From the NCBI GenBank assembly GCA_977018835.1, contig OZ361258.1, positions 1,736,001 through 1,800,000 of the forward strand: a stretch of 64,000 nucleotides of DNA, given 5' to 3'. The notes beneath the pieces were generated by a model. It did no database searches, was not told the DNA's origin, and saw only the letters and a program-made list of their open reading frames with translations. Positions 1 through 64,000 of the stretch are shown one piece after another. Every line of letters begins with the position of its first letter. Positions within the stretch are counted from its first letter, which is position 1. Source of the stretch: Minutocellus sp. GHC0000111 (taxonomy: Eukaryota). Made by a program: the position numbers and the translations under genes.

Positions 1-2551
1 TCAAAAAGTCGCAAAAGACCACATCAAACTTTGACGATTGCAAGGCCTGGAGACCCTGCATGCCATCGGAGGCGCAGGCAGCTTGGAAACCAAGGTTGGC
101 CAACGCCCTTCCGATGGACTTGCGAATGACCACAGAGTCGTCAACTGCCAAAGCTCGTTTGGTGTCGGAGCCGGAATCAGGACCCGACCCTTTGATCGGG
201 ACGAGGCTCTCTTCTCCTGCAGCCACCGCAGCGTCGTTGCCATCCTCCATCGCCTTGGAGACTGCCTCGTAAACCTCCTTGGCATCGCACTTGTCTGAAT
301 CTTGGACCGAGATCATCTTGCGCTTCTCGCTGCTTGACGAAGGCGAGTCCGATGCCTTGGGACTGGACGAGGCACTAGTCTCGGTGGTGCTTGGCGCCTC
401 CTCGGGCGAGCAGCTGATCGACAGGGGAACGGCGAACCAAAACATGGACCCAGTCGGCTGGTCCTTGGCGGCAGAGTCCCAGCTCTCCTCCTTCCTCGGT
501 CGGCAACCGCACCGGCCTCCGAGACTCGACACATTGATGGCGACGGAGCACAGGCCAAGACCGGGCTGGTCGTGGGTGGGCAGAGAGGCGCTGTTCAGGT
601 CCGTGGAGAAGGGTGAGCACAGCTTCTGCCTCTGCTCGCTGTCGACGCCGGTGCCGGTGTCCCTGCACTCGAACATGAGCATGGACTTGCTTTGGCCCAA
701 CTTCTTCACGTAGATGCGCATCCGAATGTAGGAATCGGATGATGACAACGATGATGATGAGGCGGCGGGAGTGTGCCTCGCGGCACTCATGAGAAGGTGC
801 AGGGCCGACCGGAACAGCTTGAGCTCGTCGGAGAGGAGTTCGTCGGGGACCGTCGGGTCGGGTCGGCCACGATCTCGATGGGAGGGGAGGTGCCGTCCGA
901 AGGGCAGGCTTGCGCCGCGGCCGTGCGGAGGGTGTCGACATAGTCCGACAAGACGACGGTGTGAAGTCTCGACGACGACGCACCTCCCGAGTTGAGTGTG
1001 GAGAGGGACGCCACGCTGGCGCTTCGCGACAGGCCGCCACGTCGAGCATCGCGACCGTCACCAGTGCCATCCTCCTCCTCCTCGTCGATGCTGGGCATGG
1101 GCAGCACCCCTCCCTTGGCTGCTGCCGATGACGACGAAGTGCCGCCGCCGCCACCGCCGGCGGAGGAGGACGACCGCCTGTTGTCGTTGGCAACGTCGGC
1201 CAAGTCGGTGCGGAAGTTGTCAATGGTTTCCGTGCAGATCTTGTCCATGATGGAGAGGGAGGACAGGGCCGATCGGATGTTGGCGTCGGCTTCGGTGCTG
1301 GCACTGGTGCTGGCATCGGACTCGACCATTTTGGACAGCATCTTGCGGGTCGACTCGAGGGGCGTGAGGAGATCGCGGGCCATGCACGCCATCTGTTGAG
1401 GTTGCGATTTGTGGGGTAGGTGAAGCAGGTAAGGAAGGGCATGTCGGAAACAACATGTGTGAGGCAACATGGGGCACATTAATGCATGCATGCATGTACA
1501 TATGTTGATAAGAGGTGCAATGAATGAAACGCACAACACACAACATGCAGTGCAACACACATGCGCATGCGATGGCATGTCACGACCACGACATCACTAT
1601 GACCGGACGTACCACCTTGGACCGGTCGGCCGCCAGGGCCATCCGCTCCTTCCGTCGGTTGACCATGGCCTCCATGACGAGGGCGGCCAGTTCCTTGAGA
1701 TTTTGCTTCTCCATCAGCGTCAGGCCGGCGGGTCGGGTCTTGGTGTCGATGATGCACAGCGTCCCGAGCTTGTACCCCTCGGGACAGATGAGGGGGGCAC
1801 CGGCGTAGAAGCGGATGTGGGGCGCGCCGGTGACGAGGCCGTTGTTGCGGAAGCGCGGATCCTCCAGGGTGTTGGGGACGATGAGGAGGTCCTCGGTGGA
1901 CTGGATGGCGTGGGCGCAGAAGGCCACCTTGCGGGGGGTTTCGCGGACGTCGCCCAGGCCGCGGTTGGACAGGAACCACTGCCGCCCAATGTCGATGAGC
2001 GATACGAGGACGATGGGCACGTCGAAGAAGCGCTGGGCCAGGCCCGTCAGGCGCTCGAACGCTGGTTCGCGGTTGGAATCGAGGATGAGGTAGGACTTGA
2101 GGACCATGAGCCGGTCGGTCTCGTCGGCCACCGACTGCCGGAGGCTGGTTTCCATGAACATGTTCTCGGTGATCCAATCGGCCTCCTTGGCGTTCGGGAG
2201 ATCTTTTCCGTCGCCGCCGTCCGAACTCGTGTCGTCGTCGTCGGACGAGGAGTCGGAAAGCTCGGAATCGTACAACGGGCAGGAGTGGGTGCTGCACTGC
2301 GAGGCCCTCATGGACAGCTTGCGGAGGGCGGCGCTGATCGACTTGCGATCCTCAAAGTCGTTGATCGTCCTGGCCCTTTCCGGTGGAGGTGGGGTGGTGG
2401 TGCTGGTGCCTGCTTCTGATGATGATGCGGCAGCGGCGGCGATGTCGGCGGCGGAGCGGTTCCCCGTCGTGCCCATGTCTTCCTCTCCGTCTTCCTTTTG
2501 GGGCGAAGGCATTGTGTTTAGAAATGGTGGGGGAAGATATTGATTCATCAA
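1..2551 (-). CDS. GAF-HisKA-HATPase-receiver hybrid histidine kinase-like protein (degenerate H/N boxes; one frameshift; 3' end runs off window)
   Basis: Exon 1 (2551-1613) has a GAF domain (RLMVLKSYLILDS...FCAHAI...RFYAGAPL...LGTLCIID). GT-AG intron 1612-1393. Exon 2 reads MACMARDLLTPL (H-box position), then after a 5-bp duplication at 852-866 reads ELKLFRSALHLLMSA, ECRDTGTG, GLGL, GSMFWFAVP and the receiver KRALAVDDSVVIRK...DGMQGL...FDVVFCDF. Confidence 0.85.
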
Positions 2552-3270
2552 TGTCTCTAAAAAAGTGAGGTCTCGTGCGACGATGGCGGGACGTAACTTT
2601 TGACAGCTAAGCGCAAAGTCAGAGAAAGTTCAAGGCCTCCCTTTCTTCAAGTGTAAGCTGCAACGTGTCAAATCAAATCAATAATGGAGATGACGGAAAG
2701 CCAACGTTATATTTCTGAATTTGAAGGGTCGTCCTCGTACATCCAATGCCGAAGGTTCAATACAAAATATGGTAGGATCAGAAACCATGCTCTCAAGACG
2801 GGAGAGATTTCTGGCTGTGCGCCTTATGATGACGACTGACAGCTGTAACGCTTGTTTCAATAACGATCAACCTTGAGTTTGACGGAAAGTGGATGGTGGA
2901 TGATTTCTGAGATAAAAAGAGGCCACCACCATCAATACGGAAAGTCAATCAGAAATGATGGTCTGAAATAGTGGTAAATTTCTGAAGTTTGGACCAAAAC
3001 TAAGGCCCTTTGTTCAAGTTTTCTGACCAACCTCCGTACTGCTCCTGCTTGAGAGACGACTTGCCTCTCAGAAATTGCTTCGAACTGATGATGTTGAGGG
3101 GGCAGGCGTACCAGAAAGTCGGGCTTTCGTAGTGTTTGTGCGATGCCGATTCTCGGCCTGCCTGGCCTCTTGTCGGCTCTGTCTACGTCTCGAACAGTCC
3201 AGCTTCCCGTCGAGCTCACTTCTCCAACCAGCCTACTCGAGGAACAACCCAACCAACCAATCTAACCACG

Positions 3271-4059
3271 ATGACTGCCCTCACCTGCATCGACCAACAG
3301 CACCAGCCCCAGCATCAGCGAAGGCGGAGCAGCCACGAGAGCATCCTCAGCGGCCTGTTCTCCGAGGCCGCCTCCGTCGCGTCCGGGCGCTTCCTCGTCG
3401 GCACCGCCGCCGGAGAAAGCAGTCTCAGCAACCTCCTCGATTTGTGTGCACGACAGGAAGACGAGCAGGCCGAGGAACACTTTGTCGTCAACACCGTCAA
3501 GAACAAGAACAATAACAGCTCCACGTCCGTCAAGGATGACGAGGACGACGAATTGAGCCTCGACCTCGGCACCGACGAGGGTACGAGCGACACAGGCGTC
3601 GACGTCAGTTGCAGCAAGGAACGTCTCGGCCTAAATCTCCCGGTAGCAGAAGTAGGAGAGAATGGACCTTCTGCTCCCCCCAGCTCCTCTTCTATCGAGA
3701 AGGACAACACAATCAACGCAGACGACAGCAGCAGCAGCAGCAGCAACAATACCGAACAGTCTCCCATCGCCGACGCAGTAGTAGGCGCCACTTCATCGCC
3801 AATGTCGTCCGATTCCAACTTCGCCGACGACGACAACAGTGAAGAATTCATGTCCATCGACCACGAGGGCACGGCACCTCTCAGCCGCCCACCTTCTTCC
3901 GCCGATGCAAAGTCCGACGAACAGCAAGCCTTTGATCAGCATCGTCGAAGAAATCAACGGAACGAGCACTACGTTGCCTGCGCCGATGACTTCCTCTTTG
4001 ATGATGACGACGACGATTCACTCAGCGACATCGACAGCGACGACGACGAGGAAATATGA
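3271..4059 (+). CDS. Hypothetical acidic low-complexity protein with an N-terminal RRRSSHESILSxLFSEAAS motif
   Basis: Open ORF from the ATG at 3271 with gene-like codon usage. The N-terminal motif is shared with the locus at 56737. Confidence 0.65.
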   Translation: MTALTCIDQQHQPQHQRRRSSHESILSGLFSEAASVASGRFLVGTAAGESSLSNLLDLCARQEDEQAEEHFVVNTVKNKNNNSSTSVKDDEDDELSLDLGTDEGTSDTGVDVSCSKERLGLNLPVAEVGENGPSAPPSSSSIEKDNTINADDSSSSSSNNTEQSPIADAVVGATSSPMSSDSNFADDDNSEEFMSIDHEGTAPLSRPPSSADAKSDEQQAFDQHRRRNQRNEHYVACADDFLFDDDDDDSLSDIDSDDDEEI

Positions 4060-4393
4060 TCGACTTCTTGCTACGTACTGGTAGTGCTGCACATGCACAG
4101 CCAATTTTGTTTGTACATAGGGTTCCATAACAAGTAAATATTGCAAATGTTCCAATCATATTTTAGACTACCGTAGCTGCTGTGCTTTTGGTTTAGATGA
4201 ACGAGTCGAGTCAGAAATGTCTGCCCTAAGCAACAGTATATAGTAGTTGCGCACTTCGCTTTGGGATATATAGTATTAATCGCCCAACTTCCACGCATAT
4301 GTTCAAGCGCAAAAGGACAATAGACTTCCACATTGAAGTGCCGTTTGCTTCGTCTGTCCAAATTTTGTTCTATTCAACATGCTTACTTTTAAA

Positions 4394-5680
4394 CTATTCC
4401 TGGGCTCCCTGTTCTCGTCGCTGAAGCTCTGGTATGCTCTCCTTGAACATGCCCATGAACTTTTCCTGGACGTCGGCAAGCTGCTCGTATCTCCACCCCA
4501 CACCCTCCGCTTGAATGGCACATTGAAACATGTTGGTGACCTCATCCTGCTGGTCCGATGAGGAGGCATTCCCACTACCATTATCTCCGCCATTACCACC
4601 GCCACTGCTACTACTGCTGCTGCTACTCACAAACACGTAGCCATTGGCCCGGTCCACCTGCGCCACGACCCGTCCCACGCTGGCGGCATCGGTAATGTCC
4701 AGCGGCACGTAGTGCAACAGGCCGTAGTCGTCCACCACCTCCGACAGCAGCTCGTGCATCCGCTTCCGCTTGCGGAAGAATCTGGACCGTCGCGTCTTGG
4801 ACCTGGCCCGGGCGTATTCCGGATCGTCGTACCACGAGGGAACGTCAAAGTCGTCGTTATCTTCGTTGCCGTTGCCGCCACCATGACCACTACTACCACC
4901 GCCGACGATGCCTCCCACCCCATCCAGGAAGGGCACCAACCTCTCCAACTCGTGACATTCGGTGAAGTAGTCCAAATTGTACGGCAGCTCGCCGTACTGG
5001 CTGATCATGTCAATCTTGGACAGGACATTGACGGCCGGCAGCTCCAGCCGGAGCATGGTGGTGGTGGAAAGCAACGCGGCACTGATGAACTTGGACGCGT
5101 CGGCGCAGTAATGGGCGTCGATGAGGTTGACCATGCACAACCTCAGGTCGAGGTCCTTGGTCAGGCGGGCCAGTATGTTCTGGACGCAGGTGCAGTGCGT
5201 GTACAGCTCGACCTGGCCGGGGAGATCTATGAGAAGGTACGTGGTGGGCTGGACGCGGGATTTGATCAGCTGGACCACGTGGTCGAGATGATGCTCGATG
5301 TACTCCATGCAGTACATCAGACCGCCGTTGGGTCCGAGGCCCAGTTCGTCCATTACCGAGGAGAGGTTGACCACCTCGCATACGTCGAGGAGGGTGTCGT
5401 ACGGAAGGGCCACCTCTTGCTCCTGGTCGTTGCCGTCGTCATCGTTGGCATCGTTGCCATCACCACTGGCTCTGGTGCTTCCTTCGTTGGAGACTTTCTC
5501 CTCCTCGCCACTACCGGTACCAGGTCCAGGAGAGCCCGCCGTGCTCTCATTGGCCGGGTCCAAATTCACCACCAGGGTGTCGTCCCGTCCCACGAGTCGC
5601 AGGTACTGCTGCATCCCGTTGCAGTACGTGGTCTTTCCGGATCCCGGTGGGCCGACGACGATTTGGCCGTAGATGGGCAT
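4394..5680 (-). CDS. GPN2: GPN-loop GTPase 2
   Basis: YGQIVVGPPGSGKTTYC, NLDPAN, LGPNGGLMYCMEY, DLPGQVELYTH, NVLSKID; intact intronless ORF. Confidence 0.93.
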   Translation of the reverse strand: MPIYGQIVVGPPGSGKTTYCNGMQQYLRLVGRDDTLVVNLDPANESTAGSPGPGTGSGEEEKVSNEGSTRASGDGNDANDDDGNDQEQEVALPYDTLLDVCEVVNLSSVMDELGLGPNGGLMYCMEYIEHHLDHVVQLIKSRVQPTTYLLIDLPGQVELYTHCTCVQNILARLTKDLDLRLCMVNLIDAHYCADASKFISAALLSTTTMLRLELPAVNVLSKIDMISQYGELPYNLDYFTECHELERLVPFLDGVGGIVGGGSSGHGGGNGNEDNDDFDVPSWYDDPEYARARSKTRRSRFFRKRKRMHELLSEVVDDYGLLHYVPLDITDAASVGRVVAQVDRANGYVFVSSSSSSSSGGGNGGDNGSGNASSSDQQDEVTNMFQCAIQAEGVGWRYEQLADVQEKFMGMFKESIPELQRREQGAQE

Positions 5681-5915
5681 TGCTCAGATGATATAATTGC
5701 CACAACGATTCCTCGCAGGGCAAATTCCTCCCGCCTCCTAGCTAGTACGCCTCGGTCAGGCACCGCTCGGGTCGCAAGCAAGGCGATCGCGAATGGCAGT
5801 GTGTTGCAGCCAAAATCTAAAAAACGGCGCTCTGTCCGTCGCCAAGCCCGCTCTGCCTGCCGCTCGATCTGGAGGAAGAGCACATCATGTGCCGTATCTG
5901 CCGAGGACGATCGCA

Positions 5916-7177
5916 ATGAACCTCTCCCGCCTCACCCTGTGCCTTGCCCTGGCCTCCTCGACGGCCGGTGCTGCCAGCTTCGCCGTCAAGCCCAGCACCT
6001 CCAGCGTTGCCAGCCGCATCGGCAGCAGCCAAGACGTCGCCGCCTTCCGCCGAGGCGGTGCCAGGGCCGCCGCCGCCGCCGCCGCCCAGGCCGATGACGA
6101 CGACAAGACCTCCCTCTCCGCCTCGACCTTCAACCTCATCAAGGCCTGCGTCGGCAGCGGCGTCCTGGCCCTGCCGGCCGGAGTTGCCGCCTTTGCCGAT
6201 TCCAAGCAAGCCCTCCTCCCAGCATCAGTTATACTTGTGAGCCTCGGTGCCCTGTCGGCCTACTCCTTTGCCTCGGCCGGCTCAATGCCGCCGGCAAGAC
6301 CGTGTCGACCAGTCTAGGCAATCTGTGGGAGAACGAGATCGGAGAGAGCTCGTCGTGGTTGGTGACCCTGTCGTGTCTGCTCACACCCCTCGGTGCTGCT
6401 CTGGCCTTTAGCATCATGCTGGGTGACATGCTCAGCAGTTTGGCCACAACTGTTGGCATCAAGGTGATTTCTACTTACACATGGATACATGATGCAGATT
6501 TCTCATCTGACATATCAAGTATCAAGCAGCATGCCCCATTAGCCCCAAAGTCTAATCTTCCATCAACTGTAAATGAATGGCATTTATTTATTTGTGCATG
6601 CAGGGATTCATGGCCACGAGACAAGCTGCCATTCTGTCCATCACCAGCCTCGTCCTTTGGCCTCTGTGCAACCTCAAGAGCCTTGCCGCCCTGGCGCCCG
6701 TTTCAATGGTGGCAGTGGCCGGCATCGCCGCCACGTGTGTGTTCATGTACCAGCGCATGGCCAGCGTGCGTTACCGTGATTAGCCTGGTTGGTTCTTACC
6801 CCATATTCTTCAAGGGCGTCAAGAACAATTATCTCGAACTGACGGCCAAGGGCAAGGAAATCACCGAAAAGATGGAGAAGAATACGTCGCGTGGCATCAT
6901 CCTGCTCCTCACCGGTCTGGCCCTCGTTTTGAAGAATGCTGGATTCGTCGTCGGGTTCACGGGTGCGATCATGGGTTCGGCAATCATTTACATCTTCCCT
7001 CCGATGCTGCACCTTGCCTCAACTGCTCGTCGCATAGAAGCTGGCGTCCTGGAAAAGACGAGGGGTGTAAAGATCGAGCGGTTGATCAGCCGAGCCATCA
7101 TTGCCATTGGCGCTATCCTCGGTGTTCTTTGTGGAATCGTTGCCGTTCTGGACAGCTTCTTCCCGGGCGTCTTGTAA
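5916..7177 (+). pseudogene. Amino-acid transporter (Aa_trans/AAAP family) with probable bipartite plastid-targeting signal; frameshifted and internally deleted
   Basis: Signal ...AGAAS-FAV, STFNLIKACVGSGVLALPAG, LWPLCNLKSLAALAPVS, VGSYPIFF, GAIMGSAIIYIFP. Frameshift at about 6273, intron about 6463-6603, and central TM segments appear to be missing at about 6768. Confidence 0.75.
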
Positions 7178-7332
7178 GGAGTAGATTCCTTGAAGGGACC
7201 ATCAAGCGTGGGTGCTCTTTCTTTGCTACATCAACAGTAAGGAGGAATACTGCATAAATTCTCTTTTTAAGCTAATAAAAATTGTCTACGAGTTCGCATC
7301 TATTAATTGAAGTGAAGCATAAAGCATTCGAA

Positions 7333-10300
7333 TTACTTGCCACCCTTCTTGAGCTTCTCCTGGAGTCGCTTGAGCTTCTCGGCTCTCTCGGCCGCGGTAA
7401 TATCAAGCTTCTCCTGGCGCTCGGCAGCATCCTTGTTGGCCCGCTCCTCCAGCTCGGTCAAGAGCGAATCCTTGTAATCGTCGAATCCTTCCACCCACTC
7501 GGTGCACCCTTGCTTCTCGACGACCCAAAGACCACAGTCGCAATTCTCGATGAGGCGTTGGTCATGCGTGACGACGACAATGCCGCCGTTGAATTCGTTC
7601 ATGGCGTCGATGAGAGCATCGATGGTCTCGATATCGAGGTTATTGGTAGGCTCATCGAGAAGCAGAACATGGTGGCGCTGGAGACTGAGATCTACAAAGA
7701 CAACACGAGCCTTTTGTCCACCACTGAGATCGCGCATGGTGACCTCGTGGGCGTGTCCTTCCAGGCCGTACTTGCCAAGACGGTTGCGGATGGATTGATA
7801 ATCCTGGTCCTGGTAGCGATCGCGAAGATGTTCCACAGGCGTCTTGTTCATCGGCAGCCGATCAACAAAGTGCTGATTGTAGATACCCATTCGAAGTCGA
7901 GGATTTCTGCGGACCTCGCCCTTGGTCGGCTCCACTTCTCCGGTCAGGAGCTTCAGAAGTGTACTCTTACCGGCACCATTGGGGCCGATGACGCAGATGC
8001 GGCTGTCCATATCAATACCGAAGTCGATGCGATCAAAGATGATGGGGTGCTTCTCAGAGTACCGGAAGTGGACGCGATTGACCTCCAAAACTGGGCGAGA
8101 CAGCTCGGCAACCTCGGCGAACTCCAACTTAACGGTGTACTCCTTGGGCCGTTTGATGAGCTCTTCTTGCTTGGCAGTGTCGGTACCGGCGGCGACGGCT
8201 TGGTTCTGCTTCTTCTTGGCGGCCCTGGCACCGGGCTCGCGCTTATTCTTCTTGACTTGCTCCGTAGCCTTGGCCTTGGACTGTCCCGATCGCTTCAACT
8301 CGCGAAGACGCTTCTCTTGCTTCTCCCATGCCTTTTGTTGCTGCTTGATCTTGGTCTTCTCAGCCTTCTTGAAACTGTCGTAGTTGCCCTTGTACGAAGC
8401 AAGCTTGCAATCTTCAATGTGAAGGATTTCCTGACACACCGAGTTGAGGAAATCTTGGTCATGCGATACGACAAGGAGCGTCTTCTTCCACTTTTCAAGG
8501 TAGGCATCCAGCCAGATCACAGCGTTCAGATCGAGATGGTTGGTCGGTTCGTCAAGCATCAAAAGAGTCGGCTCAATGAAGAGCGCCCGGGCCAGCGAGA
8601 TGCGCATTCTCCATCCACCGGAGAACTTCTTGGTGGGCTGAACCTGCATCTTTTCGTCGAAACCAAGACCATACAAAATCTTTCTCGCCTTGGCCTCGGC
8701 GGATGCGGCTCCAATCGCCTCGAGCTCATCGTACACGGCCTGCAAACGAGCGACCTTCTTGGGATTCTCATCGCCGGAATCAATGGCTTCCGTCAAGACC
8801 TTCTCCTCTTCGAGAAGATTCCATCGAACCTTGTCTGCCTTGAGGACGGCATCAACGGCGGGAGTATTGTCCGCGACAACCTCCTGCTCAACGTAGAGGA
8901 AATCGACGCGAGGGGGGAGAATGAGATCCTTGGAGGCAATCATTTTCAACAACGTGGATTTGCCTTTGCCGTTAGGGCCAACGAGACCATACCGACGTCC
9001 GTGAGCAATGTTGAATGCGGCGTCCTGAAACAGAACCTTTCCGGCGGCACTAATGTTGAAGGACGGGATGTTGATATCGAGAGAGTTCATCCACTGAGGA
9101 TCGTTCTCATTGACAGCCGTCTGAGAGCAGGCAAACTGGGCGCCCTCCGCTGACTGCTTGGAGGCGACCTTTTCATACTCGGCCATACGCTCTTGGGCGG
9201 CACGCTCCTTGAGAATGCGCTTGCGCTCCTTGAGAATGCGCTTGAGCTTTTTGCCATCCTTGCCGTAAATGAGCTGTGGGGGTAAAAGAGGGCGGAATGA
9301 AAATGCGATGCATGAGAAAAATGGATCAGGGATGCACATAATTGCATTTTCACAGGAAAAAATTGACAAGGCACAAAGAACTCACACTCATATCGGGACC
9401 CTCCTTGGCCTTCTCCTCGGCCTCCTTGTGGGCGTGACTCTTGTCGGTCCAGGCGTGATCATCGGGCGCACCGTACATGAGATCATCGTCGTCGTCCTCG
9501 CCGCCATCCCCTCCCTCCTTCTTGTCCTCACCGGCCTCCATAGCGGCCATCTTGGCGGCACGCTTGGCCTCTTTCTCGGCCTTGCGTCGTTTCTTCTCTT
9601 CCTTCTCGGCCTTTCGGCGAGCCTGCACGGTATTCATTGGATAGAACGAACAAATAAAAAAATAAAGTGAGACGGTAATACTTACAAGACATCAATGCAG
9701 TGGGAAGCAAACCATTGCCATGCATATCACCGGATAAAGACAAACATGATACAGCACGTCATGTAATACTCACTTTCTCGGCCTTTTTCTTGGCCTTTTC
9801 ATCCATCTCAGCATCATCGCCACCATCACCGCCGCTACCGTCGGCGGCGGCATCATCGTCATCACCCTCGGCATCCTTGAGCTTGGAGGCCTCCTCCATC
9901 TTCTTCTCGAGTTTGCTCTTCTTCTTATCCTTTTTCTTGTCCTTCTTCTTCTTCTTCTTCCCGCCGTCGTCGCTGCTGTCATCGTCCAGGGCCAGGGCAG
10001 CCATCTGATTGAACATACCACCCTTGTTGGACTCGGACTCGTCGTCGTCATCTTCGTCGGCTGCCTCTTCTTCCTCCGCTTCCGACTCAGAGTCATCAAA
10101 CATGGCAGCCTTCGCAGCAGCCTCCTTGGCCTCTCTCTCCTTTTGCTTCTTGAGCTGCTTCTTCGTGAGCTTCTTGACCGGTTGGGCAACTTCCTCCTCC
10201 TCCGACTCTTCGTCGGCCGAGGGCTCCGGCTCGGGTTCCGGCTCGGGTTCGTCCTCCTCCTCTTCGGACTCCGAGTCATCCAGCATAGCAGCAGCCTTGG

Positions 10301-10703
10301 CGGCAGCAGCCTCCTTCTCCTTCTGCCTCTTGAGCTGCTGCTTCGTGAGCTTCTTGGCGGGCTGGGGTGCCTCGTCCTCGTCGTCGTCGGAATCACTGCC
10401 GTAGTCATTCTTCATCTTGCCGGGCAGCAGACCGGCGAGGGCCAGAGCGGCATCGTCGTCCTCGTCGTCGGAATCGAAGGCGTTGCGCTTTCACCCCTTT
10501 CCTCCTCCACCTCCGCCGCCGCCGCCCTGCTTGGCCGCGAGCTTCTGCTGCCGCTTCTCCTTGCGGCTGAGCTTCTTGTTGCCCCCGCCGCCCTCGGCGT
10601 CGTCGTCATCCCCGCCCTTGGCGGCGGCTGGTGGAGCCGGAATTTCCTCCTCGTCGCTCCAGTCTCCCCTCCGTCCCTTCTTGCCTCCCTTCTTCTTGCC
10701 CAT
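7333..10703 (-). CDS. ABC-F family ATPase (ABCF1/ABC50-like) with long charged N-terminus, 3 exons, in-frame TGA at 10491-10493
   Basis: Two ABC cassettes (GPNGKGKST/FSGGWRMR/LDEPTNHLD and GPNGAGKST/LSGGQKAR/LDEPTNNLD) and no TMs. Introns about 9772-9623 and 9385-9274. Confidence 0.9.
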
Positions 10704-10831
10704 GTTGTTGCTGCTTGAGTATCTCGGGTGTGTGAGTTACTGGGTGCGGTACCGGCACTTGACCTTGAAGACCGTACGATTGTTGTTGGGTGGCCAATGC
10801 ACGTGCTGGAAAATGGCGGCGCGCGGGAGAA

Positions 10832-10994
10832 CGTTGTGGGTACCGCACGGTGGGGATGAGCTGGCGACGGTGGTTAGCAGCAGGCACTAAAACTGCATTC
10901 CTGTAGTGCCCAGTTTTTCTGCTGACCACCACCTTCGCCTCCTCTCGTCTCAACTGACCAAGCCACAACCATCTGCGATTGCTGCCGTTGCAAT
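10832..10994 (+). repeat. Repeat A copy 1 (163 bp); further copies at 11390-11552 and 19303-19467
   Basis: Near-identical CGTTGTGGGTACCGCACGGTGGGGATGAGC...GCTGCCGTTGCAAT occurs three times. Confidence 0.95.
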
Positions 10995-11615
10995 CCAGGT
11001 CCAAGAATTTACATCCGGAGTCTCCACACGCATGATCCAACGAGGTTCCTTCTTCAACGTGCCCCACGCACACTCGACGAGCCATCGCGAAGACCCAAGG
11101 ACCCCAAATTGCCGCCAATCCTTCGCCGGCATCAACAGCATTGGCCGAAATGCCGGCTTCGGGACTCCAATGCCCCCCTTCGCCCTGTTCACCTAAGCAC
11201 GACACACATTATTGGCCGATCTGTGCTACGGAAAGGAGGAGGGGGAGAGGGACCTCACCCTCTAAGAAGTTTCATTTACCGCCAATGCCAGCTCCAGTTC
11301 ACGTAGTTAAACTGCATTTCATGTTCTACTAAGTTGTTGCATAGAGTTGGGAGAATCAGCGGAGGGAGGTGCTGTGTTCGATGTATCATCGTTGTGGGTA
11401 CCGCACGGTGGGGATGAGCTGGCGACGGTGGTTAGCAGCAGGCACTAAAACTGCATTCCTGTAGTGCCCAGTTTTTCTGCTGACCACCACCTTCGCCTCC
11501 TCTCGTCTCAACTGACCAAGCCACAACCATCTGCGATTGCTGCCGTTGCAATTGCTAAGTCAGCTTACAGCACCGGCTCCCAGAGCCTGTCTCTCTCTCT
11601 CTCAGTAGTTAGTTA
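10995..11615 (+). repeat. Left long direct repeat C-A-D (about 620 bp)
   Basis: Matches 18906-19532 from CCAGGTCCAAGAATTTAC to (CT)n CAGTAGTTAGTTA. Confidence 0.95.
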
Positions 11616-11659
11616 GTTTTAGCATATTAGGTTGGTGCTGCTCTACGAGTTCGTAATTA

Positions 11660-13219
11660 TTGGCCGACACACCACCACTGCTGTTAGTCCAGAGACCGCA
11701 GTCGACTCCGGAGTCAAACGGCCACGGCTCAGCTCCGTTGATAGTGCACGTAGATCCGATACCAGTCTCTACGACGGCAGAACAGTGCATGGCCGAACCA
11801 GATCGACCGGAACTGGATCACGTGTTGTTCGGAGTGGCAAGAGACCTCATCGTCCGAGGAGACTCTCCTGACCTTCCACGAGGCTGGGACAGACTCAGAC
11901 GTCAGATTCGGCCCGGGCGCAGAAGTTTCTTCACAGCCAGGGCGTCGTCCGAGAGACTGACCACAGACGCACTGGATTGGTGGAAAAGTTTTGCCGAGGG
12001 CCGAATCGACGTTACCGAGTGCCTCACCGATCTCGTCGAGCGCGCCACAGGCTACCTCCCATCGAGAGCCACGGGGTACCAGCCATCCCCAGCAGCAGCC
12101 GTTTCACACCTTACTCCAGTAGCGCACGGTCTGGTCGCCGAGTGCCTCGAGCAACAAGCCTTCTTGGTGTCACCGGACTGGCCCACGTACCTCGTCAACA
12201 TCTGGCTGATAGCCACGCGCCTTACCGAGCCTGAGATCCGCCGGGCACACGAGACGGCAACTGAGTTGGACCTGAGCAGTGCACTGTACCGACTACCACG
12301 GGCAGACGGAGGCGTCGTGGTTCAACAGTGTCGGGGGCGAAGGTGTCCGGAGGCATCGGTAGCAGCAGCGCGGCAACACCATTGCATCTGGCCCCAGCTC
12401 TGCCGGCTCACGCAGTGCATCCTCCACTACCAGGCCGACCGAAAAGAAAGACGGCGCATCGCGGCCAGAGAGGGCAGACCTCTAGAGCCGACACCGTACG
12501 CTTGCATAGGTTCACGGGGGAGCGAGCTTCCACCAACGCTGCCGCTCACTTATTTCGAGAGGGAGGTAAGGCCACTCTTCTACCCACGTGACGCACACGA
12601 CCGAACCGAGCGGGCTGGCGTCAGTGTGGCATTGGAGCGCGAGGAGATCTCATCGGCCCTTTCGCCCTGCCTGATCACCCAGTTCCCGCTGGATTCGCCG
12701 CACCCGTTCCAGAGACGGCAGTACCTACGACCGGACCAACTCACTGAAGCTATTATCAACTGGGACAGTGGATTCGAGAGCCTCACCAGCGCTCGACTCC
12801 GACACACTCGGCCTGACAGCAATCCTCTTGGACACCGAGTGGAGGTCAACCCGTACGAATGCTGGGGAAGGCTGGCAGACCTAACGGCGTCCCCCTCACA
12901 CCGCTGGGTAGGCACCTACCATCGAGTCTATCCGAGGTGGCTAGACGACACGGCCGATCCAAATCGCTGGGAGGGCACCGACTACCGCGTCTGGCCAAGA
13001 GCATCAATTCACCGGCGCCCCGACGATTTCGAGGCACCTATCCGCCTGCGAGATATCACCGCCGATATTTTGGTATCAGAGCCACCGCGTCAGGCATTCA
13101 ACATCCTTCTATCCACCTTTGGAGAGCCCGACATCGCCGACCGCATCCTCACCCTCACGGCCGATCTGAACCACATCCAGCGCCGAGAGGACCGACGCCG
13201 AAGGCGACAGGCAAGGTGA
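11660..13219 (+). CDS. Retrotransposon ORF1, unknown function
   Basis: 519-codon open frame (first ATG 11789) inside the element, directly upstream of the gag-like ORF. No recognised domain. Confidence 0.65.
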   Translation: MADTPPLLLVQRPQSTPESNGHGSAPLIVHVDPIPVSTTAEQCMAEPDRPELDHVLFGVARDLIVRGDSPDLPRGWDRLRRQIRPGRRSFFTARASSERLTTDALDWWKSFAEGRIDVTECLTDLVERATGYLPSRATGYQPSPAAAVSHLTPVAHGLVAECLEQQAFLVSPDWPTYLVNIWLIATRLTEPEIRRAHETATELDLSSALYRLPRADGGVVVQQCRGRRCPEASVAAARQHHCIWPQLCRLTQCILHYQADRKERRRIAAREGRPLEPTPYACIGSRGSELPPTLPLTYFEREVRPLFYPRDAHDRTERAGVSVALEREEISSALSPCLITQFPLDSPHPFQRRQYLRPDQLTEAIINWDSGFESLTSARLRHTRPDSNPLGHRVEVNPYECWGRLADLTASPSHRWVGTYHRVYPRWLDDTADPNRWEGTDYRVWPRASIHRRPDDFEAPIRLRDITADILVSEPPRQAFNILLSTFGEPDIADRILTLTADLNHIQRREDRRRRRQAR

Positions 13220-13235
13220 TCGAGCATTGATCACA

Positions 13236-15543
13236 ATGGCTTCATCTTTCAACACCTGGAAGTCAGTCCTGCTGGCACAAGAGATGCCGGCCGGGGCCGA
13301 CGCCGCCGTAGCTCGAGATTTCCAGAGATTCCTCGCCGACAACGTCTGTGAAACCGACCCCACGGCCGCTGTGGTCCAGAGCCATGCCCGAGCGATCCAG
13401 CAGCAAATCCGCGACGCCGAGGGTTTGTCCATGCTGGCCCACCATCCAGAAGGGAAAGTCGTGGTGATTCACCATGCCGTGGCTCAGGGAGGCACCACCA
13501 TGCAGCCCGACCTCAGGTTGGGTGGGCTCCTCGGGATCGACGATGTAGCCCCGGCAATGTCGTTGGCCCAACCTAGCCTCTTGCGGCACAAGGAGGTCCT
13601 AGCCCCATCGGTGGAAGCCATGCTGGGGGCACCGTCAGAAGCCGCCCTAACCGGTCTCACCCAGGAAGGCTCCAACACCCGCCACCGGAGTGCCTCCACG
13701 AAGTTTAAGTCCCTTGTGCCACTGCCACCTTCGATTCTGCAGAATGTTCTGGAAGAGCACGAGGCATCGCCTTGGGCCATCCTGTCCGCCATCAAACGTC
13801 GGCTGGATGAGGACGCCGGCAGCGACGACGCATCAGACAGCGGTGACGACGAGGGTCATGGCGCAGCAGGTCTTCGCTCCAATGAGGCTGTTCAACACGT
13901 CGTCAAGTGGCTGTGGTTCGTCGCCACGTCCGAGCAAGGTGACATCCCGGCCGTCAGCTTGTGCCCAACGACGGACCCGGCTCTCAAGACACACGCCCGT
14001 GAGATGCACGCTCGGCACATCACTGGCGCCAGTGGCGACGGACCACCAGCCGGTGGCGCCCCGACCGACTCTGCAGTTGCTGCCGCGGCCAACGCCATGA
14101 CTAGGGCCGCGTCCGAAGCATCCTCCCTCACCGGCGCAGTCATGGCCTACACTGACAAGGTCGACAAGAAGCACTCGATGAATGGCGCCATCCTCAAGGC
14201 CTGTGCCGCTTTCTGCCGGGTCTCGACCGAGCATGACGATGATGTAGCAGCGATCGACTCGAATCTTCCCGAAGGATTGAAAGCACTGCTGGAAGAGTCA
14301 AACCTCACGCAAGCAGCCGTCGGCCTCGAGCTGCATGTAAAGGGCAAGACCGGAGTCAGGACATCTCTCCAGGGCCTCACCACTTACGTCCGCCTCTTTG
14401 GCTTCGGGAAGAGCGACAAGAAAATCTACGATGGCTTCTCTGTCTTCGCCTTTAGCCCGGTAAACTCCAGCAGCAGCAATGCGCCCCTGTGCCTCTCCGC
14501 CTCTCAAAAGAAAGGACACACCTCGACTCAGGTGAAGGCTCTTCTGAAGCAGAACTACCGGTCCCCAACCGAGTGCGACGGTGCCAAACGTCACATCTCG
14601 GCCTTCGGCGCTGGCATTTCCTTCCTTGCCGGAGAGGATTCCGAGCCCGCTCGCTACGTCGCCAGGGTCCTCAGTCACATGAAGACACACGAGGACCAGT
14701 GCCGCGACATCGCCGAGAGCCATGGCGAGAAGTTCTGGCTGGCGATGTTCCACAACATCGACGCCTCCATCCATGCATTCTGGAAAGCTTGTCTCCGTTC
14801 CCCCCGACGACGCCGGCAACGACCTCTCTTGCTTCTCAATGGCCGACGAGTCCAAAAAGACAACGAAGACTCAGAATCCTTTCGTCTACCCCAGCCACAT
14901 CAAGCTCGTCCAATCGGCCGACGCTCCCACCCCTTCCTCGGATTCCGACTCCGACAAATCAGAGCCAAGAACCAGTCCGAAAAAGAAGCAAAAGACGGGC
15001 GGCGCCAGCGGCAGAGCCCACCAGTGCGAACACTTCGTCACGTTCAACATCAACCCCGGCAACTTTGCAAAACGGCATGGCAAGAAATCCGAGCCCTATG
15101 AGGACAGACCTGAAATTAATGGCTGTAAATTCTGCCCTCCATTCATCCTGATAGGTGTCTGCGGCGCCGGATCCTCGTGTAAGCTCAAGAAGTCGCATGT
15201 CAAGTTTCTCGGCCAGCCGGCCGAGCTCGTCCCTCCAAGCGCCGTCGAGTGCAGCCAGATGCGTCGGCGTCGATCCGCCCCGGTGGCTCCAGCCGCCCAA
15301 GGTTGTCCGGCACCCCAAAATCCGGCGTGTGCGGTCGCAACGACATCAGCAACCAATCCAGGCTCTCCGGTGCCCCTAACACCGGAGCAGAAGGCCGAGG
15401 CGTTAGCAGTGACCTTCGGTCGGGTCCTGGTCCCCCTAACACCAGCGGTGATGCCTGCGCCGACAACAGCATCTCAGGCTCTGGCTCCAGCACCACTAAC
15501 GCTGGCGGTGCGGAAGCCACCGACAACCTCTTCGACCGGCTAG
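13236..15543 (+). pseudogene. gag-like ORF with C-terminal CCCH-type zinc finger; frameshifted at about 14800
   Basis: Lies before RT. FCPPFILIGVCGAGSSCKLKKSH (C-x8-C-x5-C-x5-H) is in the shifted frame. The 3' end is approximate. Confidence 0.6.
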
Positions 15544-15756
15544 GCCAGCGAGAGAAGGATCTCCTAGGCAAGCAGCCCCAACCCGAAGCACAGTCTCCCC
15601 CTGGTTCCCCTACGCACAGCAAGGAAGCAGAACCGACACGCCAAAATGGTAAGTGAGACCAACAGGTGAAGAAACACCTACAACAAACGGGGCAGCCCAG
15701 CGCCCACAATGGGCCCACCACGGTCGGACAGACCCGCATGCTCGTGAACGTGCAGC

Positions 15757-18347
15757 ATGTGCATGTCTCACCTTTTTCTCGCCTCATGCAATTCCACGTG
15801 GGAACTAGAGCCCATCTTCGATGTTTCCACCTTGGTGCAGTGCGTCCGACGAGCAGTCGAGTCCCCGTCGGCCACACCGAAGCCCACGGAGTTCAGATTT
15901 GAGCTCTTGACGGAGGCCGCCGCTCACAATTGGTCGGTCCTCAAGAAACACGATCGTTCTCTGAGCAGGGCACTCGAGGCGCAGGGCGGGTCGCCACTCC
16001 AACCGGGATCGGAGTTCAGAGACCTGAGTCTTCTGGAGAGCCGATTCTTGGCCGGCACCCGCTGTGGCCCCGCTTCCGCTCCATTCTCGACAGTGGATCC
16101 GACTGGGCCCTCGATCCGGTGAGCGACGAAAGCAGACTGGACAGCGTGACAAAGAACATCGGCCGAGGCAACCACAAATCGGCCAGGGATAGGCCGGAGG
16201 TGCTCAAGGACCAAGTTCTCGACGACGTGACCCGCGGTTTCGCCCTCCCTCTGCCAGCAAAGGTCGCGCCCCTCATTCCTGGAGCGGAGGTGGCTCCGAT
16301 GGGTTTGGTAGCACAGAACACGATCAGCGAGGCTGGCGAGATCATGCCCAAGGACCGCCTGACTCACGACCAATCCTTCGAGATCGGTGCCGCACGGTCC
16401 GTCAACAACAGAGCACGCATGGAGGACCACCAGCCAGTGGTGTTCGGCCATGCCCTCCGGCGAGTGATCCACCACATCGTAGACGCCCGTCACAAGCATC
16501 CCCGCACTCCCATCCTCCTGCAGAAGGTCGATTTCAAGGCTGCGTGTCGCCGGGCCCACTTGGCTCCCAGCACGGCCGTCAAAACGATCACCACCCTGGA
16601 TGGCATTGCCCTCATGTCCCTCCGGCTGACTTTCGGCGGCCGCCCTTGCCCGAGCGAATGGTGCAATGTGTCCGAATCGGCGGCCGACCTGGCCAGGGCC
16701 CTCCTGCAATGCTCGGACTGGGACCCGTCAGAGCTCCACAGCCCCCAGCAGAAGCACTTGGGTCGCCCCAAGGTGGAGGGCGACTATGTGCCGTTCGCGC
16801 CGGCCCTGGACATGATCGCAACCCTTCCCGACAACAAGGATGGCATCGTCGAGCCGCACATCGATGACCTCATCGCCGCAGCCCCTGACCTGGGCGACAA
16901 CAAGGATCGGACATCCGCTGCCACCCTCCTCGCCATCCACGCGCTTGGCCGACCGGTGTCCGACAGCGAGCCACTGCCCAGAGATGACCTTGCCTCCATC
17001 AAGAAGCTGCTCGCCGACGGGACGCCTTCCGAAGCACTGTGTCTCTTGGGGTGGGATGCTGACACCCGGCGGCTCCTACTGAGGCTCCCTTGGAGCAAGC
17101 ACCTGGCCTGGCGCGATGACATGCTTCGGCTCCTCAGAGCCCGCGGCGCCACCAGATCAGAGCTGGACACCTTGGTCGGAAGGCTAAACCACGTCGGATG
17201 CATCATTCCAGCCGCACGACACTTCCTCAGCCGCCTTCGGGATCGGCTCTGGAAGGCCCGCCGCCACGGCCGCCAACGGTTCGACTCTGAGGATGCAGAA
17301 GACCTCAACCTATGGCTCCGCTTCCTCCGAAGGGCCGCCGATGGCATGAGCATGAACCTCCTCACGTGCCGTTGCCCCACCCACGAGCACACAAGTGACG
17401 CCTGCGAGCACGGCATCGGCGGATGGTCCTCATCCGGCAGAGCGTGGAGATTTGCCCTCCCCGAGGAGCTGTGGGGCCGGTTCACCCTCAATTACCTGGA
17501 ATTCCTCGCCGCCGTCATCGGCCCATGGATCGACCACATCGAGGGCAACCTGCCAACCCTCTCCTGCGTGCTGTCGGGGACCGACAGCACCACGGCCGAG
17601 GGATGGCTCAGGAAGTCGAACTTCGTGTCTCACGGCGAGAAGGATGCCGACGTAGCGGTCAAGCTGGCCACGGCGCGGAAACTAGCCGACACACTCATCG
17701 AGACCAACACCATGCTGCACTCACAGTGGTTCCAGGGGAAGCGCAATCCGGAGGCCGATTCTCTTTCTCGTGACACCGATCTCTCTGATGCTGACCTCAC
17801 GAAATTGCTTCTGTCATCTCCCGAATGTCAGCTTCCCTCAAATTTCAGGATTGCACCACTACCCAACGAGATTGCTTCCTGGATTGTCTCGCAGGCGCGG
17901 ACGCTGCCCGTCAGGAAGCAGTCACAACGGCCACTGCCGAGAAGCACGCTCTCGCGTGGAGCCGCTGGACTGAGTTCCTGCAGCTCATCGGGACCGGGGA
18001 CGACGTCTTCCTCGACAAGGTGTCACCCCGAGACCGAACAGTCATTCTCGGCGCCTTTGCCCACGCCGTCCGACAGGCCAGCTTTTCGGGGCCAAAGTTT
18101 TCGCGACTGGCTGCGTCGACAGTCCGAGATGCCGTCTCACATGCATGCTCGTCCTTCCGGCACAACCAGCGCAGGGACCCAGGGAAAGACGACATCGGCC
18201 AGCCTTCATTCCTTCTGCAGCGGCAGTTCCGAGGATGCAGCCAGTCCGACCCGGCCGAGCGGCCGGAGAAGGCGATCACCTGCCGGCTCCTCCGAGAGAT
18301 CGCCTCCGTCAGGGAAACGGAAGAGGACCGTGCAGTCGGGCAACTAG
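15757..18347 (+). pseudogene. Reverse transcriptase / RNase H of YR retrotransposon
   Basis: KDRLTHDQSF, KVDFKAACRR, LRLTFGGRPCPSEW, HIDD (for YIDD), LGW, and RNase H TSDAC..GIGG, NYLEF, TDSTTA, NPEADSLSR. Frameshift near 16040. Confidence 0.92.
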
Positions 18348-19109
18348 CCGTCGGCGCCTTCTTCTTCGCGATGAGGTCTTGCGAACACTCCAGAGTCAGC
18401 GGTGAGCGCAGGACCAAGCTGCTCCGCCTCCGCAACATCCAGTTCTACCGCGGCCGACGGCGCATGTGTCACAACGACCGGTCCCTCCTCTCAGCAGACT
18501 CTGTCTCCGTCGCCTTTGAGTTCCAGAAGAACGACGAGCGTGACGTCACGATTGCGCAACACTGCACCCACGACGCCACCCTCTGCCCAGTTCGAGCTTG
18601 GGCTGCCCTGGTGAAACGAGTCCTAGGGCACCCTAGCACCAACAGCGATACGCCGGTAAATGCCTTCGTGGTCAACGGCGCATTAAAATACATTCCTGCC
18701 ACCCGAATAGTTGACAAGATCCGAGCGTCGGCCACAGTGATTGGAGAGAGGACGTCCTGGGCTGCCATCCCTCTGAATTCGGATCACACTCCATTCATTC
18801 GCAGCGGGGAGCAGCAATGGCAATGTATCTAAATGATGTTCCCACGTACACAATCATGCTGGTAGGGCGGTGGTCCAGTGACGCCTTCCTCAAGCACATC
18901 CGTCGCCAGGTCCAAGAATTTACATCCGGAGTCTCCACACGCATGATCCAACGAGGTTCCTTCTTCAACGTGCCCCACGCACACTCGACGAGCCATCGCG
19001 AAGACCCAAGGACCCCAAATTGCCGCCAATCCTTCGCCGGCATCAACAGTGTTGGCCGAAATGCCGGCTTCGGGACTCCAATGCGCCCCCCTTCGCCCTG
19101 TTCACCTAA
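17825..19109 (+). pseudogene. Tyrosine recombinase, overlapping the RT/RH ORF; frameshifted, catalytic Tyr replaced by His
   Basis: FFFAMRSCE, FEFQKND, LCPVRAW, disrupted HSIRSG (about 18790-18810), IMLVGRWSSDAFLKHIR. Confidence 0.9.
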
Positions 19110-19532
19110 GCACGACACACATTATTGGCCGATCTGTGCTACGGAAAGGAGGAGGGGGAGAGGGACCTCACCCTCTAAGAAGTTTCATTTACCGCCAATG
19201 CCAGCTCCAGTTCACGTAGTTAAACTGCATTTCATGTTCTACTAAGTTGCATAGAGTTGGGAGAATCAGCGGAGGGAGGTGCTGTGTTCGATGCATCATC
19301 ATCGTTGTGGGGGCACCGCACGGTGGGGATGAGCTGGCGACGGTGGTTAGCAGCAGGCACTAAAACTGCATTCCTGTAGTGCCCAGTTTTTCTGCTGACC
19401 ACCACCTTCGCCTCCTCTCGTCTCAACTGACCAAGCCACAACCATCTGCGATTGCTGCCGTTGCAATTGCTAAAAGTCAGCTCACAGCACCGGCTCCCAG
19501 AGCCTGTCTCTCTCTCTCTCAGTAGTTAGTTA
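18906..19532 (+). repeat. Right long direct repeat C-A-D
   Basis: Copy of 10995-11615 with a few substitutions and slippage indels. Confidence 0.95.
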
Positions 19533-20053
19533 ATTTAAGGCGGTAAATGAAACTTCTTAGACGGGTTTGAGGGAATTTCTGCCGCCGCTGGCCCGACATG
19601 TCCGATAGGGTGGGTTGTTTGAGCACCGTGAAACAAAAGAATTCAGTGTGACTAGCTAGGAATTCCTACATGTAGGAGTGCCTCCTACTTGAGTTATAAT
19701 ACTGTAAGAAATTTATATAAGATTCTACCGGTATCACCGCCAGAGAGGGTGTATGCAGCAAACCGGAAAAAATGCAACTCATATGTATTGAAGATCTGAA
19801 TTCATCCTCCTTCCTTCTTCGTTCGATGTGCCAATGATCAGAATATACGAGTGTCTTGGTCCCACTCTAGTTATCTAAGGTGGCTCATGTTCGACACACC
19901 CGTGCTCTCATCGCCACGCGCATAAAGTAAATCAGTTCACATACATAAATCCAATGCAACAAGTTGCGTGCCCGGATCAGCTTGCATCTAAATCATCAAG
20001 ATCTGTCGATACTCCTCTATAGTGACTTCTACTCCACTTCTTCCGCTTTCAAA

Positions 20054-20812
20054 TTACCAATTGCCATCCGGCTTGGCACCAATGCCATCGGCGTACGCAA
20101 CGAGTCGGACCGAGTACGGACTCTCCGGACTTCCCGTCCCGGCTTCGAAGCATTTGACCTTGATGGTCAGATTCCTCTGGCTCTTGTCGTACTTGACCTC
20201 GCACTGCTCGTAGCCCGCCCAGACGTAGATCTTGGGCTTGGTTCCGCCGAAGCTCCACACCTTGCCGTTGAACTTGCAGGGGTGGATGAGCCGCTTGGTC
20301 TGGAGGAGGGCGGCGATATCGGCGTCATTGGTCATTAGCCACTTGGTCATCTTCTTGGTGTCGGATTTGAGAGAGGTGGAATACTCCTTCATGAGGGCCG
20401 TGGCCATCTCGGGACTCATTCCCCCCTCGCTTACCTCGCACGTTGGCTTTTTCCGATTGCCGAACGTGAGCTTCTTCACGGATCGTTCGACGTTCTTGCC
20501 GAGGCGCTTTTGCACCGTGGTCACCTCCTTCGCGGTGGGGGTGACAACTGTTGGAGCGGCAGCAGCTGAAGTGGCGGAGGAAGAAGTGGAGATGGGAGCT
20601 GGCTTGCGGGCCTTCTTGGCATTGTTCTGCTGGACCTTGGTGGCGGCAGCGAGCTGGAGGCGGAGGGCCTGCCGCTCTTCGTCGAGGTCGCGAACCAGCC
20701 CCTGCAGCTGCTCGTTGTTGAGAGAGGAGAGATCGGCAGGGACCAGCACGGCGGCGCCCTTGGCCGACGAGATGTCGTCCGACTTGCGCTTGAGGGAAAC
20801 GAAGGCGTCCAT
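20054..20812 (-). CDS. Hypothetical protein (coiled coil plus basic globular C-terminus)
   Basis: Intact ORF from ATG (MDAFVSLKRK) with strong GC3 codon bias. Confidence 0.7.
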   Translation of the reverse strand: MDAFVSLKRKSDDISSAKGAAVLVPADLSSLNNEQLQGLVRDLDEERQALRLQLAAATKVQQNNAKKARKPAPISTSSSATSAAAAPTVVTPTAKEVTTVQKRLGKNVERSVKKLTFGNRKKPTCEVSEGGMSPEMATALMKEYSTSLKSDTKKMTKWLMTNDADIAALLQTKRLIHPCKFNGKVWSFGGTKPKIYVWAGYEQCEVKYDKSQRNLTIKVKCFEAGTGSPESPYSVRLVAYADGIGAKPDGNW

Positions 20813-22073
20813 CTTGCTGGGGCTTTGGTGGGAAGTAGGAATTCCAACTGCTTTGAGAGGCGAGTGCTTGTGGTGTGAATTTGAATTTGAGGTTGGCGCG
20901 CCCGCCAACCATAGCTCAGGTATCTCTGTTGTAGCACCAATGGTATCTCAGTATCTCTCGTATCTCAGTTTGGTGGTCGGCTTGTTTGTGCTTGTTTTTT
21001 GCTGCTTAGTAGCATGATTGAAATTTTATCACGCCGTTTTGGGCCCAGCAATCTGAGCACATATTCGGACTCCTCATTGTATATTGAATATGCCTATGCA
21101 TTCAAATTGCTGGGCCGACGATGGCGTGCCTCCTTTGCTCTTTTGACTTGGCAATATTTCATCAGAGAAAATCCCATATCTGCCCCCTTTTTTCATTCCC
21201 CTTTCCAATTCAGTCCGTCCATCCATCCATCAGCCATCTCGTGAAGGTCACAAACGAAACGGAGAAGCGAGAAGGAGAAGACGGTACCGTCGGAAGGTAT
21301 CAGTTACTGGCTTTGTTGGGGCGATACAATTTCTTCCTTGCTGTATCACTGTGTCTCCTCGTTCATCACATCATCCGTTTCCTGGAGCTCCTGCGCTGTC
21401 CCCGCGTTTGCAACACGCGCAGGACTGACTTATCCGCCGGTCATCACGTCGGTCACACGTAGCTCTGCGGTCACATTGCCAGCTACTCAGCTGCATCGTT
21501 GTCACATCCCATTTTGTGATACTGCCAATAAAGAGGGCACCATTTATTCAGCACAAAAGTATATCTTTATTGGCATATCGGGCGTATCTCGGACACATCT
21601 TGTCTTTTGCTGCTCAGGTTTTCCGTTTGTAGGGTAAGTTTATGCGCACGCGCTGTGGCCGACATTTGCCTTGTACCTCTCATTAATCATGTGCTCCTTT
21701 GTTTGTACCTTGTTCTCACCATGCATACTGCAACATTCCTTCCATATATCGTTACCCTTTCAACAGGTAGAAAGCAACAGGCTTGTTGCTGCAGCCAACA
21801 ATCCCGGAATAGGTCGCCCCTCTCGTCGTCTTTGAGGTGGTCCGTCGAAGACCGCCAGTACGGGCATAGTTGCGTCTGCGTCTACCGGTGGTTGGTCCTG
21901 GGCCTAAAATTTGATTGGATTGACACCTCCTCAGTTTTTCCTACCTGTCTTGTGGCTTTCGCGGCTATTGTAGCACAGCAGTGCCAGTAATACCTCCCGA
22001 CTCACTTTGGAGCACAATGTAGACTATCGGGCAATTGTATCGGGCAGTCTCCCGCCAACCATACCATTGCATC

Positions 22074-23276
22074 ATGACACGAATGGACGACAGCCGCCGA
22101 TTCCTCTTGGCCCTCGCCAATCACTTCATATGGTCCAGCCTGACGGTGGCCAGCCGATATCTGCAAGTCTATGCCCAGCCGCAAACCTTTGATGGCCAGG
22201 CGGTGCTCTGCACCAGTAAATTCACCAGTGCTGCGTTGCTTGCGACATGCGGTGGCTGCATGTGTCCCGAGAGAAATACTGAGGGGACGTCCAGCAAGAC
22301 CAACAGACGGGAAGAATCGAGTGACGATAATGACCCACAAACATTGGGCGGGGCCTCTCCTCAGGCGCCAGCCTTGCGGACCAAGATCACGTATGCCCTT
22401 GCCTTTGGTATTGTGGCGACGCTACGGGCTGCCCTCAATATCGCCAGCGCCAAATTTACCGTCTCGTACTACATCACAGCCATCAATTCGCTCACGCCAT
22501 TGGTGGTTTCGATCGGTGACAAAGTTCTGCTCCAAGCGAATCTACCAAGTGCACTATGGCCTTGCATTGCATCATCAGTAGTAGGATGTCTTGTTATCGC
22601 GGCATCCCAATCACCGCTGACGAAAGTCAGCACCGTCAGCAGTGATGAGGCTGACGATGTCTCCTTTACCTTCACTACTCAGGACGGCATTGGATGTGGT
22701 CTGCAGTTCATGTCGATGTGCTTTTCGGCGGGGGCAAGGCTATTGATGAAACGCACAGAGAATATTTTGACGCGTAACGAGGCAGTTCAGACCAATAATG
22801 TGTGCAATACTGTGTTCCCACTTCTGTACACACTCAGCACCAATCCTAGCGGATGGTATGCATTCCGTTCAATGACTTGGGAGTCTTTCGGGGCTTGGTT
22901 GACCGTCGCTGGGCTGGTATATACGATTGGAAGCACAGGGCAGATGGCGTTGGTGAGAGGGTTGGGCCCGGCCGTCTACTCTAGTCTTGGCGCTGTACGG
23001 GTTTTGGGCTCTGCTGTAGTCTCCGCGGTATGGTTGAACGAACCAGTACAAAATTGGATGGAGTGGCTTGGATTGTCGATAATTATGTGCACCATGACGC
23101 TCTATACTCTAGCCTCGGTTGATGTGCGACAGAGTTGGCAGCACTTGATTGGATCAAGAGGAGTTGACGCGTCCGCCACCAGTGGCGCTGTTGATGAAGA
23201 CAATAATACTCATTCACCTGAGGGCTTCTTTACCGAGCTGGTGCCACTCAAAGATGAATTGGATAATTCTACGTAG
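22074..23276 (+). CDS. Drug/metabolite transporter (EamA-like), about 10 TM
   Basis: About 10 hydrophobic segments, INSLTPLVV, LGPAVYSSL, VWLNEPVQNWMEWLG. Confidence 0.75.
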   Translation: MTRMDDSRRFLLALANHFIWSSLTVASRYLQVYAQPQTFDGQAVLCTSKFTSAALLATCGGCMCPERNTEGTSSKTNRREESSDDNDPQTLGGASPQAPALRTKITYALAFGIVATLRAALNIASAKFTVSYYITAINSLTPLVVSIGDKVLLQANLPSALWPCIASSVVGCLVIAASQSPLTKVSTVSSDEADDVSFTFTTQDGIGCGLQFMSMCFSAGARLLMKRTENILTRNEAVQTNNVCNTVFPLLYTLSTNPSGWYAFRSMTWESFGAWLTVAGLVYTIGSTGQMALVRGLGPAVYSSLGAVRVLGSAVVSAVWLNEPVQNWMEWLGLSIIMCTMTLYTLASVDVRQSWQHLIGSRGVDASATSGAVDEDNNTHSPEGFFTELVPLKDELDNST

Positions 23277-23312
23277 CTAGTCAGTAACGAAGGAAATCAT
23301 ATTATTTACATA

Positions 23313-24758
23313 TTACTTAGAACTGCAATACTCATTGATAGCAGCTGCGGCGGCGGCATGGGAATTATCAGGCGGCGCAGTGGGCTTATACGCCGTCTGA
23401 CGGAGCCAAAGCTGCGAAATCCATTTATCAGCTGACGATTCCTTGGCCACGGCCTCGCCGCAGTGGAGTGTCCTGATATCGAATGGAACATTGGGAATAC
23501 CTCCAGCCGCCGGGAAGAACAACAACGCTGATCCCTTCTTCGGTGCCACCTTGAGCGGTCCTTCATCTCCGCCGAGGTCCCGGAACATCGTCGCCCCGCC
23601 TTGCTCTTCCGAAAGATCCGACAGATACACCAGCAGAGTCGCTATTCTCTGTCCTCCAAGGCTTGCCAATTCGCCGTCGGGGGCCAAGGCATCGAGGTGC
23701 CAGGTAAACTTTTCCCCTTTCCTGTACCGAACGATCTGAGGTTCCTCCCAGCGATCAATGCCTGTCAATCCCAGAAGTCGCGATGCCTTGCCCACCAGCT
23801 CCGGCGTCGACTTGTAGTGATTGAACCACGTAGTACTTGTGCGTTGGGCTCGATCCCGAGCATTCTTACCAACTGTTTTGGATTGGATCTCAACGGTTGG
23901 CGCTAGCTCAGGATTTGGCTTCATTGCCAGTTGAATGTATTTGTCGCATTCCTCGGCGGTGAAGAAATCGTCAACTACTAATACCAATGGGTCGATGCTC
24001 AACACGCGAAATTTCTCAAAGGGGGGCAATTTGGCGAGGTCCAATGGACCAACCGGTGCCGTTGGGTCAACCTTGGGTTTTGTAGTGGTGGCTGTAGAAG
24101 AGCTGCTGCCTCTACCAGTCGCTTCGGCAATCAAATCTGAAAAGTCAGAGGCCGGCGTAGATGATGAGGACTTGGACGATCCAAGCAAGTCACCAAAGTC
24201 AGAAGATGATGAGGATGCCGAAGAGGACGACTCCCCTCCTGATAGTAGCTCATCAAACGACATCTGTGATGAGGATGCCGACGTTGCTGTATCCTTTGCT
24301 TCGTCATCCTCACATGGGTCTTCTCCCTCGGCGTAGTTGAACCAATCGAAACCATAAATTTGCGCCAGCCGGTCGTACATTTCACCATCGAGATCACCCG
24401 CAACAGTACGAAGCTCGGCAGGTGCAGGGATCAGGGTCTCCTTGACGCCCGCCTCCAACGCGGGGAAAGCCGAATAATCATCGTCAACATCGACGACTTC
24501 TGCGGCAGCTTGCTTCTTTCCGAACCCTCCACCGGCCGATGCAGCACCTCCGGCCTTCTTTTTGCCCTTCTTGTTCTTCTTTCCGGCTCCCTTGGCATGA
24601 AGCCGTGTCAACACATCTGTCACAGGCACAGCAGAGGTGGAGGTGACACCACCAAAAGTAAAACCCAGTACATGATGAGCGGGAAATGAGTGAGCAGCAA
24701 CCACGAGGGCGGCCACCGCTGCCACCATTGGAGCATATCCGCTTGTCGAAGGAAGCAT
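23313..24758 (-). CDS. Prolyl 4-hydroxylase-type 2OG-Fe(II) dioxygenase, probably plastid/ER-targeted
   Basis: RTSTTW, EEPQIVRY, WHLD, GGQRIATLLVYL, GGATMF, PKKGSALLFF, TLHCGEAV, KWISQLW; N-terminal signal. Confidence 0.9.
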   Translation of the reverse strand: MLPSTSGYAPMVAAVAALVVAAHSFPAHHVLGFTFGGVTSTSAVPVTDVLTRLHAKGAGKKNKKGKKKAGGAASAGGGFGKKQAAAEVVDVDDDYSAFPALEAGVKETLIPAPAELRTVAGDLDGEMYDRLAQIYGFDWFNYAEGEDPCEDDEAKDTATSASSSQMSFDELLSGGESSSSASSSSSDFGDLLGSSKSSSSTPASDFSDLIAEATGRGSSSSTATTTKPKVDPTAPVGPLDLAKLPPFEKFRVLSIDPLVLVVDDFFTAEECDKYIQLAMKPNPELAPTVEIQSKTVGKNARDRAQRTSTTWFNHYKSTPELVGKASRLLGLTGIDRWEEPQIVRYRKGEKFTWHLDALAPDGELASLGGQRIATLLVYLSDLSEEQGGATMFRDLGGDEGPLKVAPKKGSALLFFPAAGGIPNVPFDIRTLHCGEAVAKESSADKWISQLWLRQTAYKPTAPPDNSHAAAAAAINEYCSSK

Positions 24759-25842
24759 CTTGGTCCAGGCTACTACTATCGAACTATGTTTGTGCGGTTG
24801 TATCCGTTGTAGTAGATCCGCCGGTGCGGTGCGAGCACGTACGTACGCACATGACGGGTGGACGGAAAGACGCCACGGTCTCAGCTGAAATAGTGACGCG
24901 GGGTTATGGTTTTCTCATCTCAAGAGGATTATCCTCCAGATTCTCCTCAACTTCTCCACCGCGATGTCACTTTCTCAATAGGTATGCCTTCTCCGCCAAA
25001 TTGACGATAGCGAGGCTTCCACTCGGATGGTATGTGCCCAAGCTGAGGCCCGATGGCATTTTCCCTGGCGATTGGGTCGATAGTTCAGCCAAACTATCTC
25101 ATGTTGTGATTTTTGGAGGGTGTTTCGTCCTTCTGGAATGTCAAAATTACCTTCATGACAATAATTTGGGTCCATGCACGTCCATTCACCACATCGATAC
25201 CTTATTCCCACCTATATATGATATGAAGTGGCTCGTTGATGGAAAGGTTCGGAGGGTTTGTTCAAGGATTGGTAATTTATGAGTATCTGAATGTTTCGCG
25301 GAGGTTGACGCCAGAATTCGAGAGGTGCCGAGTCCAAAAAAAATCAACACTGATGCTGAATGACAAGGAATCTCAACTACTGAAGAAGGAGATTATCAAA
25401 TGACGACCTTAGTGTACTTGAGATATCTCTATACTCATGAAAGATCCTATGTGCTGGTGTGGAAAATTATTATAAAGACAAAACGATGCAGAAATAAACT
25501 TATTTTTCACAAATCTCGAAGGACGTCTCGCGGGAGAGCGGCATACATGTAGCTCGACGACAAACCACCAAGTCAATAGCACTCACATAGAGTCGCATTA
25601 GGATGCATATCTGGTCAAATTATATGGGTAGTAGTTGTAGTAGAATGACTTACTTGGCAATTATTTGTAGACGTTACTACTACCTGTGAGTAAGGTTGGT
25701 GCTGGCGAAAACCCCGGTACCATAGCTATGAGAATGACCATGGAGCTGCATTTTGTGGACAAACGAGTAGCATGGACGATATATTTGCCTCTAAAAAGAA
25801 AAATGCATTTGCATGTATTCTATTAGTGTTATCATTATCTAG

Positions 25843-28800
25843 CTACAAAACTCCGACGCACACTCTCTGGTAGGCATCGTAAAAGCCAGTGCGCCAGCTA
25901 CCTGCACTTTCATCAATCAAGCTATCTACATACTGCTTGCAGGCTCGATCGGTGAGGTCAAGGCGAAAGCGCTGGCGCAATTCCTCGATTGCCCTCTCCG
26001 GCTGACCACGGAAGCATTGTAAGTCTTCGCCAGATTCGGCAAGCATTTCAGTAATGAGTATGATTTGATAGCAGTGTTTTCGGAGTTCAATGAACGTTTT
26101 GTAGCATAGCTCACGGAATTTGTCGAATGTGTGCGAATCAGGACCGTCCATCAAATCGATAAATTCGGATGTAAACTTGAAGGGGGCCGACTCGAAGCCG
26201 CTATTCTTGCCAGGCGAGGACAAGAAAAAGAAGCCAAAGTCGATGTGGATCAAATGACCTCGGCTCGTAAGCAGGATGTTCCCATTATGACGGTCCTTGA
26301 TTTGTAGCAGATAGCAGACCATGGAATACGCCGCGAGAGACTCGACGAAATTGGCTTTGGCTTGCGCATGCTCGTCAGAGTCGGGCTGGCCGAAATGATC
26401 GACGAAGAACGTCTTGAGGTCTACGTATTCTGGGATATTTCCCTTTAGAGAGGAAAGACTGATGGTGTCCGGGATCGCCTCGATCAAACCACATCTATCA
26501 GAGAGAGCGATGATCTCATACCTGCAGAGAAGCCATGCGCAGGATGCAGGAAGAAAAGGTGGATAACGAAAAATCAGGCTACGCAATTTTCAACAAAACG
26601 AGGGATGACAAGAAAAGGTTAACAAAAAAATCATGACGAGTCCCAGCACGAGAAAACTCACGGATAAAGCCAAACAGGAATCTTTGCCCGTGCCAATATA
26701 GATGCGCATCGATGAATGATCTGAGATGCCAACTGCTCTTGTCGACAGTCATCGTTAGACTTGACGAGAACTGGCAATAGCTTCCAATTAGGATCAGTTC
26801 CAAACGCAGAACTTGAACGCACCCGCTCTTCTTTTGCGGACCAATCTTCTTTGAAGACGACGGGCGGTGGCCGACTTCGTTTCTTTTTCGTTTCCTTCTT
26901 TTTGCTGTCGACATTTGTGCTGGTGACCACATCTTGGTCGTGGTGTGAACCGAGCGACGGCAGTACAAGACTGTTGATACCTTCTGCTTCTCCACGCAGC
27001 GTCATCGTGCGCACGTTCAGCAAATCTGTTGAAACCTTGGCTTTCTTCTTCTCGAGGCCTGGGCTGTGCCATTGGCTCGAAGAAAAATCTGCGCTGGGTG
27101 ATGGCGGGCGGGAACTGGCTCGACTGGAAGATGGCGAAGACGCGGCTGTCATTTTACCACGTGAGGTCAAACCCACCGAGCTCGATGCGCTTCCAGATGG
27201 AATCATCGGAGGCCTGCTGCTGCCACCATCTACTTTGGCCAATGCCGCAATGTCCTGAGCAGCTTTGGTATAGTGCTACTCGTTGCCACATCTTCATCAG
27301 TATCCGGGAAAAGAACCTCACCATCACTGTTAGGCGCACCAACAACCTCGAAGAACCGATCTCGTTGGAGATGAAAATTGGCATCGATATCATTCCGTAG
27401 TCTTCTACCAAAAGTGGACAACTTGTCTCGTACTGTGTTATGGCGCTGGGCCGGCCGTTCGTCTTGGAACCAGGATTTTAGTGCGTCACCCTCACCGCTT
27501 CGTCCATGGACTGCATCATGAATGCTGCGAGCCACTTCATCAACGGATCTTCCCTGAAGACTCGTCCTATGTTCTTGGCTTTCGTCTTGAGGATGGGATA
27601 GAACCTCAAACTGAAAAATAATGTGGAGAAGAAAGAATAGAAGGATACGAGGATGAGTGTGAGCGTGTGTGTGAGAGAAGGCAAGCAAGGGCCTAACTAC
27701 CTAAAACTGAAGAAGTAAAGAACTCACGGTAATGATGCACGGAACACGCTCGTTGGTAGATAGAGCGACGGATTCTTCGGGTACTGCTCTCCAAATCTGA
27801 TGATGAACATCTGCGGTTGATGGTAAGTAAATCACATTTGACGGCAATAGTTCCACCTCCAACGACCTCAATCGATTTCGGAGCTCCTTGGTTCGATCGG
27901 CCTTCTCAACGAGCATTAAGTCATCAGCAATAGAAGTGAGCGCATCAAGGAACTTTGGCGTCGATAGGAACTGATTTTCCAATTCAGTCTCTGGCGCGTC
28001 CAAACCATTATTGCGTGGCTGGAAAATATATTTTCCTTTGGATGACGAATTCAAAGCCCGAAGGTGGGCATCCGACGGTTTGCCCGTCGCGGTATCAATA
28101 GGCACCATCCCTGTTTTTACCAAATCTTCGGTTGACTGATATGGGGACGCTCTTCCAGTAGATAAGGTTGTCGTTTCGCCATTGGCAGAGGTGTGCCCAA
28201 CGTCTAAGGGATCATTCCTCAGTTTCACTATGGCCTCTCCACAACACTCAATGATCCGCTGGAGGAGATCTTCAATTAGTCGATGCTCTTCGATGGGAAA
28301 TTTGGAATTCCGACGGATATATTCTGGTCGCTCACCAGAGGTCTTGGCGCCACCAGATTGTTGTTGTTGAGAATCTACGAGATACAAATTAGTCTCGCTA
28401 CCACATCGCTTCGAAAGTGACCGCATCGAAGAAGAAGATGGTAAAGATTCGATGTCCATTGCACCTAAGGATGCGGCAGCCTCCACGTCCGGCACTGTCG
28501 AATCATCGTCTGCTCCAACATTTGAATGCTCAAACTTTCCTTGACCAAGGGCCCAACCGCGTAAGAACCAGAAGCATCGGTGAGCGAAGTGAATGTTTGT
28601 CCGGCAGCAGTCTAAAATCCATCGTTCCAGCTGTGAGCTTGATAAGAAGGCCCCGTGCAACAAAAACGACAAAAGCTGAGGAGCATAAAATACCAAAGCC
28701 GTGGCAGAATCTTCGTCATAATGCTTGCCAATTCCAAATGCTTTGTCAAGCTTCCCCGTTCCTATCACATCCTCATACGCGTAAAGTTGCAATAATGCCT

Positions 28801-30205
28801 GGAAGGGCGACAATTGAAGCAATCGGCCCATTCCGCTGGAGATTGGCGGGGACAAGCCGCGCAGAGGCGACGCCTGTCGACTGTCAGTTCCACCACTATC
28901 ATCCAAGGCGAAGTTGACGCCATCTCCACCATGAAGTTGTGCGTTCAAATTGCGTTGTACATCCTCAAGTCGCGCCGACCACTGCCGCCGGGCCGAGTTC
29001 AGCGTATGTTGTAAGTCCGACATAATCTCATCGTACCGACCAAGTGCTGACCCAAAGGAATTTCCACGAGATTTTTGGCTTTGAGAAGGCCGCGATGGAA
29101 GGGAATCATTTGGAAGGGCCACAATGACTGGTCCAGAATTTTTAGAACTTGAACTAGATCCAGCGGATGCGCCGCTACGTCGGAATATGTGTCTACCAAG
29201 CGCCTCATCATTTGTAACGGCACTATCCTCTGCACCTTCGATATTTTCAGCTGCTGGGATTGAACTATATGTCATGTTCCCGCTTGTCTTCTTCTTCAGC
29301 ACCGGCTTTTTGGCAATGATATTTTTGGAGGGCGATCCGACTTCAAAACTAGCCTCTATCGGAATGTCATGTTCATCTGCTCCATCCCCATTCGAACCGT
29401 AAAACCGCCGATAAGCATAGTAAGCCATCACCTTCCTATCTTTTCGTCTGTTGTCATCGCGAACAATGCTGTATTCCATGGGCGCAGTACTGCGAACGTG
29501 CATCAAAATTACGACATGGAAAAATGTCGATAAGAAGGAAAGCACCGAGATGATCCATAGATGGTCAATGAGAATTGAGGAGGACGTTGGCACCGGCTGG
29601 TGCTCATCCTGGAGATTCCTCCAGTCTCCATCCTCTTTGTCATCATAATCCCGCCCATCGCCGACTTCCTCTCGAACGAAACCACCGAATCCTTCCTCAA
29701 GGAATGTCCGAACCTCATGAGAAATCTTTGCAGCGACTGTGGTGTTGTTAGTTGTGCTTCCATTACTATTGCCACGCCCTTTCAAGAAAGGATGCAACCC
29801 CGACGGTAAACCGTCGGGCTCCAAATCCACATGAAGTTTCCATCCACCGCTGCTGCTGTGCTCTTCGGCATTGATGAGCAACCAAATCAAACAAGCCGCA
29901 GCGGCACCCAAACTCAAACAATGAAAGGCGTAGTGAATCTTCTGGTAGGGGATCCTCGTTCCCTTGAAGGTGTGATGCGATAGCGGATACATCAGGACGA
30001 CCAGCCGGACGGCCGAGCAGAAGAGCAGGATGTGCAGGAATATAGTTGCTACCCTTGGTAGTGGTGGGGACGATTCGCCGGCATTTTGGCCATCAAAGCC
30101 ATCTTCGTCATAGTCCTTGCCATCGTCATTGTGCCGACCACGCAAACCAACGTAAAGGATGGACAGGTCGGTCAAGGCCGATAACAATGCTGGCAAGAGG
30201 AACAT
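25843..30205 (-). CDS. Phosphatidylinositol 4-kinase (type III beta-like) with N-terminal TM region, 3 exons, frameshift at about 27270
   Basis: FYAPQLLSFL (helical domain), LSTNERVP, VLVKSNDDCRQEQLA, QIKDRHNGNILL, HIDFGF, FESAPFK. Introns 27727-27611 and 26661-26522. Confidence 0.9.
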
Positions 30206-31877
30206 TGTTTATTTCGTGCTGGTTTGTCTGTCTGCCGTGCCCAGACTACACGATTCTTTTGATGGCTATGCCACGATTGGGCACACAGCGGTGTCAACAA
30301 ATGATGGGCAATATCGCCGTAGATTGATGTAGAAGGCAACGCCCCCGAGAGGCCGACCGGCCACTTGAAGGCAGTGAGGTTCCCCGAGGTGAAAGTGCCG
30401 TTTTTTTGGCTTGATGAAGCAACGACCTCCCTTCTTGCCTGACTAATGTCCGCTACTGTCGCGAAGCCAAACAAGAATTTGCAGTGTCGAGACAGCAGCG
30501 CACAGCAATAGGCCGCGTTAGGCGACGATAGAGGCGAGGCAGCACGAGCAATACAATGCAGAGACGGCCGAGCGATGGGAAATGCGATTCCCTGCATGCA
30601 ACCAGCCCCAACTTCCTGCAACGCAACTCTCAGCCGAGCCACTCCCAGAAAATAAAATATGGTCTTGCCATCATCCGCCAAAGAGTGCATCTGAGACCTC
30701 ATCGGCTCGGCCGTCCGTTCCAGCCAAAACGTTGAGCGAGGAAGAGCAGGAGGCCAGAGGGCCGATCATGTGATAGGCTCATCTCTTCGCGCGAATCCCC
30801 ACTTCGTCCCAGAGGGGAACGATTCCTGCAATGTTTTCTTCTGGTCAGGAAATTCGCAGCAGGGCGTCCGGAGTTCTTTTGCTGCCTGACAGTCAGGAAT
30901 GATTGTGCCATGCATCGATGACGCTGGTACGATCAGTGCTTGGAAGCGCCATGGAGAAAGGCATTCCGTGGCGAGAGGGTGAGTGCAGTTGAGCAAAAGA
31001 GGCTTGGTAGTTCCAGATTTGATAAATCGTCGGAGCCGATCTGTTGCTGCGTTGGATGTTGTTGGCCGACTTTACCCCAGTGAAAGACGAAAGTATTGCT
31101 GGGCCCATGACGATTCAGATGTCGCTACCCACTGCAAAGGCACGGCGTCAAAAGCCCGGCCGAGAGGCTGGTGTCATCTTTGCGCCCTCTGCCGATGCAA
31201 CTCAATGTGTGCGTTCGTAACATCAGACCACAATTTTCTGAGGCCAGCAATCTGTCTGTTTGTTGAAGTCGATTCACTCTTCCGTTTGCAGTATGGTTCA
31301 CATTGTTTGATTTCGATTCTTGTGCAATTATGGTTTGCCGTCGTTTGGTATGGGTGTGCGATGCAGTAGTCAGGCCAATGATACATTAAAGTTTGAGATC
31401 ACGATGCAGATACTTTTCTGCAAGAGAGTGACAGCATATTCTTGATGAGGCCTTGACGTGCATTCATGCTCGCTCGTAGTGCTAGTGGCAATGCGGAACC
31501 GCGGGAGAACACCTATGTTTGTCAAGCTTTATTCGGGCAACTCTCCTCGATACTTACGCACACACATGGCAAATCTGCAAATTCCTCTTTTCCCTTCTCA
31601 ACTGATCTACCTGTAACAGCGCTACGTAGCTAGAATCTATTCAGACCCCACGCCTTTTCGGTCGGTTCACTTGCTTGCTTAAGTTTTCATTGGGGCTTGA
31701 TGATTTTCGCTGACATATTGACACATCACAGGGTGCCGTTAATATCGATACACTGAGATTAGTAACGGGATGGGGCATGGGATCTCATTATCAACGAAAG
31801 CAAGCAGGCAAGCAAGCACTTATCATCATCGCAGTCAGCCGGACGGCAGTCTGCCGTGTGCGGGCGGCGGCGCGCGG

Positions 31878-34800
31878 GTGTTGTGACCAATCTGCCCCGT
31901 GCGCAATCTACCCGGAAAACGGGACCACCGGCAGATTGCGCGTAAATCTGCCCTGATTTTCAGAATCAGGTTACAATCTGCCCCGACGATCAGGGTAGAT
32001 TGCGCGGGCGTGCATCTCGACGGTATCGCCTCCATTGACGCTCGCATCTCGCGGCCTTCACCTGTTTGTGCTCACATTGCAATAGGCATTGTTGCTGTGG
32101 CTCTGTTGTCATCAAATCATGCGAAGAGAGATGGTCGACGACACAACGAATCCAACCGAAAGTATCGACATTGCGATGGTTTCTCGACAATGAATTCCAG
32201 GCTGCCACCGAGCTTGCCGAAGATTACGATGCTCGACTGATTCTGGCAGATGAAACATATGAAAAAATAACGAGCGTATCAAATCAGTGCTGATGCAGAC
32301 GGTCCAAGACTTGTTTAGACCGCCGCAAGGATGGAACGCAATTCTTTCTGATTTGCAGAAAGCTGGAGAGAGAATATTGACCCACAACTGCCTACAAATT
32401 CCAAAACAAAATCGAGAGGCATTGTTTCTATTCGATTTGGACATGCTGCAATCAGCGCCAGATATACTGCGACTGCATGAAGCGAGAATATCCAGATTTG
32501 CCAAGGGCCGACTTTGACATGCTGCGACTGCAGCAAGAAGCGAGAAGCAACATCTGATAACAACATAATTTTATGAAATATACTAGCGGCATTCTTTGCT
32601 GATTTGTAATATATAATCTTGATACTACATGTACTTTTTAAAACATTGAATGAATTGTACATATGTCTGTGTATGAGCACATTTGAGCATTCGTTTCCTG
32701 ATTCATTTCCTACATGTACTACGTACCAAACATGGCTTGGATGCTCGGCGCTTCAGAAAGGTTCTCCCCCCTTCTTTTGGGAGTTTGATCGAAAAACCGC
32801 CCACCCCGCCCCACCGGCAACATTGGAATTCGGTTTGGTGGGACACATGCATGCATGGGGATCGTGTCAGTTTGCGGATCCCCATTCTGGTTCCGATGAT
32901 CTTTGAGCTTCTTCTTTTTCCGTAGCTTGCTTGTGCATCCTCACCGTAATTCTTCGCTGCAGCAGACGGGTCTGGCCGCAGACCCACTGCTGCTGCCAAT
33001 TCGGCAATCGTCGGCGCACCGGGCTTGTGCAGTCTCTCTTCCTTGTTTTGGCCCTGAGAATGTTCTCTTCCTCGTCGCTATCATGGTCACTGCACTCTCC
33101 TCGGTCCCACCGCTCTTGCCTCTCCATGTCCTCCATGCGAATTCCGAATTCCATCTTGACGTAACTCGCCTTTTCATCCTCCCTCAGCGTGGCCATAGCC
33201 CTCTCCACACCCGGGCCGGATCGGGTGCTGGAGTACTAGCTGCTGCTGCAGCCGCCTTCGCCGCTGCCTGTTACAGATCGGCGACATGATTTGTATATTT
33301 TATCGAGGCGAGGGCAGAAACCAGGGTACCTTTCGGTTTCAGAGGATTTGTAGAGGGTATACCAATAACCCCTAAAAAAGGTCATTCTTGCACCCATTTC
33401 TCATTTCCCACCACGTGTTTTGTTAGTCGACATTCTCTTCGGGAGGAACGCAAACACTCCTCAACTCGTGGATATCTACTGGACCTGCTCATTCAGTAGG
33501 TTGCCACCGACCAGTAATATCCACTGAATTCGCAGGTCCAGTAGATTCTGGCAGGAACACATGTATTTTTTGGTCCCCCGCACACCCTCACCACCCCACC
33601 GCAACCCGCAAATTTTGTGACGATGACGACGACCAACCAGACCACGCCCAAAAATACAAACGCAGCAGAACTTCGTTCTCAGGGAGCAAGAGAGGCAACA
33701 CCAAGGCATCCAGGAAGGCGGCAAAGGCGGCAGCTGAGCCGAAAACACCATCGCCGAGCGCAAACACGTCGAAGAAGCGGCCGCCACGGTCGGTCAAATT
33801 CGCCCGCCAAACCGTCACCGTCGTCGGCGAAGAAGAGGACGGCCCCTCCTCCTATCCCCATGGCCTTTCTCCTTGCAGCAGATGTCATTCGAAGGGCTGG
33901 TAAGGATCTGTGGTGGAGAGTAACCCCCGATTCCTGCGGCAAAGATGACATTTGTGTTGGTTCTCGGCAGAAATGGGGGAAGACGTCCTCCCTTCTTTCA
34001 TCGAGGCCGACTTGTTGCGTTCCAAGTCCGTCGGTGGAGGAAAGTATGAGCTACAGTACAACGAGGAAAAATGGAAGGACATGCAGCAACATCTCAAGGA
34101 GCATTGTAGTTTGAAGTTGCACTTGTCGACGTGTCGGCCGAGAGGGAAGACAAGACGCAGGGCGCTTTGTGTTTGTGCTCACAGGTTGCGTAAAAAGAAG
34201 GAGGACAACCACCCGAAATTCTCTGGACCGGAGGGACAGAAGGTGCACGAGAAAAGAAATCCCGATGAAGTTCTGTTCTCTGGGCGCTCGACTGTCTTAG
34301 CTACTAAGCTAGGTGAGAGGTTGTCAGCTCACAGAAAGGAGGCACAGTCAGCGCATTGCGAAGCAAGAGCAAAATCACTAGTCGACGAGGCCAAGAAACT
34401 GGGTTGGATGCCAGCAAGTCTCCTCAGCATGCTGAAGGGAACTGGTGATACTTCCGCCACTGAAGCAGCTGCAGCCTCCCCCAATGATGAAGGTTTAGGA
34501 GGAGCCGATACTTCCGTTGTCTGTGCCACCTCCAGTGACATTGATGAACAGGTAAAGGTCGCTCTCGGCCTCGACTTTGTTGTTCGGATGGCCAACGATG
34601 ACATGCTCCGTCCTCCTCGTCCCAATGCAACCGTCACCGAACCAATGCCAATCAGAAAAGAAAAGCAGGCGAATGAAAGAATGCGGTTCAGCGCCGTGGC
34701 TCTCGCGGATTGGTGGGGACACGGCGACCCAACTCGCACGCATGAAGACCGGCAACAAATTGCAACTAACTGCCGCGTGTCGGCAAGTTGCGCACGATCA

Positions 34801-36989
34801 CGGTTGTGCCAAGTCAACCGGTGGTTCTCAGCTTTACAAGTGGAGAGACCAGCTCTACAAAAGCCTTGCTGATGGCATCAGCAATCCCATCGGCAGAAAG
34901 GAGGTTCGTGGAAGGAAGGAAGGCATGCACGGACATGATCGAGGAGAAGGAGCCAGGACATCTCCGCGAGCTGTGTCGGCATGCTGCTCGGATGAAGGGT
35001 GCGATGGCAACCTTTAAGGAGCTAGCTGACTGTATGAGCGCAAAATCAGCTACTCCAGATGAAGACAGGCTGACAATTAGTCTCCATCGTCTTCAGCTTT
35101 TTCGCTGGTGGAAAAAGCAAGGCGGTGAGGAGAAGTCGTCGATCGAGAAGCCGAGGCTCACCCCCGAACGTTGTAGGAAGCGACTTGATTGGATCGAAAA
35201 GTGGGAGGACATTGCGACCGATCCCAACATTCCTGTAGCGCATCTTGATGAAAAGTGGTTTTACACTGCTACTCGGCGACGAAAGCAAGATGTTGCCACT
35301 TTCTGAGGAAGAGCTAAGCAGTCCGAACCTCGCGTCTGTCCATGCTTCCGAGGCAAGCCCGAAAATTCGATCCAGAAGACACCCTGTCAAAGTTATGTGT
35401 CTTGGAGTTGTTGGCCGACCAATGAAGGATGAAACCAAAGACGTTGATTTCAATGGGCGCATCATGATCAAGAGAGTCGCCAGGGAGCAGAAGGTGGAAA
35501 AGCTTACGCGTAATCAGAATTTCTCTCCAGATGCTAAGGTCAACGATGCGCTAAAAAATGACAAAGATTGGCGCGACATTTACGACGAGAATGCTGACAT
35601 GACCGCCGGCCATCTTTGCGACCACATTGCCGAAATCTACGGCCTTTCTGAGTTTGTTACAGAGCGATTGGAACTTCAATACGAGGACTATAAATCCGAC
35701 GGTCAGGCAAAAAGTCGCAAGCATGCCGCTGTTGGCTACAATCAAAAGATCTCGAGTCTCAAGCGACACACTCCTGATAGCAATGTGGAGAGAAGGTGAA
35801 GGTTGAGATCGACGACCTTGAGCTCGGGGTGCGGCATCAACGGGGCGATAAGGTTACCAAGGACTGTAGCTGCGACTCCAAATGGATGTTGGAGACTATG
35901 AATGAGGTCGGGAAGGCGATTCGAGACGCACATCATTGGGTGAAGTGGGATCCACAAAATATTCAGGAGTCTGATGTTATGTGTCTTATGATGGACAATG
36001 CCGGCGGTCATGGGTCCAATGAAGCAGTTGAGAAGTACACCGAGGACCTCAAAAACAAATATAAGATTGAGACAATCCAGCAGGTTCCTCGGTCGCCCGA
36101 GACAAATGTTCTTGATCTCGGCATCTGGATGTCTTTGCAGTCGGCCGTCGAAAAGGAGCATCGCGGTCAGAAGAATGATGCGAATGCTCTTGACAAGACT
36201 GTGATGAAAGTATGGGCCAATGTCGCATCAAAAGAGGCCTTTCTCAATGTATTTGGAAAACTTCCAGTGATATATAACAACATCAAGAGAAGTCGTGGCG
36301 GTAACAATCTTGTGGAGACCAGACGGGGAAAGGCTGGTCTCGCAAAAATTGCCGAGGAAGAAGCTGAAGAGGATGGTGAACCACTCTGGCCAATTGATGC
36401 TCCCGGCGAAGATGATGACATTGAGGACGACATAGATGAAAATGATGAAGACGATGGAGTCATTGATTTGCTACAACTTATCATAGCATGTCCATTTCTA
36501 TTCATTACATTTTGATTTGGTGCTTCCAAAAATGTGCATTTTTTCCCGGGGTGAGGAATGCAAATGTCGAAAAAAATCATCACATAATGTACATTTATTG
36601 GTTCTGGTGCACAATATCTCTCGACTATATGTAGAAGTTGGTGACCATAACTTGGTTCTTGCCCCGACTTCCATCTTGGCCGTCATTTTTTCCTCGGAGT
36701 TAGTTAGAAAAAGTGAGCTTGGATTTTTGGTCTGGTGTGGTCGTGTTTCTAATGCGTCATCATCACGTCACTTTCAAATCCTCTGAACTCGAAATGTAGA
36801 TGGGGTTTCCGGGTAGATTGGTTACGAGCACAATCTGCACGGAAATGCTCCCGGCAGATGGGGGGCAAATCTGCGCAGATTTGGAACCGGGGGGAAAATC
36901 AGGGCAGATTTGGAACCGGGGGGAAAATCAGGGCAGATGGGGCGAAAAATCAGGGCAGATTTTTTTTCCGGGTAGATTGGTCACAACAC
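31878..36989 (+). mobile_element. Tc1/mariner (IS630-Tc1-mariner) DNA transposon, DD39D type, about 5.1 kb
   Basis: Terminal inverted repeats GTGTTGTGACCAATCT(G/A)CCC, subterminal AATCTGCCCTGATTTT / AATCTACCCGGAAA repeats at both ends, and an internal transposase. TSD not recognisable. Confidence 0.85.
33617..36515 (+). pseudogene. DD39D transposase, several frameshifts
   Basis: LDEKWFY, KVMCLGVVGRP, MDNAGGHG...SPETNVLDLG with 39 residues between the 2nd and 3rd Asp. The 5' start is approximate. Confidence 0.88.
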
Positions 36990-37303
36990 GGGCGGGGGGG
37001 GGGGCGCCGGGACGAGAGATTTACGCATTAGAAACATTTTTACACAACTTCGATGGGTACATATAGGAGCCCTTTCACCAAAATTTCACATCGTTTGGTC
37101 CCGTCTCCGAAACATCGGAGGAACTCAAATGAAACGACGAAGGCAAACGACGAAACGCCAAACAAGCAATAGGATCGAAGGTTCGGGTTGGAGCCAATCC
37201 TTGGCAGCAGCACCTCGCACCTCTCGGGTTCCTCAACGCACACATCTATCGTTTGCCCACCAATCAGCAGATATCCCTGCTCTATCAAAAACAAGCAACA
37301 GCA

Positions 37304-39289
37304 ATGAAGCGCGGTATCTTGCCAACCGCTGCTGCTTTGGCCCTCGTCAGCACTTTCGTGGGATCGGCCAATGCAGCCTGGGAGGATCACGACAGTTCCG
37401 TCCGGCAGTACGACCTTGGCCCGCCGATGCTAAGCAATGCACTGCAATGGGTCTCCACCGGATGTCCCGACGGCATTGATTACTGCGGCATGTTGGAGTT
37501 CTGCGAAGATACCAGCGATTTTCCCAACGTTGTCTTTGGCTACAGGCATCCCTGCCTTGGCGACGAAGAGGAGTGCGAATGCAAGGCCGGACCTGGTCCG
37601 ACCATTCGGCTGGAGCCGGGGAACAAGTACCTGCTGACGCTGCGCAATGCCGCCGAGAACGTGGCCAGTGTCACCAACCTGCACACTCAGTGAGTTCTCG
37701 TTGAGCATTGTTTGTGGCACGAAATGAACCTGTTTTTGTCCACATGCATGTTTGTACTTTATGCAAGTCTACCCGTCGCCTTCTTTGTTTGTGCATTTTC
37801 CGCCACTCATTACTTACACACGCATATTTTTATGTGATGCGTATCTTCTCGTCGCCTTCCCTGTAGTGGCCTCCACATTGTTGGCGCTGGAAATGGAGAC
37901 GACGTGACCCGTTACGTAAACGGCGGTGGAAACTGCCTCGACTATGTGTGGGATATCACTGACGACCATCCCGGCGGAACGTACTGGTATCACGCTCACA
38001 AGCACGGATTCACGGAACCACAGGTCAATGGCGGCGCTTACGGCATGCTCATCGTCGAGGATAACAAGATTATCAACCCCGATACGCCGGAGTGGGCAAC
38101 CAACGAAATTCTGCTCATGGTGGCCCGTATCAACGGAGAGATCTATGGCAATGGCAACCAGAACGAAATCATTCGCATGGATGCCAACCAGTGGTATCGG
38201 TTGCGAGTCGGCATCGTGGATGTGCTGGCCGAACCGGACTGGCTGACCTTTGGCAGCGGCTGTGAGATCCATCAGGTGGCTGCCGATGGCATCTGGCGGT
38301 CCAAGGTACCCGGCCCGGCCAAGTCCAAGTTCTACCTGACGGGTTCGTCCCGTGCCGACTTTGCCATCCGGTGTGCCTCTTCGTTCCATGTGCTGTTCGG
38401 CGGTGCCAAGGCCGCGACTGTATACGTCGGTGCCGTCCACCCCGATCCGTTTGAGATGGAGGACTGGGTTCCCAAGCGCCCTCGGTCTCTGCAGGGCATT
38501 TCCGAAGCCGTGGTACCTCCCGAGAATACATTCGATGTGGAATTGACCAGAGAGGGAATTAATAATATTCTGTGGGACCCGACCACTCCCCTCACCACCG
38601 TTGCATACAACGAAGTCCATGAGTGGACACTGACCAGATCCAAAACTCATCCATTCCACCTGCATTTGTATCACGTCCTCGTCGTCCAGCCCGGGGGCTG
38701 CGGTGAACAGCATGAGGAGGGAGAGTTCTACGACTCCATCTCGGGTAACGAGTACGAGGAGTGCAAGGTGCGATTCAAGGCCAGCGACGTTGGCCAACGA
38801 TGCGTCTTGCATTGTCACGTATTTAACCACGAAGACAATGGCGCCATGGGCTGGGTGGACGTCGTTGGTCCAAACATGCCTCGCAACGATGAAGTCAGTC
38901 CTCAGTATTCGTGCCCAGCCATCCCGAGGTGGACATCTGCGCCAACCACCCTGGCTCCTCCTCCGACAAGACGGCCGGCGACGAGTCCTGGAGATGCATC
39001 TGTCTCTTCGACTGAAGCTACTCCAAGCGATGGCAAATTGGTCCAAGAGGATGAAAATTGCAGTCCCTTGGGAGAGAAGGCTGTAGAGTGCGGCGCCAGA
39101 CCGCAAGATGGTCGGGGAGAGACCTGCTGTGGAGGTCTGACATGTGGTGGCGACCGGGGCAAGGTATGCGTTGAGAACATGGAAGATGCGTTCTCCACTG
39201 CATCAAGCACCACCAGCAGTGCTTCTGTAGTATCAGCCGGATTTATATTTTCACTCGGCTTCGGAGTTGTCGTATGTCTCTTTGTCTAA
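37304..39289 (+). CDS. Multicopper oxidase, secreted with C-terminal membrane anchor, 2 exons
   Basis: Signal peptide; TNLHTHGLH spans intron 37690-37866; GTYWYHAHKHG; HPFHLH; HCHVFNHEDNGAM; hydrophobic C-terminus. Confidence 0.92.
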
Positions 39290-39375
39290 AAAAACCTAAC
39301 TGGGCAAAGGAGGCGCCGGCGCATTTGTTATACACCGGTTTCCGACTGACCTCAATCAGTGTCGTAGATCTAGTA

Positions 39376-39553
39376 CAGTCCGTCCCCGAAAATAAGCATA
39401 TCCATTCTGGAGCTGAGGTCTCAATATGCTTATTTTGGAATAAGGCATTTTAACACGAATGAGATACCAATTGCTTCTTAGAATAAGCAATAGGCCCAAA
39501 ATCTGAGGTCTCAAACAAGCATGTCAAATATGCTTATTTTCGGGGACGGACTG
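39376..39553. mobile_element. MITE (Tc1/mariner/pogo-type), 178 bp
   Basis: Perfect 26-bp TIR CAGTCCGTCCCCGAAAATAAGCATAT flanked by TA on both sides. Confidence 0.92.
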
Positions 39554-39865
39554 TAGATCTAGATCTCTAGGTCCAGTTCTAACTCGTAGTCTAGCATGTT
39601 TAGATTTTTGTGTTTTGCAGCTCTACTACATGTACTACGTAGTTCTTCTAGATATACTACACCTGCCTGCCTCTCCGTACGCAGCGTGATTATTGGTGAG
39701 TGGTTCGCATCGTGTGTGCGAACCCCGACCCGCAGGCGGAGATTCGATCACGCGTGCTGAATGAATCTCATGAAAGAAGCAAAAGCCAAATTCGGTGGGC
39801 ATGTTGCGCAATAAAAGAGATATATGCACTCCTGATAACAGAAGAGGGCATGCTTTACGACTAGC

Positions 39866-42040
39866 ATGCTTTCTCAACATCAGACTTCAATGCCATCGGT
39901 GGCAGGTGAAGAAGAATTGAAGATCGCCACGGCTTCGTCGAACTCATCATACTCATATCATCGCACCTACGGTTCCACCAGCTGCAATCGTTCACAGCCA
40001 GCAACGCAATCTTCATCTCTGAACTCGCAAGCAACTGCAACCACTTCTGCACTAACTTCATCTGAAAGCAATGCTTCTTTGAATTACTCCTCATCGGCTT
40101 CTGAACAATCATTACTATTACCTTTGGATCCTATGAACGGAGAATATCTTGTGCCTCTTCGATTTGACGATGGCAACGACGGCGATATTGGCAACGACCA
40201 GACTATATGTACTAGGACGACCCATTGTCGCACAGATACCAACGCAGCGGTATCCAGCAACCTGCCACCAAGCTTACCTTCCGAGTCGTCCCTGATCTCG
40301 GCCTGGCTGCCAAACGACGACTTCGTGAACACGAACTCAAAGATGTCACCAGAGAAGACAGGGGCTGGATTTTTTGTCGTCTGTGGCAATTGCTAGGATT
40401 TGAAAGCAATCCAATGAGGGATTCGCCAGATCTACGTTTAGCAATGCTTTCCAATCTATCTACATCTTACAATGTGGTGAACATATCGATAGCGCTACAG
40501 CTTATGCTGCAATCCTCTACCATTCAGTCCTACATTGACCAGGAAACATCAACAGTAACACAGGGAGTTTGCTCCGCTGCTCTCATAGGTGGAATGATGC
40601 TGGGTCAGCTGTTGGGTGGTGTTGTGGGGGATGCAGTAGGACGACATGTCGCTCTAACATTGGCCATGATGCTTCAGATTGGCTCCTCCGTCGGAAGTGC
40701 ATGCGTGACTATGCAGGCATCATCTGGAGGAGGGGAACACAACTGGACTATATTTCACACATTGGCAGTATGGAGATTCTTGAACGGTGTCGGCTGCGGA
40801 AGTGTTTACCCATTGGCAGCAACTCTCACTGCAGAATCCACAGATGATAAGGAATCTCGCGGCAAACTCGTTGCCTTGACATTTTCAATGCAGGGTGTTG
40901 GCTACATGCTTGTTCCGATTGCCGCTGTCGTCTTGATCGGTCTATTCGGCGAGGACAATGATTATACTTGGAGATTACTTTTGGCAGGTGGAGCTGTACC
41001 TGGCATCATCCAGATGACTCTTCGATTACAGCGAAGAACGAAAGCAAATGCCTTGTCGCCAAGCAAACACATTCGTCCTAGCAGTACTCACAATGATAGC
41101 GTATCTTCTTCATCTGCAGCAAAACAAGTGCTTCATTCTATCCGAGAAGAGAAGTATATAATCCGAAAGCTCATGGGCACTGGGGCAACGTGGTTTCTGT
41201 TTGATATTCTATTCTACGGAAACGTCCTCTTCCAGCGAGTCGTCCTTCAGGCAGCCTTTGGTAGGAACGAAACAATCATTGCAACCGTGCTGGATACATT
41301 AGTGATTTCTCTTATTGCCCTCCCAGGATACTTCGTCAGCGTGGCTCGGATAGGTAGATATGTTACACCGAAGTTCATCCAGCTGCAGGGCTTCGCAATG
41401 ATGTCTATTCTGTATTCAGTCATTGGTCTCAATTTTTATTCACTGGCGGAAACGAAAGTCTTACTCATATTTCTATGCAGTGCTACATTCTTCTTCTCGA
41501 ACTATGGGCCCAACGCATCAACCTTCATGCTTCCCTCTATGACGTTCAGTCATTCAAGCCGTTCCACACTCAATGGGGTATGTGCTGCGTTAGGAAAGGC
41601 AGGGGCATTGCTTGGTGCACTTCTTTTCAAGCCTGCATCACAAAGATTTGGTGACCCGACAGTCCTGATCATATGCTCCTTCATATCGGTGGTAAGTGCC
41701 TTGCCATCGTATTTGTTGTTTATTGCGCAGCGCTTTTCTATGTGTCATACTCTATCTACATGACCTCAACTAGATTCGATATTCTCTGTTCCCTACACAC
41801 GTACATACATACGTGTACATGTAGACCGGCTTTGTCTTAACTTTCTTTTGTGTTCGAGACGAGGTGGGCCTAGGGCATAAGATCAATTTTGATGAGACCG
41901 ACACAGAAGCACTACTGCAAGTGAGTGATGTAATGACCACTCCAAAGAAGCGTAGCTTGCAGAAAGAGAGCGTCGACATGCATCCTAGGCTAGCCAGGGC
42001 ACGTTCAAGCGCCCCATCTTTGCTGGACTTTTGGAAATGA
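39866..42040 (+). CDS. MFS inorganic phosphate:H+ symporter (PHO84/PHT1-like); frameshift in T-run at about 40370
   Basis: GDAVGR, WRFLNGVGCGSVYPLAATLTAES, FSMQGVG, TWFLFDILFYGN, NYGPNASTF, AALGKAGA. Intron about 41692-41824. Confidence 0.88.
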
Positions 42041-42196
42041 GAACATTTTTCAACTACATGGGAATATCAATCGCTCGCTGGTTCGGCACCCACTGAAACT
42101 AATTGGTACGATCGTAATGTGTATACAATTGTCACACGGTACCACTATTCTCGTACAATTATCTCTAGTTTTTGTCTAAAACAAAATGGATGGACT

Positions 42197-43936
42197 CTAA
42201 GAGATGATGGAATTGTCCTCTTGAACGGTGGTTGGGGGCGTACTGATCTCCTCGTGAGAGTAATCTCCACTAATGATGTTTTGGCTCACGACGCAGCCAA
42301 CATTCTCAACAAAAGCGTTGGGATTGGCAATCTTGATGCCATATCGCGTGCCGTGGCTCAAGAAATCGATGATGATGTTGTTTGAGATATTGGCCCCGTT
42401 GATGTTAGCATCGCCATAGATTCCGGCGTTGTGATCTTCATTCCACTTCATGAGCTCTTCTCGATCATCGCCGACGCCAAAGTTTTCAATGCGATTGTTT
42501 TGGATGGAATGTGATCACTGTCTTGAATGAATATCCCAGAATAGTCCGTGCGACTGATGGAATTGTGTGTGACGATGGCCTGGTGGGTCTGATCGATCTC
42601 AATGCCGAGGAAGTGCGTGTCGAAAATCTGATTGCCAGTTAGTTTGATCCCACCCGCCCTGTAGGTCTTGGGCGTCAAGATTTCACCCGTCTCCTCGGAC
42701 TTGTGATCAATTTGTCGTGTGACTTTGATACCGGAATTACGAGATCGGATAATCTTGTTGTCCTGGATGTACACATTCCGAGCAGGGACGGTTACAAAGA
42801 TACCATACGTCTCGCTCTCGAGGACGGTGTTTTGATTGCATGTAGTATCAATATTCATAAAGAGCGAAATGCCACCCTGAGACGAGGTGAAAATAAATAC
42901 AAGATGAGGATGAAGTGCAAGTGAGCACATTAAATGAGCTCTCTGAAAGTATAGAGTCAGGCCTAAAGTCCTACATATACATAGCGTGCATGATATCACT
43001 CACCTTGGTGACCTTGTTGTTGTTGACGCGTCCATCCCTCTGCATGGTGAAGGTCAGAGCATCGCCTTCGTAATCAGAATAAATGATTGTATTTTCCACC
43101 ACATTGCCTCGATCCAAATCACCGGCATTGTACGCGTCGATGGTCTCCTGCCCATCGGCATAGCGATTGCTAGGCCCGGCGAAGAAGATGCCGTACATCT
43201 TGGGACTTGTGAAGACTATGGTGTCGACGATGGACACATCAGAGGAAGAAACGACACCAACCACCTCCCACATCCGCTGACTCTTTTCGTTGGCGTGCTT
43301 GGCATCGAGCGTTAGCTGGGAGATGCTAATGTCCTCGGTGTCAAAGATGACCAGAAACGAGTAATCGCCGGTGAATTTGAGGATGGTATTCTCCCTGCTT
43401 TCGCCACGAATTTTCAGATGTCGATTGTGCTTGCCAATGATGACCGAAGTGGATATTTCGTACGTGCCGTCCTTGATGTAGATCTGTGTGTGTCCCGCTT
43501 CGAGCGCATCGGGAAGGTTGCGATACTGCCCGTCGTTGTCCTGCGACACGATGGTCCAGTCGGTGTTGTGGCCGGAGGGTCCTCCCGGGCCATCGGATCC
43601 GGATTCACCCGGTCCGTCGAGGCCACATTTGGTGTAGCTAATGAGTGTTGCGCCCGTGCCACTTCCTCCAGAGTCGGTGGTCACACCGCTGGCATCGTCG
43701 GTGACGGTGACCAAGCTGTCCTGGGGTTGCTGGGCGGCACCCCGAAGGGCCGAGGCGGGAGAGACGAAGAGGATGGTGAAAAGGAGGAGGGCAGAAATGA
43801 CAAACTTTACTTGGGACGGCTCGCGAAAGCGACGAGAGCACATCATGTGTGACTGCCGAGGAGCAGTAGCCTCGGCAGATTCAGCAGCATTAAAGGGGCC
43901 GCTATTGGCTGGGCAGTATCCGCGTTGCCGTTTCAT
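42197..43936 (-). CDS. Right-handed parallel beta-helix (pectin-lyase-like) protein; frameshifts near the 3' end
   Basis: LPDALEAG..IYIKDGTYEIS..LKIRGESRENTIL followed by PbH1-like repeats (YGIFV, SGIKV, LGIEI, SGIFI). Intron 43003-42877. Confidence 0.8.
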
Positions 43937-44325
43937 ATCTCGTTGCTTCGTTGGATGGAATCGAATGAGGAGACTGAACTGCTGGCGCTTTGAGACGAGA
44001 AATCCGGTCATCCACCGATGCCAGGGTGACTTTGCAGTGACTGTTGAATATCTAAGAATTGAATTAGTAGTAAGTTGGGGGATTGGGATAAATTTATTAT
44101 TGTGTTATGGTAATGAAGAGGAACAAAACGATTCAAACACTACTAACGTATTTCAATTTACATAACTCTGTAGAGTCTGATAAACAAACACCTAAAATGA
44201 CGGTCTCAGCTCTCGCGAGAATTGCATTATTTCTTTCGTCCTCTTCAGTTTGTCTCTGCTCTTTCCTCTAAATTCACCACCGCTCTCTGCCTCCTTTTGC
44301 CCAAATATAGATTATAATAGCACCG

Positions 44326-45276
44326 ATGTCGACAGCCTCGGCCCGCCGTCGTCGGCCCCACAGCTTCGCCTTCACCAGCATGACATTTGCATGTGCTACA
44401 ATTCTGAACGGTGGCAGCAAAAGCAATGGTGGCACCTCTCTTTTTGCTCACGCCCTGTCCAAGAGCATCGTATCGGGCCCAACCAAATGTCCCGACGTGC
44501 AAAAAGTTCAAAAGGGCAGCTACGTGAGACTTCACTACACTGGAACTATTGCCGATACTTCCAAGAGCGGTGTTCCAGGCACCAAGTTTGACTCTTCCTA
44601 TGATTCAGTTACTTCTAGTTCTGCCACAGACGGTGACGAACCCCAACCCTTCGAAACGCAGGTGGGGGTGGGCAAACTGATCAAGGGATGGGATTTGGGC
44701 CTGCTCGGCCTCTGCCTGGGCACCAAGGCTCGGCTCACTATCCCCCCAAGTCAGGCATACGGTCAGCGGGTTTCTCCACCGGGCATTCCTCCCGGCGCCA
44801 CTCTTCAGTTCGACGTTGAGATTGTGGACGTTGCCAACTACAAGGAGAGACAAGTTGTGATCGACGTCCTACCTGGAGAGGGAGGAGGGGACAACCTCTT
44901 TGCTCTCATCGATACCAACCGCGACGGAAGATTGGATGAACAAGAGCTGCAGCACTTCTTCTCTCAGCAGGGCAGTGATACGGTTCCTCCCGAGGTATGG
45001 CGAGACGACGTCGATCAAGATGGCATGATCAGTTGGATAGAATTCACCGGGCCCAAGGGCGACGGACCACCTACCATGGAAGATATGAAGAAGAAGATGG
45101 AAGAGCAGGACCGTCTCAAGGAGGAGGAGCGGAAGAGATTGGAGAAAGAGGCGAGGCAAATTCCAGATGAGGATTTAACGCCTGCCGCAACAGCGGCAAG
45201 GAGGAAGCTGAGGGCCAAAAGAGCGAACAGGAGAAAAACGACCAATGATGGCGAAGGTGCTCAAGGTGCGAAATAG
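44326..45276 (+). CDS. FKBP-type peptidyl-prolyl isomerase with two EF-hands (FKBP7/14-like)
   Basis: VRLHYTG, KFDSSY, LIKGWDLGL, IPPSQAYG, IPPGATLQFDVE; DTNRDGRLDEQE and DVDQDGMISWIE. Confidence 0.9.
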   Translation: MSTASARRRRPHSFAFTSMTFACATILNGGSKSNGGTSLFAHALSKSIVSGPTKCPDVQKVQKGSYVRLHYTGTIADTSKSGVPGTKFDSSYDSVTSSSATDGDEPQPFETQVGVGKLIKGWDLGLLGLCLGTKARLTIPPSQAYGQRVSPPGIPPGATLQFDVEIVDVANYKERQVVIDVLPGEGGGDNLFALIDTNRDGRLDEQELQHFFSQQGSDTVPPEVWRDDVDQDGMISWIEFTGPKGDGPPTMEDMKKKMEEQDRLKEEERKRLEKEARQIPDEDLTPAATAARRKLRAKRANRRKTTNDGEGAQGAK

Positions 45277-45548
45277 ATACATTTTTGGGGCAAACTGATT
45301 TACAAATGAATGTTGGATAGTAAAGGCAAGTTAAATTTATTCAATTTTCGTCTTTCATAGGTAACTGTAATATGTATCTCATGTCAGCAAAATCTACTAC
45401 ATGTTGAACAAGCCTCCACCAATCGGTTGCAGAGATGTAGGCCTATGCGCATCACTAACATAATAGGACATGCAGCTCGTCAAATCTCTACTACTAGCTA
45501 GGTCCCAGGACTTTTTTGTTCAGGCAGCAAGCATGGGCACTTGCCGGC

Positions 45549-46295
45549 CTATGCACCTTTGGCTACTACTTGCCTCTGGATACGTCTCTTTCGTTGGCGT
45601 AAATGAAGTCTCTCTTGTGTCGGGATAAGATCTGGTATGATCTCGAGCTCTTTTGGTAGAAGTTTTTCCTCTCCAAGAGATTCAAAGAGGGAAGAAGCGG
45701 ATGAAAAGAGGGTGCTCTTGGCGTCATGGAAGGTACTGGCGTCTTCGTTACCGGTGTTTCCGAAGTCAACGATGAGCTCATCGCCGCCCAACGCGTCGAG
45801 ACTTAGACTGTCTTCGTCACCGTCGGAGGGGAGGTGATCGTGAAAAGGCGTCGGCCTATTTTTACTTTGACGTTCTCGGATTATATCTAGGCCCTCGAAC
45901 TGGACGATCAAGTCGTCCTTCTTCTTGGGCTTCTCGACATTCAAGCCATCTCGAGATCCATAGTACTTGGTCAGGAGGCGTGATCTCTCAGTCATGGAAA
46001 GACGAGAGCGGATGCGAAAATTCGTTTGAGGAGGAGGCTTTGATCGTTCGTAGATCTCAATGGGCGTAGCGTGAGGATGATCGAAGAACTCCCACCCCAA
46101 GCCCAGCGCAGGACCATCTTCATTCGTCAGAACGATGCGCTCATGTCGACGAACGTGGACCGTGTCGAAGACTACGACCTTGTTCCGATCCTGCTGCTGG
46201 TTGGCTCCACTTTCACGGACCATCTTGGGTCGCAACTTCTTGATGTATTTTTTCGTTGCCTCTTTGTGCCCAGCGCTATCGTCGGCTGGCATCAT
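45549..46295 (-). CDS. Hypothetical protein with diatom-type VxFxxVxVRxH...GPxLGLGW motif
   Basis: Intact ORF; motif VVFDTVHVRRHERIV...GPALGLGWEF. Confidence 0.65.
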   Translation of the reverse strand: MMPADDSAGHKEATKKYIKKLRPKMVRESGANQQQDRNKVVVFDTVHVRRHERIVLTNEDGPALGLGWEFFDHPHATPIEIYERSKPPPQTNFRIRSRLSMTERSRLLTKYYGSRDGLNVEKPKKKDDLIVQFEGLDIIRERQSKNRPTPFHDHLPSDGDEDSLSLDALGGDELIVDFGNTGNEDASTFHDAKSTLFSSASSLFESLGEEKLLPKELEIIPDLIPTQERLHLRQRKRRIQRQVVAKGA

Positions 46296-47390
46296 GTCGT
46301 TGATCTGGCTTCATATCTTTCGCTTGAGTTAAACCAGATTTTATTTTTTCACTTTTTCTCTAGAAGAATCCAAGCGGTTCCATGTTCCAAGGTCGTGAAT
46401 AAACGTGGTAATGGGTGCAAGCTGTTGCGTGGCTATTTGTAATAATATTATGCTCGTGTTGTGCAGTTGGCTTCGGCGGCCCCGCAGTTCGGCCTCGTTC
46501 GCTTTTTGATGCGCGCGGCAATGCCAACAAACCAATACAAGTAACCTGTGCGAGGTGACATGATCATACAATAGCCCATGCAGTCTGAGATTGCAGAAAG
46601 TGGAACAGAAAGTGGAACAGAAAGTGAAACACGTCAAAGCCACGATCACAAAGACAGCGTCAATGTCACGGCAGGCAACACCAATTTACCTTCAAGATCT
46701 AATTTATGCCCTGCAATCTAACACGGCAGTACAGTGCGGCACGAGCTTGTAGGCCTAATCATCTGTGGTCGGTCTACGGCGCATGTACATTGAAGGTTCC
46801 AACGCGGGTGCCCGTTACGTACATGTACATGCAGCGGCAAAGCTCATACGGTTTTTGGCATTTTCGCGGCAACAGCAGTGCCAGCTGGGCCAAGCAAGTC
46901 ACGCAATTAAGGGGAACGTGGTACATGTAGGCAGTGCCAACGCAAAGTACATGTACGTGTACCTAGAGGTACATGTACGCTCTTGCAGTCACAGCTCAGA
47001 GGCTCGGCCCAACTGAGGACCAATGCGTCAATGGTGGCTGGCCGGTTAGCCCGATGATTCATTAATTCATGGAACACAGCAGTGTAATATGCAACTCGGA
47101 ACTGAAATACCAATGCGTATTAGGAGGGCACATGTTGTCTAAGTTCGCCGATCTTGGCGATTCGGACATCACTGGTACATGTAAATGCAGGTTCAGGTAG
47201 ATGCAGCATCTGAAGGGCCGTCTGGGGATAGTAAGATTATTCCGGATGCCTTCTTACGGTACAAAACAACAAAGTGCTCTCATTCCTGCGTTGCTTCTAC
47301 AACTCCCTCTTTTATGGAGCATATTTCATGAAATTAAATCCTTTCTAATTTTTTCTCCACAGACTTCTCCCTTCTTGTCCACATGTTCAT

Positions 47391-48305
47391 CTATTCATAA
47401 ATCAACTCTTTGCTTTCAAAGAGTAGTCTCCAATCGCGGTGCAGATAGTAGAGTGTAATGGAAGCGATAACTCCCACCACTGCTGAGCAAAGTGGATAAA
47501 GAAATGTCCGCTCGACCAGAACAAGAACTGCCAGGAGAGCAAAGCTAGCAAGCGATAGGCTGAAACACCGAGTCCCATGCACTCTCGCTCGCGCCGTCCT
47601 TCGAAGGAATCGGTCATATTCCCGGTCACGCTCCGCGCCGAGGGAAGCCTTTCCATAAAGAATAGTTAGACTAAAGATAATTGTTGCGTAGAGACCGAAC
47701 AGAGCCGAAAAGCCAGAAACCACTTGAATCGACAGCGCCAACACTCTGTAGTAAACCCGAACACTCTTGGGGATCGTGGTTTCAATAAATCCAACAAGGC
47801 ACCCAAAACTCATCGATGAGGTCAAGGTTGATACCAGAACGTAGCTATCCATAGACGATAGACGAGCATCCTGACGGAAGAAGTCCCGCTCGTGGGTCAG
47901 GACGACAGGCCTCGGCTTCCTCTTCTTGCTGGGACCAGTTGTCACGCCTCTTGCAGGGACAGATTTCGACGAGCCCCCGGAAGCCTTGGCAGCAGCTAGC
48001 GAGAAATATCGTCTCTGGTGCACAAACTTGGGACTGCCACTTGATGTACTCAGTGGGTCAAGGCCAGCCGTGGATATGATTGGTGGCAGAAGCAGTTGTT
48101 GTGTGCGACCCATTGGCACTTCAGATCTACTTTGAACGACAAACGCCGCGGAAGGAGATGGCTGGATCAGCACCACAGATACCGGCAAAACAGCGAAAAT
48201 ACACCCACATAGTACAGATAAACGGTGCGCTACCGCATGCTTTCGTCGTGAGGAGGTCATGGATTGGATTGGTGGACTGTCCGCTTTGGCTTTGACACCA
48301 CGCAT
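47391..48305 (-). CDS. Unknown 4-TM membrane protein with probable bipartite targeting signal (paralog of 48497)
   Basis: Hydrophobic signal then SAA-FVV; LTHERDFFRQDAR..YVLVS; four TM segments. Confidence 0.7.
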   Translation of the reverse strand: MRGVKAKADSPPIQSMTSSRRKHAVAHRLSVLCGCIFAVLPVSVVLIQPSPSAAFVVQSRSEVPMGRTQQLLLPPIISTAGLDPLSTSSGSPKFVHQRRYFSLAAAKASGGSSKSVPARGVTTGPSKKRKPRPVVLTHERDFFRQDARLSSMDSYVLVSTLTSSMSFGCLVGFIETTIPKSVRVYYRVLALSIQVVSGFSALFGLYATIIFSLTILYGKASLGAERDREYDRFLRRTARARVHGTRCFSLSLASFALLAVLVLVERTFLYPLCSAVVGVIASITLYYLHRDWRLLFESKELIYE

Positions 48306-48496
48306 CCCCCGATCTTTCTTATTAGTCGAGTGTGTCAAAAAGATACGGTTATCATGCCATCAGTTCTGCTGCTGCCTACCAATGGTATGCTTGATGTGAC
48401 TGCGTCCACCCACGCTTGCATAGAGTACATGTGGCCTCAAGTAGTTCGCAAAAATCCGGCTCTACCAGACGGCTCTCTCTATGAGCTAGCTAGATT

Positions 48497-49365
48497 ATGC
48501 CCATGATTGCATCATCGCCGTTCACTTCCAAATTGTTCATCGCTCTGCTGGTCCTCATGCTGCTCTTAGCAAGGGCCGCAGGATTTTCTGTACGAGTACG
48601 CCCCAACTCTCCCTTCCAATCACATTCTGGCCCGCCTCTGACAAATAATAAGCGACGCGCACTTTCAAGTACGGCACTTCATGTGATGTCGCGCAGGAGA
48701 GGCATTCGGGATCGAATCGTTGGTCTCTTTAATAAAGGAAACACTTTTGAGCGTCGGCAAAAGATTCGTGAGCAAATCGAAAGGGACGAGGATGAAGATT
48801 TCCTCCTTGCCGACATCAAACCCAAGGCCCTCTCGCACGAGAGAGATTACTTTAGACAAGAAACTCGGATTGAAGCATGGGACGAATATGTGTTGGTATC
48901 GATCCTGTGCACATCAATTTCATACACTGCGCTGACCAATTTTCAACTCAACCCAGATCACGAAAACATCTTTATTTTTGAGTCTGTTCTCAAGACGGCC
49001 ATTGAGTTTTTGGGTGGACTTGCAGTTCTCAGTGGCCTTTATTCCACCATGGTTTACTCTCTGTCGATATATATTGCAAGCAGGCGCTCGGAGAAGAGTT
49101 GGATGCCCAGTATGATGAATTCCTAGACCGCACTGAGGAGATTCGAGATACAGCTTTCATTGCTTTCAGCTTGAGTTTGGCTTGCTTCGCAACTGTCGTT
49201 GTATTGGTCCTGAGCGAGGAGTTGCCACTCGTAATGCACTTTCCCGCTGGGAGCGTTATGATTGGTGCCCTCTTTTGGGATTCCGAGACTGGAAGACGTT
49301 GGTTGATTGTGCAAAGGACATTGACGACAACATATACCTCGACGACGAATAAAATCATAAATTAA
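48497..49365 (+). CDS. Unknown 4-TM membrane protein (paralog of 47391); frameshift at about 49068
   Basis: Signal ..AAG-FSV; LSHERDYFRQETR..YVLVS; SGLYSTMVYSL; continues in the shifted frame as CKQALGEELDAQYDEFLDRT. Confidence 0.65.
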
Positions 49366-49456
49366 CAAAACAATAGGAGGGTATCGCATAAGAGTGTCTA
49401 AAAAACAGGTACTAGTACTACTACAAATTAGCACATGCAATTGGGCTCTTCGCATT

Positions 49457-51424
49457 TTAAACAACTTCTCTCATCTTTCGTCGCTCTGCCAAGCCCGTTC
49501 CATCAATATCACTGTCCCCAGCCCCATCACTTTTCCGTTCCCGGCTATCACTTATACCGTCTTGTACAATCTTCATGATAGCTTGCCCATCACCTTCCAC
49601 AACACCGAGAGCTGGACCCGAAAAGTCGGAAAGATGGCAATTAGCTAGATCAGGCGTTTTCAAAACGATCGGAGCAAATGCGCCTGTCATCATGCAACCA
49701 GCAGCGGCTAGAAGGAGCGCAAGTGGCTGATGAATCAGTGCTCCATTCACGAACTGCACAAGGATGCCCGCCATGCGACCAACTCCAGAGCAAGCGCCCA
49801 TGCCGGTTCCGCGGATGGCGGTGGGGAACAGCTCGCTCGTCATGACCGATAGCGCACACCATCCCGACACCAAGAAGGCATGGAAGGAGCATGCGGCCAA
49901 AACCACCTGCATCTGTCGCACATTTTCGGTATCGCTTGCACCCTCCGCCGCAAGACCAAGAGAAAGAGCGGCGCACGCCATGGATCCAAACAGCAGCGTC
50001 TTCCTACCGACCCTGTCGACGGCAAAGGCAGCAGCGACATTTCCCGGAAGGTTGGCCAACGCAAAGTACAGACTCTGGAGGTACACATTCTCCAACCCAA
50101 CCAGCTCGAATATTTTGGTAATCCAGGTGCACAATCCAGAACCGAAGCTCATGGAAAACCACACCACCTGCAGGGGCACCGTTACCTTCCGCGCCAAGTC
50201 CTTGCGGTAGAGATTGCCAATCTTCCGCAGGGCCTCCCTGGCACTCAGCGGGGGACTGTGCGCCTTGCTCTGCACGAGCGGTTCGAAGGCGTCTCGAACC
50301 TCCTTCGCGGTCAGCGGCGCTCCTCGATATCCCATGGCATTTGCCACCTCATTGGATATTTGGGTGGCACGATCGTACTTCCCATGCAGGGCCAGATAGC
50401 GCGGGGATTCCGGCACGATGAGCCACACCAGCACCCCCCCCACAAAGGTCGGGGCGGCAGCGAGGAGGGCAAATATCCTCCATGAATAATCATTGAGCTC
50501 AAACAACACGTACGCCAACACCGCGACGAATATGGCCCCCAGCGTCCAGAAGCCCCCCACCAAAGTAATGTACCACCCCCGATGCCTGGGGGGACTCAGT
50601 TCGGTGGCCAACGTGATGAGGCTGGACAGCACGGCGCCGATGCCCAGACCGGCCAGGAACCGAAACATGCACATGACGCCGGCGGTGGGGGAGAGGGAGC
50701 TGCACACGCCGCTGACGGCGTTGAGGAACAGCCCCGCGAGGAGGGTCGGCCGCCGTCCCACCCGATTGCCGTACGCGCCCGTGACGATGCCCCCGAGGAG
50801 CATGCCGGCGAAGATGGAGGAGGCGATGGCGGCCCCTCTGCCGGAGTAGTCTCCCTCGGCGGCGGCGGTGCCACCCTGTTGTGTCTGCGACTGTTGCATC
50901 AATGTCTCCTCAATGAACAGCGGGTGGCTCAGGATGTAATTCATGCAGCCAATCTCGGTGGCGTCGCCGCAGTTGGCCACCCCGAGGGCCAGGAAGAGCA
51001 GCCAGTAGTGCCACCGGCTGCTGCGCGTGCCGTGCTCGTAGGCGGCGTTGTAAAAGTCGTCGATGGTCCGGGAGGGGGAGGTGGGGTCGTGGGTTGGTCG
51101 CTGGGGGAGGGGTGGATGGTCGTCATGATCGGCATTGGTGTTGGTGTTGGTGTTGGCAGCGGTGTTGGACGGACTCAGACATCCCAGGCACGCGTCGTGC
51201 AGGCCGAGGCCGATCGCGACGCCGCCGACGGTGAGGGTGAGGCGCTGGGCCCCTGCCGATGCCGATGATGATGATGTCGTGTTGGAAGATGTCGCCCCTG
51301 CTACTTGATCGCTGCTGGTGCCACTGCCACTACTATTAGCATTGCTACCGATGACGGCACCGGCACCTCCAGTTCGCATCCTGGCCGCCTTGGGTGGGGG
51401 GGAGTGGTGCTGCAATCCCTTCAT
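49457..51424 (-). CDS. MFS transporter, SV2/SVOP-like
   Basis: GVANCGDATE, GNRVGRR, RFLAGLGIG, ELSPPRHRG, PESPRYL, DRVGRK, ELFPTAIRGTG. Confidence 0.88.
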   Translation of the reverse strand: MKGLQHHSPPPKAARMRTGGAGAVIGSNANSSGSGTSSDQVAGATSSNTTSSSSASAGAQRLTLTVGGVAIGLGLHDACLGCLSPSNTAANTNTNTNADHDDHPPLPQRPTHDPTSPSRTIDDFYNAAYEHGTRSSRWHYWLLFLALGVANCGDATEIGCMNYILSHPLFIEETLMQQSQTQQGGTAAAEGDYSGRGAAIASSIFAGMLLGGIVTGAYGNRVGRRPTLLAGLFLNAVSGVCSSLSPTAGVMCMFRFLAGLGIGAVLSSLITLATELSPPRHRGWYITLVGGFWTLGAIFVAVLAYVLFELNDYSWRIFALLAAAPTFVGGVLVWLIVPESPRYLALHGKYDRATQISNEVANAMGYRGAPLTAKEVRDAFEPLVQSKAHSPPLSAREALRKIGNLYRKDLARKVTVPLQVVWFSMSFGSGLCTWITKIFELVGLENVYLQSLYFALANLPGNVAAAFAVDRVGRKTLLFGSMACAALSLGLAAEGASDTENVRQMQVVLAACSFHAFLVSGWCALSVMTSELFPTAIRGTGMGACSGVGRMAGILVQFVNGALIHQPLALLLAAAGCMMTGAFAPIVLKTPDLANCHLSDFSGPALGVVEGDGQAIMKIVQDGISDSRERKSDGAGDSDIDGTGLAERRKMREVV

Positions 51425-51547
51425 TATTGTTTATTTTTCAACATGTTTTTCTTTTGCTGGCCCTCGACACTACGTGTGCATGTGTGCTGACTTGGCTTGG
51501 CTTTCTTCAACGGCATGCAAGCAGCACCTGCTACTACGTAGTATGCT

Positions 51548-51871
51548 ATGCTGACTGTGCTGGTGACTGTGCTGGTGACTGTGCTGACTGCTTCATGGGC
51601 GTTGGTCGTCATTGTGGCGGGCGGGGGGTCATTGTCGTCATCACTGCTGCTTTTTGGCTTGCTTGCTTACCAATTGGTACGAACCTTCATCTACAAGTTC
51701 AACGGCGTGAAGCGGGAGCTAAAGAAGCTCAAGCTCATCCCGGATTGGCTGTGGTGCGAGATCCGGGACGAATGCATCGTACTGCCGATCCGAGGCGAGC
51801 ATCATGCCATCGTTCAAGATGAAGACGAGATGGAGGCCGAACCGTCGCGTCGCACGAACGCGTCCATTTGA
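51548..51871 (+). CDS. Small hypothetical membrane protein
   Basis: 107-aa ORF with hydrophobic N-terminus and GC3-biased C-terminal half. Confidence 0.3.
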   Translation: MLTVLVTVLVTVLTASWALVVIVAGGGSLSSSLLLFGLLAYQLVRTFIYKFNGVKRELKKLKLIPDWLWCEIRDECIVLPIRGEHHAIVQDEDEMEAEPSRRTNASI

Positions 51872-52338
51872 TTAGAGCCGCTGAAATCTAAAGTCTTATC
51901 CGAATTATTGTTTCACATGAAGATAAATCAAAATTAGAGTAAAAATAGCCATTTTCTTAAATATTTCAGCATGACTATTCTTCGAGGCGCTTTTCAATCC
52001 CCTCGAAAGCAGTCAAAAACCGGGCGCTCGATTTCTCGCGAATCTGACCTCGTATGTGTAATGCAATCTCATCTGGATGGAGGTCCCTCCATCGTCGACC
52101 TTCTGACTTGGGAGTGTTGTTTTTCCTCATGCCGTCTGATGTCTGATGCTGTTTGCTCATCACATGTTTTTGGCATTGGATGCCGGCCATGGATGCTTGC
52201 TTGCTGGCGAGGCATACTGTACCATAGCGGCGGCAGAGAGCTAGAGAGGTGGCGCAGTAGTTAGGCGGCATTGGCCCCATTCCATCGCCGAGGCCCAGCG
52301 CAGGCAGCAGCACAATTGAATAAGCAGCCATCATCACC

Positions 52339-54321
52339 ATGACCAGCCCACCACCACCACCAACGGCCGCCCTGCCGTCGGCCCTGTCCGCCCTCCTGCA
52401 CCTCCATCCCCTCCCCCCCGCCACCCCCTACTCGTACGGCACGGCCGGGTTCCGCTACCCCCACCCCCTCCTGCCCCCCGTCCTCCTCCGGGTCGGCATC
52501 TTCGCCGCCCTCCGCTCCCGCTCCACCGGAGGCGAGAGTGTCGGGATCATGATCACCGCCTCCCACAACCCCGTCGAGGACAACGGGGTCAAGCTGGCCG
52601 ATCCCGACGGGGGGATGCTCAGTGGGGATTGGGAGGGGTGGGCGGTGAAATTGGTGAATGCCGATGGGGTGGACGAGGTGGCGGACGTGGTGCAAAAGAT
52701 GGAGGAGGTGATTGCAAATAATACCACCAACAACAATGGCAGCAGTAACAACGGCAAGGGCAACAGCAGCAACAGTAACAACGGCGGCCGTCGGAAGATG
52801 GTGGTCCACGTCGGGTACGACACCCGTCCCCACTCCCCCCACCTCGCCGCACTGGCCATATCCGCCGCCACCGCCATGGGTGCCACCGTGATCAATCACG
52901 GAATCGTCACGACCCCGCAGCTCCATCACTGCGTCATGCACGCCAATCCCCATCGGTTGCCCAACGTCGTCCCCGTGAGGGTGGATGAGGGGGGGTACAT
53001 GGATTTGATGGGGAGGAGCTACAGGGCGTTGGTGGATACCAAGTTGGACGTGGGGGGTGGAAGTGATGGGAATGGGAATGGCAAGGAGAGGATCCTGACG
53101 GTCGACGGGGCGTGCGGGGTGGGATATGCCAAGATCCAGACCCTGGCGGAGATGCTGGCGAAGCTGAGTGCTGGCAGTGCTGGCAATGCTGGCAATAGTG
53201 ACAGTGGTACTGGTGGTGGCAATGGTGGCATGGCCACCCTCCGGCCCATCAACGGACCGGACGACGGTCCCCTCAACGACGGGTGCGGGGCCGAGCACGT
53301 GCAGAAGAACCGGTTGCCGCCCCTCATATATACTGGTACTGGCACTGGTACTGGCGGTAGTGCCGGCCAAAACCAACAAGGCAGACACGTGCCCATGACG
53401 TACGCCGCCTCCCTCGACGGCGACGCCGACCGGGTGGTCTTCCACTACCACCGCCGTGATGCCCACGCCGCAACACCAACCTTCCGCTTCCTCGACGGCG
53501 ACAAGATTGCCGTCCTCGTCACCCAGTTTCTCCAGGAGGAGCTCCGGGCCCTCCAAGCGGTCGGGTTGGCCACCGGTCTGCGCTGCGGCATCGTCCAGAC
53601 GGCCTACGCCAACGGGGCTGCCACGGCCTACGTGCGGAATACGGTCAAGGCCGACGTCATTATCGCCAAGACGGGGGTCAAGTACGTGCATGCCGCCGCG
53701 CACCATCACTTTGACGTCGGGGTGTACTTTGAAGCCAACGGACACGGGACGGTGCTGTTCTCGCCCCAATTCTACCGGATGCTCGATGCCTCCGAGGACC
53801 AGCTGCGGGGCCAATACGGCCACCGGGCCAACGTGGCGCTCCAGCGCCTCCGCCTGCTCCCCAGCTTGGTCAACCAGAGCGTCGGCGATGCCATCAGCGA
53901 CCTCCTCCTGGTCGATGCCATCCTCTACCTCAAGGGCTGGACCGTCGAGGAGTGGGACGGCCTGTACGAGGACCTGCCCAGCCGGCAGTGCAAGGTCCAG
54001 GTGTTGGATCGGTCAGTCATCCGGACCAACGACAGCGAGACCAGGGCCACCGCCCCGTCCAACCTCCAACCGGCCCTGGATGCTGCCATGGCAGCGTCGG
54101 ATGCGGCATTGAGAAAGGGTGGAGGACAGAATCAACAACATCTGGCACCCAGCCGGTGCTTCGTTCGGCCCAGCGGGACGGAGAATGCCGTCCGGGTCTA
54201 CGCCGAGGCCTCGACGCAGGATGCCGCCGATGCGCTGGCGTCGGAGGCCGCGGCCCTGCTGCACCGACTTTGCGGTGGGGTGGGAGACCCTCCTCGTCCC
54301 ATCGTCCGATCTAGAATGTAA
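52339..54321 (+). CDS. PGM3: Phosphoacetylglucosamine mutase (AGM1/PGM3)
   Basis: YGTAGFR, GIMITASHNPVEDNGVK, DTRPHS, TTPQLH, SLDGDADRVV, GVYFEANGHGT, FVRPSGTENAVRVYAEA. Confidence 0.95.
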   Translation: MTSPPPPPTAALPSALSALLHLHPLPPATPYSYGTAGFRYPHPLLPPVLLRVGIFAALRSRSTGGESVGIMITASHNPVEDNGVKLADPDGGMLSGDWEGWAVKLVNADGVDEVADVVQKMEEVIANNTTNNNGSSNNGKGNSSNSNNGGRRKMVVHVGYDTRPHSPHLAALAISAATAMGATVINHGIVTTPQLHHCVMHANPHRLPNVVPVRVDEGGYMDLMGRSYRALVDTKLDVGGGSDGNGNGKERILTVDGACGVGYAKIQTLAEMLAKLSAGSAGNAGNSDSGTGGGNGGMATLRPINGPDDGPLNDGCGAEHVQKNRLPPLIYTGTGTGTGGSAGQNQQGRHVPMTYAASLDGDADRVVFHYHRRDAHAATPTFRFLDGDKIAVLVTQFLQEELRALQAVGLATGLRCGIVQTAYANGAATAYVRNTVKADVIIAKTGVKYVHAAAHHHFDVGVYFEANGHGTVLFSPQFYRMLDASEDQLRGQYGHRANVALQRLRLLPSLVNQSVGDAISDLLLVDAILYLKGWTVEEWDGLYEDLPSRQCKVQVLDRSVIRTNDSETRATAPSNLQPALDAAMAASDAALRKGGGQNQQHLAPSRCFVRPSGTENAVRVYAEASTQDAADALASEAAALLHRLCGGVGDPPRPIVRSRM

Positions 54322-54413
54322 ATAAAAACTTATAGCCTTAAGAATGAGCTAGCTTGATGATCATCAGTGCAGATGCAAGTACAAGAGTATCTCTATCTAT
54401 GCCAATGTTTGTC

Positions 54414-55942
54414 CTACTTTGCCAATAGCGCTTGCAATTCAAGCTCCCATGGGCTCATCTCCTGCTCCCTTGCAGGAGGAGGAGCGCCGTAGTACAATCG
54501 GAACAAATCATCTGGATGGAGCCCCCCCGCGTACAGATTGACAAACTTGGAGTTCATCCACGTCACATACAGCACACCAAACTTTTGCCACCGACGAGGA
54601 GAGCACAAAGCCGCCGGGCCGCCAATGATCTGCAACCGTTCCCTTTGGACCACCCCGAGCTTGGGCAGCAGTGCCGATCTCTTTCGCAATAGAGCCACCA
54701 GCTCGTAGTCCTCCATTAGGCATTGATCGGGAAATCCACCGACGTAGTGAAATACGTCGGAAGGTATCGATAGACACTGGTCGCCATAGGGCAAGGAATA
54801 CAAATGAGTCCGCAAATTGGCCGTCGTTTCCACCGCCTTGATGCCAGGCGGACATGGCCCGCCATTCAATCCAGCAGAACTCGTATCGATGCCAAATGCG
54901 AATGCACATGAGTTGGATCGAACAGTAGCCTTCGTCTTCTTTACGCCTCCTCCTCCTCCTTCGTGGAATGCCTCGACGATGCTGCGATCCCACTCCATTG
55001 GCAGACGAGTATCCGAATGACAGAACGTCAGTATCCTACCGCTGGCATTTGCCGCACCAAAGTTGAGGCAGGGACCGCCACCGTCTTGAGGCATCCCCAC
55101 TGTTTTTCTTCTTGACCATCATGACCATCATCACTTCCACTTGGACTTGTCTCCAATACCGCATCCATATTCTGACATCCACCGGCATCGACCACAATGA
55201 TCTCTACCCTGCTGCAATCGACGGACGAATCCTTGGCATGTGTCAGCTTCCGGCACATCTCTTTCCCGTCTTCTCGAAATGCTGGCAAGATGAGCGATAG
55301 GTCGTACTCGTACGTGTCCTTGAGTGGTGGAAGTTGCAGCAGCTGTGGCCACACCCGCGCCAGGCTTTGCACGACCTCCAATTCGGGATGTTCTCTTAGG
55401 AGAGTGGTCATCTTACTCGTGCTTGTTGTCGTTGTGGTAGATCTGGTACCATCGGCATCTGCCTTGCAGTACGGACGCATCGTCAGCGATGCCAATCGCC
55501 GCGCGACGTGGTTTCGCCGCAGCGTGACCACGATGCCATCGTCGTTGATAAAATACAGCAGTTTGTGAAGCAGCTGGACCAGCTGATCGCAGCGCTGCCG
55601 CGGCGTCGCTCTGTCCAGTTCCGACCGGCTGTGCGTGGTGAGGGGCACCCACACCCGCTCGTAGGGGGTGGCGTCTTGCTGCCGTGGCTGTGATGACGAC
55701 GAAGTGATGAGCCGCACGGGCAATGCTATCAGCCGACGCACTTGCGCTCGAACGAACGAGAGGGCGGGAACGACCACCGCAGTGCGGAGGTAGTGATACC
55801 CCGACACGCCGAGGCAGGAAACGCACAGAGACCAGGAGAGGGTAGATTCGACAAATCTCGGCAGACGGTATATATCGCCTGGGGACACACGAATCACCAA
55901 TGGTTGATGTATCATCCTGGTGGTCACATGCGCTGCCCTCAT
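54414..55942 (-). CDS. Family 2 glycosyltransferase, TIGR04283-like; small deletion/frameshift at about 55078; start uncertain
   Basis: LSLILPAFRE, EIIVVDAG, CLNFGA, FCHSDTRLP, LPYGDQ, VGGFPD..MEDYELV, SPRRWQKFG. Confidence 0.75.
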
Positions 55943-56737
55943 CGTCGCTGTCGTTGTTGTTGTCCAAGGAGTGGATGAATCCCCTAGCGATGGCAAGGTG
56001 ACTCTCGTTCTGCTCGCTTCTTCTACGGCGTTCCTTGAAGGTAGATCTAGTGTGCAAAATGATGACTTGTGGCAGGCTTGGATAGGTAAAATATGCGCTA
56101 GTGTCGGAAGGTGGGCGGTCAAGAGGGACTACAATCTCTTGGTCGGCGAAGTTTTGTTCTGGGAACGGTGGCAGAGGTGAGAGTGAAGTGCTAGTAGATG
56201 GTGCGAAAGCATTTGCAGTAGCAGCATCTGGAGCTGTAGCACTTGGTGTGTCGTCAAGAGGATTCACATTTGCGTCGGTGTCAGCAAGTAGACTGTCATT
56301 TTGATCCATGGTGGTGTCGAGGCCAAAAGTAGACGAGCCCTGAGAAGATGGTTGTGACGATGTTGGCCTGTCGGTGCGATTCGTGGTAGCTGACTGTGTG
56401 ATTGCTGGCTCTCAGAAGGCTCGTTCACAGAATGGACGTCGAACATTCCGTGATGATCACTCTTGCTGGAAGCTACTTCGATGATGACGTCTTGCTGGCC
56501 GTGTGCCACCTCCTCGTCGAATCGCTCGCCATCATCGTGAACATCGACATCGACGAGAGAGACACCACCGACGATGCTGTCGTCGGCGCAGCCAGAAGAG
56601 AGAAAGCGACCAGATGAGATGCTGGCGGCCTCGGAGAACAAATCGCTGAGGATGCTCTCATGGCTACAGCTGGAGCGCCGTCGTCGCGGCTGCTGTCGCT
56701 GCGTCGGTTGCGGTTCTTGGTCGGCAAGGGCGGTCAC
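55900..56737 (-). pseudogene. Paralog of the 3271 hypothetical protein; GTG start, frameshifted, 3' end uncertain
   Basis: xTAL...RRRRSSCSHESILSDLFSEAASISSGRFL matches the 3271 N-terminus. Confidence 0.5.
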
Positions 56738-57479
56738 ACGGCTTGTTTTTGTGTGTTCTACCTTGTTGAGATTGTTCTTTCTGTGATGTTAACGCACACA
56801 TGCTACTTGTACTTAAGTGACGGCGAGCAAAGCGTGAAGATTTTTTGGCCCTTCAAAATACAGAAATACTTTGTCCAGTCAGCTGCAACGTTCGCCGCCG
56901 TCTCAAATTGGTGAGGCCGAATAATGATGCTCACGAGTTTCTTCTTGAGTTTCTCCGGCGGCCTCACCACGGCACTCACCACACACTGCAGCAGCAGCAG
57001 CGTCTGACGGCATTTTCAGAAACTCCTGAATCCAGCACAGGACTTGCGCACCAGAGATGACATGAATGTTCGCCGGAGTCTCATTTTTGCTCACATTTTC
57101 TTTTTTTTGGAGACATCGCGACTTTCTTTCAGGCCATCTCACGCTTGCAAAGAACGTTGCGGTACCGTAGAAAAGAGGCTTTGAGCGGAAAAGAGACGCG
57201 GCGTCCGAGTGGTCGAGACATGGTGACAATATCGGCGACTGTTTTTGGCCTGACCTGGATACTAGTACAAGTAGTGCGTCCAAAACATCGCTTCATTCAC
57301 ACTTTGGACGCATGTACATGTATGTATGTTTCCGGTTTCCTCACACGCATGCATAACACATTAGGCCAGCTATACGCAGTTCGTTCGTCTCTCATTTTCT
57401 ACGTAGAAATTCCTTCCACTGTTGCTCTAGCTAGCTCATATTCTTCAACCGGTTTTGATTGAAACACAAAACAACAACA

Positions 57480-58139
57480 ATGGCATCCTTCTTCATCACA
57501 TCCAGTAACAGATCGAGCGAAAGCGGCACCAACGCCAGCGGTCGTCGATCATCTTCAACTTCGGGGAAAATTAAAGAATCATTGGCTGCCGTTGCTACCG
57601 GTAGGAATAATTCCGGTACCGCTGCCACCTCTTCTTCAACCAAAGCTCTTACCTTCGATTCCTCCTTTGCGACGGTCTCCACCGCCAACTCTTCATTGGC
57701 TTCGCTTGACGCTTCTTCCAGTACCACGAGCTTCGCCGACGAAGCCTCCCATTCCGCCACCGCCACTCGCCGCGTCTCATTCCGGACGGCCTTCTTCGCC
57801 GATTCCTGCAATAGCAGCACCAGCAGCCTAACTTTGGACGACATCGCCGAAGGCGACGACGAGGCCGACCACTCTCGTACATGTAAGCATCGCGCAAAGG
57901 AGCTTCAGGCCGGGTCGTCATCACTTCCACTCGCGAGCCTGAACGAGGCTTCAGAAGCCGAGGAAGACCAATCCAGAGAAGAAGAACGCCGGACCAAGCG
58001 ACGAGCGGCCTTTCTACTCAAGCCGAGGAAGAAGGAACTTCATCACTTTGTCTTTGCCGCGGAGATCGAGGCAGAGCTCGATGATTATGACTCTGACGAC
58101 GACTTTGACGAAGACAAAGTTTCCGGTCGCCAATTATGA
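57480..58139 (+). CDS. Hypothetical Ser-rich protein
   Basis: Intact ORF after a CAA-rich leader; contains RRVSF. Confidence 0.55.
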   Translation: MASFFITSSNRSSESGTNASGRRSSSTSGKIKESLAAVATGRNNSGTAATSSSTKALTFDSSFATVSTANSSLASLDASSSTTSFADEASHSATATRRVSFRTAFFADSCNSSTSSLTLDDIAEGDDEADHSRTCKHRAKELQAGSSSLPLASLNEASEAEEDQSREEERRTKRRAAFLLKPRKKELHHFVFAAEIEAELDDYDSDDDFDEDKVSGRQL

Positions 58140-58367
58140 CCAGTCATACATAATTGGGTCGCTAATCCATCTATACAACACTGCTAGCTAGCTAAAACTC
58201 TATATAGACTTTCTTGCACTACACATTCGTAAATCTTCTCATGCCTACCTCTACTAGACTAGTACCTGCAATGCATAGTTTCTCGAATGATGACGTACGT
58301 TTTCTAAATATTGCAAGGTCGTCTTCTCTAAATGCAGGCAACGACATGTTTATTGCACGTATGGACG

Positions 58368-59624
58368 TCACCTCTCAGGAACTCGATTGTAGCGATACAA
58401 GGGCACATCTCGTCCTTTGCCTCCGCTCTCGCTAAGTGTGTAGTATCCTAACTCTCGTTGGGCCGCAAAGGCGACCGACTCCCCTCTATATTCGCGCTTG
58501 TAGGGAACCTTGATCCCCTCCCTCGACGACAGGACCATGCCCAAATCTTCCCCTGGCTCGCGGCAGTAGTACAAGATGGAGGCATAGTGCTTAGCGAGGA
58601 CCTCTCGTCCATCGCGGGAGATGTCGGCACCGGTCGCAGGACGAAGGGGCTGGCTCTTCTTCGTTCCCACCCGCACAAGATTCATGGTGGCGTTGCCCTC
58701 CTCGCCCCAGACCCGTTCCGTGCGCCATATGCTCCCATCGTCTCGTGATATCAGGTAGAGATGATGAGTCAGCGGGTCGTACATGAGAGATTCTGCATTG
58801 TGCTGGTGCCCGCCTGGATAGGTGAGGGTGAGAGCATCCCAATCCGTGAGCGATATCGAACCATCGCTGTTGACCTTTTGGGTACTAGTAGCTGCTGAGA
58901 CCGGGGAAGAGGTGCTAGAAAGTGTAGCGACCGAGCTGGCATCTAGCCCTGCATCAGCATCACCACCACCACCACCAATGTCACTGTCAGTCACAATGGG
59001 CTCGGCCACTCTATACACGACAATGTTCTCTCGCTGTCCTCTGGCACCTCCGATATCTCCCACGTAAAGATAATGCTGTCCCTCCACTGGTCCTGAACCA
59101 GCGGCGATGTCTTCATAGTCCAAGGCCTTCGCTCCATCGAGATGGAACATCCTTGCAATGGTCCCATTGTCACGGCTGGCGATGATTGTGGATGTCGGCC
59201 TACCATCGCGCCCACCGTATCGTTGGTAGCCCATGTCATTGTGCGTCCATAGAATGCCTGGATTGATGATTGATGAGACAAGTCCCGATGCCTCGCTGAG
59301 GGTTTTTGAATCCACCAATCCCTGCTCCACTCCTTTCTCAAAGGGAATGAAGGATGAGTCCGGGCAACGAAAGGTTGAACTTTTGGCAGGCGCGGCTTGT
59401 GATTGGCCTGGTTGCTGCTGTGCACGACGACGATGACGACGACGACGAAGATGTCTACTTCTAGAAGTGTCGGGGGGAGAATCAAAAGTAGCGGCGGTGG
59501 CAACACACGAGAAGGCGGACTGCTTCTGCTGCGATGCCGATCCAATCAGCACCGCGGCGAGTATGACCGACCTCATCCGAGGGAAGGAGAGAGATGTTCG
59601 ACTACGGCGGCCGCTCGTCGTCAT
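58368..59624 (-). CDS. Secreted bacterial-type beta-propeller protein
   Basis: Signal; LSEASGL, LWTHND, DYEDIA, LYVGDIG, LTYP...NAESLMYDP, TGADISRDG, GESVAF, YYTLSE; intronless. Confidence 0.72.
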   Translation of the reverse strand: MTTSGRRSRTSLSFPRMRSVILAAVLIGSASQQKQSAFSCVATAATFDSPPDTSRSRHLRRRRHRRRAQQQPGQSQAAPAKSSTFRCPDSSFIPFEKGVEQGLVDSKTLSEASGLVSSIINPGILWTHNDMGYQRYGGRDGRPTSTIIASRDNGTIARMFHLDGAKALDYEDIAAGSGPVEGQHYLYVGDIGGARGQRENIVVYRVAEPIVTDSDIGGGGGDADAGLDASSVATLSSTSSPVSAATSTQKVNSDGSISLTDWDALTLTYPGGHQHNAESLMYDPLTHHLYLISRDDGSIWRTERVWGEEGNATMNLVRVGTKKSQPLRPATGADISRDGREVLAKHYASILYYCREPGEDLGMVLSSREGIKVPYKREYRGESVAFAAQRELGYYTLSESGGKGRDVPLYRYNRVPER

Positions 59625-59875
59625 GTCGCAAACGCAAAGTAAATGAGTGAATGCAGCAGCATGAGATGGTCTGGCCAGGAATTTTACGAGTACTAGTAGT
59701 AGCCTGGCGTATCTATCAAAATCATCAAAGCTTTTCATATTAATAGCACATTTTTTTGCCATTGCTCACATTCGTATTCATCGGTTCGTTCACATTTCAT
59801 TTCTTTCGCACCCACTTGCCAAATAAATACAATAACAGACCCACGCGGCAACCATCCGCGGCGCCCACCCTTCCC

Positions 59876-61717
59876 ATGATCGAGTATGTAAGCGAGGCCA
59901 ACATCGTCGACACAGCCTACGTATCAGACAACTACCCCGATCGCAACTACAATGGCCAATCCTCCGGCTTCGCTCTCATCAGTCAGGAACCTCGTCTCGA
60001 CGCCCTCCTACGCTTTGAGCTGCCCGATGACGTCTTTGCCGCCAGTTCTGATACTAGTATGCCTCAAATTACCGAGGCCATTCTGGAGGTATCGACAGTC
60101 ACTGGCGTCGATCCGATCGGTGCATGGGTGTACCAGAGCACCTATAATGAATGGACGGCAACCGGCGTTTCCTGGAATAGTCTGTTTGGTGACTACGAAT
60201 ACAAGCATTCTGGAACCATGGAATCCACAGATATCGATGGACAATGCATGGCCATTCTAACAGATGTGGTTCCCGTTGACGGCAAATATGTTGTCCTGCG
60301 ACTCGTCGCTGGCAGAGATGATAGCTATTCCGCTCTCGATTTGGATGCCAAGTTATTTGTCAAGTACCTCGTCAAGGAAGAGCAAGTGACAGACGAGGAT
60401 TTGCTAGATGTCATCGATTCCGAGCTAGAGGAGATCGAAAAGATCGAACAAATGGTGGATTCCGGCATCGTCGAGGATGACGAGGAGGTGAGCGACGACG
60501 AAGATGATTCCAGTGATGACGATCACGCCAGATGCAACACCAAGAAAGAGAAGGAATGCCGAGACGAATGCATCGAAGATCGCAAGTGCGAATCCGACGA
60601 TGTACTCAGCCCTTGTCATGGTAGGTGCCGGGAAAAGTGCTGTGCATTCGGTGATGAAGACGAAGTCGAGGAGGATACAGAAGACGGTGGCAATGATAAT
60701 AGAGGAGATGGCAACGAGGAAGAACATATTTTAGGGGAAAGTGACGAGATCGAAGAGACGGAAGAAGAAAGCACCACCACCGAAGGACACAGCCGAAATC
60801 AACATACCTTCCCAATTCAAGAGAATGGTGTGCCCTGCGAAGAATACAACCGACGAAATCCCGAGGGTGTGTACTATGTGAAGATACCGAAGACCGACAC
60901 CTACTATTGGAGTTCCATTGCTTATAGATCCCTGCAGAAGGACAGAGAATGCTTCGTCTCTGCTGAGCACGACGACGCCTACAGTTTGGGCCTCAGGGAC
61001 CGCAATGACTTGAAATCATTCGTATTTACTTTCGTTCGCAATCCTAAAGATTACATCCTGAAGTCATACTTTTACTTCAAAGTGACCAAGAATAGGGAAA
61101 GGCCAACTGCCGAAGGCGTCGCGGAGTACAGCGAAGACTTTGGAAATAAGCAGTCATCTATGATGATGTCTTTGGCCAGTGCGAACGCCTATAGAAGAAA
61201 GGGGATCAAGAGACCAAGCGCGATTGCCTTGGCCAAGGCAATTATTGCAGAATATAACTTCATCGGTCTCGTCGACAAACCTGACGAATCGCTGGTTCTG
61301 ATGCAGCTTCTGCTTGGATTGGAAACCAAGGACATCCTTTACAATCCCTCTCCCCATGCCGGCACGATTAGTCTCTGGAAGGATAACAAGAATATCTGCG
61401 AGGAAGTCAAGAAAGAATATTTGCCCGACGGATCCAAGCAATTCTTCGATTCGGATGATTTCTACAACCAAAATGACGTTGACATCGAGATTTATCATGA
61501 AGTACAAAAGGTGCACGAGGCAACTATCGACATGATCGGTCGCGATAAGTTCGATGAGGCCCTTCGAAAGTACAAGGCAGAAATGAAGGTGGTGGAAGAA
61601 CAGTGCTTGCCCACAGTCCAATACAAATGCAACGAGGCGGGCAAGCGTTGGAAGGACCTCAACAGTTGTGACAAGGAAGGGTGCGATGCCAAGTGTTTAT
61701 CCTCTCTTACATTGTAA
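59876..61717 (+). CDS. DNRLRE/CBM96-like domain plus Cys-rich linker plus sulfotransferase-like domain; possibly 5'-incomplete
   Basis: DTAYVSDNYPDRNY...ALLRFEL...VSWN; VKIPKT, FTFVRNP, YNFIGLV..DESLVLMQLLLGL, NDVDIEIY. Confidence 0.65.
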   Translation: MIEYVSEANIVDTAYVSDNYPDRNYNGQSSGFALISQEPRLDALLRFELPDDVFAASSDTSMPQITEAILEVSTVTGVDPIGAWVYQSTYNEWTATGVSWNSLFGDYEYKHSGTMESTDIDGQCMAILTDVVPVDGKYVVLRLVAGRDDSYSALDLDAKLFVKYLVKEEQVTDEDLLDVIDSELEEIEKIEQMVDSGIVEDDEEVSDDEDDSSDDDHARCNTKKEKECRDECIEDRKCESDDVLSPCHGRCREKCCAFGDEDEVEEDTEDGGNDNRGDGNEEEHILGESDEIEETEEESTTTEGHSRNQHTFPIQENGVPCEEYNRRNPEGVYYVKIPKTDTYYWSSIAYRSLQKDRECFVSAEHDDAYSLGLRDRNDLKSFVFTFVRNPKDYILKSYFYFKVTKNRERPTAEGVAEYSEDFGNKQSSMMMSLASANAYRRKGIKRPSAIALAKAIIAEYNFIGLVDKPDESLVLMQLLLGLETKDILYNPSPHAGTISLWKDNKNICEEVKKEYLPDGSKQFFDSDDFYNQNDVDIEIYHEVQKVHEATIDMIGRDKFDEALRKYKAEMKVVEEQCLPTVQYKCNEAGKRWKDLNSCDKEGCDAKCLSSLTL

Positions 61718-61805
61718 AGCGATTGATTGCAAAGCCAAAGCAGGTGGCAAGGGCGTCGTTATCTATTCGGTCTATTTCTAATTTATTTAGTGTTATTGTA
61801 CAGTA

Positions 61806-64000
61806 TTAGAAAATGGTTTGATTGTAATAGCACTCGTAGCGCGTAGCGTCAATGTCGTGGCGTTTCGATAGCAACTTTTGATATTCGAAGCATTCGCTGA
61901 GATAAAAATAGCTCACGGTCGCCTTCGAACCATCGGCACCGTTGCTGATGATGTCAAGCTGTCCGTCTCCGTTGACATCGGCGAGGACAAGATCGTTCTC
62001 ATCGAACAGAACGATTCCTTCAAAGACCAAATGATTGAGGAAGTTGGCCTTACCGTCGTTCTCAAAGAGGTAGGTGAGACTCAGTTCCTCGGACGTTGCC
62101 ACTATGTCAATGTCTCCGTCGCCGTTCATGTCGGCCGTTACGGCCACCACCACCTCGGGAATGCCGTCGAAGATGACCGTCTTTTCACCAAAGGTATAAT
62201 TGCCATACGGGGACGACGAGGAGGGCAATGGTGGGGGGATCTGTCGGTACCAGCTCACCGAGGCATCGTCGGATGTGGCGGTGACTAGGTCCAGGAGGCC
62301 ATCGCCATCTAGATCCGCCACCGTCACGTACTTGGCCTCCTCTAAGCCGGTAAGAAGCACGGAGTCCTGGTAGGTACCGTCAGGCAATTGTTGAAAAAGA
62401 AAGATGGAACCATCGTCGTCGGATGCGACCAAGGTATCGAGGAGGCCATCGCCATTGAAATCAACAATGTCCAAACCTTCCGGAGTTTGCGGAAGGTCGG
62501 AGATGGTGCTGCGTATAAAGGTGGGGTTAGGGGGTTGTGGCGAAGCAACCGCCGCGGCATCATCGGCTCCATCATCTGCGTCGGCGCTTGCGGTGTCCAC
62601 GCCATTGTTCTCGAACAGCAGGACAAGTCCCATATCTTCCACGACCACCACAATGTCGACCAATCCATCGGCGTTCATGTCGGCCGCACGGATTGATTCC
62701 ATATCGGGCAGCTCCGTGGCCAGGACCTGTCCCGTAAAGGTGATAGGAGAATTGGTATTGTCTTTGTTGTCACGGGGATTCTGCAGGTACAGGTAGAGCG
62801 TCCCCATCTCCTTCTCGCTGACCACCACGTCGGGCAGACCGTCGCCGTTGAAATCGGCCACGTCGACGGACCCGATTTCCAATTCCAGCGCCTCGTCCTC
62901 GAGGGGATGGACGACGTGTCTTCGTATTTCTGTCGTTGTCGTCGTATTTGTCGTTGTTGTTTCTTGTGTGTCATTATCTGCATTTGCTTCATCTCTCGGC
63001 AGGACGATAACCTGCTCCAGATATTCGACGCTGACGTGAGGCCAGTTGAGAGCGGCGATGACGTCAACCTTGGTCGAGTCGGCACCGCCAACGCCACCAC
63101 CGCCGCCGATAACGGTGGCCAGCGCCGCACTGGACAGGTCGTCCCCGACCAGCACATTTTGTTGGACGCATCCTGGGAACAAGTCTGGCTGGGCCTGGAC
63201 TCCGCCGTTGGTACTAGTGTTGCCATTGGCATTGCCATCTGCTCCCACGGTCGCTTCACTTGCACCATTACTGCCACCGCCATCAGTGCTGCCCCTCGCC
63301 GTGACCGCGACGGCCGTGGCAATGGCCACCACGGCCACGACGAAAACGACCACCGCACCCCCCAGCACCATCCTCCGCTTGCTGGCCCGATGCCGATCGT
63401 CGAGCTCTCGCTTCGTCTCCTCCTTGGCCTGATCGACCAGCCGCTGCTCGTGCCGGGCGATGGCATCGGAGTCCATGACGACGACATCGGATGCCGTATT
63501 CGTACCGCTGGCAAGGGTCGGGGCCGTCGTGGCGTGGGCGGATTCGGACCCGACCGACGGCGGCTGCGGTCATCGTTTCGGCCTCGCCTGCGCCTGCGGC
63601 TTCTGCCTCTGCGACCATCTGATGGTCATCCATATCAAAATCAACGTCGTCGTTTACCTCGCTGGCGATCGGTACCGCCACCGCGTCGGTGATGACGGCC
63701 TCGTGCTCATGGTGCTCTACGGACGGCTGCTGGTGGCTACTCATGCTGCTGCCATGACGTTCATGCCTCGAACCTCCTCCAGCTCCTCCACCGCCAACTC
63801 CGGCCGCCTCGACGACGGCACCGGACGAGGCGGCGGACGACAGGCCGTCCAGGGGGGTGGGGAAGACGCGGAACGCGCCCGGCTGCGATTGCGATCGGGA
63901 GGATGCGGCAGACGCGGACGCGGACGCGGACGCCGAAGCTGGAGGATTGGGAGTGGGAGGGATCTCCTCCGTGTCCTCCTTGCGACTGCCGCCACCAATA
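61806..64000 (-). CDS. Single-pass membrane protein with FG-GAP/VCBS repeats; 5' end beyond window; frameshift at about 63553
   Basis: Six DxNGDGxxD-type repeats after a TM helix. The upstream frame (QPGAFRV...MSSHQQ) stays open to 64000. Confidence 0.82.

What the first reader, a model, noticed from the sequence alone, without database searches (positions are those of the whole stretch)
10995..19532. Internal control: substitutions between the element's own repeats fall at TA-type sites
Seen: left versus right copy read GATGTATC vs GATGCATC, GGGTACC vs GGGCACC, and GCTTACAG vs GCTCACAG (TA vs CA). They also read ACAGCATTGG (about 11135) vs ACAGTGTTGG (about 19046), i.e. CA in one copy and TG in the other. 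The other differences I noticed in the aligned part are slippage indels. Inference: these are post-insertion TA->CA/TG changes. The CA/TG site alone could also come from an ancestral CG.
Basis: seen in the sequence. Interest (0 to 1): 0.7.

Follow-up and report, generated by a model that had tools for sequence, protein, structure and literature searches.

The report
TA-erasing mutator disables diatom transposons
Copies of a jumping gene in this diatom-like alga have each had their TA letter pairs rewritten to CA or TG and carry many tiny duplications, likely the work of a host DNA-editing defence of a kind reported in print only for integrated viruses of an unrelated alga.

Summary
Confirmed. 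The two 620-bp copies differ by 5 substitutions, all at four TA-type sites, plus 5 small duplications. Family reads, a third copy and two outgroup elements put TA as the ancestral state at all four, including the CA/TG site; the CG alternative is rejected. The copies belong to a rearranged Ngaro-like (RT/RNaseH + tyrosine recombinase) retrotransposon in a diatom. Across 50 family proteins, eight tyrosine codons read Tyr 22, His 119, Cys 93, Arg 0, and the CA-or-TG choice is unlinked between sites, so each copy was hit on its own, on both strands. The motif is 5'-TAY: RTAY is saturated (4 of 281 kept), roughly 1,000 times the C>T rate; CG is not depleted. A second signature goes with it: 2-5-bp tandem duplications. 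A mariner-like element and part of an intron-containing kinase gene in the window are hit too. Closest precedent: TpA hypermutation of viral inserts in Bigelowiella (2026 preprint). This scan noted TA erasure before in two other diatom genomes. The enzyme is not identified; a DNA adenine deaminase is the best guess.

The parts
10832..10994 (+). Truncated A repeat, the element's 5' end (third copy; keeps GGGTACC)
   Evidence: 100% identical to 11390-11552; other insertions begin at the same letters (loose ends); empty allele joins 10824 to 19578
10995..11622 (+). Left copy: recombinase tail + B repeat (from about 11215) + full A repeat (11390-11622); TA kept at 11384, 11399, 11566; CA at 11139
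11657..13219 (+). ORF1, 520 codons, no Pfam match; keeps many TA sites (RTAY 11 observed, 15.5 expected)
   Evidence: weak recombinase-like Atlas lead only
13236..15543 (+). gag-position ORF2, broken by a duplication at about 14800; RTAY 0 observed, 25.7 expected in 13231-15900
   Evidence: gag identity inferred from position
15760..18347 (+). Reverse transcriptase/RNase H ORF; +2 duplication at 16036; YIDD motif reads HIDD (16857)
   Evidence: fold matches retroviral and Ty3 RTs, E about 1e-10; start approximate
17795..19245 (+). Tyrosine recombinase ORF overlapping RT; duplications at 18744, 18797, 18806, 19083; conserved KYIRR tyrosine reads His (18895)
   Evidence: relatives match PF00589 and weakly Cre
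18906..19539 (+). Right copy: recombinase tail + B1 (about 19128-19300) + A2 (19303-19539); TG 19050, CA 19294, 19314, 19483
19540..19578 (-). Spacer plus a piece of B2, inverted relative to typical copies; right end of the insertion
   Evidence: joints and loose ends; L002 architecture
1..700 (-). Hypermutated tract of a host GAF-histidine kinase-receiver gene: 7 of 7 conserved Tyr are Cys; 5-bp duplication frameshift near 860
33327..36798 (+). Tc1/mariner-like DDE element with 24-bp inverted ends, frameshifted; 5 of 11 conserved Tyr columns are Cys or His

Best explanation
The repeat differences are TA-to-CA/TG changes from a mutator that has hit every listed genomic copy of this retrotransposon on both strands, likely a host DNA adenine deaminase that would convert A in 5'-TAY to inosine within silenced DNA. 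Shown: TA is ancestral; changes are transitions only; either strand is hit with equal odds; the 3' pyrimidine matters; copies are hit independently; catalytic motifs are lost; a DNA transposon and a host gene tract are hit too; 2-5-bp duplications accumulate in the same DNA. Inferred: an intact TA-rich master inserts copies; the copies are marked (repeat- or RNA-guided chromatin, not tested); A is deaminated site by site over many divisions and fixed as G at replication; excision of the lesions would make staggered breaks that end-joining fills in as short duplications.
For: Tyr codons: TA 22, CA 119, TG 93, CG 0 at 8 sites, no transversion states. RTAY kept 4 of 281, CA 137 vs TG 140; at one-sided sites the A with a 3' pyrimidine is the one lost, 49 vs 14, P=1e-5. 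The palindrome GATATC splits 18:21. No linkage between sites (r2 0.057 vs 0.053 +/- 0.004 shuffled) and no strand coordination. Outside TA, A>G runs at 38 of 12,147 opportunities and is confined mostly to HAY (GAC, NAA zero), transversions 21 of 55,807. 34 of 41 listed window-vs-family substitutions are TA-type. In the kinase gene all 7 changes are A>G on the coding strand, which under either single-strand exposure or transcription-coupled repair points to A as the damaged base (my estimate P about 0.03). TadA-derived editors prefer YA (passages, 10.1101/2024.11.19.623682). The Bigelowiella preprint proposes the same chemistry.
Against: No enzyme was found or searched for: no genome is held. 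A in TAY and T in RTA are the same pair, so sequence alone cannot name the damaged base. Off-target AAY (13 of 641) is not below CAY (17 of 2,040), unlike the YA preference of TadA (AAT rests on 2 sites). Duplications are not significantly closer to TA sites (5 of 11 within 6 nt vs 27%, P=0.14), so the link between the two signatures is only co-occurrence. ORF1 and 18651-18905 keep RTAY sites, unexplained. Most family data are amino-acid proxies, blind to silent changes.
Confidence: 0.55

Rival explanations
1. A modification-coupled mutator in the manner of fungal RIP: an adenine methyltransferase-like protein marks A in TAY within repeats and the mark is deaminated or miscopied to G.
For: Same pattern as the best explanation: distributive, both strands, fixed motif. 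RIP's use of a methyltransferase-like protein is recalled, not tested.
Against: No 6mA data; eukaryotic 6mA is usually at ApT (recalled), not TpA; off-target HAY hits look like a loose single-strand preference.
Confidence: 0.15
2. Thymine is the target: a TET/JBP-type oxidase modifies T in 5'-RTA (5hmU/5fU), which pairs with G at replication.
For: RTA on one strand equals TAY on the other, so every count fits equally. 5hmU in algal transposons is recalled from dinoflagellates.
Against: Coding-strand excess in the kinase gene is A>G (Cys) 7 of 7, where a T lesion would give His.
Confidence: 0.12
3. An error-prone polymerase (pol eta-like, WA motif) resynthesises patches in repeats and makes both the transitions and the indels.
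For: One cause for both signatures; AAY off-target hits exist.
Against: No transversion states at saturated sites; AAA, AAG, CAA, GAA never hit; frame switches are +2 (17), +4 (9), +5, +7 and no +1, unlike slippage.
Confidence: 0.06
4. The changes were made on RNA or cDNA before insertion (ADAR-like or APOBEC-like editing), or are old variants shuffled among copies by gene conversion.
For: Unlinked states could come from heavy recombination; two of three sites mutated in both repeats have the same state.
Against: RNA or single-strand cDNA editing gives one direction only, but CA:TG is 137:140 with no strand coordination; a DNA transposon and an intron-containing gene are hit; shuffling cannot remove TA from nearly all copies while Tyr-intact sisters exist.
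Confidence: 0.05
5. Ordinary CpG decay (CG to CA/TG), or assembly error.
For: CA/TG pairs are the classic CpG footprint; C>T is mildly higher at CG.
Against: Arg never appears at His/Cys columns and outgroups have Tyr or Phe; outgroup DNA has TA; CG o/e about 0.9-1.0; short-read contigs show the same variants and match host stretches of 250-780 bp with no gaps.
Confidence: 0.01

Closest known systems
TpA hypermutation of integrated viral DNA in Bigelowiella natans (bioRxiv 10.64898/2026.01.13.699255; parts 1-3 of 5 read; term search)
   Same: TpA to CpA/TpG only, both strands, about 1,000-fold over background, local, enzyme unknown, adenosine deaminase proposed, transposons suspected from TpA-poor reverse transcriptase and DDE genes.
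   Different: Here a diatom (stramenopile), not a rhizarian; shown copy by copy in a retrotransposon family, plus a DNA transposon and a host gene; a TAY context; 2-5-bp duplications. The preprint's main text has no mention of diatoms or wider context, and its indel rate is given for DNA outside the hypermutable regions. Its supplements were not seen and may hold context data.
Repeat-induced point mutation (RIP) of ascomycetes (search listing abstracts; mechanism recalled)
   Same: Dinucleotide-specific transitions that inactivate repeated DNA and can leak into neighbouring genes.
   Different: Opposite chemistry (RIP is C to T and creates TA; this destroys TA); dependence on homology or on the sexual cycle not tested.
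Ngaro/PAT-type tyrosine recombinase retrotransposons (passages of PMC3783388, PMC6681497, PMC8547959)
   Same: RT/RNase H and overlapping YR; A1-ORFs-B1-A2-B2 split direct repeats in the family.
   Different: This copy is rearranged (truncated A, extra YR-tail-B-A block, inverted right end); the family escapes Pfam RT models (0 of 50); an extra 520-codon ORF1.
Top2-type de novo duplications by end-joining (abstract of 10.1101/2020.05.03.075358)
   Same: Short (1-4 bp there, 2-5 bp here) duplications of unique sequence.
   Different: No evidence here for Top2; the source of the staggered breaks is unknown.

Membership tests
Bigelowiella-type TpA hypermutation | A:T to G:C transitions almost exclusively | tested here: met
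   No transversion states at 8 saturated Tyr sites; 5 of 5 repeat substitutions
Bigelowiella-type TpA hypermutation | Restricted to TpA, both strands | tested here: met
   CA 137, TG 140; 34 of 38 common protein polymorphisms are CA/TG pairs; low-level HAY off-target exists
Bigelowiella-type TpA hypermutation | About 1,000-fold local rate excess | tested here: met
   About 2 hits per A at RTAY vs 0.0022 per C>T site, ratio about 950; sites were ascertained as polymorphic, so rough; RTAY 0 vs 49 expected over 13231-18650
Bigelowiella-type TpA hypermutation | Ongoing and variable between clonal lines | not testable with these tools
   Needs mutation-accumulation lines
Bigelowiella-type TpA hypermutation | Targets foreign, silent DNA | tested here: inconclusive
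   Two transposons hit, 19 or so host ORFs keep RTAY, but one host gene tract is hit; silencing not measured
RIP | C to T transitions | tested here: not met
   Direction is T to C / A to G
RIP | Triggered by sequence duplication, in the sexual cycle | not testable with these tools
   No genome held; copy number of the kinase gene unknown
CpG decay | Ancestral CG, CG depletion | tested here: not met
   CG state 0 of 234 at Tyr sites; CG o/e about 0.9-1.0
ADAR/APOBEC editing of retroelement RNA or cDNA | One-strand, coordinated changes | tested here: not met
Ngaro-like YR retrotransposon | RT/RNase H plus tyrosine recombinase | tested here: met
   RT fold; PF00589 in 2 relatives at E below 0.001, under the curated cut-off
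Ngaro-like YR retrotransposon | A1-B1-A2-B2 split direct repeats | tested here: met
   B1-A2-spacer-B2 in L002 and in low-depth joints of this family; this copy's own ends are rearranged
Ngaro-like YR retrotransposon | No Dam-like methyltransferase domain (separates it from DIRS) | tested here: inconclusive
   No Pfam hit, but Pfam also misses the RT
Ngaro-like YR retrotransposon | RT/RH phylogeny with Ngaro rather than PAT | not tested
   No named reference sequences were in hand

The most novel reading that the evidence does not exclude
Diatoms and rhizarians share an old, RIP-like genome defence run by a natural DNA adenine deaminase with a TAY preference; in this diatom it is coupled to a break-and-fill process that adds 2-5-bp duplications, erases catalytic tyrosines from every inserted copy of retro- and DNA transposons, and spills into host genes.
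Probability: 0.4. Interest if true: 0.9.

Novelty: new variant of a known kind. Interest (0 to 1): 0.72.

Why it matters
It gives copy-by-copy evidence that the TpA mutator seen in one rhizarian preprint also acts on transposons, in a second major eukaryote lineage, which that preprint only suspected. The TAY motif, equal strand use and coding-strand bias are fingerprints by which candidate enzymes can be screened, and a natural DNA adenine deaminase would be of interest for base editing. The mutator removes the TAY tyrosine codons that RT and recombinase active sites depend on, without needing stop codons. It also distorts transposon dating, phylogeny and annotation in diatoms and can pseudogenise host genes.

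Tried and rejected
A metagenome scan with the window's mutated RT confirmed none of 94 matches. Pfam found nothing in the element's ORFs or in 50 RT relatives; sequence searches of PDB found no RT and only E about 0.5 Cre hits for YR. ORF1's recombinase-like Atlas hit is below the recognition threshold, a lead only. Duplications near TA sites: not significant. Strand-coordinated bursts within copies: none. Wider spread among relatives: of 110 distant RT relatives 89 have no His/Cys at 9 Tyr columns and only P0015 has 4; the YR relatives flagged are own-family fragments; none of 40 related loci lacks RTAY (o/e 0.40-1.26), though short-read contigs may favour intact copies. RNA-run contigs cover the element but cannot show transcription. 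The read tables were cut (40 of 86 and 40 of 116 substitution rows shown). A sixth RTAY candidate in the repeats (18982) was left out of the count because it is His in 14 of 17 tails with no Cys, likely inherited. Literature searches that found no report for diatoms: and a term search of 10.1101/2025.10.24.684338; the library lacks most subscription papers.

Full report
Observation. The blocks 10995-11622 and 18906-19539 align at 97.0%. Unpolarised, three TA/CA sites out of three is modest (P=0.01); polarised it is P=3e-4, and 2e-6 with the double site.

Polarisation. No genome is held, so I used four other sources. Contigs of public runs laid on the element give T at 19483 in 4 of 4 runs, GATGT at the second site, and TG third states at the second and third sites; the best of these runs may be the window's own sample and are not independent of it. 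A third, partial copy at 10832-10994 keeps GGGTACC. Outgroup elements fetched from metagenomes have TA at the CA/TG site (L002, 70% identical) and at the GGGTACC site (L001, 78%). Family recombinase tails read Ile at the CA/TG site in 14 of 17, which excludes CG. Two further RTAY sites are mutated in both copies (11370/19280 TG; 11571/19488 CA). So the right copy has lost 5 of 5 ancestral RTAY sites and 1 of 20 other TA sites, the left 3 of 5 and 0 of 20 (counts entered by hand).

The element. 10832 to about 19578 is one insertion: a contig of the empty allele joins 10824 to 19578. It encodes ORF1, a gag-position ORF, an RT/RNase H (model pLDDT 92; best folds MMLV, foamy virus and Ty3 RT) and an overlapping tyrosine recombinase. 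The family has B1-A2-spacer-B2 ends, the Ngaro/PAT arrangement described in passages of PMC3783388 and PMC6681497. This copy is rearranged: truncated A, then YR tail-B-A, the ORFs, YR tail-B-A again, and an inverted piece of spacer and B2. The pair is therefore not a canonical terminal repeat, and identity at insertion is inferred from the family's low background divergence. The host is a diatom by its genes: a 68%-identical relative of a host kinase clusters with Arcocellulus cornucervis.

Family-wide process. Fifty RT proteins at 90% identity or more (a few are duplicates) lie mostly on megabase contigs, likely the window's own assembly since one tail equals the window's copy. Tyr makes up 0.18% of their aligned residues against 1.87% in 108 distant relatives. 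At eight Tyr codons the states are TA 22, CA 119, TG 93, CG 0; 34 of 38 common polymorphic columns are CA/TG pairs. The YIDD motif reads His 35, Cys 5, Tyr 1. The CA-or-TG choice is unlinked between 30 sites (mean r2 0.057 vs 0.053 +/- 0.004 shuffled) and not strand-coordinated: copies do not inherit states, so each was hit separately and site by site. A Tyr-intact sister exists (P0168, Tyr at all 11 columns); 11 of its 29 differences from the window are TA to CA/TG, 18 are ordinary divergence.

Motif and rate. RTAY is absent over 13073-18648 (0 vs 49 expected) although it is the commonest TA context in host DNA. TA is kept at 4 of 281 RTAY observations and 46 of 109 one-sided ones, where the A with a 3' pyrimidine is lost 49 to 14. 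Off-target A>G falls mostly on AAY and CAY, never on NAA or GAC. Against C>T (35 of 15,663) the excess is near 1,000-fold, a rough figure. CG is not depleted, whereas both earlier notes of this scan on other diatom genomes report CG loss as well (not tested here). The baseline in Phaeodactylum is GC-to-AT biased with indels about 30 times rarer than substitutions (passages of PMC6604790).

Second signature. All 12 indel rows shown for the window against the family are extra letters in the window (13 rows not shown), of 1-4 bp and tandem. In other copies there are 42 in-frame insertions, nearly all doubling a residue, against 6 clean deletions, after dropping 7 rows mapped twice, 4 rows at frameshift tails and the rows that reflect the window's own insertions; frame switches are +2 (17), +4 (9), +5, +7, +20, no +1, and five negative. 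The lack of +1 argues against slippage or read error and fits fill-in of staggered breaks, as in the Top2 case (abstract). They are not significantly closer to TA sites.

Other targets. In the kinase gene at 1-2500, 7 of 7 conserved Tyr at or below 619 are Cys and 6 of 6 above are kept, with a 5-bp duplication frameshift. A mariner-like element at 33327-36798 has lost 5 of 11 Tyr columns, all in RTAY. Other host ORFs keep RTAY at about 5-17 per kb.

Mechanism. Transitions only, both strands, a one-strand motif and action on DNA transposons and an intron-containing gene place the event on chromosomal DNA. RNA or cDNA editing, CpG decay and polymerase eta do not fit. Deamination of A is the simplest chemistry and the coding-strand bias in the kinase gene favours A over T as the damaged base; a methylation-coupled or thymine-oxidation route is not excluded. 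Targeting and the enzyme are untested.

Comparison and verdict. It works like the TpA hypermutation of viral inserts in Bigelowiella (parts 1-3 of 5 read; supplements not seen) and meets its three testable features; it works like RIP but is not RIP. New relative to that paper: a diatom host, per-copy action on transposons, the TAY context, host-gene spill-over and the duplications. Six searches and one term search found no report for diatoms. The scan itself has noted TA erasure in two other diatom genomes.

Noticed in passing
window 1-1600 (minus strand): Host GAF-histidine kinase-receiver gene with a sharp boundary: 7 of 7 conserved Tyr at or below 619 are Cys, 6 of 6 at or above 712 are kept; a 5-bp duplication near 860 shifts the frame; the intron near 1400-1600 is rich in CA/TG.
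   Followed up: yes
window 33327-36798: Tc1/mariner-like element with 24-bp inverted ends, several frameshifts and partial TA loss: 5 of 8 RTAY Tyr columns lost, 0 of 3 YTAY.
   Followed up: yes
window 11623-13230 and 18651-18905: Stretches of the element that keep RTAY sites while 13073-18648 has none; protection near the ends or promoter is unexplained.
   Followed up: partly
window 11657-13219: 520-codon ORF1 with no Pfam match and a weak recombinase-like Atlas lead; its start is also present after the A repeat in sister L001.
   Followed up: partly
window 10810-10832: Two other insertions seen as loose ends also start after GC-rich flanks ending in AA, hinting at a target preference.
   Followed up: no
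P0015 (unnamed 6.5-kb contig): A 50%-identical RT relative with Cys/His at 4 of 9 Tyr columns, possibly another family or host with the same mutator.
   Followed up: partly
family RT proteins, window 16330-17580: Five of the six clean in-frame deletions are 9 bases long.
   Followed up: no
window 36806-36984: Four 22-29-bp GC-rich tandem copies between two 20-bp direct repeats, just outside the mariner-like element.
   Followed up: no
window 20911-21951: Two runs hold a contig that skips about 1 kb here, a structural polymorphism in the host flank.
   Followed up: no

Follow-up and report, generated by a model that had tools for sequence, protein, structure and literature searches.

In Neurospora and other ascomycetes, RIP converts C:G to T:A and makes TpA and stop codons; it is RID-dependent, requires a homologue of cytosine methyltransferases and is triggered when repeats pair before meiosis in the sexual cycle. 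In the rhizarian alga Bigelowiella natans (B. natans), a recent preprint followed two viral inserts, of which one is single-copy, through 231 new mutations and reports in its main text that 230 were A:T→G:C changes, all on TpA (10.64898/2026.01.13.699255). According to the same text, the mutation rate is raised about 1000-fold and the process is on in some lineages only, RT and DDE domains are over-represented among TpA-poor genes, and the authors propose an ADAT2/3-type deaminase, which is unproven (10.64898/2026.01.13.699255).

Here we analyse a 64,000-nucleotide stretch of DNA (the window) from Minutocellus sp. GHC0000111, a probable diatom, in which an earlier note had suspected TpA hypermutation of a retrotransposon. 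Among the matches listed for a flanking gene, the highest-placed named ones are to the diatoms Odontella, Thalassiosira and Skeletonema, at 51-55% identity. The case is real and strong, and it adds a motif, independence of hits and short duplications to the recently described process. The process is probably of the kind known from B. natans. Both show near-pure A:T→G:C change that hits TpA on either strand and is limited to foreign DNA, in Minutocellus within the 64-kb window and for one element. The B. natans data concern new mutations in viral inserts in which many TpA persist, whereas in Minutocellus a multi-copy retrotransposon is near saturation. Three features of the Minutocellus data, the TAY motif, weak change outside TA and an excess of short duplications, were not seen in the main text of the B. 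natans preprint, which reports no indel excess and leaves diatoms unmentioned (10.64898/2026.01.13.699255). The novelty claimed earlier therefore holds in part: the process had already been described outside diatoms, in B. natans, while a literature search with few subscription papers within reach found no report of it in diatoms. With RIP, the Minutocellus process shares dinucleotide-specific, two-strand transitions that wreck transposon copies and spare neighbouring genes. The direction is opposite to the C:G→T:A change with TpA gain by which RIP is recognized; whereas RIP gains TpA and stop codons, the Minutocellus process removes TpA and makes no stops.

The retrotransposon locus

Judged by its repeats and by the predicted folds of intact relatives, the locus at 10832-19539 (forward strand, as are all its genes and repeats) is a dead copy of an Ngaro-like tyrosine-recombinase retrotransposon. 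It contains a 163-nt repeat (A) three times and a block of about 630 nt twice. The first A copy (10832-10994) is 100% identical to 11390-11552 and 98% identical to 19303-19467, and the left block (10995-11622; B, A and a 70-nt tail) is 97% identical to the right block (18906-19539). Between the blocks lie ORF1 (11789-13219, 477 codons, no assigned family), a downstream ORF called gag-like by position only (13236-15543, frameshifted near 14800 by a 1-nt extra base), an RT/RNase H gene (15757-18347, frameshifted near 16036) and a tyrosine recombinase (YR) gene (17825-19089, frameshifted near 18744-18806), the frame of which overlaps the RT/RNase H gene. The last two were delimited by tblastn with the relatives P0005, which matched in two frames, and P0176, which is intact.

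No Pfam domain was found in the six frames of the element, ORF1 and the gag-like ORF included. On the intact relatives, Pfam gave no RT and only a sub-threshold PF00589, and searches against PDB sequences produced no match to RT and, for YR, no more than weak ones to Cre. The AlphaFold model of the intact relative P0005 resembles a retroviral-type RT (Foldseek E 5e-10) and that of P0176 resembles Cre (Foldseek E 6e-7); these fold matches settle the identity of RT and YR where sequence searches did not. The family motif HSIR..W..YIR also aligns, weakly (E 0.6), with the YIR of Cre, the Tyr of which we take to be the catalytic nucleophile.

As described for Ngaro elements (PMC8547959), these share with the Minutocellus element a gag-like ORF, an RT/RNase H overlapping a Cre-like recombinase, and split direct repeats. 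They differ in lacking an extra upstream ORF such as ORF1 and in their repeat order, A1-ORFs-B1-A2-B2 (PMC8547959), whereas the repeats at 10832-11622 and 18906-19539 read A-B, then A-ORFs-B-A plus 70 nt. The odd order may reflect a solo AB repeat beside the element or a truncated tandem. Loose short-read contig ends lie near 11385-11392, which suggests a start or end point of other copies. One contig of run X1 joins 10824 to 19578 with the element absent; it may represent an empty site, in which case the insertion may be polymorphic.

Loss of TA and tyrosine in the window copy

A recount agrees with the depletion first noticed in this copy: there are 13 TA in 16381-18640 (rho 0.17) and 29 in 12001-13000, and only two Tyr in the 814 codons of the RT/RNase H frame (15903-18347), which corresponds from residue 2 onward to the database protein P0128 (805 aa). 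One of these two Tyr, at 16785, replaces an Asp and is private to the window copy among 41 aligned rows. The substitutions at conserved positions are also present as first read, with YIDD changed to HIDD (CAC at 16857-16859), AAYRR to AACRR (TGT at 16545-16547), the recombinase SCEY to SCEH (CAC at 18386) and YIR at the recombinase nucleophile to HIR (CAC at 18895-18897). Over the RT core, Tyr accounts for 0.3% of residues in the window copy and 0-0.3% in representatives of ten close copies, as against 0.8-3.2% (median 1.8%) in 110 relatives that are not copies. Host genes do keep Tyr, at 247 of 8607 codons (2.9%) in 17 likely host frames of the 39 translated.

The idea that Tyr codons themselves are erased as a target was not borne out: Ile (ATA), Val (GTA) and Leu (CTA) codons change equally, as do Thr and Ser codons after T, and the loss of Tyr is incidental to that of TA. 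Low TA, although correctly counted, also fails as a diagnostic sign, since the host exon at 1-1000 is equally poor and keeps its Tyr. The GAF/kinase-like host exons at 1-1495 have 5-10 TA per kb (5 per kb in 1-1000) and form a 1.5-kb stretch free of RTAY with Tyr codons kept; their low TA probably follows from high GC3 and low complexity. Enrichment of TG and CA is absent from the element (rho 1.14 and 1.17, compared with 1.15 and 1.15 in the flanks), so the case rests on comparing copies rather than on composition. Nor is CG stripped from the element (rho 0.94).

Copies and ancestral state

A protein search and cluster look-up gave at least 54 RT protein rows that are 89-97% like the window RT, mostly on contigs of 0.1-5.3 Mb. 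The window's own row and four near-duplicates were dropped, and 41 rows including the window were kept, each with at least 8 informative sites. Because one row is the window copy, the remaining rows probably belong to this assembly or to a sister one. A JGI metagenome scan for the DNA of other copies gave 94 pattern matches, 0 of them confirmed. The counts across copies given below apply to one transposon family, with most nucleotide states deduced from protein, silent sites unseen and shared events counted repeatedly.

As the earlier note had predicted for aligned copies, nearly every common difference at the protein level is a TA-derived pair (His/Cys, Met/Thr, Val/Ala, Thr/Ala, Leu/Pro and Ser/Gly). 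Sites with three or four states show the expected sets, namely Tyr/Cys/His, Ile/Met/Thr and, at TATA, Ile/Met/Thr/Val/Ala. We have very little doubt about the overall pattern, in which copies differ by A:T→G:C changes concentrated at TpA on both strands.

CpG decay yields identical residue pairs, and sites were for this reason polarized with relatives. The test covered 38 RT sites with the minor residue in at least 3 copies, read against 6 near and 104 far relatives. Both sets of relatives gave ancestral TA at 27 of the 33 classifiable sites and ancestral CG at 0 of 33; the rest comprised three sites with TA by far relatives only, two with conflicting states and one with CG by far relatives only. 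The five unclassified sites were two four-state TATA sites and three non-TA transitions. This result excludes CpG decay, as had been argued, and removes the objection that the ancestor already carried His or Cys. The intact recombinase P0176, which is 92% identical, has 11 Tyr, seven of which are His or Cys in the window copy, with one uncertain; of 13 copies, 4 keep the nucleophile Tyr, 3 have Cys in its place and 6 have His.

In the sister family P0005 (9 rows on short contigs), none of 10 variable columns is Tyr/His/Cys and Tyr is kept. Three conserved Tyr columns were scored in the 110 relatives, of which only 6 have His or Cys in them (7 of 330 cells); the process is thus not evident in either set. 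The short-contig records of the P0005 family and relatives are probably collapsed consensus sequences.

Sequence context

The zone at 13074-18647 is saturated, with 0 RTAY in 5575 nt. All 45 TA left in 13250-18600 are YTAR, YTAY or RTAR, and RTAY thus makes up 0 of 45 TA in this core and 603 of 1792 (34%) in the flanks (Fisher p=1.6e-8); within the 64-kb window and for this one element, host DNA is spared. CTAG is not depleted in the core and resists mutation. Across copies, TA is kept in 3 of 311 calls for core RTAY codons compared with 66 of 148 calls for the remaining core TA codons. Towards the end of the recombinase (its last 300 nt, 18600-18900), 27 of 91 calls for RTAY codons keep TA, or about 30% of copies. 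The repeat just downstream has no RTAY. ORF1 is much less mutated than the rest of the element, with 13 Tyr and 9 RTAY remaining, and carries TG/CA doublets at 12020-12021 and 12976-12977. It is found at similar depth in other short-read runs.

A weak tier of A>G change outside TA follows the 5' base in the order A>C>G (AA 17/1814, 0.9%; CA 29/4692, 0.6%; GA 9/6111, 0.15%) and falls nearly always before a pyrimidine (3' C 29/3399, T 21/2841, G 5/4167, A 0/2210). Mild CpG decay is also present, with C>T at 27 of 5236 CG (0.5%) and 16 of 11029 elsewhere.

Strand, linkage and timing of hits

Both products were expected from the window copy alone, and both are found across copies. At 13 sites, a tally made before five redundant rows were left out gave TG 149, CA 170, TA kept 51 and other 1, which agrees with a 50:50 split (p=0.26). 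Over 41 rows and 28 sites, mean r2 was 0.064 compared with 0.057+/-0.005 in shuffled data (p=0.10), and copy-wide strand bias was below the null expectation. Covariance between neighbouring sites gave p=0.24 for scored sites that lie tens of bases apart. Such unlinked sites without strand coordination suggest that hits are likely independent and fall on resident double-stranded DNA. The comparison of copies thus bears out a DNA-level, two-strand TA→TG/CA mutator acting after insertion, and the mutations were likely laid in resident genomic DNA once the copy was in place.

At single sites, strand choice is skewed: the YIDD site, a GTAC palindrome, has CA in 31 copies and TG in 6. A simple rule by which the 3' base sets the strand hit fits several sites and was rejected, as it fails at 16857 and 17691; the ATAC at 17691 goes the opposite way to the 3'-T rule. 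An A change on one strand is a T change on the other, and sequence cannot separate the two.

Read support

The element is covered by short-read contigs from four runs, and TG and CA products are both seen in them; the changes are not an artefact. Runs X17-X22, with little or no share, did not enter this comparison. In contigs of run X1, 85 of 93 differences are transitions, and among the best 40 of 124 rows listed, 32 are TA/TG/CA swaps by by-eye classing, including eight TG/CA doublets. Position 18895 is T in the main path of one run and C in three runs. The two repeat blocks of the window copy themselves differ by one CA/TG doublet (TG at 19050-19051, CA at 11139-11140 on the left), three TA→CA changes in the right block (19294, 19314 and 19483), two end changes and five short insertions. 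The host PGM3 gene aligns in a single frame over 1.9 kb, which argues against assembly error.

Short duplications

Copies carry 37 in-frame insertions, mostly one doubled codon, some of which are perhaps shared or reference-dependent, compared with 7 deletions. In the window copy, 11 of the 12 indel rows listed have extra bases, mostly one unit doubled. These extra bases, of 1-4 nt, lie within 11333-19472 (e.g. at 11624, 12637, 12666, 16036, 18744, 18797, 18806 and 19083) and break the gag, RT and YR frames. Nearness of the duplications to TA, TG or CA is not beyond chance (12 events, p=0.09-0.46). Small tandem duplications can form at breaks with 3' overhangs (PMC8355091).

Mechanism

On balance, we lean slightly towards a host mutator, probably an adenine deaminase, that hits genomic copies one by one after insertion and likely serves defence. 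For the enzyme step itself, adenine deamination ranks first among mechanisms, with about an even chance of being correct. The candidate enzyme would convert A in 5'-TAY-3' to inosine, which would be replicated as G. A first hit on either strand would remove the TA, so that each site would end as TG or CA. The element would die through missense changes, catalytic Tyr included, and through frameshifting duplications, which are possibly repair scars at nicked lesions. Long open frames survive because TA→TG/CA makes no new stop. Targeting would probably run via silenced chromatin or small RNA and not via repeat pairing. The process is likely a host defence, or silencing may bring it about as a by-product.

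A deaminase is ranked above a sloppy polymerase because the changes are pure transitions with a strict 5' T and a 3' pyrimidine, a pattern better suited to a context-reading enzyme. A-to-I change by ADAT2/3 or TadA would give exactly A→G, and no link to transposon-wide mutation is shown in the relevant passages of PMC10354150 and PMC10661471. Natural ADAT2/3 of amphioxus deaminates A in DNA hairpin loops, and the DNA motifs given there are GAA and TCG, not TAY (PMC10354150). This counts against ADAT2/3, because GA, contained in the preferred GAA, is the coldest context here. To our knowledge, ADAT2/3 is universal, which is a further point against it as an explanation.

The alternative that fares best, although we think it unlikely, is that a polymerase of the Y or X family (Pol iota- or Pol eta-like) fills gaps in silenced chromatin with errors, placing G opposite T and slipping. 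Pol iota does insert G opposite T, and one process would account for both signatures, the transitions and the excess of extra bases in copies and window (37 insertions against 7 deletions, and 11 of 12 indel rows listed). Pol eta, named earlier as a candidate, makes A/T mutations at WA (PMC6423074), and the fit is poor: AA, the other half of WA, changed in 17 of 1814 cases as against 308 of 311 for RTAY, making it about 100-fold colder than TA (0.9% compared with up to 99%). A is rarely changed by transversion, and at scored sites tens of bases apart, neighbouring same-strand changes are unclustered, where patch synthesis would be expected to leave clusters.

The deaminase reading places the lesion on A. 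We consider it improbable that the target is instead thymine, with a TET/JBP-type oxidase marking T in RTA as hydroxymethyl- or formyl-uracil that mispairs or is excised, giving T-to-C change and nick-repair duplications. The data are strand-symmetric, and TAY is RTA on the opposite strand. However, hmU pairs well with A, and TC, which is GA on the opposite strand, is the coldest context (9/6111). In dinoflagellates, hmU marks transposons and is reported to favour TA and TC, in a source whose relevant passages mention neither diatoms nor a T-to-C outcome (PMC11572971).

Editing of element RNA or cDNA during transposition by an ADAR-like or APOBEC-like enzyme, fixed at insertion, is very unlikely. 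RNA adenosine editors have a similar 5' preference (T>A>C>G), and the element turns up in RNA runs, through transcription or otherwise. Against this stand the independent two-strand hits on resident DNA: every copy has an even TG/CA mix without copy-wide strand bias, and within a single copy the repeat blocks are not identical. ADAR also prefers a 3' G (UAG), whereas TAG resists here, and in B. natans the change arises in resident DNA, according to the main text of the preprint (10.64898/2026.01.13.699255). Ordinary CpG decay, family-specific His/Cys or assembly error can hardly explain the pattern: CG→TG/CA does leave the same doublets and mild decay is present, but at 27 of 33 sites the relatives carry the residue that TA encodes, the intact recombinase retains its 11 Tyr, and both products recur in four runs' contigs beside a single-frame PGM3.

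Significance

The known process rests on one preprint and one alga, and a second, distant lineage makes it a candidate widespread protist defence. More tentatively, it could be an ancient SAR-wide defence of diatoms and chlorarachniophytes, in which a DNA adenine deaminase would read 5'-TAY-3' in silenced foreign DNA, edit it to saturation and leave duplications when repair nicks both strands. The copy data add a sharper motif (TAY, with CTAG spared), independent hits on double-stranded DNA and a duplication scar, and any mechanism must account for the short duplications too. If true, the deaminase reading would add an A-to-G equivalent to RIP and APOBEC; such a naturally occurring adenine base editor of DNA would be relevant to base editing. 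Diatoms include transformable models for the enzyme hunt. The process also skews estimates of transposon age, consensus sequences and GC content, and the long open frames left behind get annotated as proteins by gene callers.

Elsewhere in the window, a 66-nt inverted match of 82% joins 3331-3396 and 56600-56665. By eye, a multicopper-oxidase-like frame lies at 37838-39289 and an FG-GAP-repeat-like membrane protein frame at 61806-63569.

Follow-up and report, generated by a model that had tools for sequence, protein, structure and literature searches.

Why should the few TA dinucleotides left in one tract of a diatom retrotransposon lie almost all in CTA or its complement TAG? We addressed this question in a window of 64,000 nucleotides, the whole stretch of DNA analyzed here, from contig OZ361258.1 of Minutocellus sp. 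GHC0000111.

The retrotransposon and its remaining TA sites

As judged from its frames and repeats, the host element is a tyrosine-recombinase retrotransposon of a diatom, with the following parts.

10835..10994, plus strand: left-edge partial duplicate (96%) of 11393-11558, a segment of the repeat
10995..11630, plus strand: direct terminal repeat on the left, ∼630 bp; the 3' end of the recombinase frame recurs within it
11789..13219, plus strand: ORF1, 476 aa, without a Pfam match; far less mutated
13075..18648, no strand: hypermutated core without any R-TA-Y, delimited by the RTAY gap count
13236..15204, plus strand: ORF2, likely gag-like
15757..18347, plus strand: pol (reverse transcriptase and RNase H), assigned from motifs and the structure model of a relative
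17825..19245, plus strand: tyrosine recombinase frame, overlapping pol; small insertions near 18744-18806 break the frame
18906..19540, plus strand: right terminal direct repeat
19539..19564, minus strand: 26-bp inverted copy of 19171-19196 (also 11258-11283), at the right edge

A Pfam search of the element's frames gave no match, and a PDB sequence search gave none either; among the relatives, Pfam matched a CCCH zinc finger in one alone, a 46% relative of ORF2. Sister proteins of ORF2 switch frame near 14804 relative to the window's copy. The predicted model of a pol relative (P0013, 56% identical, pLDDT 84) matched retroviral and Ty3 reverse transcriptases (E = 2e-10), and the YxDD and RNase H motifs are conserved. 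The window's copy of pol carries a 2-bp frameshift at 16036, and the conserved tyrosines of its AYRR, YxDD, YxD, and YSQW motifs have become C, H, H, and H, respectively. The recombinase frame had an Atlas score of 0.98 to clusters that include Phage_integrase (34% of the members of one cluster). Its motifs RxxEY, HSxRxG, and GRWxSxxFxxYI were found in 58, 42, and 48 of 63 hits (80 loci), and the tyrosines of RxxEY and FLKYIR are histidines in the window's copy.

A reverse transcriptase-RNase H frame and an overlapping recombinase frame between terminal repeats are shared with the DIRS order (DIRS, Ngaro). Unlike that order, the element has long direct terminal repeats that carry the recombinase 3' end, plus a short inverted segment; strict DIRS elements have inverted terminal repeats, whereas here the repeats are direct and the sole inverted piece measures 26 bp. 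This segment resembles the complementary region of YR retroelements. Ngaro elements have the repeat order A1-pol-B1-A2-B2 and no methyltransferase (PMC3783388); in comparison, direct terminal repeats are present here without a clean B1/B2 pair. A Dam methyltransferase had no Pfam match in a search that also missed the reverse transcriptase. The repeat order matches neither the DIRS nor the Ngaro scheme cleanly.

In 16381-18640, 12 of the 13 TAs are CTA or TAG, exactly as counted in the original prediction; base composition leads one to expect a share of 0.53 (binomial p = 0.0035, with tract and pattern picked post hoc). The 13 TAs are given here in order of position.

First seven: 16480 GTAG, 16785 CTAT, 17077 CTAC, 17185 CTAA, 17311 CTAT, 17493 TTAC, 17653 GTAG
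Last six: 17683 CTAG, 17860 CTAC, 18345 CTAG, 18446 CTAC, 18624 CTAG, 18634 CTAG

With R for purine and Y for pyrimidine, they comprise 6 YTAY, 2 RTAR, 5 YTAR, and 0 RTAY. The CTAT at 16785, initially cited as a surviving TA, proved to be a private G>T change: all four short-read runs have G, and the residue is Asp in 39 of 40 proteins, the single Tyr being that of the window's own copy. In the wider body (13220-18905), CTA/TAG accounts for just 41 of 56 TAs. R-TA-Y is found in 0 of the 47 TAs of 13220-18640 versus 25% expected (p = 1.4e-6), and its share of TAs in flanking host DNA is 33-37%. The RTAY-free gap 13074-18649 spans 5,575 bp, against 853 bp for the next-longest gap among the window's 621 RTAY sites. 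The prevalence of C and G next to the surviving TAs of 16381-18640 reflects the 63% GC content and coding nature of this tract.

ORF1 is richer in GTAC and TTAC, as had been noticed: the 41 TAs of 11650-13219 include 6 GTAC and 5 TTAC/GTAA. RTAY makes up 10 of 41 TAs in ORF1, and sister copies are likewise less mutated there. The mutation load is uneven along the element, and sister copies show the same profile. Positions 1-1000 of the window, a GC-rich open frame, hold 5 TAs and 0 RTAY, numbers too small to judge.

Flank preference across sister copies

Context rates were derived from sister proteins (at most 42 copies per site), not from single-copy DNA, together with short-read (Logan) contigs; informative sites were chosen by eye from polymorphic codons. 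The cluster lists gave 15 of the 31 members in one case and 15 of the 57 in another, and three-state sites are those at which TA, TG, and CA can be distinguished in sister proteins.

Ancestral TA has become TG or CA, with the strands hit equally (304 TG versus 287 CA at RTAY sites). The 38 three-state RTAY sites retained TA in 19 of 610 cases (GTAC 8/251, ATAC/GTAT 10/264, ATAT 1/95), versus 114 of 219 at 16 YTAY/RTAR sites (site-level Mann-Whitney p = 1e-7); retention was 19/37 for TTAC/GTAA and 23/60 for ATAA/TTAT, close to the 60/101 for CTAC/GTAG. The YTAY/RTAR events fell 80 times on the YTAY strand and 25 times on the RTAR strand, and among 173 observations at 13 YTAR sites, 2 changes were visible. 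A TA survives only where both of its adenines stand in poor contexts, which leaves YTAR nearly immune, YTAY/RTAR half kept, and RTAY erased.

A purine/pyrimidine model of the flanks (AIC 1399) fitted far better than one based on C/G (1533) or one free of context (1677), and it was the best in 96.5% of 200 site bootstraps; a C/G-only motif was rejected on this comparison. Relative rates on the mutated strand are 0.27 (0.18-0.36) for a pyrimidine at -2 and 0.085 (0.05-0.12) for a purine at +1, with a factor of 0.066 for +1 G in the fitted model. The preferences around the target A are -1 T >> A > C >> G; -2 R; +1 Y; and +2 T > C > G > A. The flank preference of the original prediction is real and enzyme-like, whereas its exact motif, non-C-TA-non-G, is not supported, the purine/pyrimidine rule being wider. 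Because a pyrimidine at -2 and a purine at +1 slow mutation, TTA and TAA are protected too; the TTAC at 17493, which is indeed the sole non-CTA/TAG site among the 13 and had been set apart as the exception, conforms to this rule.

The 41 ancestral Tyr codons now encode H 249, C 242, Y 100, F 1, Q 1, and R 0 times, and the A of these codons underwent 491 transitions versus 1 transversion. Near-intact relatives have kept Tyr at 10/10 (P0300) and 5/6 (P0320) covered sites. No Tyr>Arg double change was seen in 593, though RCAY is a minor target and a rough estimate gives ∼2-9 expected. The minor targets changed in 33/954 (RAAY), 19/1138 (RCAY), 3/1964 (RGAY), 3/604 (YAAY), and 2/1524 (RAAR) cases, i.e. 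in 3.5% at most for non-TA targets. RAAY is non-palindromic and has the same flanks, indicating that the rule acts strand-wise; its events are skewed to the minus strand (26/623 versus 7/331). The rate k is ∼1.9 per strand at RTAY, compared with ∼0.035 at RAAY (∼50-fold) and 0.0026 for C>T. Background C>T amounts to 76/28,709 (CpG 41/8,899), with rho(CG) at 0.92; CpG was not lost in the process, which is therefore separable from 5mC decay.

In tests on 46 sites labeled RTAY, one of which (18553) is actually TTAC, we noticed no effect of C versus T at +1 (p = 0.80) or of +3 (p = 0.32), and no same-strand clustering within 30 bp (107/211 = 0.507 versus 0.476 by permutation, p = 0.15), so that same-strand processive runs were rejected; copies were not fully independent in the same set, with 12 of 553 pairs in at least 90% agreement versus 5.6 expected. 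Individual sites were resolved largely independently in the different copies. In the Logan contigs, 10/10 of the listed variable RTAY sites of 16100-18640 show TG/CA swaps only, whereas 9/9 other listed TA-type sites retain a TA allele, 8/9 having changed on the YTAY strand; TA-type sites make up 35/40 and 14/19 of the listed contig variants. A sequencing artefact was rejected, as the short-read contigs carry the same swaps.

A metagenome pattern scan with the window's own pol returned 0 relatives among 150 pattern matches, and an alignment scan yielded distant loci, 80 of 320. In 80/80 of these, rho(TA) is 0.37-0.80, versus 0.14 in the window's element, and their CTA/TAG ratio is 1.03 ± 0.17 (no excess), versus 1.70. 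None of these relatives is RTAY-free (share 0.15-0.41, median 0.26), and the lowest-RTAY stretch, the best of 1,172 sub-windows, has an uncorrected p of 5e-4. Metagenome contigs may be collapsed majority sequences; therefore, absence of the process in other diatoms is not implied.

Alternative explanations

It is hardly credible that mutation lacked any context preference and that CTA/TAG was regenerated by C>T at CAG/CTG, or persisted through selection or chance because the tract is coding and rich in GC. The GC content does make CTA/TAG the commonest expected class, most copies have CTG at 17077 and 17311, and the TA at 16785, counted among the 13, arose newly. However, the CTAC/CTAT and TTAC survivors include ancestral tyrosines common to near-intact and distant relatives, and these sites show all three states, which refutes this reading, regeneration and selection included; moreover, C>T is rare (0.26%), the metagenome relatives have higher rho(TA) and no CTA/TAG excess, and the loss of conserved catalytic-motif tyrosines indicates that selection was absent. 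An error-prone polymerase (Pol eta-like, WA motif) that resynthesizes patches of silenced repeats and misinserts opposite T, hitting TA foremost and AA next, is unlikely, although less so. AA is the second-best 5' context (RAAY 3.5%, RCAY 1.7%, RGAY 0.15%) and both strands are mutated; WA is described as the A/T hotspot of somatic hypermutation, which at A/T is described as including transversions (PMC6423074), whereas transitions prevail 491:1 here. In addition, AA lies ∼50-fold below TA, and the same-strand clustering within 30 bp expected from patch synthesis is absent.

We regard as quite improbable an adenine methyltransferase with an RTAY-like site that marks repeats, whose N6-methyladenine would be converted to G by deamination or miscoding, by analogy with the link between RIP and a cytosine methyltransferase-like protein. 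The class that is erased forms a palindromic 4-mer, as is typical of methyltransferase sites, and pure transitions are compatible with this route; against it, the non-palindromic RAAY obeys the same flanks and flank effects extend in graded form to +2. The chances are equally poor that copies were born mutated during retrotransposition, RNA A-to-I editing yielding TG and deamination of single-stranded cDNA yielding CA. DIRS elements are described as passing through single-stranded cDNA (PMC7192593), copies are independent, the load along the element varies alike in sister copies, and no double CG outcome is seen. On the other hand, a 50:50 outcome with 3% left needs a second step ∼4 times the first, whereas the unsaturated classes give no consistent excess (YTAY top 51/146, bottom 29/73; RTAR top 14/73, bottom 11/146; RCAY 1.6% versus 1.9% and RAAY 2.1% versus 4.2% by strand). 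The terminal repeats of this one copy differ at 4 TA sites (3 RTAY, 1 YTAY) and share 16 kept TAs, none of them RTAY; furthermore, Bigelowiella, as described in the preprint discussed below, accumulates the same spectrum in resident, silent DNA.

Known systems and a putative adenine deaminase

The pattern resembles RIP of ascomycetes, in that a dinucleotide-specific transition hypermutation is limited to the destroyed repeat and leaves context-dependent survivors. The polarity is opposite, TA>TG/CA and not CA>TA, acting on A:T with loss of TpA. RIP proceeds in strand-coordinated rounds, whereas the diatom element has no same-strand runs; RIP also needs RID/DIM-2, repeat pairing, and a premeiotic stage.

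ADAR-type RNA editing is not supported. The A>G change and the 5' order T >> A > C >> G match ADAR, for which a 5' neighbor U or A over C or G and a favored 3' G are described (PMC11276115). Here, an A with G on its 3' side enjoys the strongest protection, bearing out the earlier argument from surviving TAG, and the changes are fixed in DNA on both strands, not on the transcript strand alone. For TadA, the motif is given as UACG, with YA preferred by evolved TadA (PMC10586758), and for ABE3.1 as YAC (PMC12703980). The favored -1 T and +1 C are shared with these adenine editors; unlike them, the present process treats +1 T like +1 C, does not favor +2 G, ranks AA above CA, and prefers a -2 purine. 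Wild-type TadA works on tRNA, and its DNA-active forms are engineered.

In Bigelowiella natans, Mettrop et al. described TpA hypermutation of integrated giant-virus/virophage nuclear DNA; the same TpA spectrum arises de novo in nuclear DNA, at a rate ∼1000-fold over background in some lines only, TpA-poor reverse transcriptase genes are noted, and an ADAT-like (ADAT2/3-like) deaminase is proposed as a candidate (bioRxiv 10.64898/2026.01.13.699255). Its main text gives the dinucleotide alone, with no flank rule and no mention of diatoms. The two cases share A>G/T>C changes nearly exclusively, at TpA and on both strands, and a restriction to foreign or mobile DNA, here with an RTAY-free gap inside the element (one element, one window). 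The present case differs in its diatom (stramenopile) host, multi-copy retrotransposon, and near saturation, and it goes beyond the dinucleotide by resolving the -2, +1, and +2 flanks and the minor AA/CA targets. Our literature search found no report of TpA hypermutation in diatoms and no RTAY motif.

The substitution pattern makes it reasonably probable that a mutator turns A into G on either strand, fastest in 5'-R-T-A-Y-3', and that this is likely a host deaminase acting on the DNA of integrated copies by repeated single hits. Such a deaminase would attack adenine by A-to-inosine chemistry and would act after integration, on resident copies; it would be of host origin and aimed at silenced repeats. 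Its role may be transposon defense, as the four conserved pol tyrosines lie in RTAY and are gone from nearly every copy. Counting against a deaminase are the rank of AA above CA at -1, unlike evolved TadA and closer to the WA motif, the lack of Tyr>Arg doubles, the minus-strand lean of RAAY, and the gradient along the element.

Published TpA hypermutation of nuclear DNA comprises one rhizarian alga, Bigelowiella, in one preprint whose main text establishes neither enzyme nor flank rule. The preferences resolved here, from -2 to +2, serve as a test for candidate enzymes, since a deaminase or polymerase put forward would have to recreate them, and the list of Bigelowiella mutations can be screened for the motif straight away. 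The RTAY share among TAs provides a simple index for finding the process in other genomes, and annotators should be warned that such elements escape motif searches through loss of Tyr to His/Cys. Genome engineers, whose own adenine editors had to be evolved from a tRNA enzyme, would take an interest in an editor of DNA adenine that occurs in nature. It is quite conceivable, although we stop just short of favoring it, that diatoms possess a DNA adenine deaminase of natural origin that targets repeats, recognizes R-T-A-Y(-Y), and wipes out transposons by a route separate from CpG decay. Such a counterpart of RIP based on adenine, which diatoms would either have in common with Bigelowiella or have acquired convergently, would be the first case of a natural base editor that acts on adenine in genomic DNA and serves genome defense.

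The element and its host

The tract at window positions 16381–18640 is part of a roughly 8.7-kb element, whose frames received no name in Pfam or PDB sequence searches.

10995–11630 and 18906–19540: direct terminal repeats
11789–13219 (+): ORF1
13236–15204 (+): ORF2, likely gag-like
15757–18347 (+): pol
17825–19245 (+): recombinase frame

The model of a 56%-identical relative matched reverse transcriptases of retroviruses and Ty3 (pLDDT 84, E = 2e-10), the KxDxKxAYRR, LRLTFGG, YxDD, and RNase H motifs are conserved in an alignment of 50 relatives, and the frame overlapping pol resembles tyrosine recombinases. The element is a DIRS-order retrotransposon, possibly of the Ngaro type: its terminal repeats are direct, and no clean B1/B2 pair was found. 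Element and polymerase features were taken from PMC3783388, PMC6423074, and PMC7192593. The ends of the element (10835–11630 and 18906–19564) are unusual, in that the direct repeat takes in the 3' part of the recombinase frame, a 166-bp piece is present in three copies, and the right end finishes in an inverted segment of 26 bp. Such an arrangement might have arisen if a circular intermediate was inserted in permuted form. The left edge (10835) is ~130 bp upstream of the start (near 10705) of a minus-strand host gene that runs on into an ABC-F type frame (7333–9381).

A phosphoacetylglucosamine mutase near the element has its best named relatives in diatoms (Odontella, 58%; Thalassiosira, 54–56%; Skeletonema), and the host is therefore a diatom. 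Several sequencing runs in which the element occurs are labeled sponge metagenome. Nine RNA libraries contain it (X6, X7, X9–X14, and X16), and the one examined, X11, carries TG/CA alleles; mutated copies may be transcribed, with DNA in the RNA library as the alternative source. Elsewhere, the window holds a tandem array of 29-bp units in 3–4 copies (36860–36962) and a 587-aa minus-strand frame (61806–63569) with FG-GAP repeats (Pfam FG-GAP_3) and a TcdB_toxin_midN match below the per-stretch threshold.

Flanks of lost and surviving TA sites

TA stands at 0.12–0.20 of expectation in 16001–18000. The tract contains 13 TA, 12 of them in CTA or TAG, as originally observed, whereas composition predicts a share of 0.53 (p = 0.0035, post hoc). 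One of the survivors named in that observation, CTAT at 16785, is instead a private G>T change, with G in all four runs and Asp in 39 of 40 proteins. Classed by flanking purine (R) or pyrimidine (Y), none of the 47 TA in 13220–18640 is RTAY (p = 1.4e-6), compared with 33–37% in host DNA. Window positions 1–1000, a GC-rich open frame with no Pfam match, are also TA-poor (5 TA, 0 RTAY, rho 0.13; too few sites to judge).

Eighty related metagenome elements lack this pattern, with rho(TA) of 0.37–0.80 (0.14 in the window), a CTA/TAG ratio of 1.03 ± 0.17 (1.70 in the window), and an RTAY share of 0.15–0.41, which rules out codon use of the gene family as its cause. One related element, L077:1-3821, combines low CpG (rho 0.37) with the lowest RTAY share (16/105), a possible partial signature that is not significant after correction.

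Other copies of the element were read mainly through their proteins. Protein searches and cluster lists (15 of 31 and 15 of 57 members) gave 94 family proteins; leaving out three of the window's own, two from short contigs (near-intact references), and seven minus-strand frames, 82 were used, at a depth of 4–42 per site. Most sit on contigs of 0.1–5.3 Mb, with the same lengths turning up in different clusters, and thus likely belong to the same assembly as the window. Among those listed, Tyr content is 0–0.8% in pol copies versus about 1–3% in relatives. We scored ancestral TA at codons varying among Y/C/H or I/M/T, readable as TA, TG, or CA. The short-contig relatives P0300 (2.0 kb) and P0320 (1.0 kb) are almost unmutated and retain Tyr at 10/10 and 5/6 covered sites, confirming TA as the ancestral state; intact source copies may still be present in some population.

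At 38 RTAY sites, TA was retained in only 19 of 610 readings (304 TG, 287 CA), compared with 114 of 219 at 16 YTAY/RTAR sites (site-level p = 1e-7). The latter are a single class read from either strand; the YTAY strand took 80 of the changes and the RTAR strand 25. YTAR, with one strand visible per site, showed 2/173 visible changes at 13 sites.

TA retained in sister proteins, by context
GTAC: 8/251
ATAC/GTAT: 10/264
ATAT: 1/95
ATAA/TTAT: 23/60
GTAA/TTAC: 19/37
ATAG/CTAT: 12/21
CTAC/GTAG: 60/101

Numbering from the target A, a per-strand model gave factors of 0.27 (0.18–0.36) for a −2 pyrimidine and 0.085 (0.05–0.12) for a +1 purine. The proposed non-C-TA-non-G preference holds in part: C and G are the most protective flanks, with T and A close behind (−2 C 0.235, T 0.335; +1 G 0.066, A 0.111), and the motif becomes RTAY (AIC 1399, versus 1533 for the C/G rule and 1677 without context). 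Whether an RTAY site goes to TG or to CA is influenced by the +2 base (with C as reference, A 0.41, G 0.74, and T 1.34; p = 0.003 by site permutation; 46 sites, including one TTAC that is not RTAY). Outside TA, A>G counts were 33/954 at RAAY, 19/1138 at RCAY, 3/1964 at RGAY, 3/604 at YAAY, 6/2378 at YCAY, and 2/1524 at RAAR, indicating that on the mutated strand R at −2 and Y at +1 are preferred regardless of which base stands at −1.

Apparently independent hits and spared regions

Changes at TA are almost all transitions: the 41 Tyr codons read as H in 249 cases, C in 242, Y in 100, F and Q in one each, and R in none, giving 491 transitions to 1 transversion at the A. No TA had changed at both bases to CG. 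C>T is rare (76/28,709 overall; 41/8,899 at CpG) and rho(CG) is 0.92, so the copies are young; despite this, 97% of RTAY is erased. Between-copy agreement was 0.574 of shared sites (0.580 by permutation), near-identical copy pairs were slightly in excess (12/553 versus 5.6), and neighboring sites within 30 bp showed no same-strand runs (0.507 versus 0.476, p = 0.15). These data fit a large number of single hits, each independent of the others and falling on either strand. RAAY events lean twofold toward the minus strand.

We compared short-read (Logan) contigs of four runs with 15800–18900. TA-type sites made up 35 of the 40 variants listed, from a total of 43; this list misses many protein-visible sites and serves as a check, not a census. 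Within 16100–18640, all 10 listed RTAY sites showed the double swap TG/CA only, whereas the TA allele was present at 9/9 listed non-RTAY sites; at 8 of these the change was on the YTAY strand. Four TA sites (three RTAY, one YTAY) differ between the terminal repeats of the window's copy, which have 16 intact TA in common, with no RTAY among them.

Different parts of the element carry different loads, with the same shape in sister copies: RTAY retention was 2/140 in ORF2, 8/411 in pol, 1/33 in 18140–18467, and 8/26 in 18629–18895. The 3' end and terminal repeats carry an intermediate load. Across 11640–13100, the 5' frame ORF1 (476 aa, unmatched in Pfam) has far fewer changes, in sister copies alike; RTAY makes up 10 of its 41 TA in the window's copy, and in contigs from four runs 14/19 variant rows are at TA-type sites, with TA mostly still there. 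The 5' part might have been spared because an active gene lies nearby, yet the sparing is common to sister copies. A MITE-like, AT-rich small element of Tc1/mariner-type look (39374–39555), with perfect 28-bp terminal inverted repeats and flanking short TA-containing palindromic duplications, retains many TA, including RTAY, and thus seems to have escaped the mutator.

Candidate mutators

Pure transitions, a motif graded across positions −2 to +2, an even split between strands, and repeats that diverged after insertion favor, as the probable agent, an adenine deaminase of the host that would act on copies already integrated. Such an enzyme would convert A in integrated element DNA, presumably through inosine, and some signal would direct it to its targets. 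An error-prone polymerase appears unlikely, and editing of the RNA and cDNA while the element transposes is more doubtful still, as is, to the same degree, a route through 6mA. ADAR-type editing shares the 5' neighbor order (PMC11276115), but it matches neither the 3' base nor the equal use of both strands, and the original argument against it holds. TadA resembles the mutator in favoring −1 T and +1 C (PMC10586758 and PMC12703980), but its +2 G is not shared.

We found no report of TpA hypermutation in diatoms or of an RTAY motif in the literature searched, mostly without subscription papers. Mettrop et al. (bioRxiv 10.64898/2026.01.13.699255) describe A>G hypermutation limited to TpA in integrated viral DNA of Bigelowiella natans; the main text of that preprint has no flank rule, and its supplements may give flanks.

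Follow-up and report, generated by a model that had tools for sequence, protein, structure and literature searches.

TpA loss in copies of a diatom DD39D-type DNA transposon and of a probable retroelement suggests mutation of chromosomal transposon DNA by a putative adenine deaminase

The 64,000-nucleotide window analyzed here (the whole stretch of contig OZ361258.1 under study, from Minutocellus sp. GHC0000111) carries a probable retroelement and a DNA transposon. This locus raises the question whether both elements have lost the dinucleotide TpA through one process that acts on DNA irrespective of transposon class, as an earlier note had suggested from the scarcity of TA and the His/Cys-rich translations in the DNA transposon. 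The following features define the latter element:

33327..36798, plus strand: whole Tc1/mariner-type copy with DD39D spacing (3.47 kb, TA at both ends, inverted pair I7)
33327..33350, plus strand: left TA and terminal inverted repeat (24 nt, 88% complementary to the right arm)
36775..36798, minus strand: right terminal inverted repeat and TA
33908..36473, plus strand: broken transposase gene in six frame segments (33908-33976, 33979-34767, 34772-34912, 34917-35285, 35287-35784 and 35787-36473; tblastn with P0002/P0003/P0005)
35247..36116, plus strand: catalytic triad region (Asp codons at 35247, 35994 and 36114)
36474..36476, plus strand: former TAA stop codon, CAA in the window copy (TA>CA change)

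Terminal inverted repeats (TIRs), TA ends, an empty-site joint and D-D39-D spacing identify the stretch 33327-36798 as a class II DNA transposon. The empty site was represented by an element-skipping joint (33325>36796, three letters in common) in the public runs X1 and X9, and unrelated flanks were found as loose ends at the left boundary (33326-33338) in public contigs. In P0072 as well as the window copy, 39 residues separate the second and third Asp, and D693 and D733 were invariant across 50 homologues. Short TIRs, a length within 2-6 kb, TA ends and a DDD triad with 39 spacing are the features of Tc1/mariner elements of the ITm DD39D type, and the same short TIRs, size range, spacing and ends are given for DD39D/PlantMar elements of plants and a few oomycetes in the consulted part of PMC7325037. 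The window transposase, which resembles these in the listed features, differs in its size of ~850-960 aa and in a long insertion that separates its first Asp from its second. Pfam searches with the window pieces, P0072, P0003 and P0005 gave no match; among the 50 homologues, HTH_Tnp_Tc3_2 was detected in ten and DDE_3 in one. A PDB search returned SETMAR across the DEKW motif as a non-significant match (E 0.55).

The six transposase segments are internally free of stop codons, a further N-terminal part extends from ~33590, and the frameshifts agree with indels in public contigs. Intact relatives terminate at 36474-36476 and all four public runs have T at 36474, so that the frame of the window copy continues as a result of the TAA to CAA change. 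Read depth in X1 was ~10,000-23,000 on the element and ~7-15 on flanking genes, which is compatible with a large family and is not a copy number. Many short tandem duplications were observed in both the DNA element and the class I element; they exhibited no association with TA sites (mean distance 17.8 vs 15.9 and 25.6 vs 22.0).

34561..35000, plus strand: most TA-depleted core (3 TA remain, 0 in RTAY context)

The earlier count of about three TA in this core was accurate, with exactly three (34767, 34835 and 34856) where base composition predicts 20.5 (O/E 0.15), and 36 TA remain over the full stretch 34561-36200 (O/E 0.38). Across 440-bp windows of the whole window, the median TA O/E was 0.54 and 4.4% were as low as 34561-35000, while GC-rich host genes reached values down to 0.27. 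Because the entire window is TA-poor, the raw TA count is weak evidence, and TpA O/E was dropped as proof since the background is already low and overlapping. A metagenome scan for close DNA relatives yielded 24 loci that were too distant for site comparison (best identity 62%). TA content in four of these was 0.68 (L001), 0.59 (L003), 0.54 (L009) and 0.47 (L018), the last being similarly TA-poor to the window element (0.43).

All eight His/Cys-rich motifs quoted in the earlier note were found, distributed over three frames because the transposase gene is frameshifted. The proposal that their His and Cys had been Tyr held for 11 of the 14 motif residues checked; two His were ancestral (the second H of VAHDHGC and the second H of DAHHWV) and one Met replaces Ile. 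At WWGHG, the nearest intact relatives have Phe, while other relatives and two sister copies have Tyr. The accompanying I>M/T and V>A changes were present as predicted. Had intact homologues carried His/Cys at the same positions, the proposal would have failed; instead, 19 tyrosines that P0072 shares with half or more of the aligned far relatives served as reference, and ten of them were lost in the window copy, each to His or Cys. In 34561-35000, at least 11 TG/CA sites are recognizable from the residues as former TA. Tyr>His was fixed or almost fixed in all copies at about five sites (34246, 34980, 35767, 35931 and 35380), and these changes may have been inherited from the founder.

To characterize the mutation spectrum, we analyzed 16 copies over 851 codons, consisting of the window copy and 15 of 275 sister-copy cluster proteins. 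Founder states were taken from intact relatives at 89-95%. The sister copies are gene-caller proteins biased toward long open frames, and codon changes were derived from residues, which leaves silent changes invisible. The suggested count against intact relatives and sister copies assigned 196 of 262 residue changes to TpA>TpG/CpA. TA>TG occurred at 197 of 1173 visible opportunities (0.168) compared to 6 of 2421 (0.0025) for AA>AG, with CA>CG (10/1941), GA>GG (1/2896) and CG>CA (8/1727) as the other rates and only two transversions in 2308 opportunities at TA. When the window copy was left out, 61 of 106 TA strand-sites were changed vs 5 of 218 AA strand-sites (p 1e-30). The following base had an approximately tenfold effect, since 56 of 74 TAY sites (mean 0.226) but 5 of 32 TAR sites (0.022) were changed (p 8e-9), and TAG was among the coldest contexts (6/172). 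Some RTAY sites in the 3' half were almost spared (35680, 2/14; 36036, 1/11; 36060, 0/11), which the 4-mer rule does not account for. As in the alga Bigelowiella natans, A>G/T>C transitions were confined to TpA and affected both strands.

This spectrum bears on error-prone repair synthesis over transposon DNA by a polymerase-eta-like enzyme. Somatic hypermutation is known to favour WA for its A:T mutations (PMC6423074, in the part consulted) and short tandem duplications are abundant in both elements, but AA was almost untouched in rate and in sites, transversions at TA were rare, same-strand tracts were absent and the duplications did not cluster near TA sites. The contrast between TA and AA largely refutes this explanation, which we consider very unlikely.

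The direction of change follows from sites with two derived states. At 23 polymorphic Tyr codons of the DNA element we counted 107 Y, 60 C, 58 H and a single R, while 16.9 Arg would be expected if both bases had changed independently. A given Tyr was replaced by His in one copy and by Cys in another but practically never by Arg, so TA is both ancestor and target; the residues show loss of TA, with each hit depending on an intact TA. The reverse polarity, with fungal repeat-induced point mutation (RIP) or methyl-cytosine decay creating TA, could be argued from the symmetry of TG/CA vs TA differences in the absence of an outgroup and from the 14 events scored as TG>TA (14/1858). Twelve of these 14 trace to wrong polarisation at two sites (50 and 682), Tyr is present in distant homologues, no new stops were formed while one stop was lost, and the presence of both His and Cys at one site requires a TA ancestor. 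In the related family of cluster P0447, decay looks different, with R>Q/W/C, T>M and S>L changes and no Y/H/C swaps in 61 sites, and to judge by these residues it is an example of CpG-type decay. A sequencing or assembly artefact is contradicted by the public data, in which the alternative letters occur in contigs from four runs that belong to different studies and include one on record as Illumina. Outgroups and two-state sites refute both wrong polarity and artefact, leaving them a negligible probability.

The comparison element of class I is located in the same window:

10832..19540, plus strand: probable retroelement with split direct repeats, Ngaro/DIRS-like reading (repeats D1-D3, D6 and D7)
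16038..18344, plus strand: RT/RNase H-like frame, near saturation (11 TA, 0 RTAY left)

This element contains what we take, by eye, to be a recombinase motif. Its window frame and P0104 had no match in Pfam or PDB; look-alike clusters at 0.96 bear RVT_1 in 10% and 52% of their members. Of the seven substitutions between its direct repeats, four fall on TA/TG/CA sites and a further one lies next to an indel. Outgroup-polarised rates were rejected for this element because its founder codons came from the already mutated window copy, which inflated CA>CG (279/6764) and TG>TA (108/3078), and a polarity-free site analysis was used instead. Of the 53 sisters, 50 entered this analysis after removal of P0227 (99.9% to the window), P0257 and P0258, and no use was made of P0103. 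The resulting 51 copies carry the same TA pattern, in agreement with the suggested class-independent signature: 15 polymorphic Tyr codons gave 36 Y, 138 C, 187 H and one R, compared to 51.0 Arg expected.

The earlier note had further reasoned that a class II element, having no RNA or reverse-transcription step, excludes RNA editing and reverse-transcriptase error. The signature is indeed present in class II copies, but class II status alone leaves single-stranded DNA in gap repair and inheritance from one mutated founder as routes, and transposition-coupled routes need separate exclusion. All 16 DNA-element copies contained both TG and CA types. Strand coordination within 60 nt was not detected (26 of 52 pairs vs 26.8 expected), and neither element had an excess of same-strand pairs at any of four distance classes. 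Linkage between sites was likewise absent in the DNA element (r2 0.105 vs 0.166 shuffled, 21 pairs) and in the class I element (r2 0.071 vs 0.062 +- 0.005, 271 pairs). The load per copy was overdispersed (chi2 60.5, 15 df) and did not correlate with that of other changes (rho 0.09, 11 copies). The presence of both strand types together with the lack of coordination and linkage shows that TA hits are independent of one another and suggests that they build up in chromosomal DNA once a copy has inserted, and it renders transposition-coupled routes disfavoured. A pattern of the APOBEC/ADAR type, which depends on an RNA or cDNA step and gives one strand type per copy and clustering, was not found in the class II copies.

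RNA editing or reverse-transcriptase error written into DNA, or a single pass on single-stranded DNA during transposition or gap repair, would be in line with the preference of ADAR and TadA-fold enzymes for U 5' of the edited A (10.64898/2026.01.13.699255, in the part consulted), and the element sequence occurs in RNA runs, a matter of presence only and not evidence of transcription. On the other hand, the window copy retains its two TIRs and an empty site was seen, the two strand types are randomly interspersed in each copy, the ADAR hot spot UAG (PMC10661471, in the part consulted) corresponds to one of the coldest contexts here, and class I copies lack lineage structure, with all four combinations present in 218 of 271 site pairs. 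Such routes are highly improbable.

A TA-specific mutation bias of the whole genome, visible in dead transposons for want of selection, was evaluated with host sequences, including the following control:

7333..9381, minus strand: host ABC-F gene (nearest named relatives diatoms, Odontella aurita 84%; host probably a centric diatom)

In public contigs, 32 of 37 listed transitions in the element make or break TA, while the count is 9 of 30 for a stretch of 17 kb that is mostly host (p 3e-6), a filtered control made up of the best-supported 40 of 240 host variants, mostly from two diverged blocks and partly coding. Transversions numbered 10 among these 40 vs 3 in the element, and the host stretch was absent from run X18. 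Ten of 13 host regions had RTAY O/E of 0.70-1.25 with their TA deficit in YTAR, opposite to the element core and to the RT frame, where no RTAY is left; the remaining three were RTAY-poor (0.31-0.50). These data lend some support to localization to mobile DNA. The flanking outer repeat retains RTAY (O/E 0.97), so the hits do not reach every repeat. All ten conserved Tyr of the ABC-F gene were retained, which says little about mutation because the gene is under purifying selection. The TA-poor window and the three RTAY-poor regions speak for a genome-wide bias. Against such a bias stand the ordinary host variants, the ten regions that keep RTAY, a copy load that varies without tracking other divergence, and the restriction of the B. 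natans process to two regions (10.64898/2026.01.13.699255, in the part consulted). We regard it as quite unlikely.

Copy residues and contig variants show a change of defined direction with TAY preference, action on both strands, independence between sites and uneven load. We propose, with moderate confidence, that it is caused by a putative host adenine deaminase of the TadA/ADAT2 kind, which would act on chromosomal transposon DNA and turn TpA into TpG/CpA copy by copy on both strands. The candidate enzyme would convert the A of 5'-TAY-3' to inosine in chromosomal transposon DNA, and the inosine would then be fixed as G through replication. The chemistry would be adenine deamination, with hits following insertion and spread across many cell generations. 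The transposon DNA may be targeted via silent chromatin or small RNA rather than just being free of selection, and the process may act as a defence. Tyr and other TA-bearing codons would be lost without new stops, and frameshifts, a separate process, would finish the gene.

TA reads identically on the two strands, which makes A>G in TAY inseparable from T>C in RTA. The same transposon-directed process with its lesion on thymine, where a modified or oxidised T of 5'-RTA-3' pairs with G to give T>C, is formally identical to the data and fits equally. In some protists, repeats are marked by oxidised thymines, and such bases can pair with G. A literature search with subscription journals largely outside its reach found no thymine-modification mutator, and a TadA-fold enzyme has been shown to prefer TA when acting on genomic DNA (PMC13225742, in the part consulted). 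A thymine lesion is conceivable but unlikely.

The adenine deaminase reading was compared to known systems. In RIP of filamentous fungi, repeats of both classes decay through transitions at particular dinucleotides of either strand while genes are spared. RIP makes TpA from CpA and creates stops, whereas in the diatom TpA is removed, GC rises and stops are not formed; C>T at CpA/CpN making TpA is not the pattern of the copies, where TA is lost instead. RIP is C>T and homology-targeted, as summarised in 10.64898/2026.01.13.699255, and the consulted part of PMC7884421 concerns RIP indices only. The closest likeness is B. natans, in which integrated NCLDV and virophage DNA undergoes TpA hypermutation (Mettrop et al., bioRxiv 10.64898/2026.01.13.699255). 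According to the consulted part of this preprint, the TpA change arises in genomic DNA of mutation-accumulation lines at a de novo rate ~1000-fold over background, is active in some lines only, and is attributed by the authors to a proposed ADAT2 homologue. The overdispersed copy load of the diatom element would be compatible with such uneven activity. Both systems share A>G/T>C at TpA only, on both strands of genomic DNA and unevenly between lineages, and DDE endonuclease and reverse-transcriptase domains are enriched in TpA-poor coding sequences of B. natans. Homology pairing is unnecessary there because the main target is single-copy. In contrast, the present host is a stramenopile, the targets are multicopy transposons of both classes, and the evidence comes from copies instead of mutation-accumulation lines; the TAY>TAR preference, the TA/AA contrast and the lack of strand coordination seen here are absent from the main text of the preprint as consulted. 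Scattered genomic A>G/T>C at TA sites is also caused by evolved TadA (PMC13225742, in the part consulted), TadA8e base editors being similarly TA-preferring but engineered, and amphioxus ADAT2 is cited as having in vitro support for action on DNA (10.64898/2026.01.13.699255). The 3' pyrimidine preference had no match in the TadA/ADAT2 literature found.

Outside this locus, the only account of targeted A:T>G:C changes arising naturally in genomic DNA is one preprint on one alga, which was also the only relevant result of a literature search, largely outside subscription journals, for a diatom report of the signature. New here is copy-level evidence for TA loss on a class II element; with the signature on a cut-and-paste transposon, RNA and reverse transcription drop out of the explanation. 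Tentatively, and with somewhat less confidence than in the deaminase itself, the process may be a diatom mirror image of fungal RIP, in which a native DNA adenine deaminase would read TAY in double-stranded DNA, be steered to both transposon classes, wear them down one copy at a time and be shared in kind with chlorarachniophytes, perhaps as an old SAR-wide defence and a natural A-to-G editor. Hundreds of near-identical copies served as parallel replicates that gave the TAY rule, and this rule together with non-processive action on two strands provides a fingerprint for matching candidate enzymes. In practical terms, the process would inflate apparent transposon ages and raise their GC, TA loss would hide transposons from profile searches, and the long His/Cys-rich frames that would remain would be annotated as proteins by gene callers. 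The finding extends TpA hypermutation to diatoms, where available genetics makes enzyme and targeting testable.

The DNA transposon, a broken Tc1/mariner-type element, is delimited by short inverted repeats and encodes a transposase in six frame segments that are free of internal stops.

33327-33350 and 36775-36798: terminal inverted repeats of 24 nt, outer ends TA
35247, 35994 and 36114: Asp codons of the transposase, the last two separated by 39 residues

Public contigs contained a joint omitting exactly 33327-36798 as well as the left end with other flanks; in sequencing run X9 this empty-site joint was deeper than single-copy DNA. The DD39D spacing matches a type described in the accessible part of PMC7325037, and profile support for the family was thin (among 50 homologues, Tc3-type HTH in 10 and DDE_3 in one). 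A larger element (31873-36994), with imperfect inverted ends (31873-31961/36889-36994) and 29-nt repeats at its right end, encloses the transposon. A 182-bp MITE-like element at 39374-39555 has perfect 28-nt inverted ends with TA at start and end and is likely to be a non-autonomous Tc1/mariner-type insertion. A centric diatom is the probable host: diatoms are the nearest named relatives of the neighbouring ABC-F gene (Odontella aurita at 84%), and one transposase homologue belongs to Chaetoceros tenuissimus.

An earlier note had put the number of TA dinucleotides in 34561-35000 at about three, and our count was three versus 20.5 expected (observed/expected, O/E, 0.15), with 36 (O/E 0.38) in 34561-36200. 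On its own this depletion is weak evidence; the window is already TA-poor (median O/E 0.54 over 440-bp stretches, 4.4% of which were equally low), so that the case rests on comparison with relatives. For the context RTAY, O/E was 0 in 34561-35000, 0 in the RT/RNase H-like frame (16038..18344) of the window's retroelement and 0.41 across the whole transposon. Ten of 13 host regions ranged from 0.70 to 1.25 and three from 0.31 to 0.50; codon usage, or mutator spill-over near repeats, could be responsible for the latter.

375-2629: GAF histidine-kinase-like gene, 0.34
9750-10718: low-complexity frame adjoining the retroelement, 0.31
25846-30765: PI4-kinase gene close to the outer repeat, 0.50

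The left part of the outer element keeps its RTAY sites (O/E 0.97), and several in the 3' half of the transposon were barely changed; both kinds of retention are unexplained.

A search with the C-terminal piece of the transposase identified intact full-length relatives (P0002 at 95%, P0003 at 89%, P0005 and P0006 at 75%) and a sister cluster of 275 members, of which 15 located on long contigs were used. In the alignment, a given tyrosine position held His, Cys or Tyr depending on the copy, and Ile was exchanged for Thr/Met, Val for Ala and Thr for Ala, so that all three kinds of change expected in the earlier note (Y->H/C, I->M/T and V->A) were observed. The His/Cys-rich motifs it quoted are present, distributed over three frames, and its proposal that many of these residues were formerly Tyr held: most of them were, and two His are ancestral. 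Contrary to the outcome that would have counted against the earlier note, intact homologues mostly do not share the His/Cys residues: the window copy lost 10 of the 19 tyrosines that the related transposase P0072 has in common with half or more of the distant relatives aligned, each to His or Cys, and the host ABC-F gene, as a control, kept 10/10 conserved tyrosines. The natural TAA stop of the transposase gene is CAA in the window copy.

Across 851 codons in 16 copies, scored on gene-caller protein residues from which the codons were deduced, so that silent changes were invisible, TpA>TpG or TpA>CpA explained 196 of 262 residue changes (27/31 in the window copy). Rates per visible opportunity were 0.168 for TA, 0.0025 for AA, 0.0052 for CA, 0.0003 for GA and 0.0046 for CpG decay. 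With the window copy excluded, 61/106 TA strand-sites were changed compared to 5/218 for AA; mutagenesis by polymerase eta, whose motif is WA (accessible text of PMC6423074), is disfavoured by these essentially untouched AA sites. The 23 polymorphic Tyr codons comprised Y 107, C 60, H 58, R 1 and F 1, against 16.9 Arg expected under independent change of T and A. The near absence of Arg shows that mutation stops at a site after one base has changed, and hence that the intact TA dinucleotide is both target and ancestral state. The 3' neighbour mattered (TAY 56/74, mean 0.226, versus TAR 5/32, 0.022). ADAR-like editing is likewise disfavoured, as TAG was cold (6/172) whereas UAG is a hot spot according to the available part of PMC10661471.

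Contigs of four public runs aligned to the transposon showed 49 variant places, of which 40 were analysed. TA was created or destroyed by 32/37 transitions, both within and beyond the coding region, compared to 9/30 (p 3e-6), alongside 10 transversions, in a ~17-kb mostly host stretch represented by its best-supported 40 of 240 rows, a filtered, partly coding set mainly from two diverged blocks. Bases offering such a change made up about 0.2 of both. In the short blocks 48826-49033, 46310-46657 and 55868-55998, one with an insertion of 600 letters, a second haplotype or paralogue diverges by ~10%, with 0-2 differences in the kilobases around.

Each of the 16 transposon copies contained changes of TG type (112 in total) as well as of CA type (83). 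Same-strand pairs within a copy occurred at chance level (26/52 at <=60 nt, 26.8 expected; retroelement 62/139, 61.1 expected), with no strand coordination at any distance in either element and no linkage found between states at different sites. Load was uneven (P0057 5/33 readable sites, window copy 17/32; chi2 60.5, 15 df) and uncorrelated with other divergence (rho 0.09). From the mixed strand types, the lack of coordination and linkage and the uneven load we infer single, independent changes on chromosomal DNA after insertion. The same evidence speaks against one pass over RNA, cDNA or a gap-repair strand and against inheritance, except for about five fixed or nearly fixed His that may derive from the founder.

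It is very probable that a DNA-level, TA-specific process acts on inserted copies, and likely that it is directed at transposons. Given that, adenine deamination is the probable chemistry, favoured because it was proposed (as an ADAT2-type deaminase) for Bigelowiella natans in the accessible text of 10.64898/2026.01.13.699255 and because TadA8e leaves A>G/T>C changes at genomic TA (PMC13225742, accessible part); a TadA/ADAT2-like host enzyme would be the candidate acting on adenine in transposon DNA. A thymine-side change, T>C in RTA, accounts for the data just as well.

The retroelement (10832-19540), the presumed class I member of the comparison, has split direct repeats and an ORF whose look-alike proteins carry RVT_1; searched directly against Pfam and PDB, the ORF gave no match. 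The repeats differ by five short indels and seven substitutions, four at TA/TG/CA sites and one more beside an indel. Among 50 sister proteins, 15 polymorphic Tyr codons comprised Y 36, C 138, H 187 and R 1 (51.0 Arg expected). The TAY/TAR contrast (0.43 versus 0.21) was smaller than in the transposon because the retroelement is close to saturation. TA loss thus appears in both classes, and the earlier note's comparison holds. A recombinase-like motif at ~18800-18900 reads ...AFLKHIR, where we presume a catalytic Tyr; its His is consistent with a Tyr>His change.

Short 2-4 nt tandem duplications accumulate in both elements (in the transposon at 33975, 34764, 34910, 35784 and 36698, for example), cause most frameshifts and are unexplained; no proximity to TA sites was found in either element. 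The window copy of the transposon has about a dozen indels, and in-frame indels in sister copies comprised 25 insertions versus 8 deletions. Elsewhere, 51683-52057, directly upstream of a phosphoglucomutase-family gene and AT-rich in its right half, had the read depth of a repeat in X1 and X9 (thousands versus 8-350 around). The two arms of a 66-nt inverted pair (3331-3396/56600-56665), which lie 53 kb apart and are 82% complementary, resemble a shared coding motif more than a terminal repeat.

In B. natans, two viral insertions gained 231 de novo changes, nearly all at TpA, and DDE and reverse-transcriptase domains were enriched among TpA-poor genes, so that class independence is already hinted at in the accessible part of that report (10.64898/2026.01.13.699255). 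No diatom report of a TpA-erasing signature was found in the literature searched, which included few subscription journals. The hypermutation of the transposon described here is well supported as real, with copy-level comparisons arguing for action on DNA; the kind of process was recently reported, and what is new is a class II target with copy-level evidence. Decay differed among related transposase clusters, with Y/H/C, V/A and I/T swaps in P0072 and P0009 versus CpG-type R>Q/W/C, T>M and S>L in P0447 and P0461. As Y/H/C swaps occurred at 3/8 variable sites in P0072 and 0/61 in P0447, which follows a CpG-decay pattern (both from other assemblies), the distribution of the process across diatoms may be patchy.
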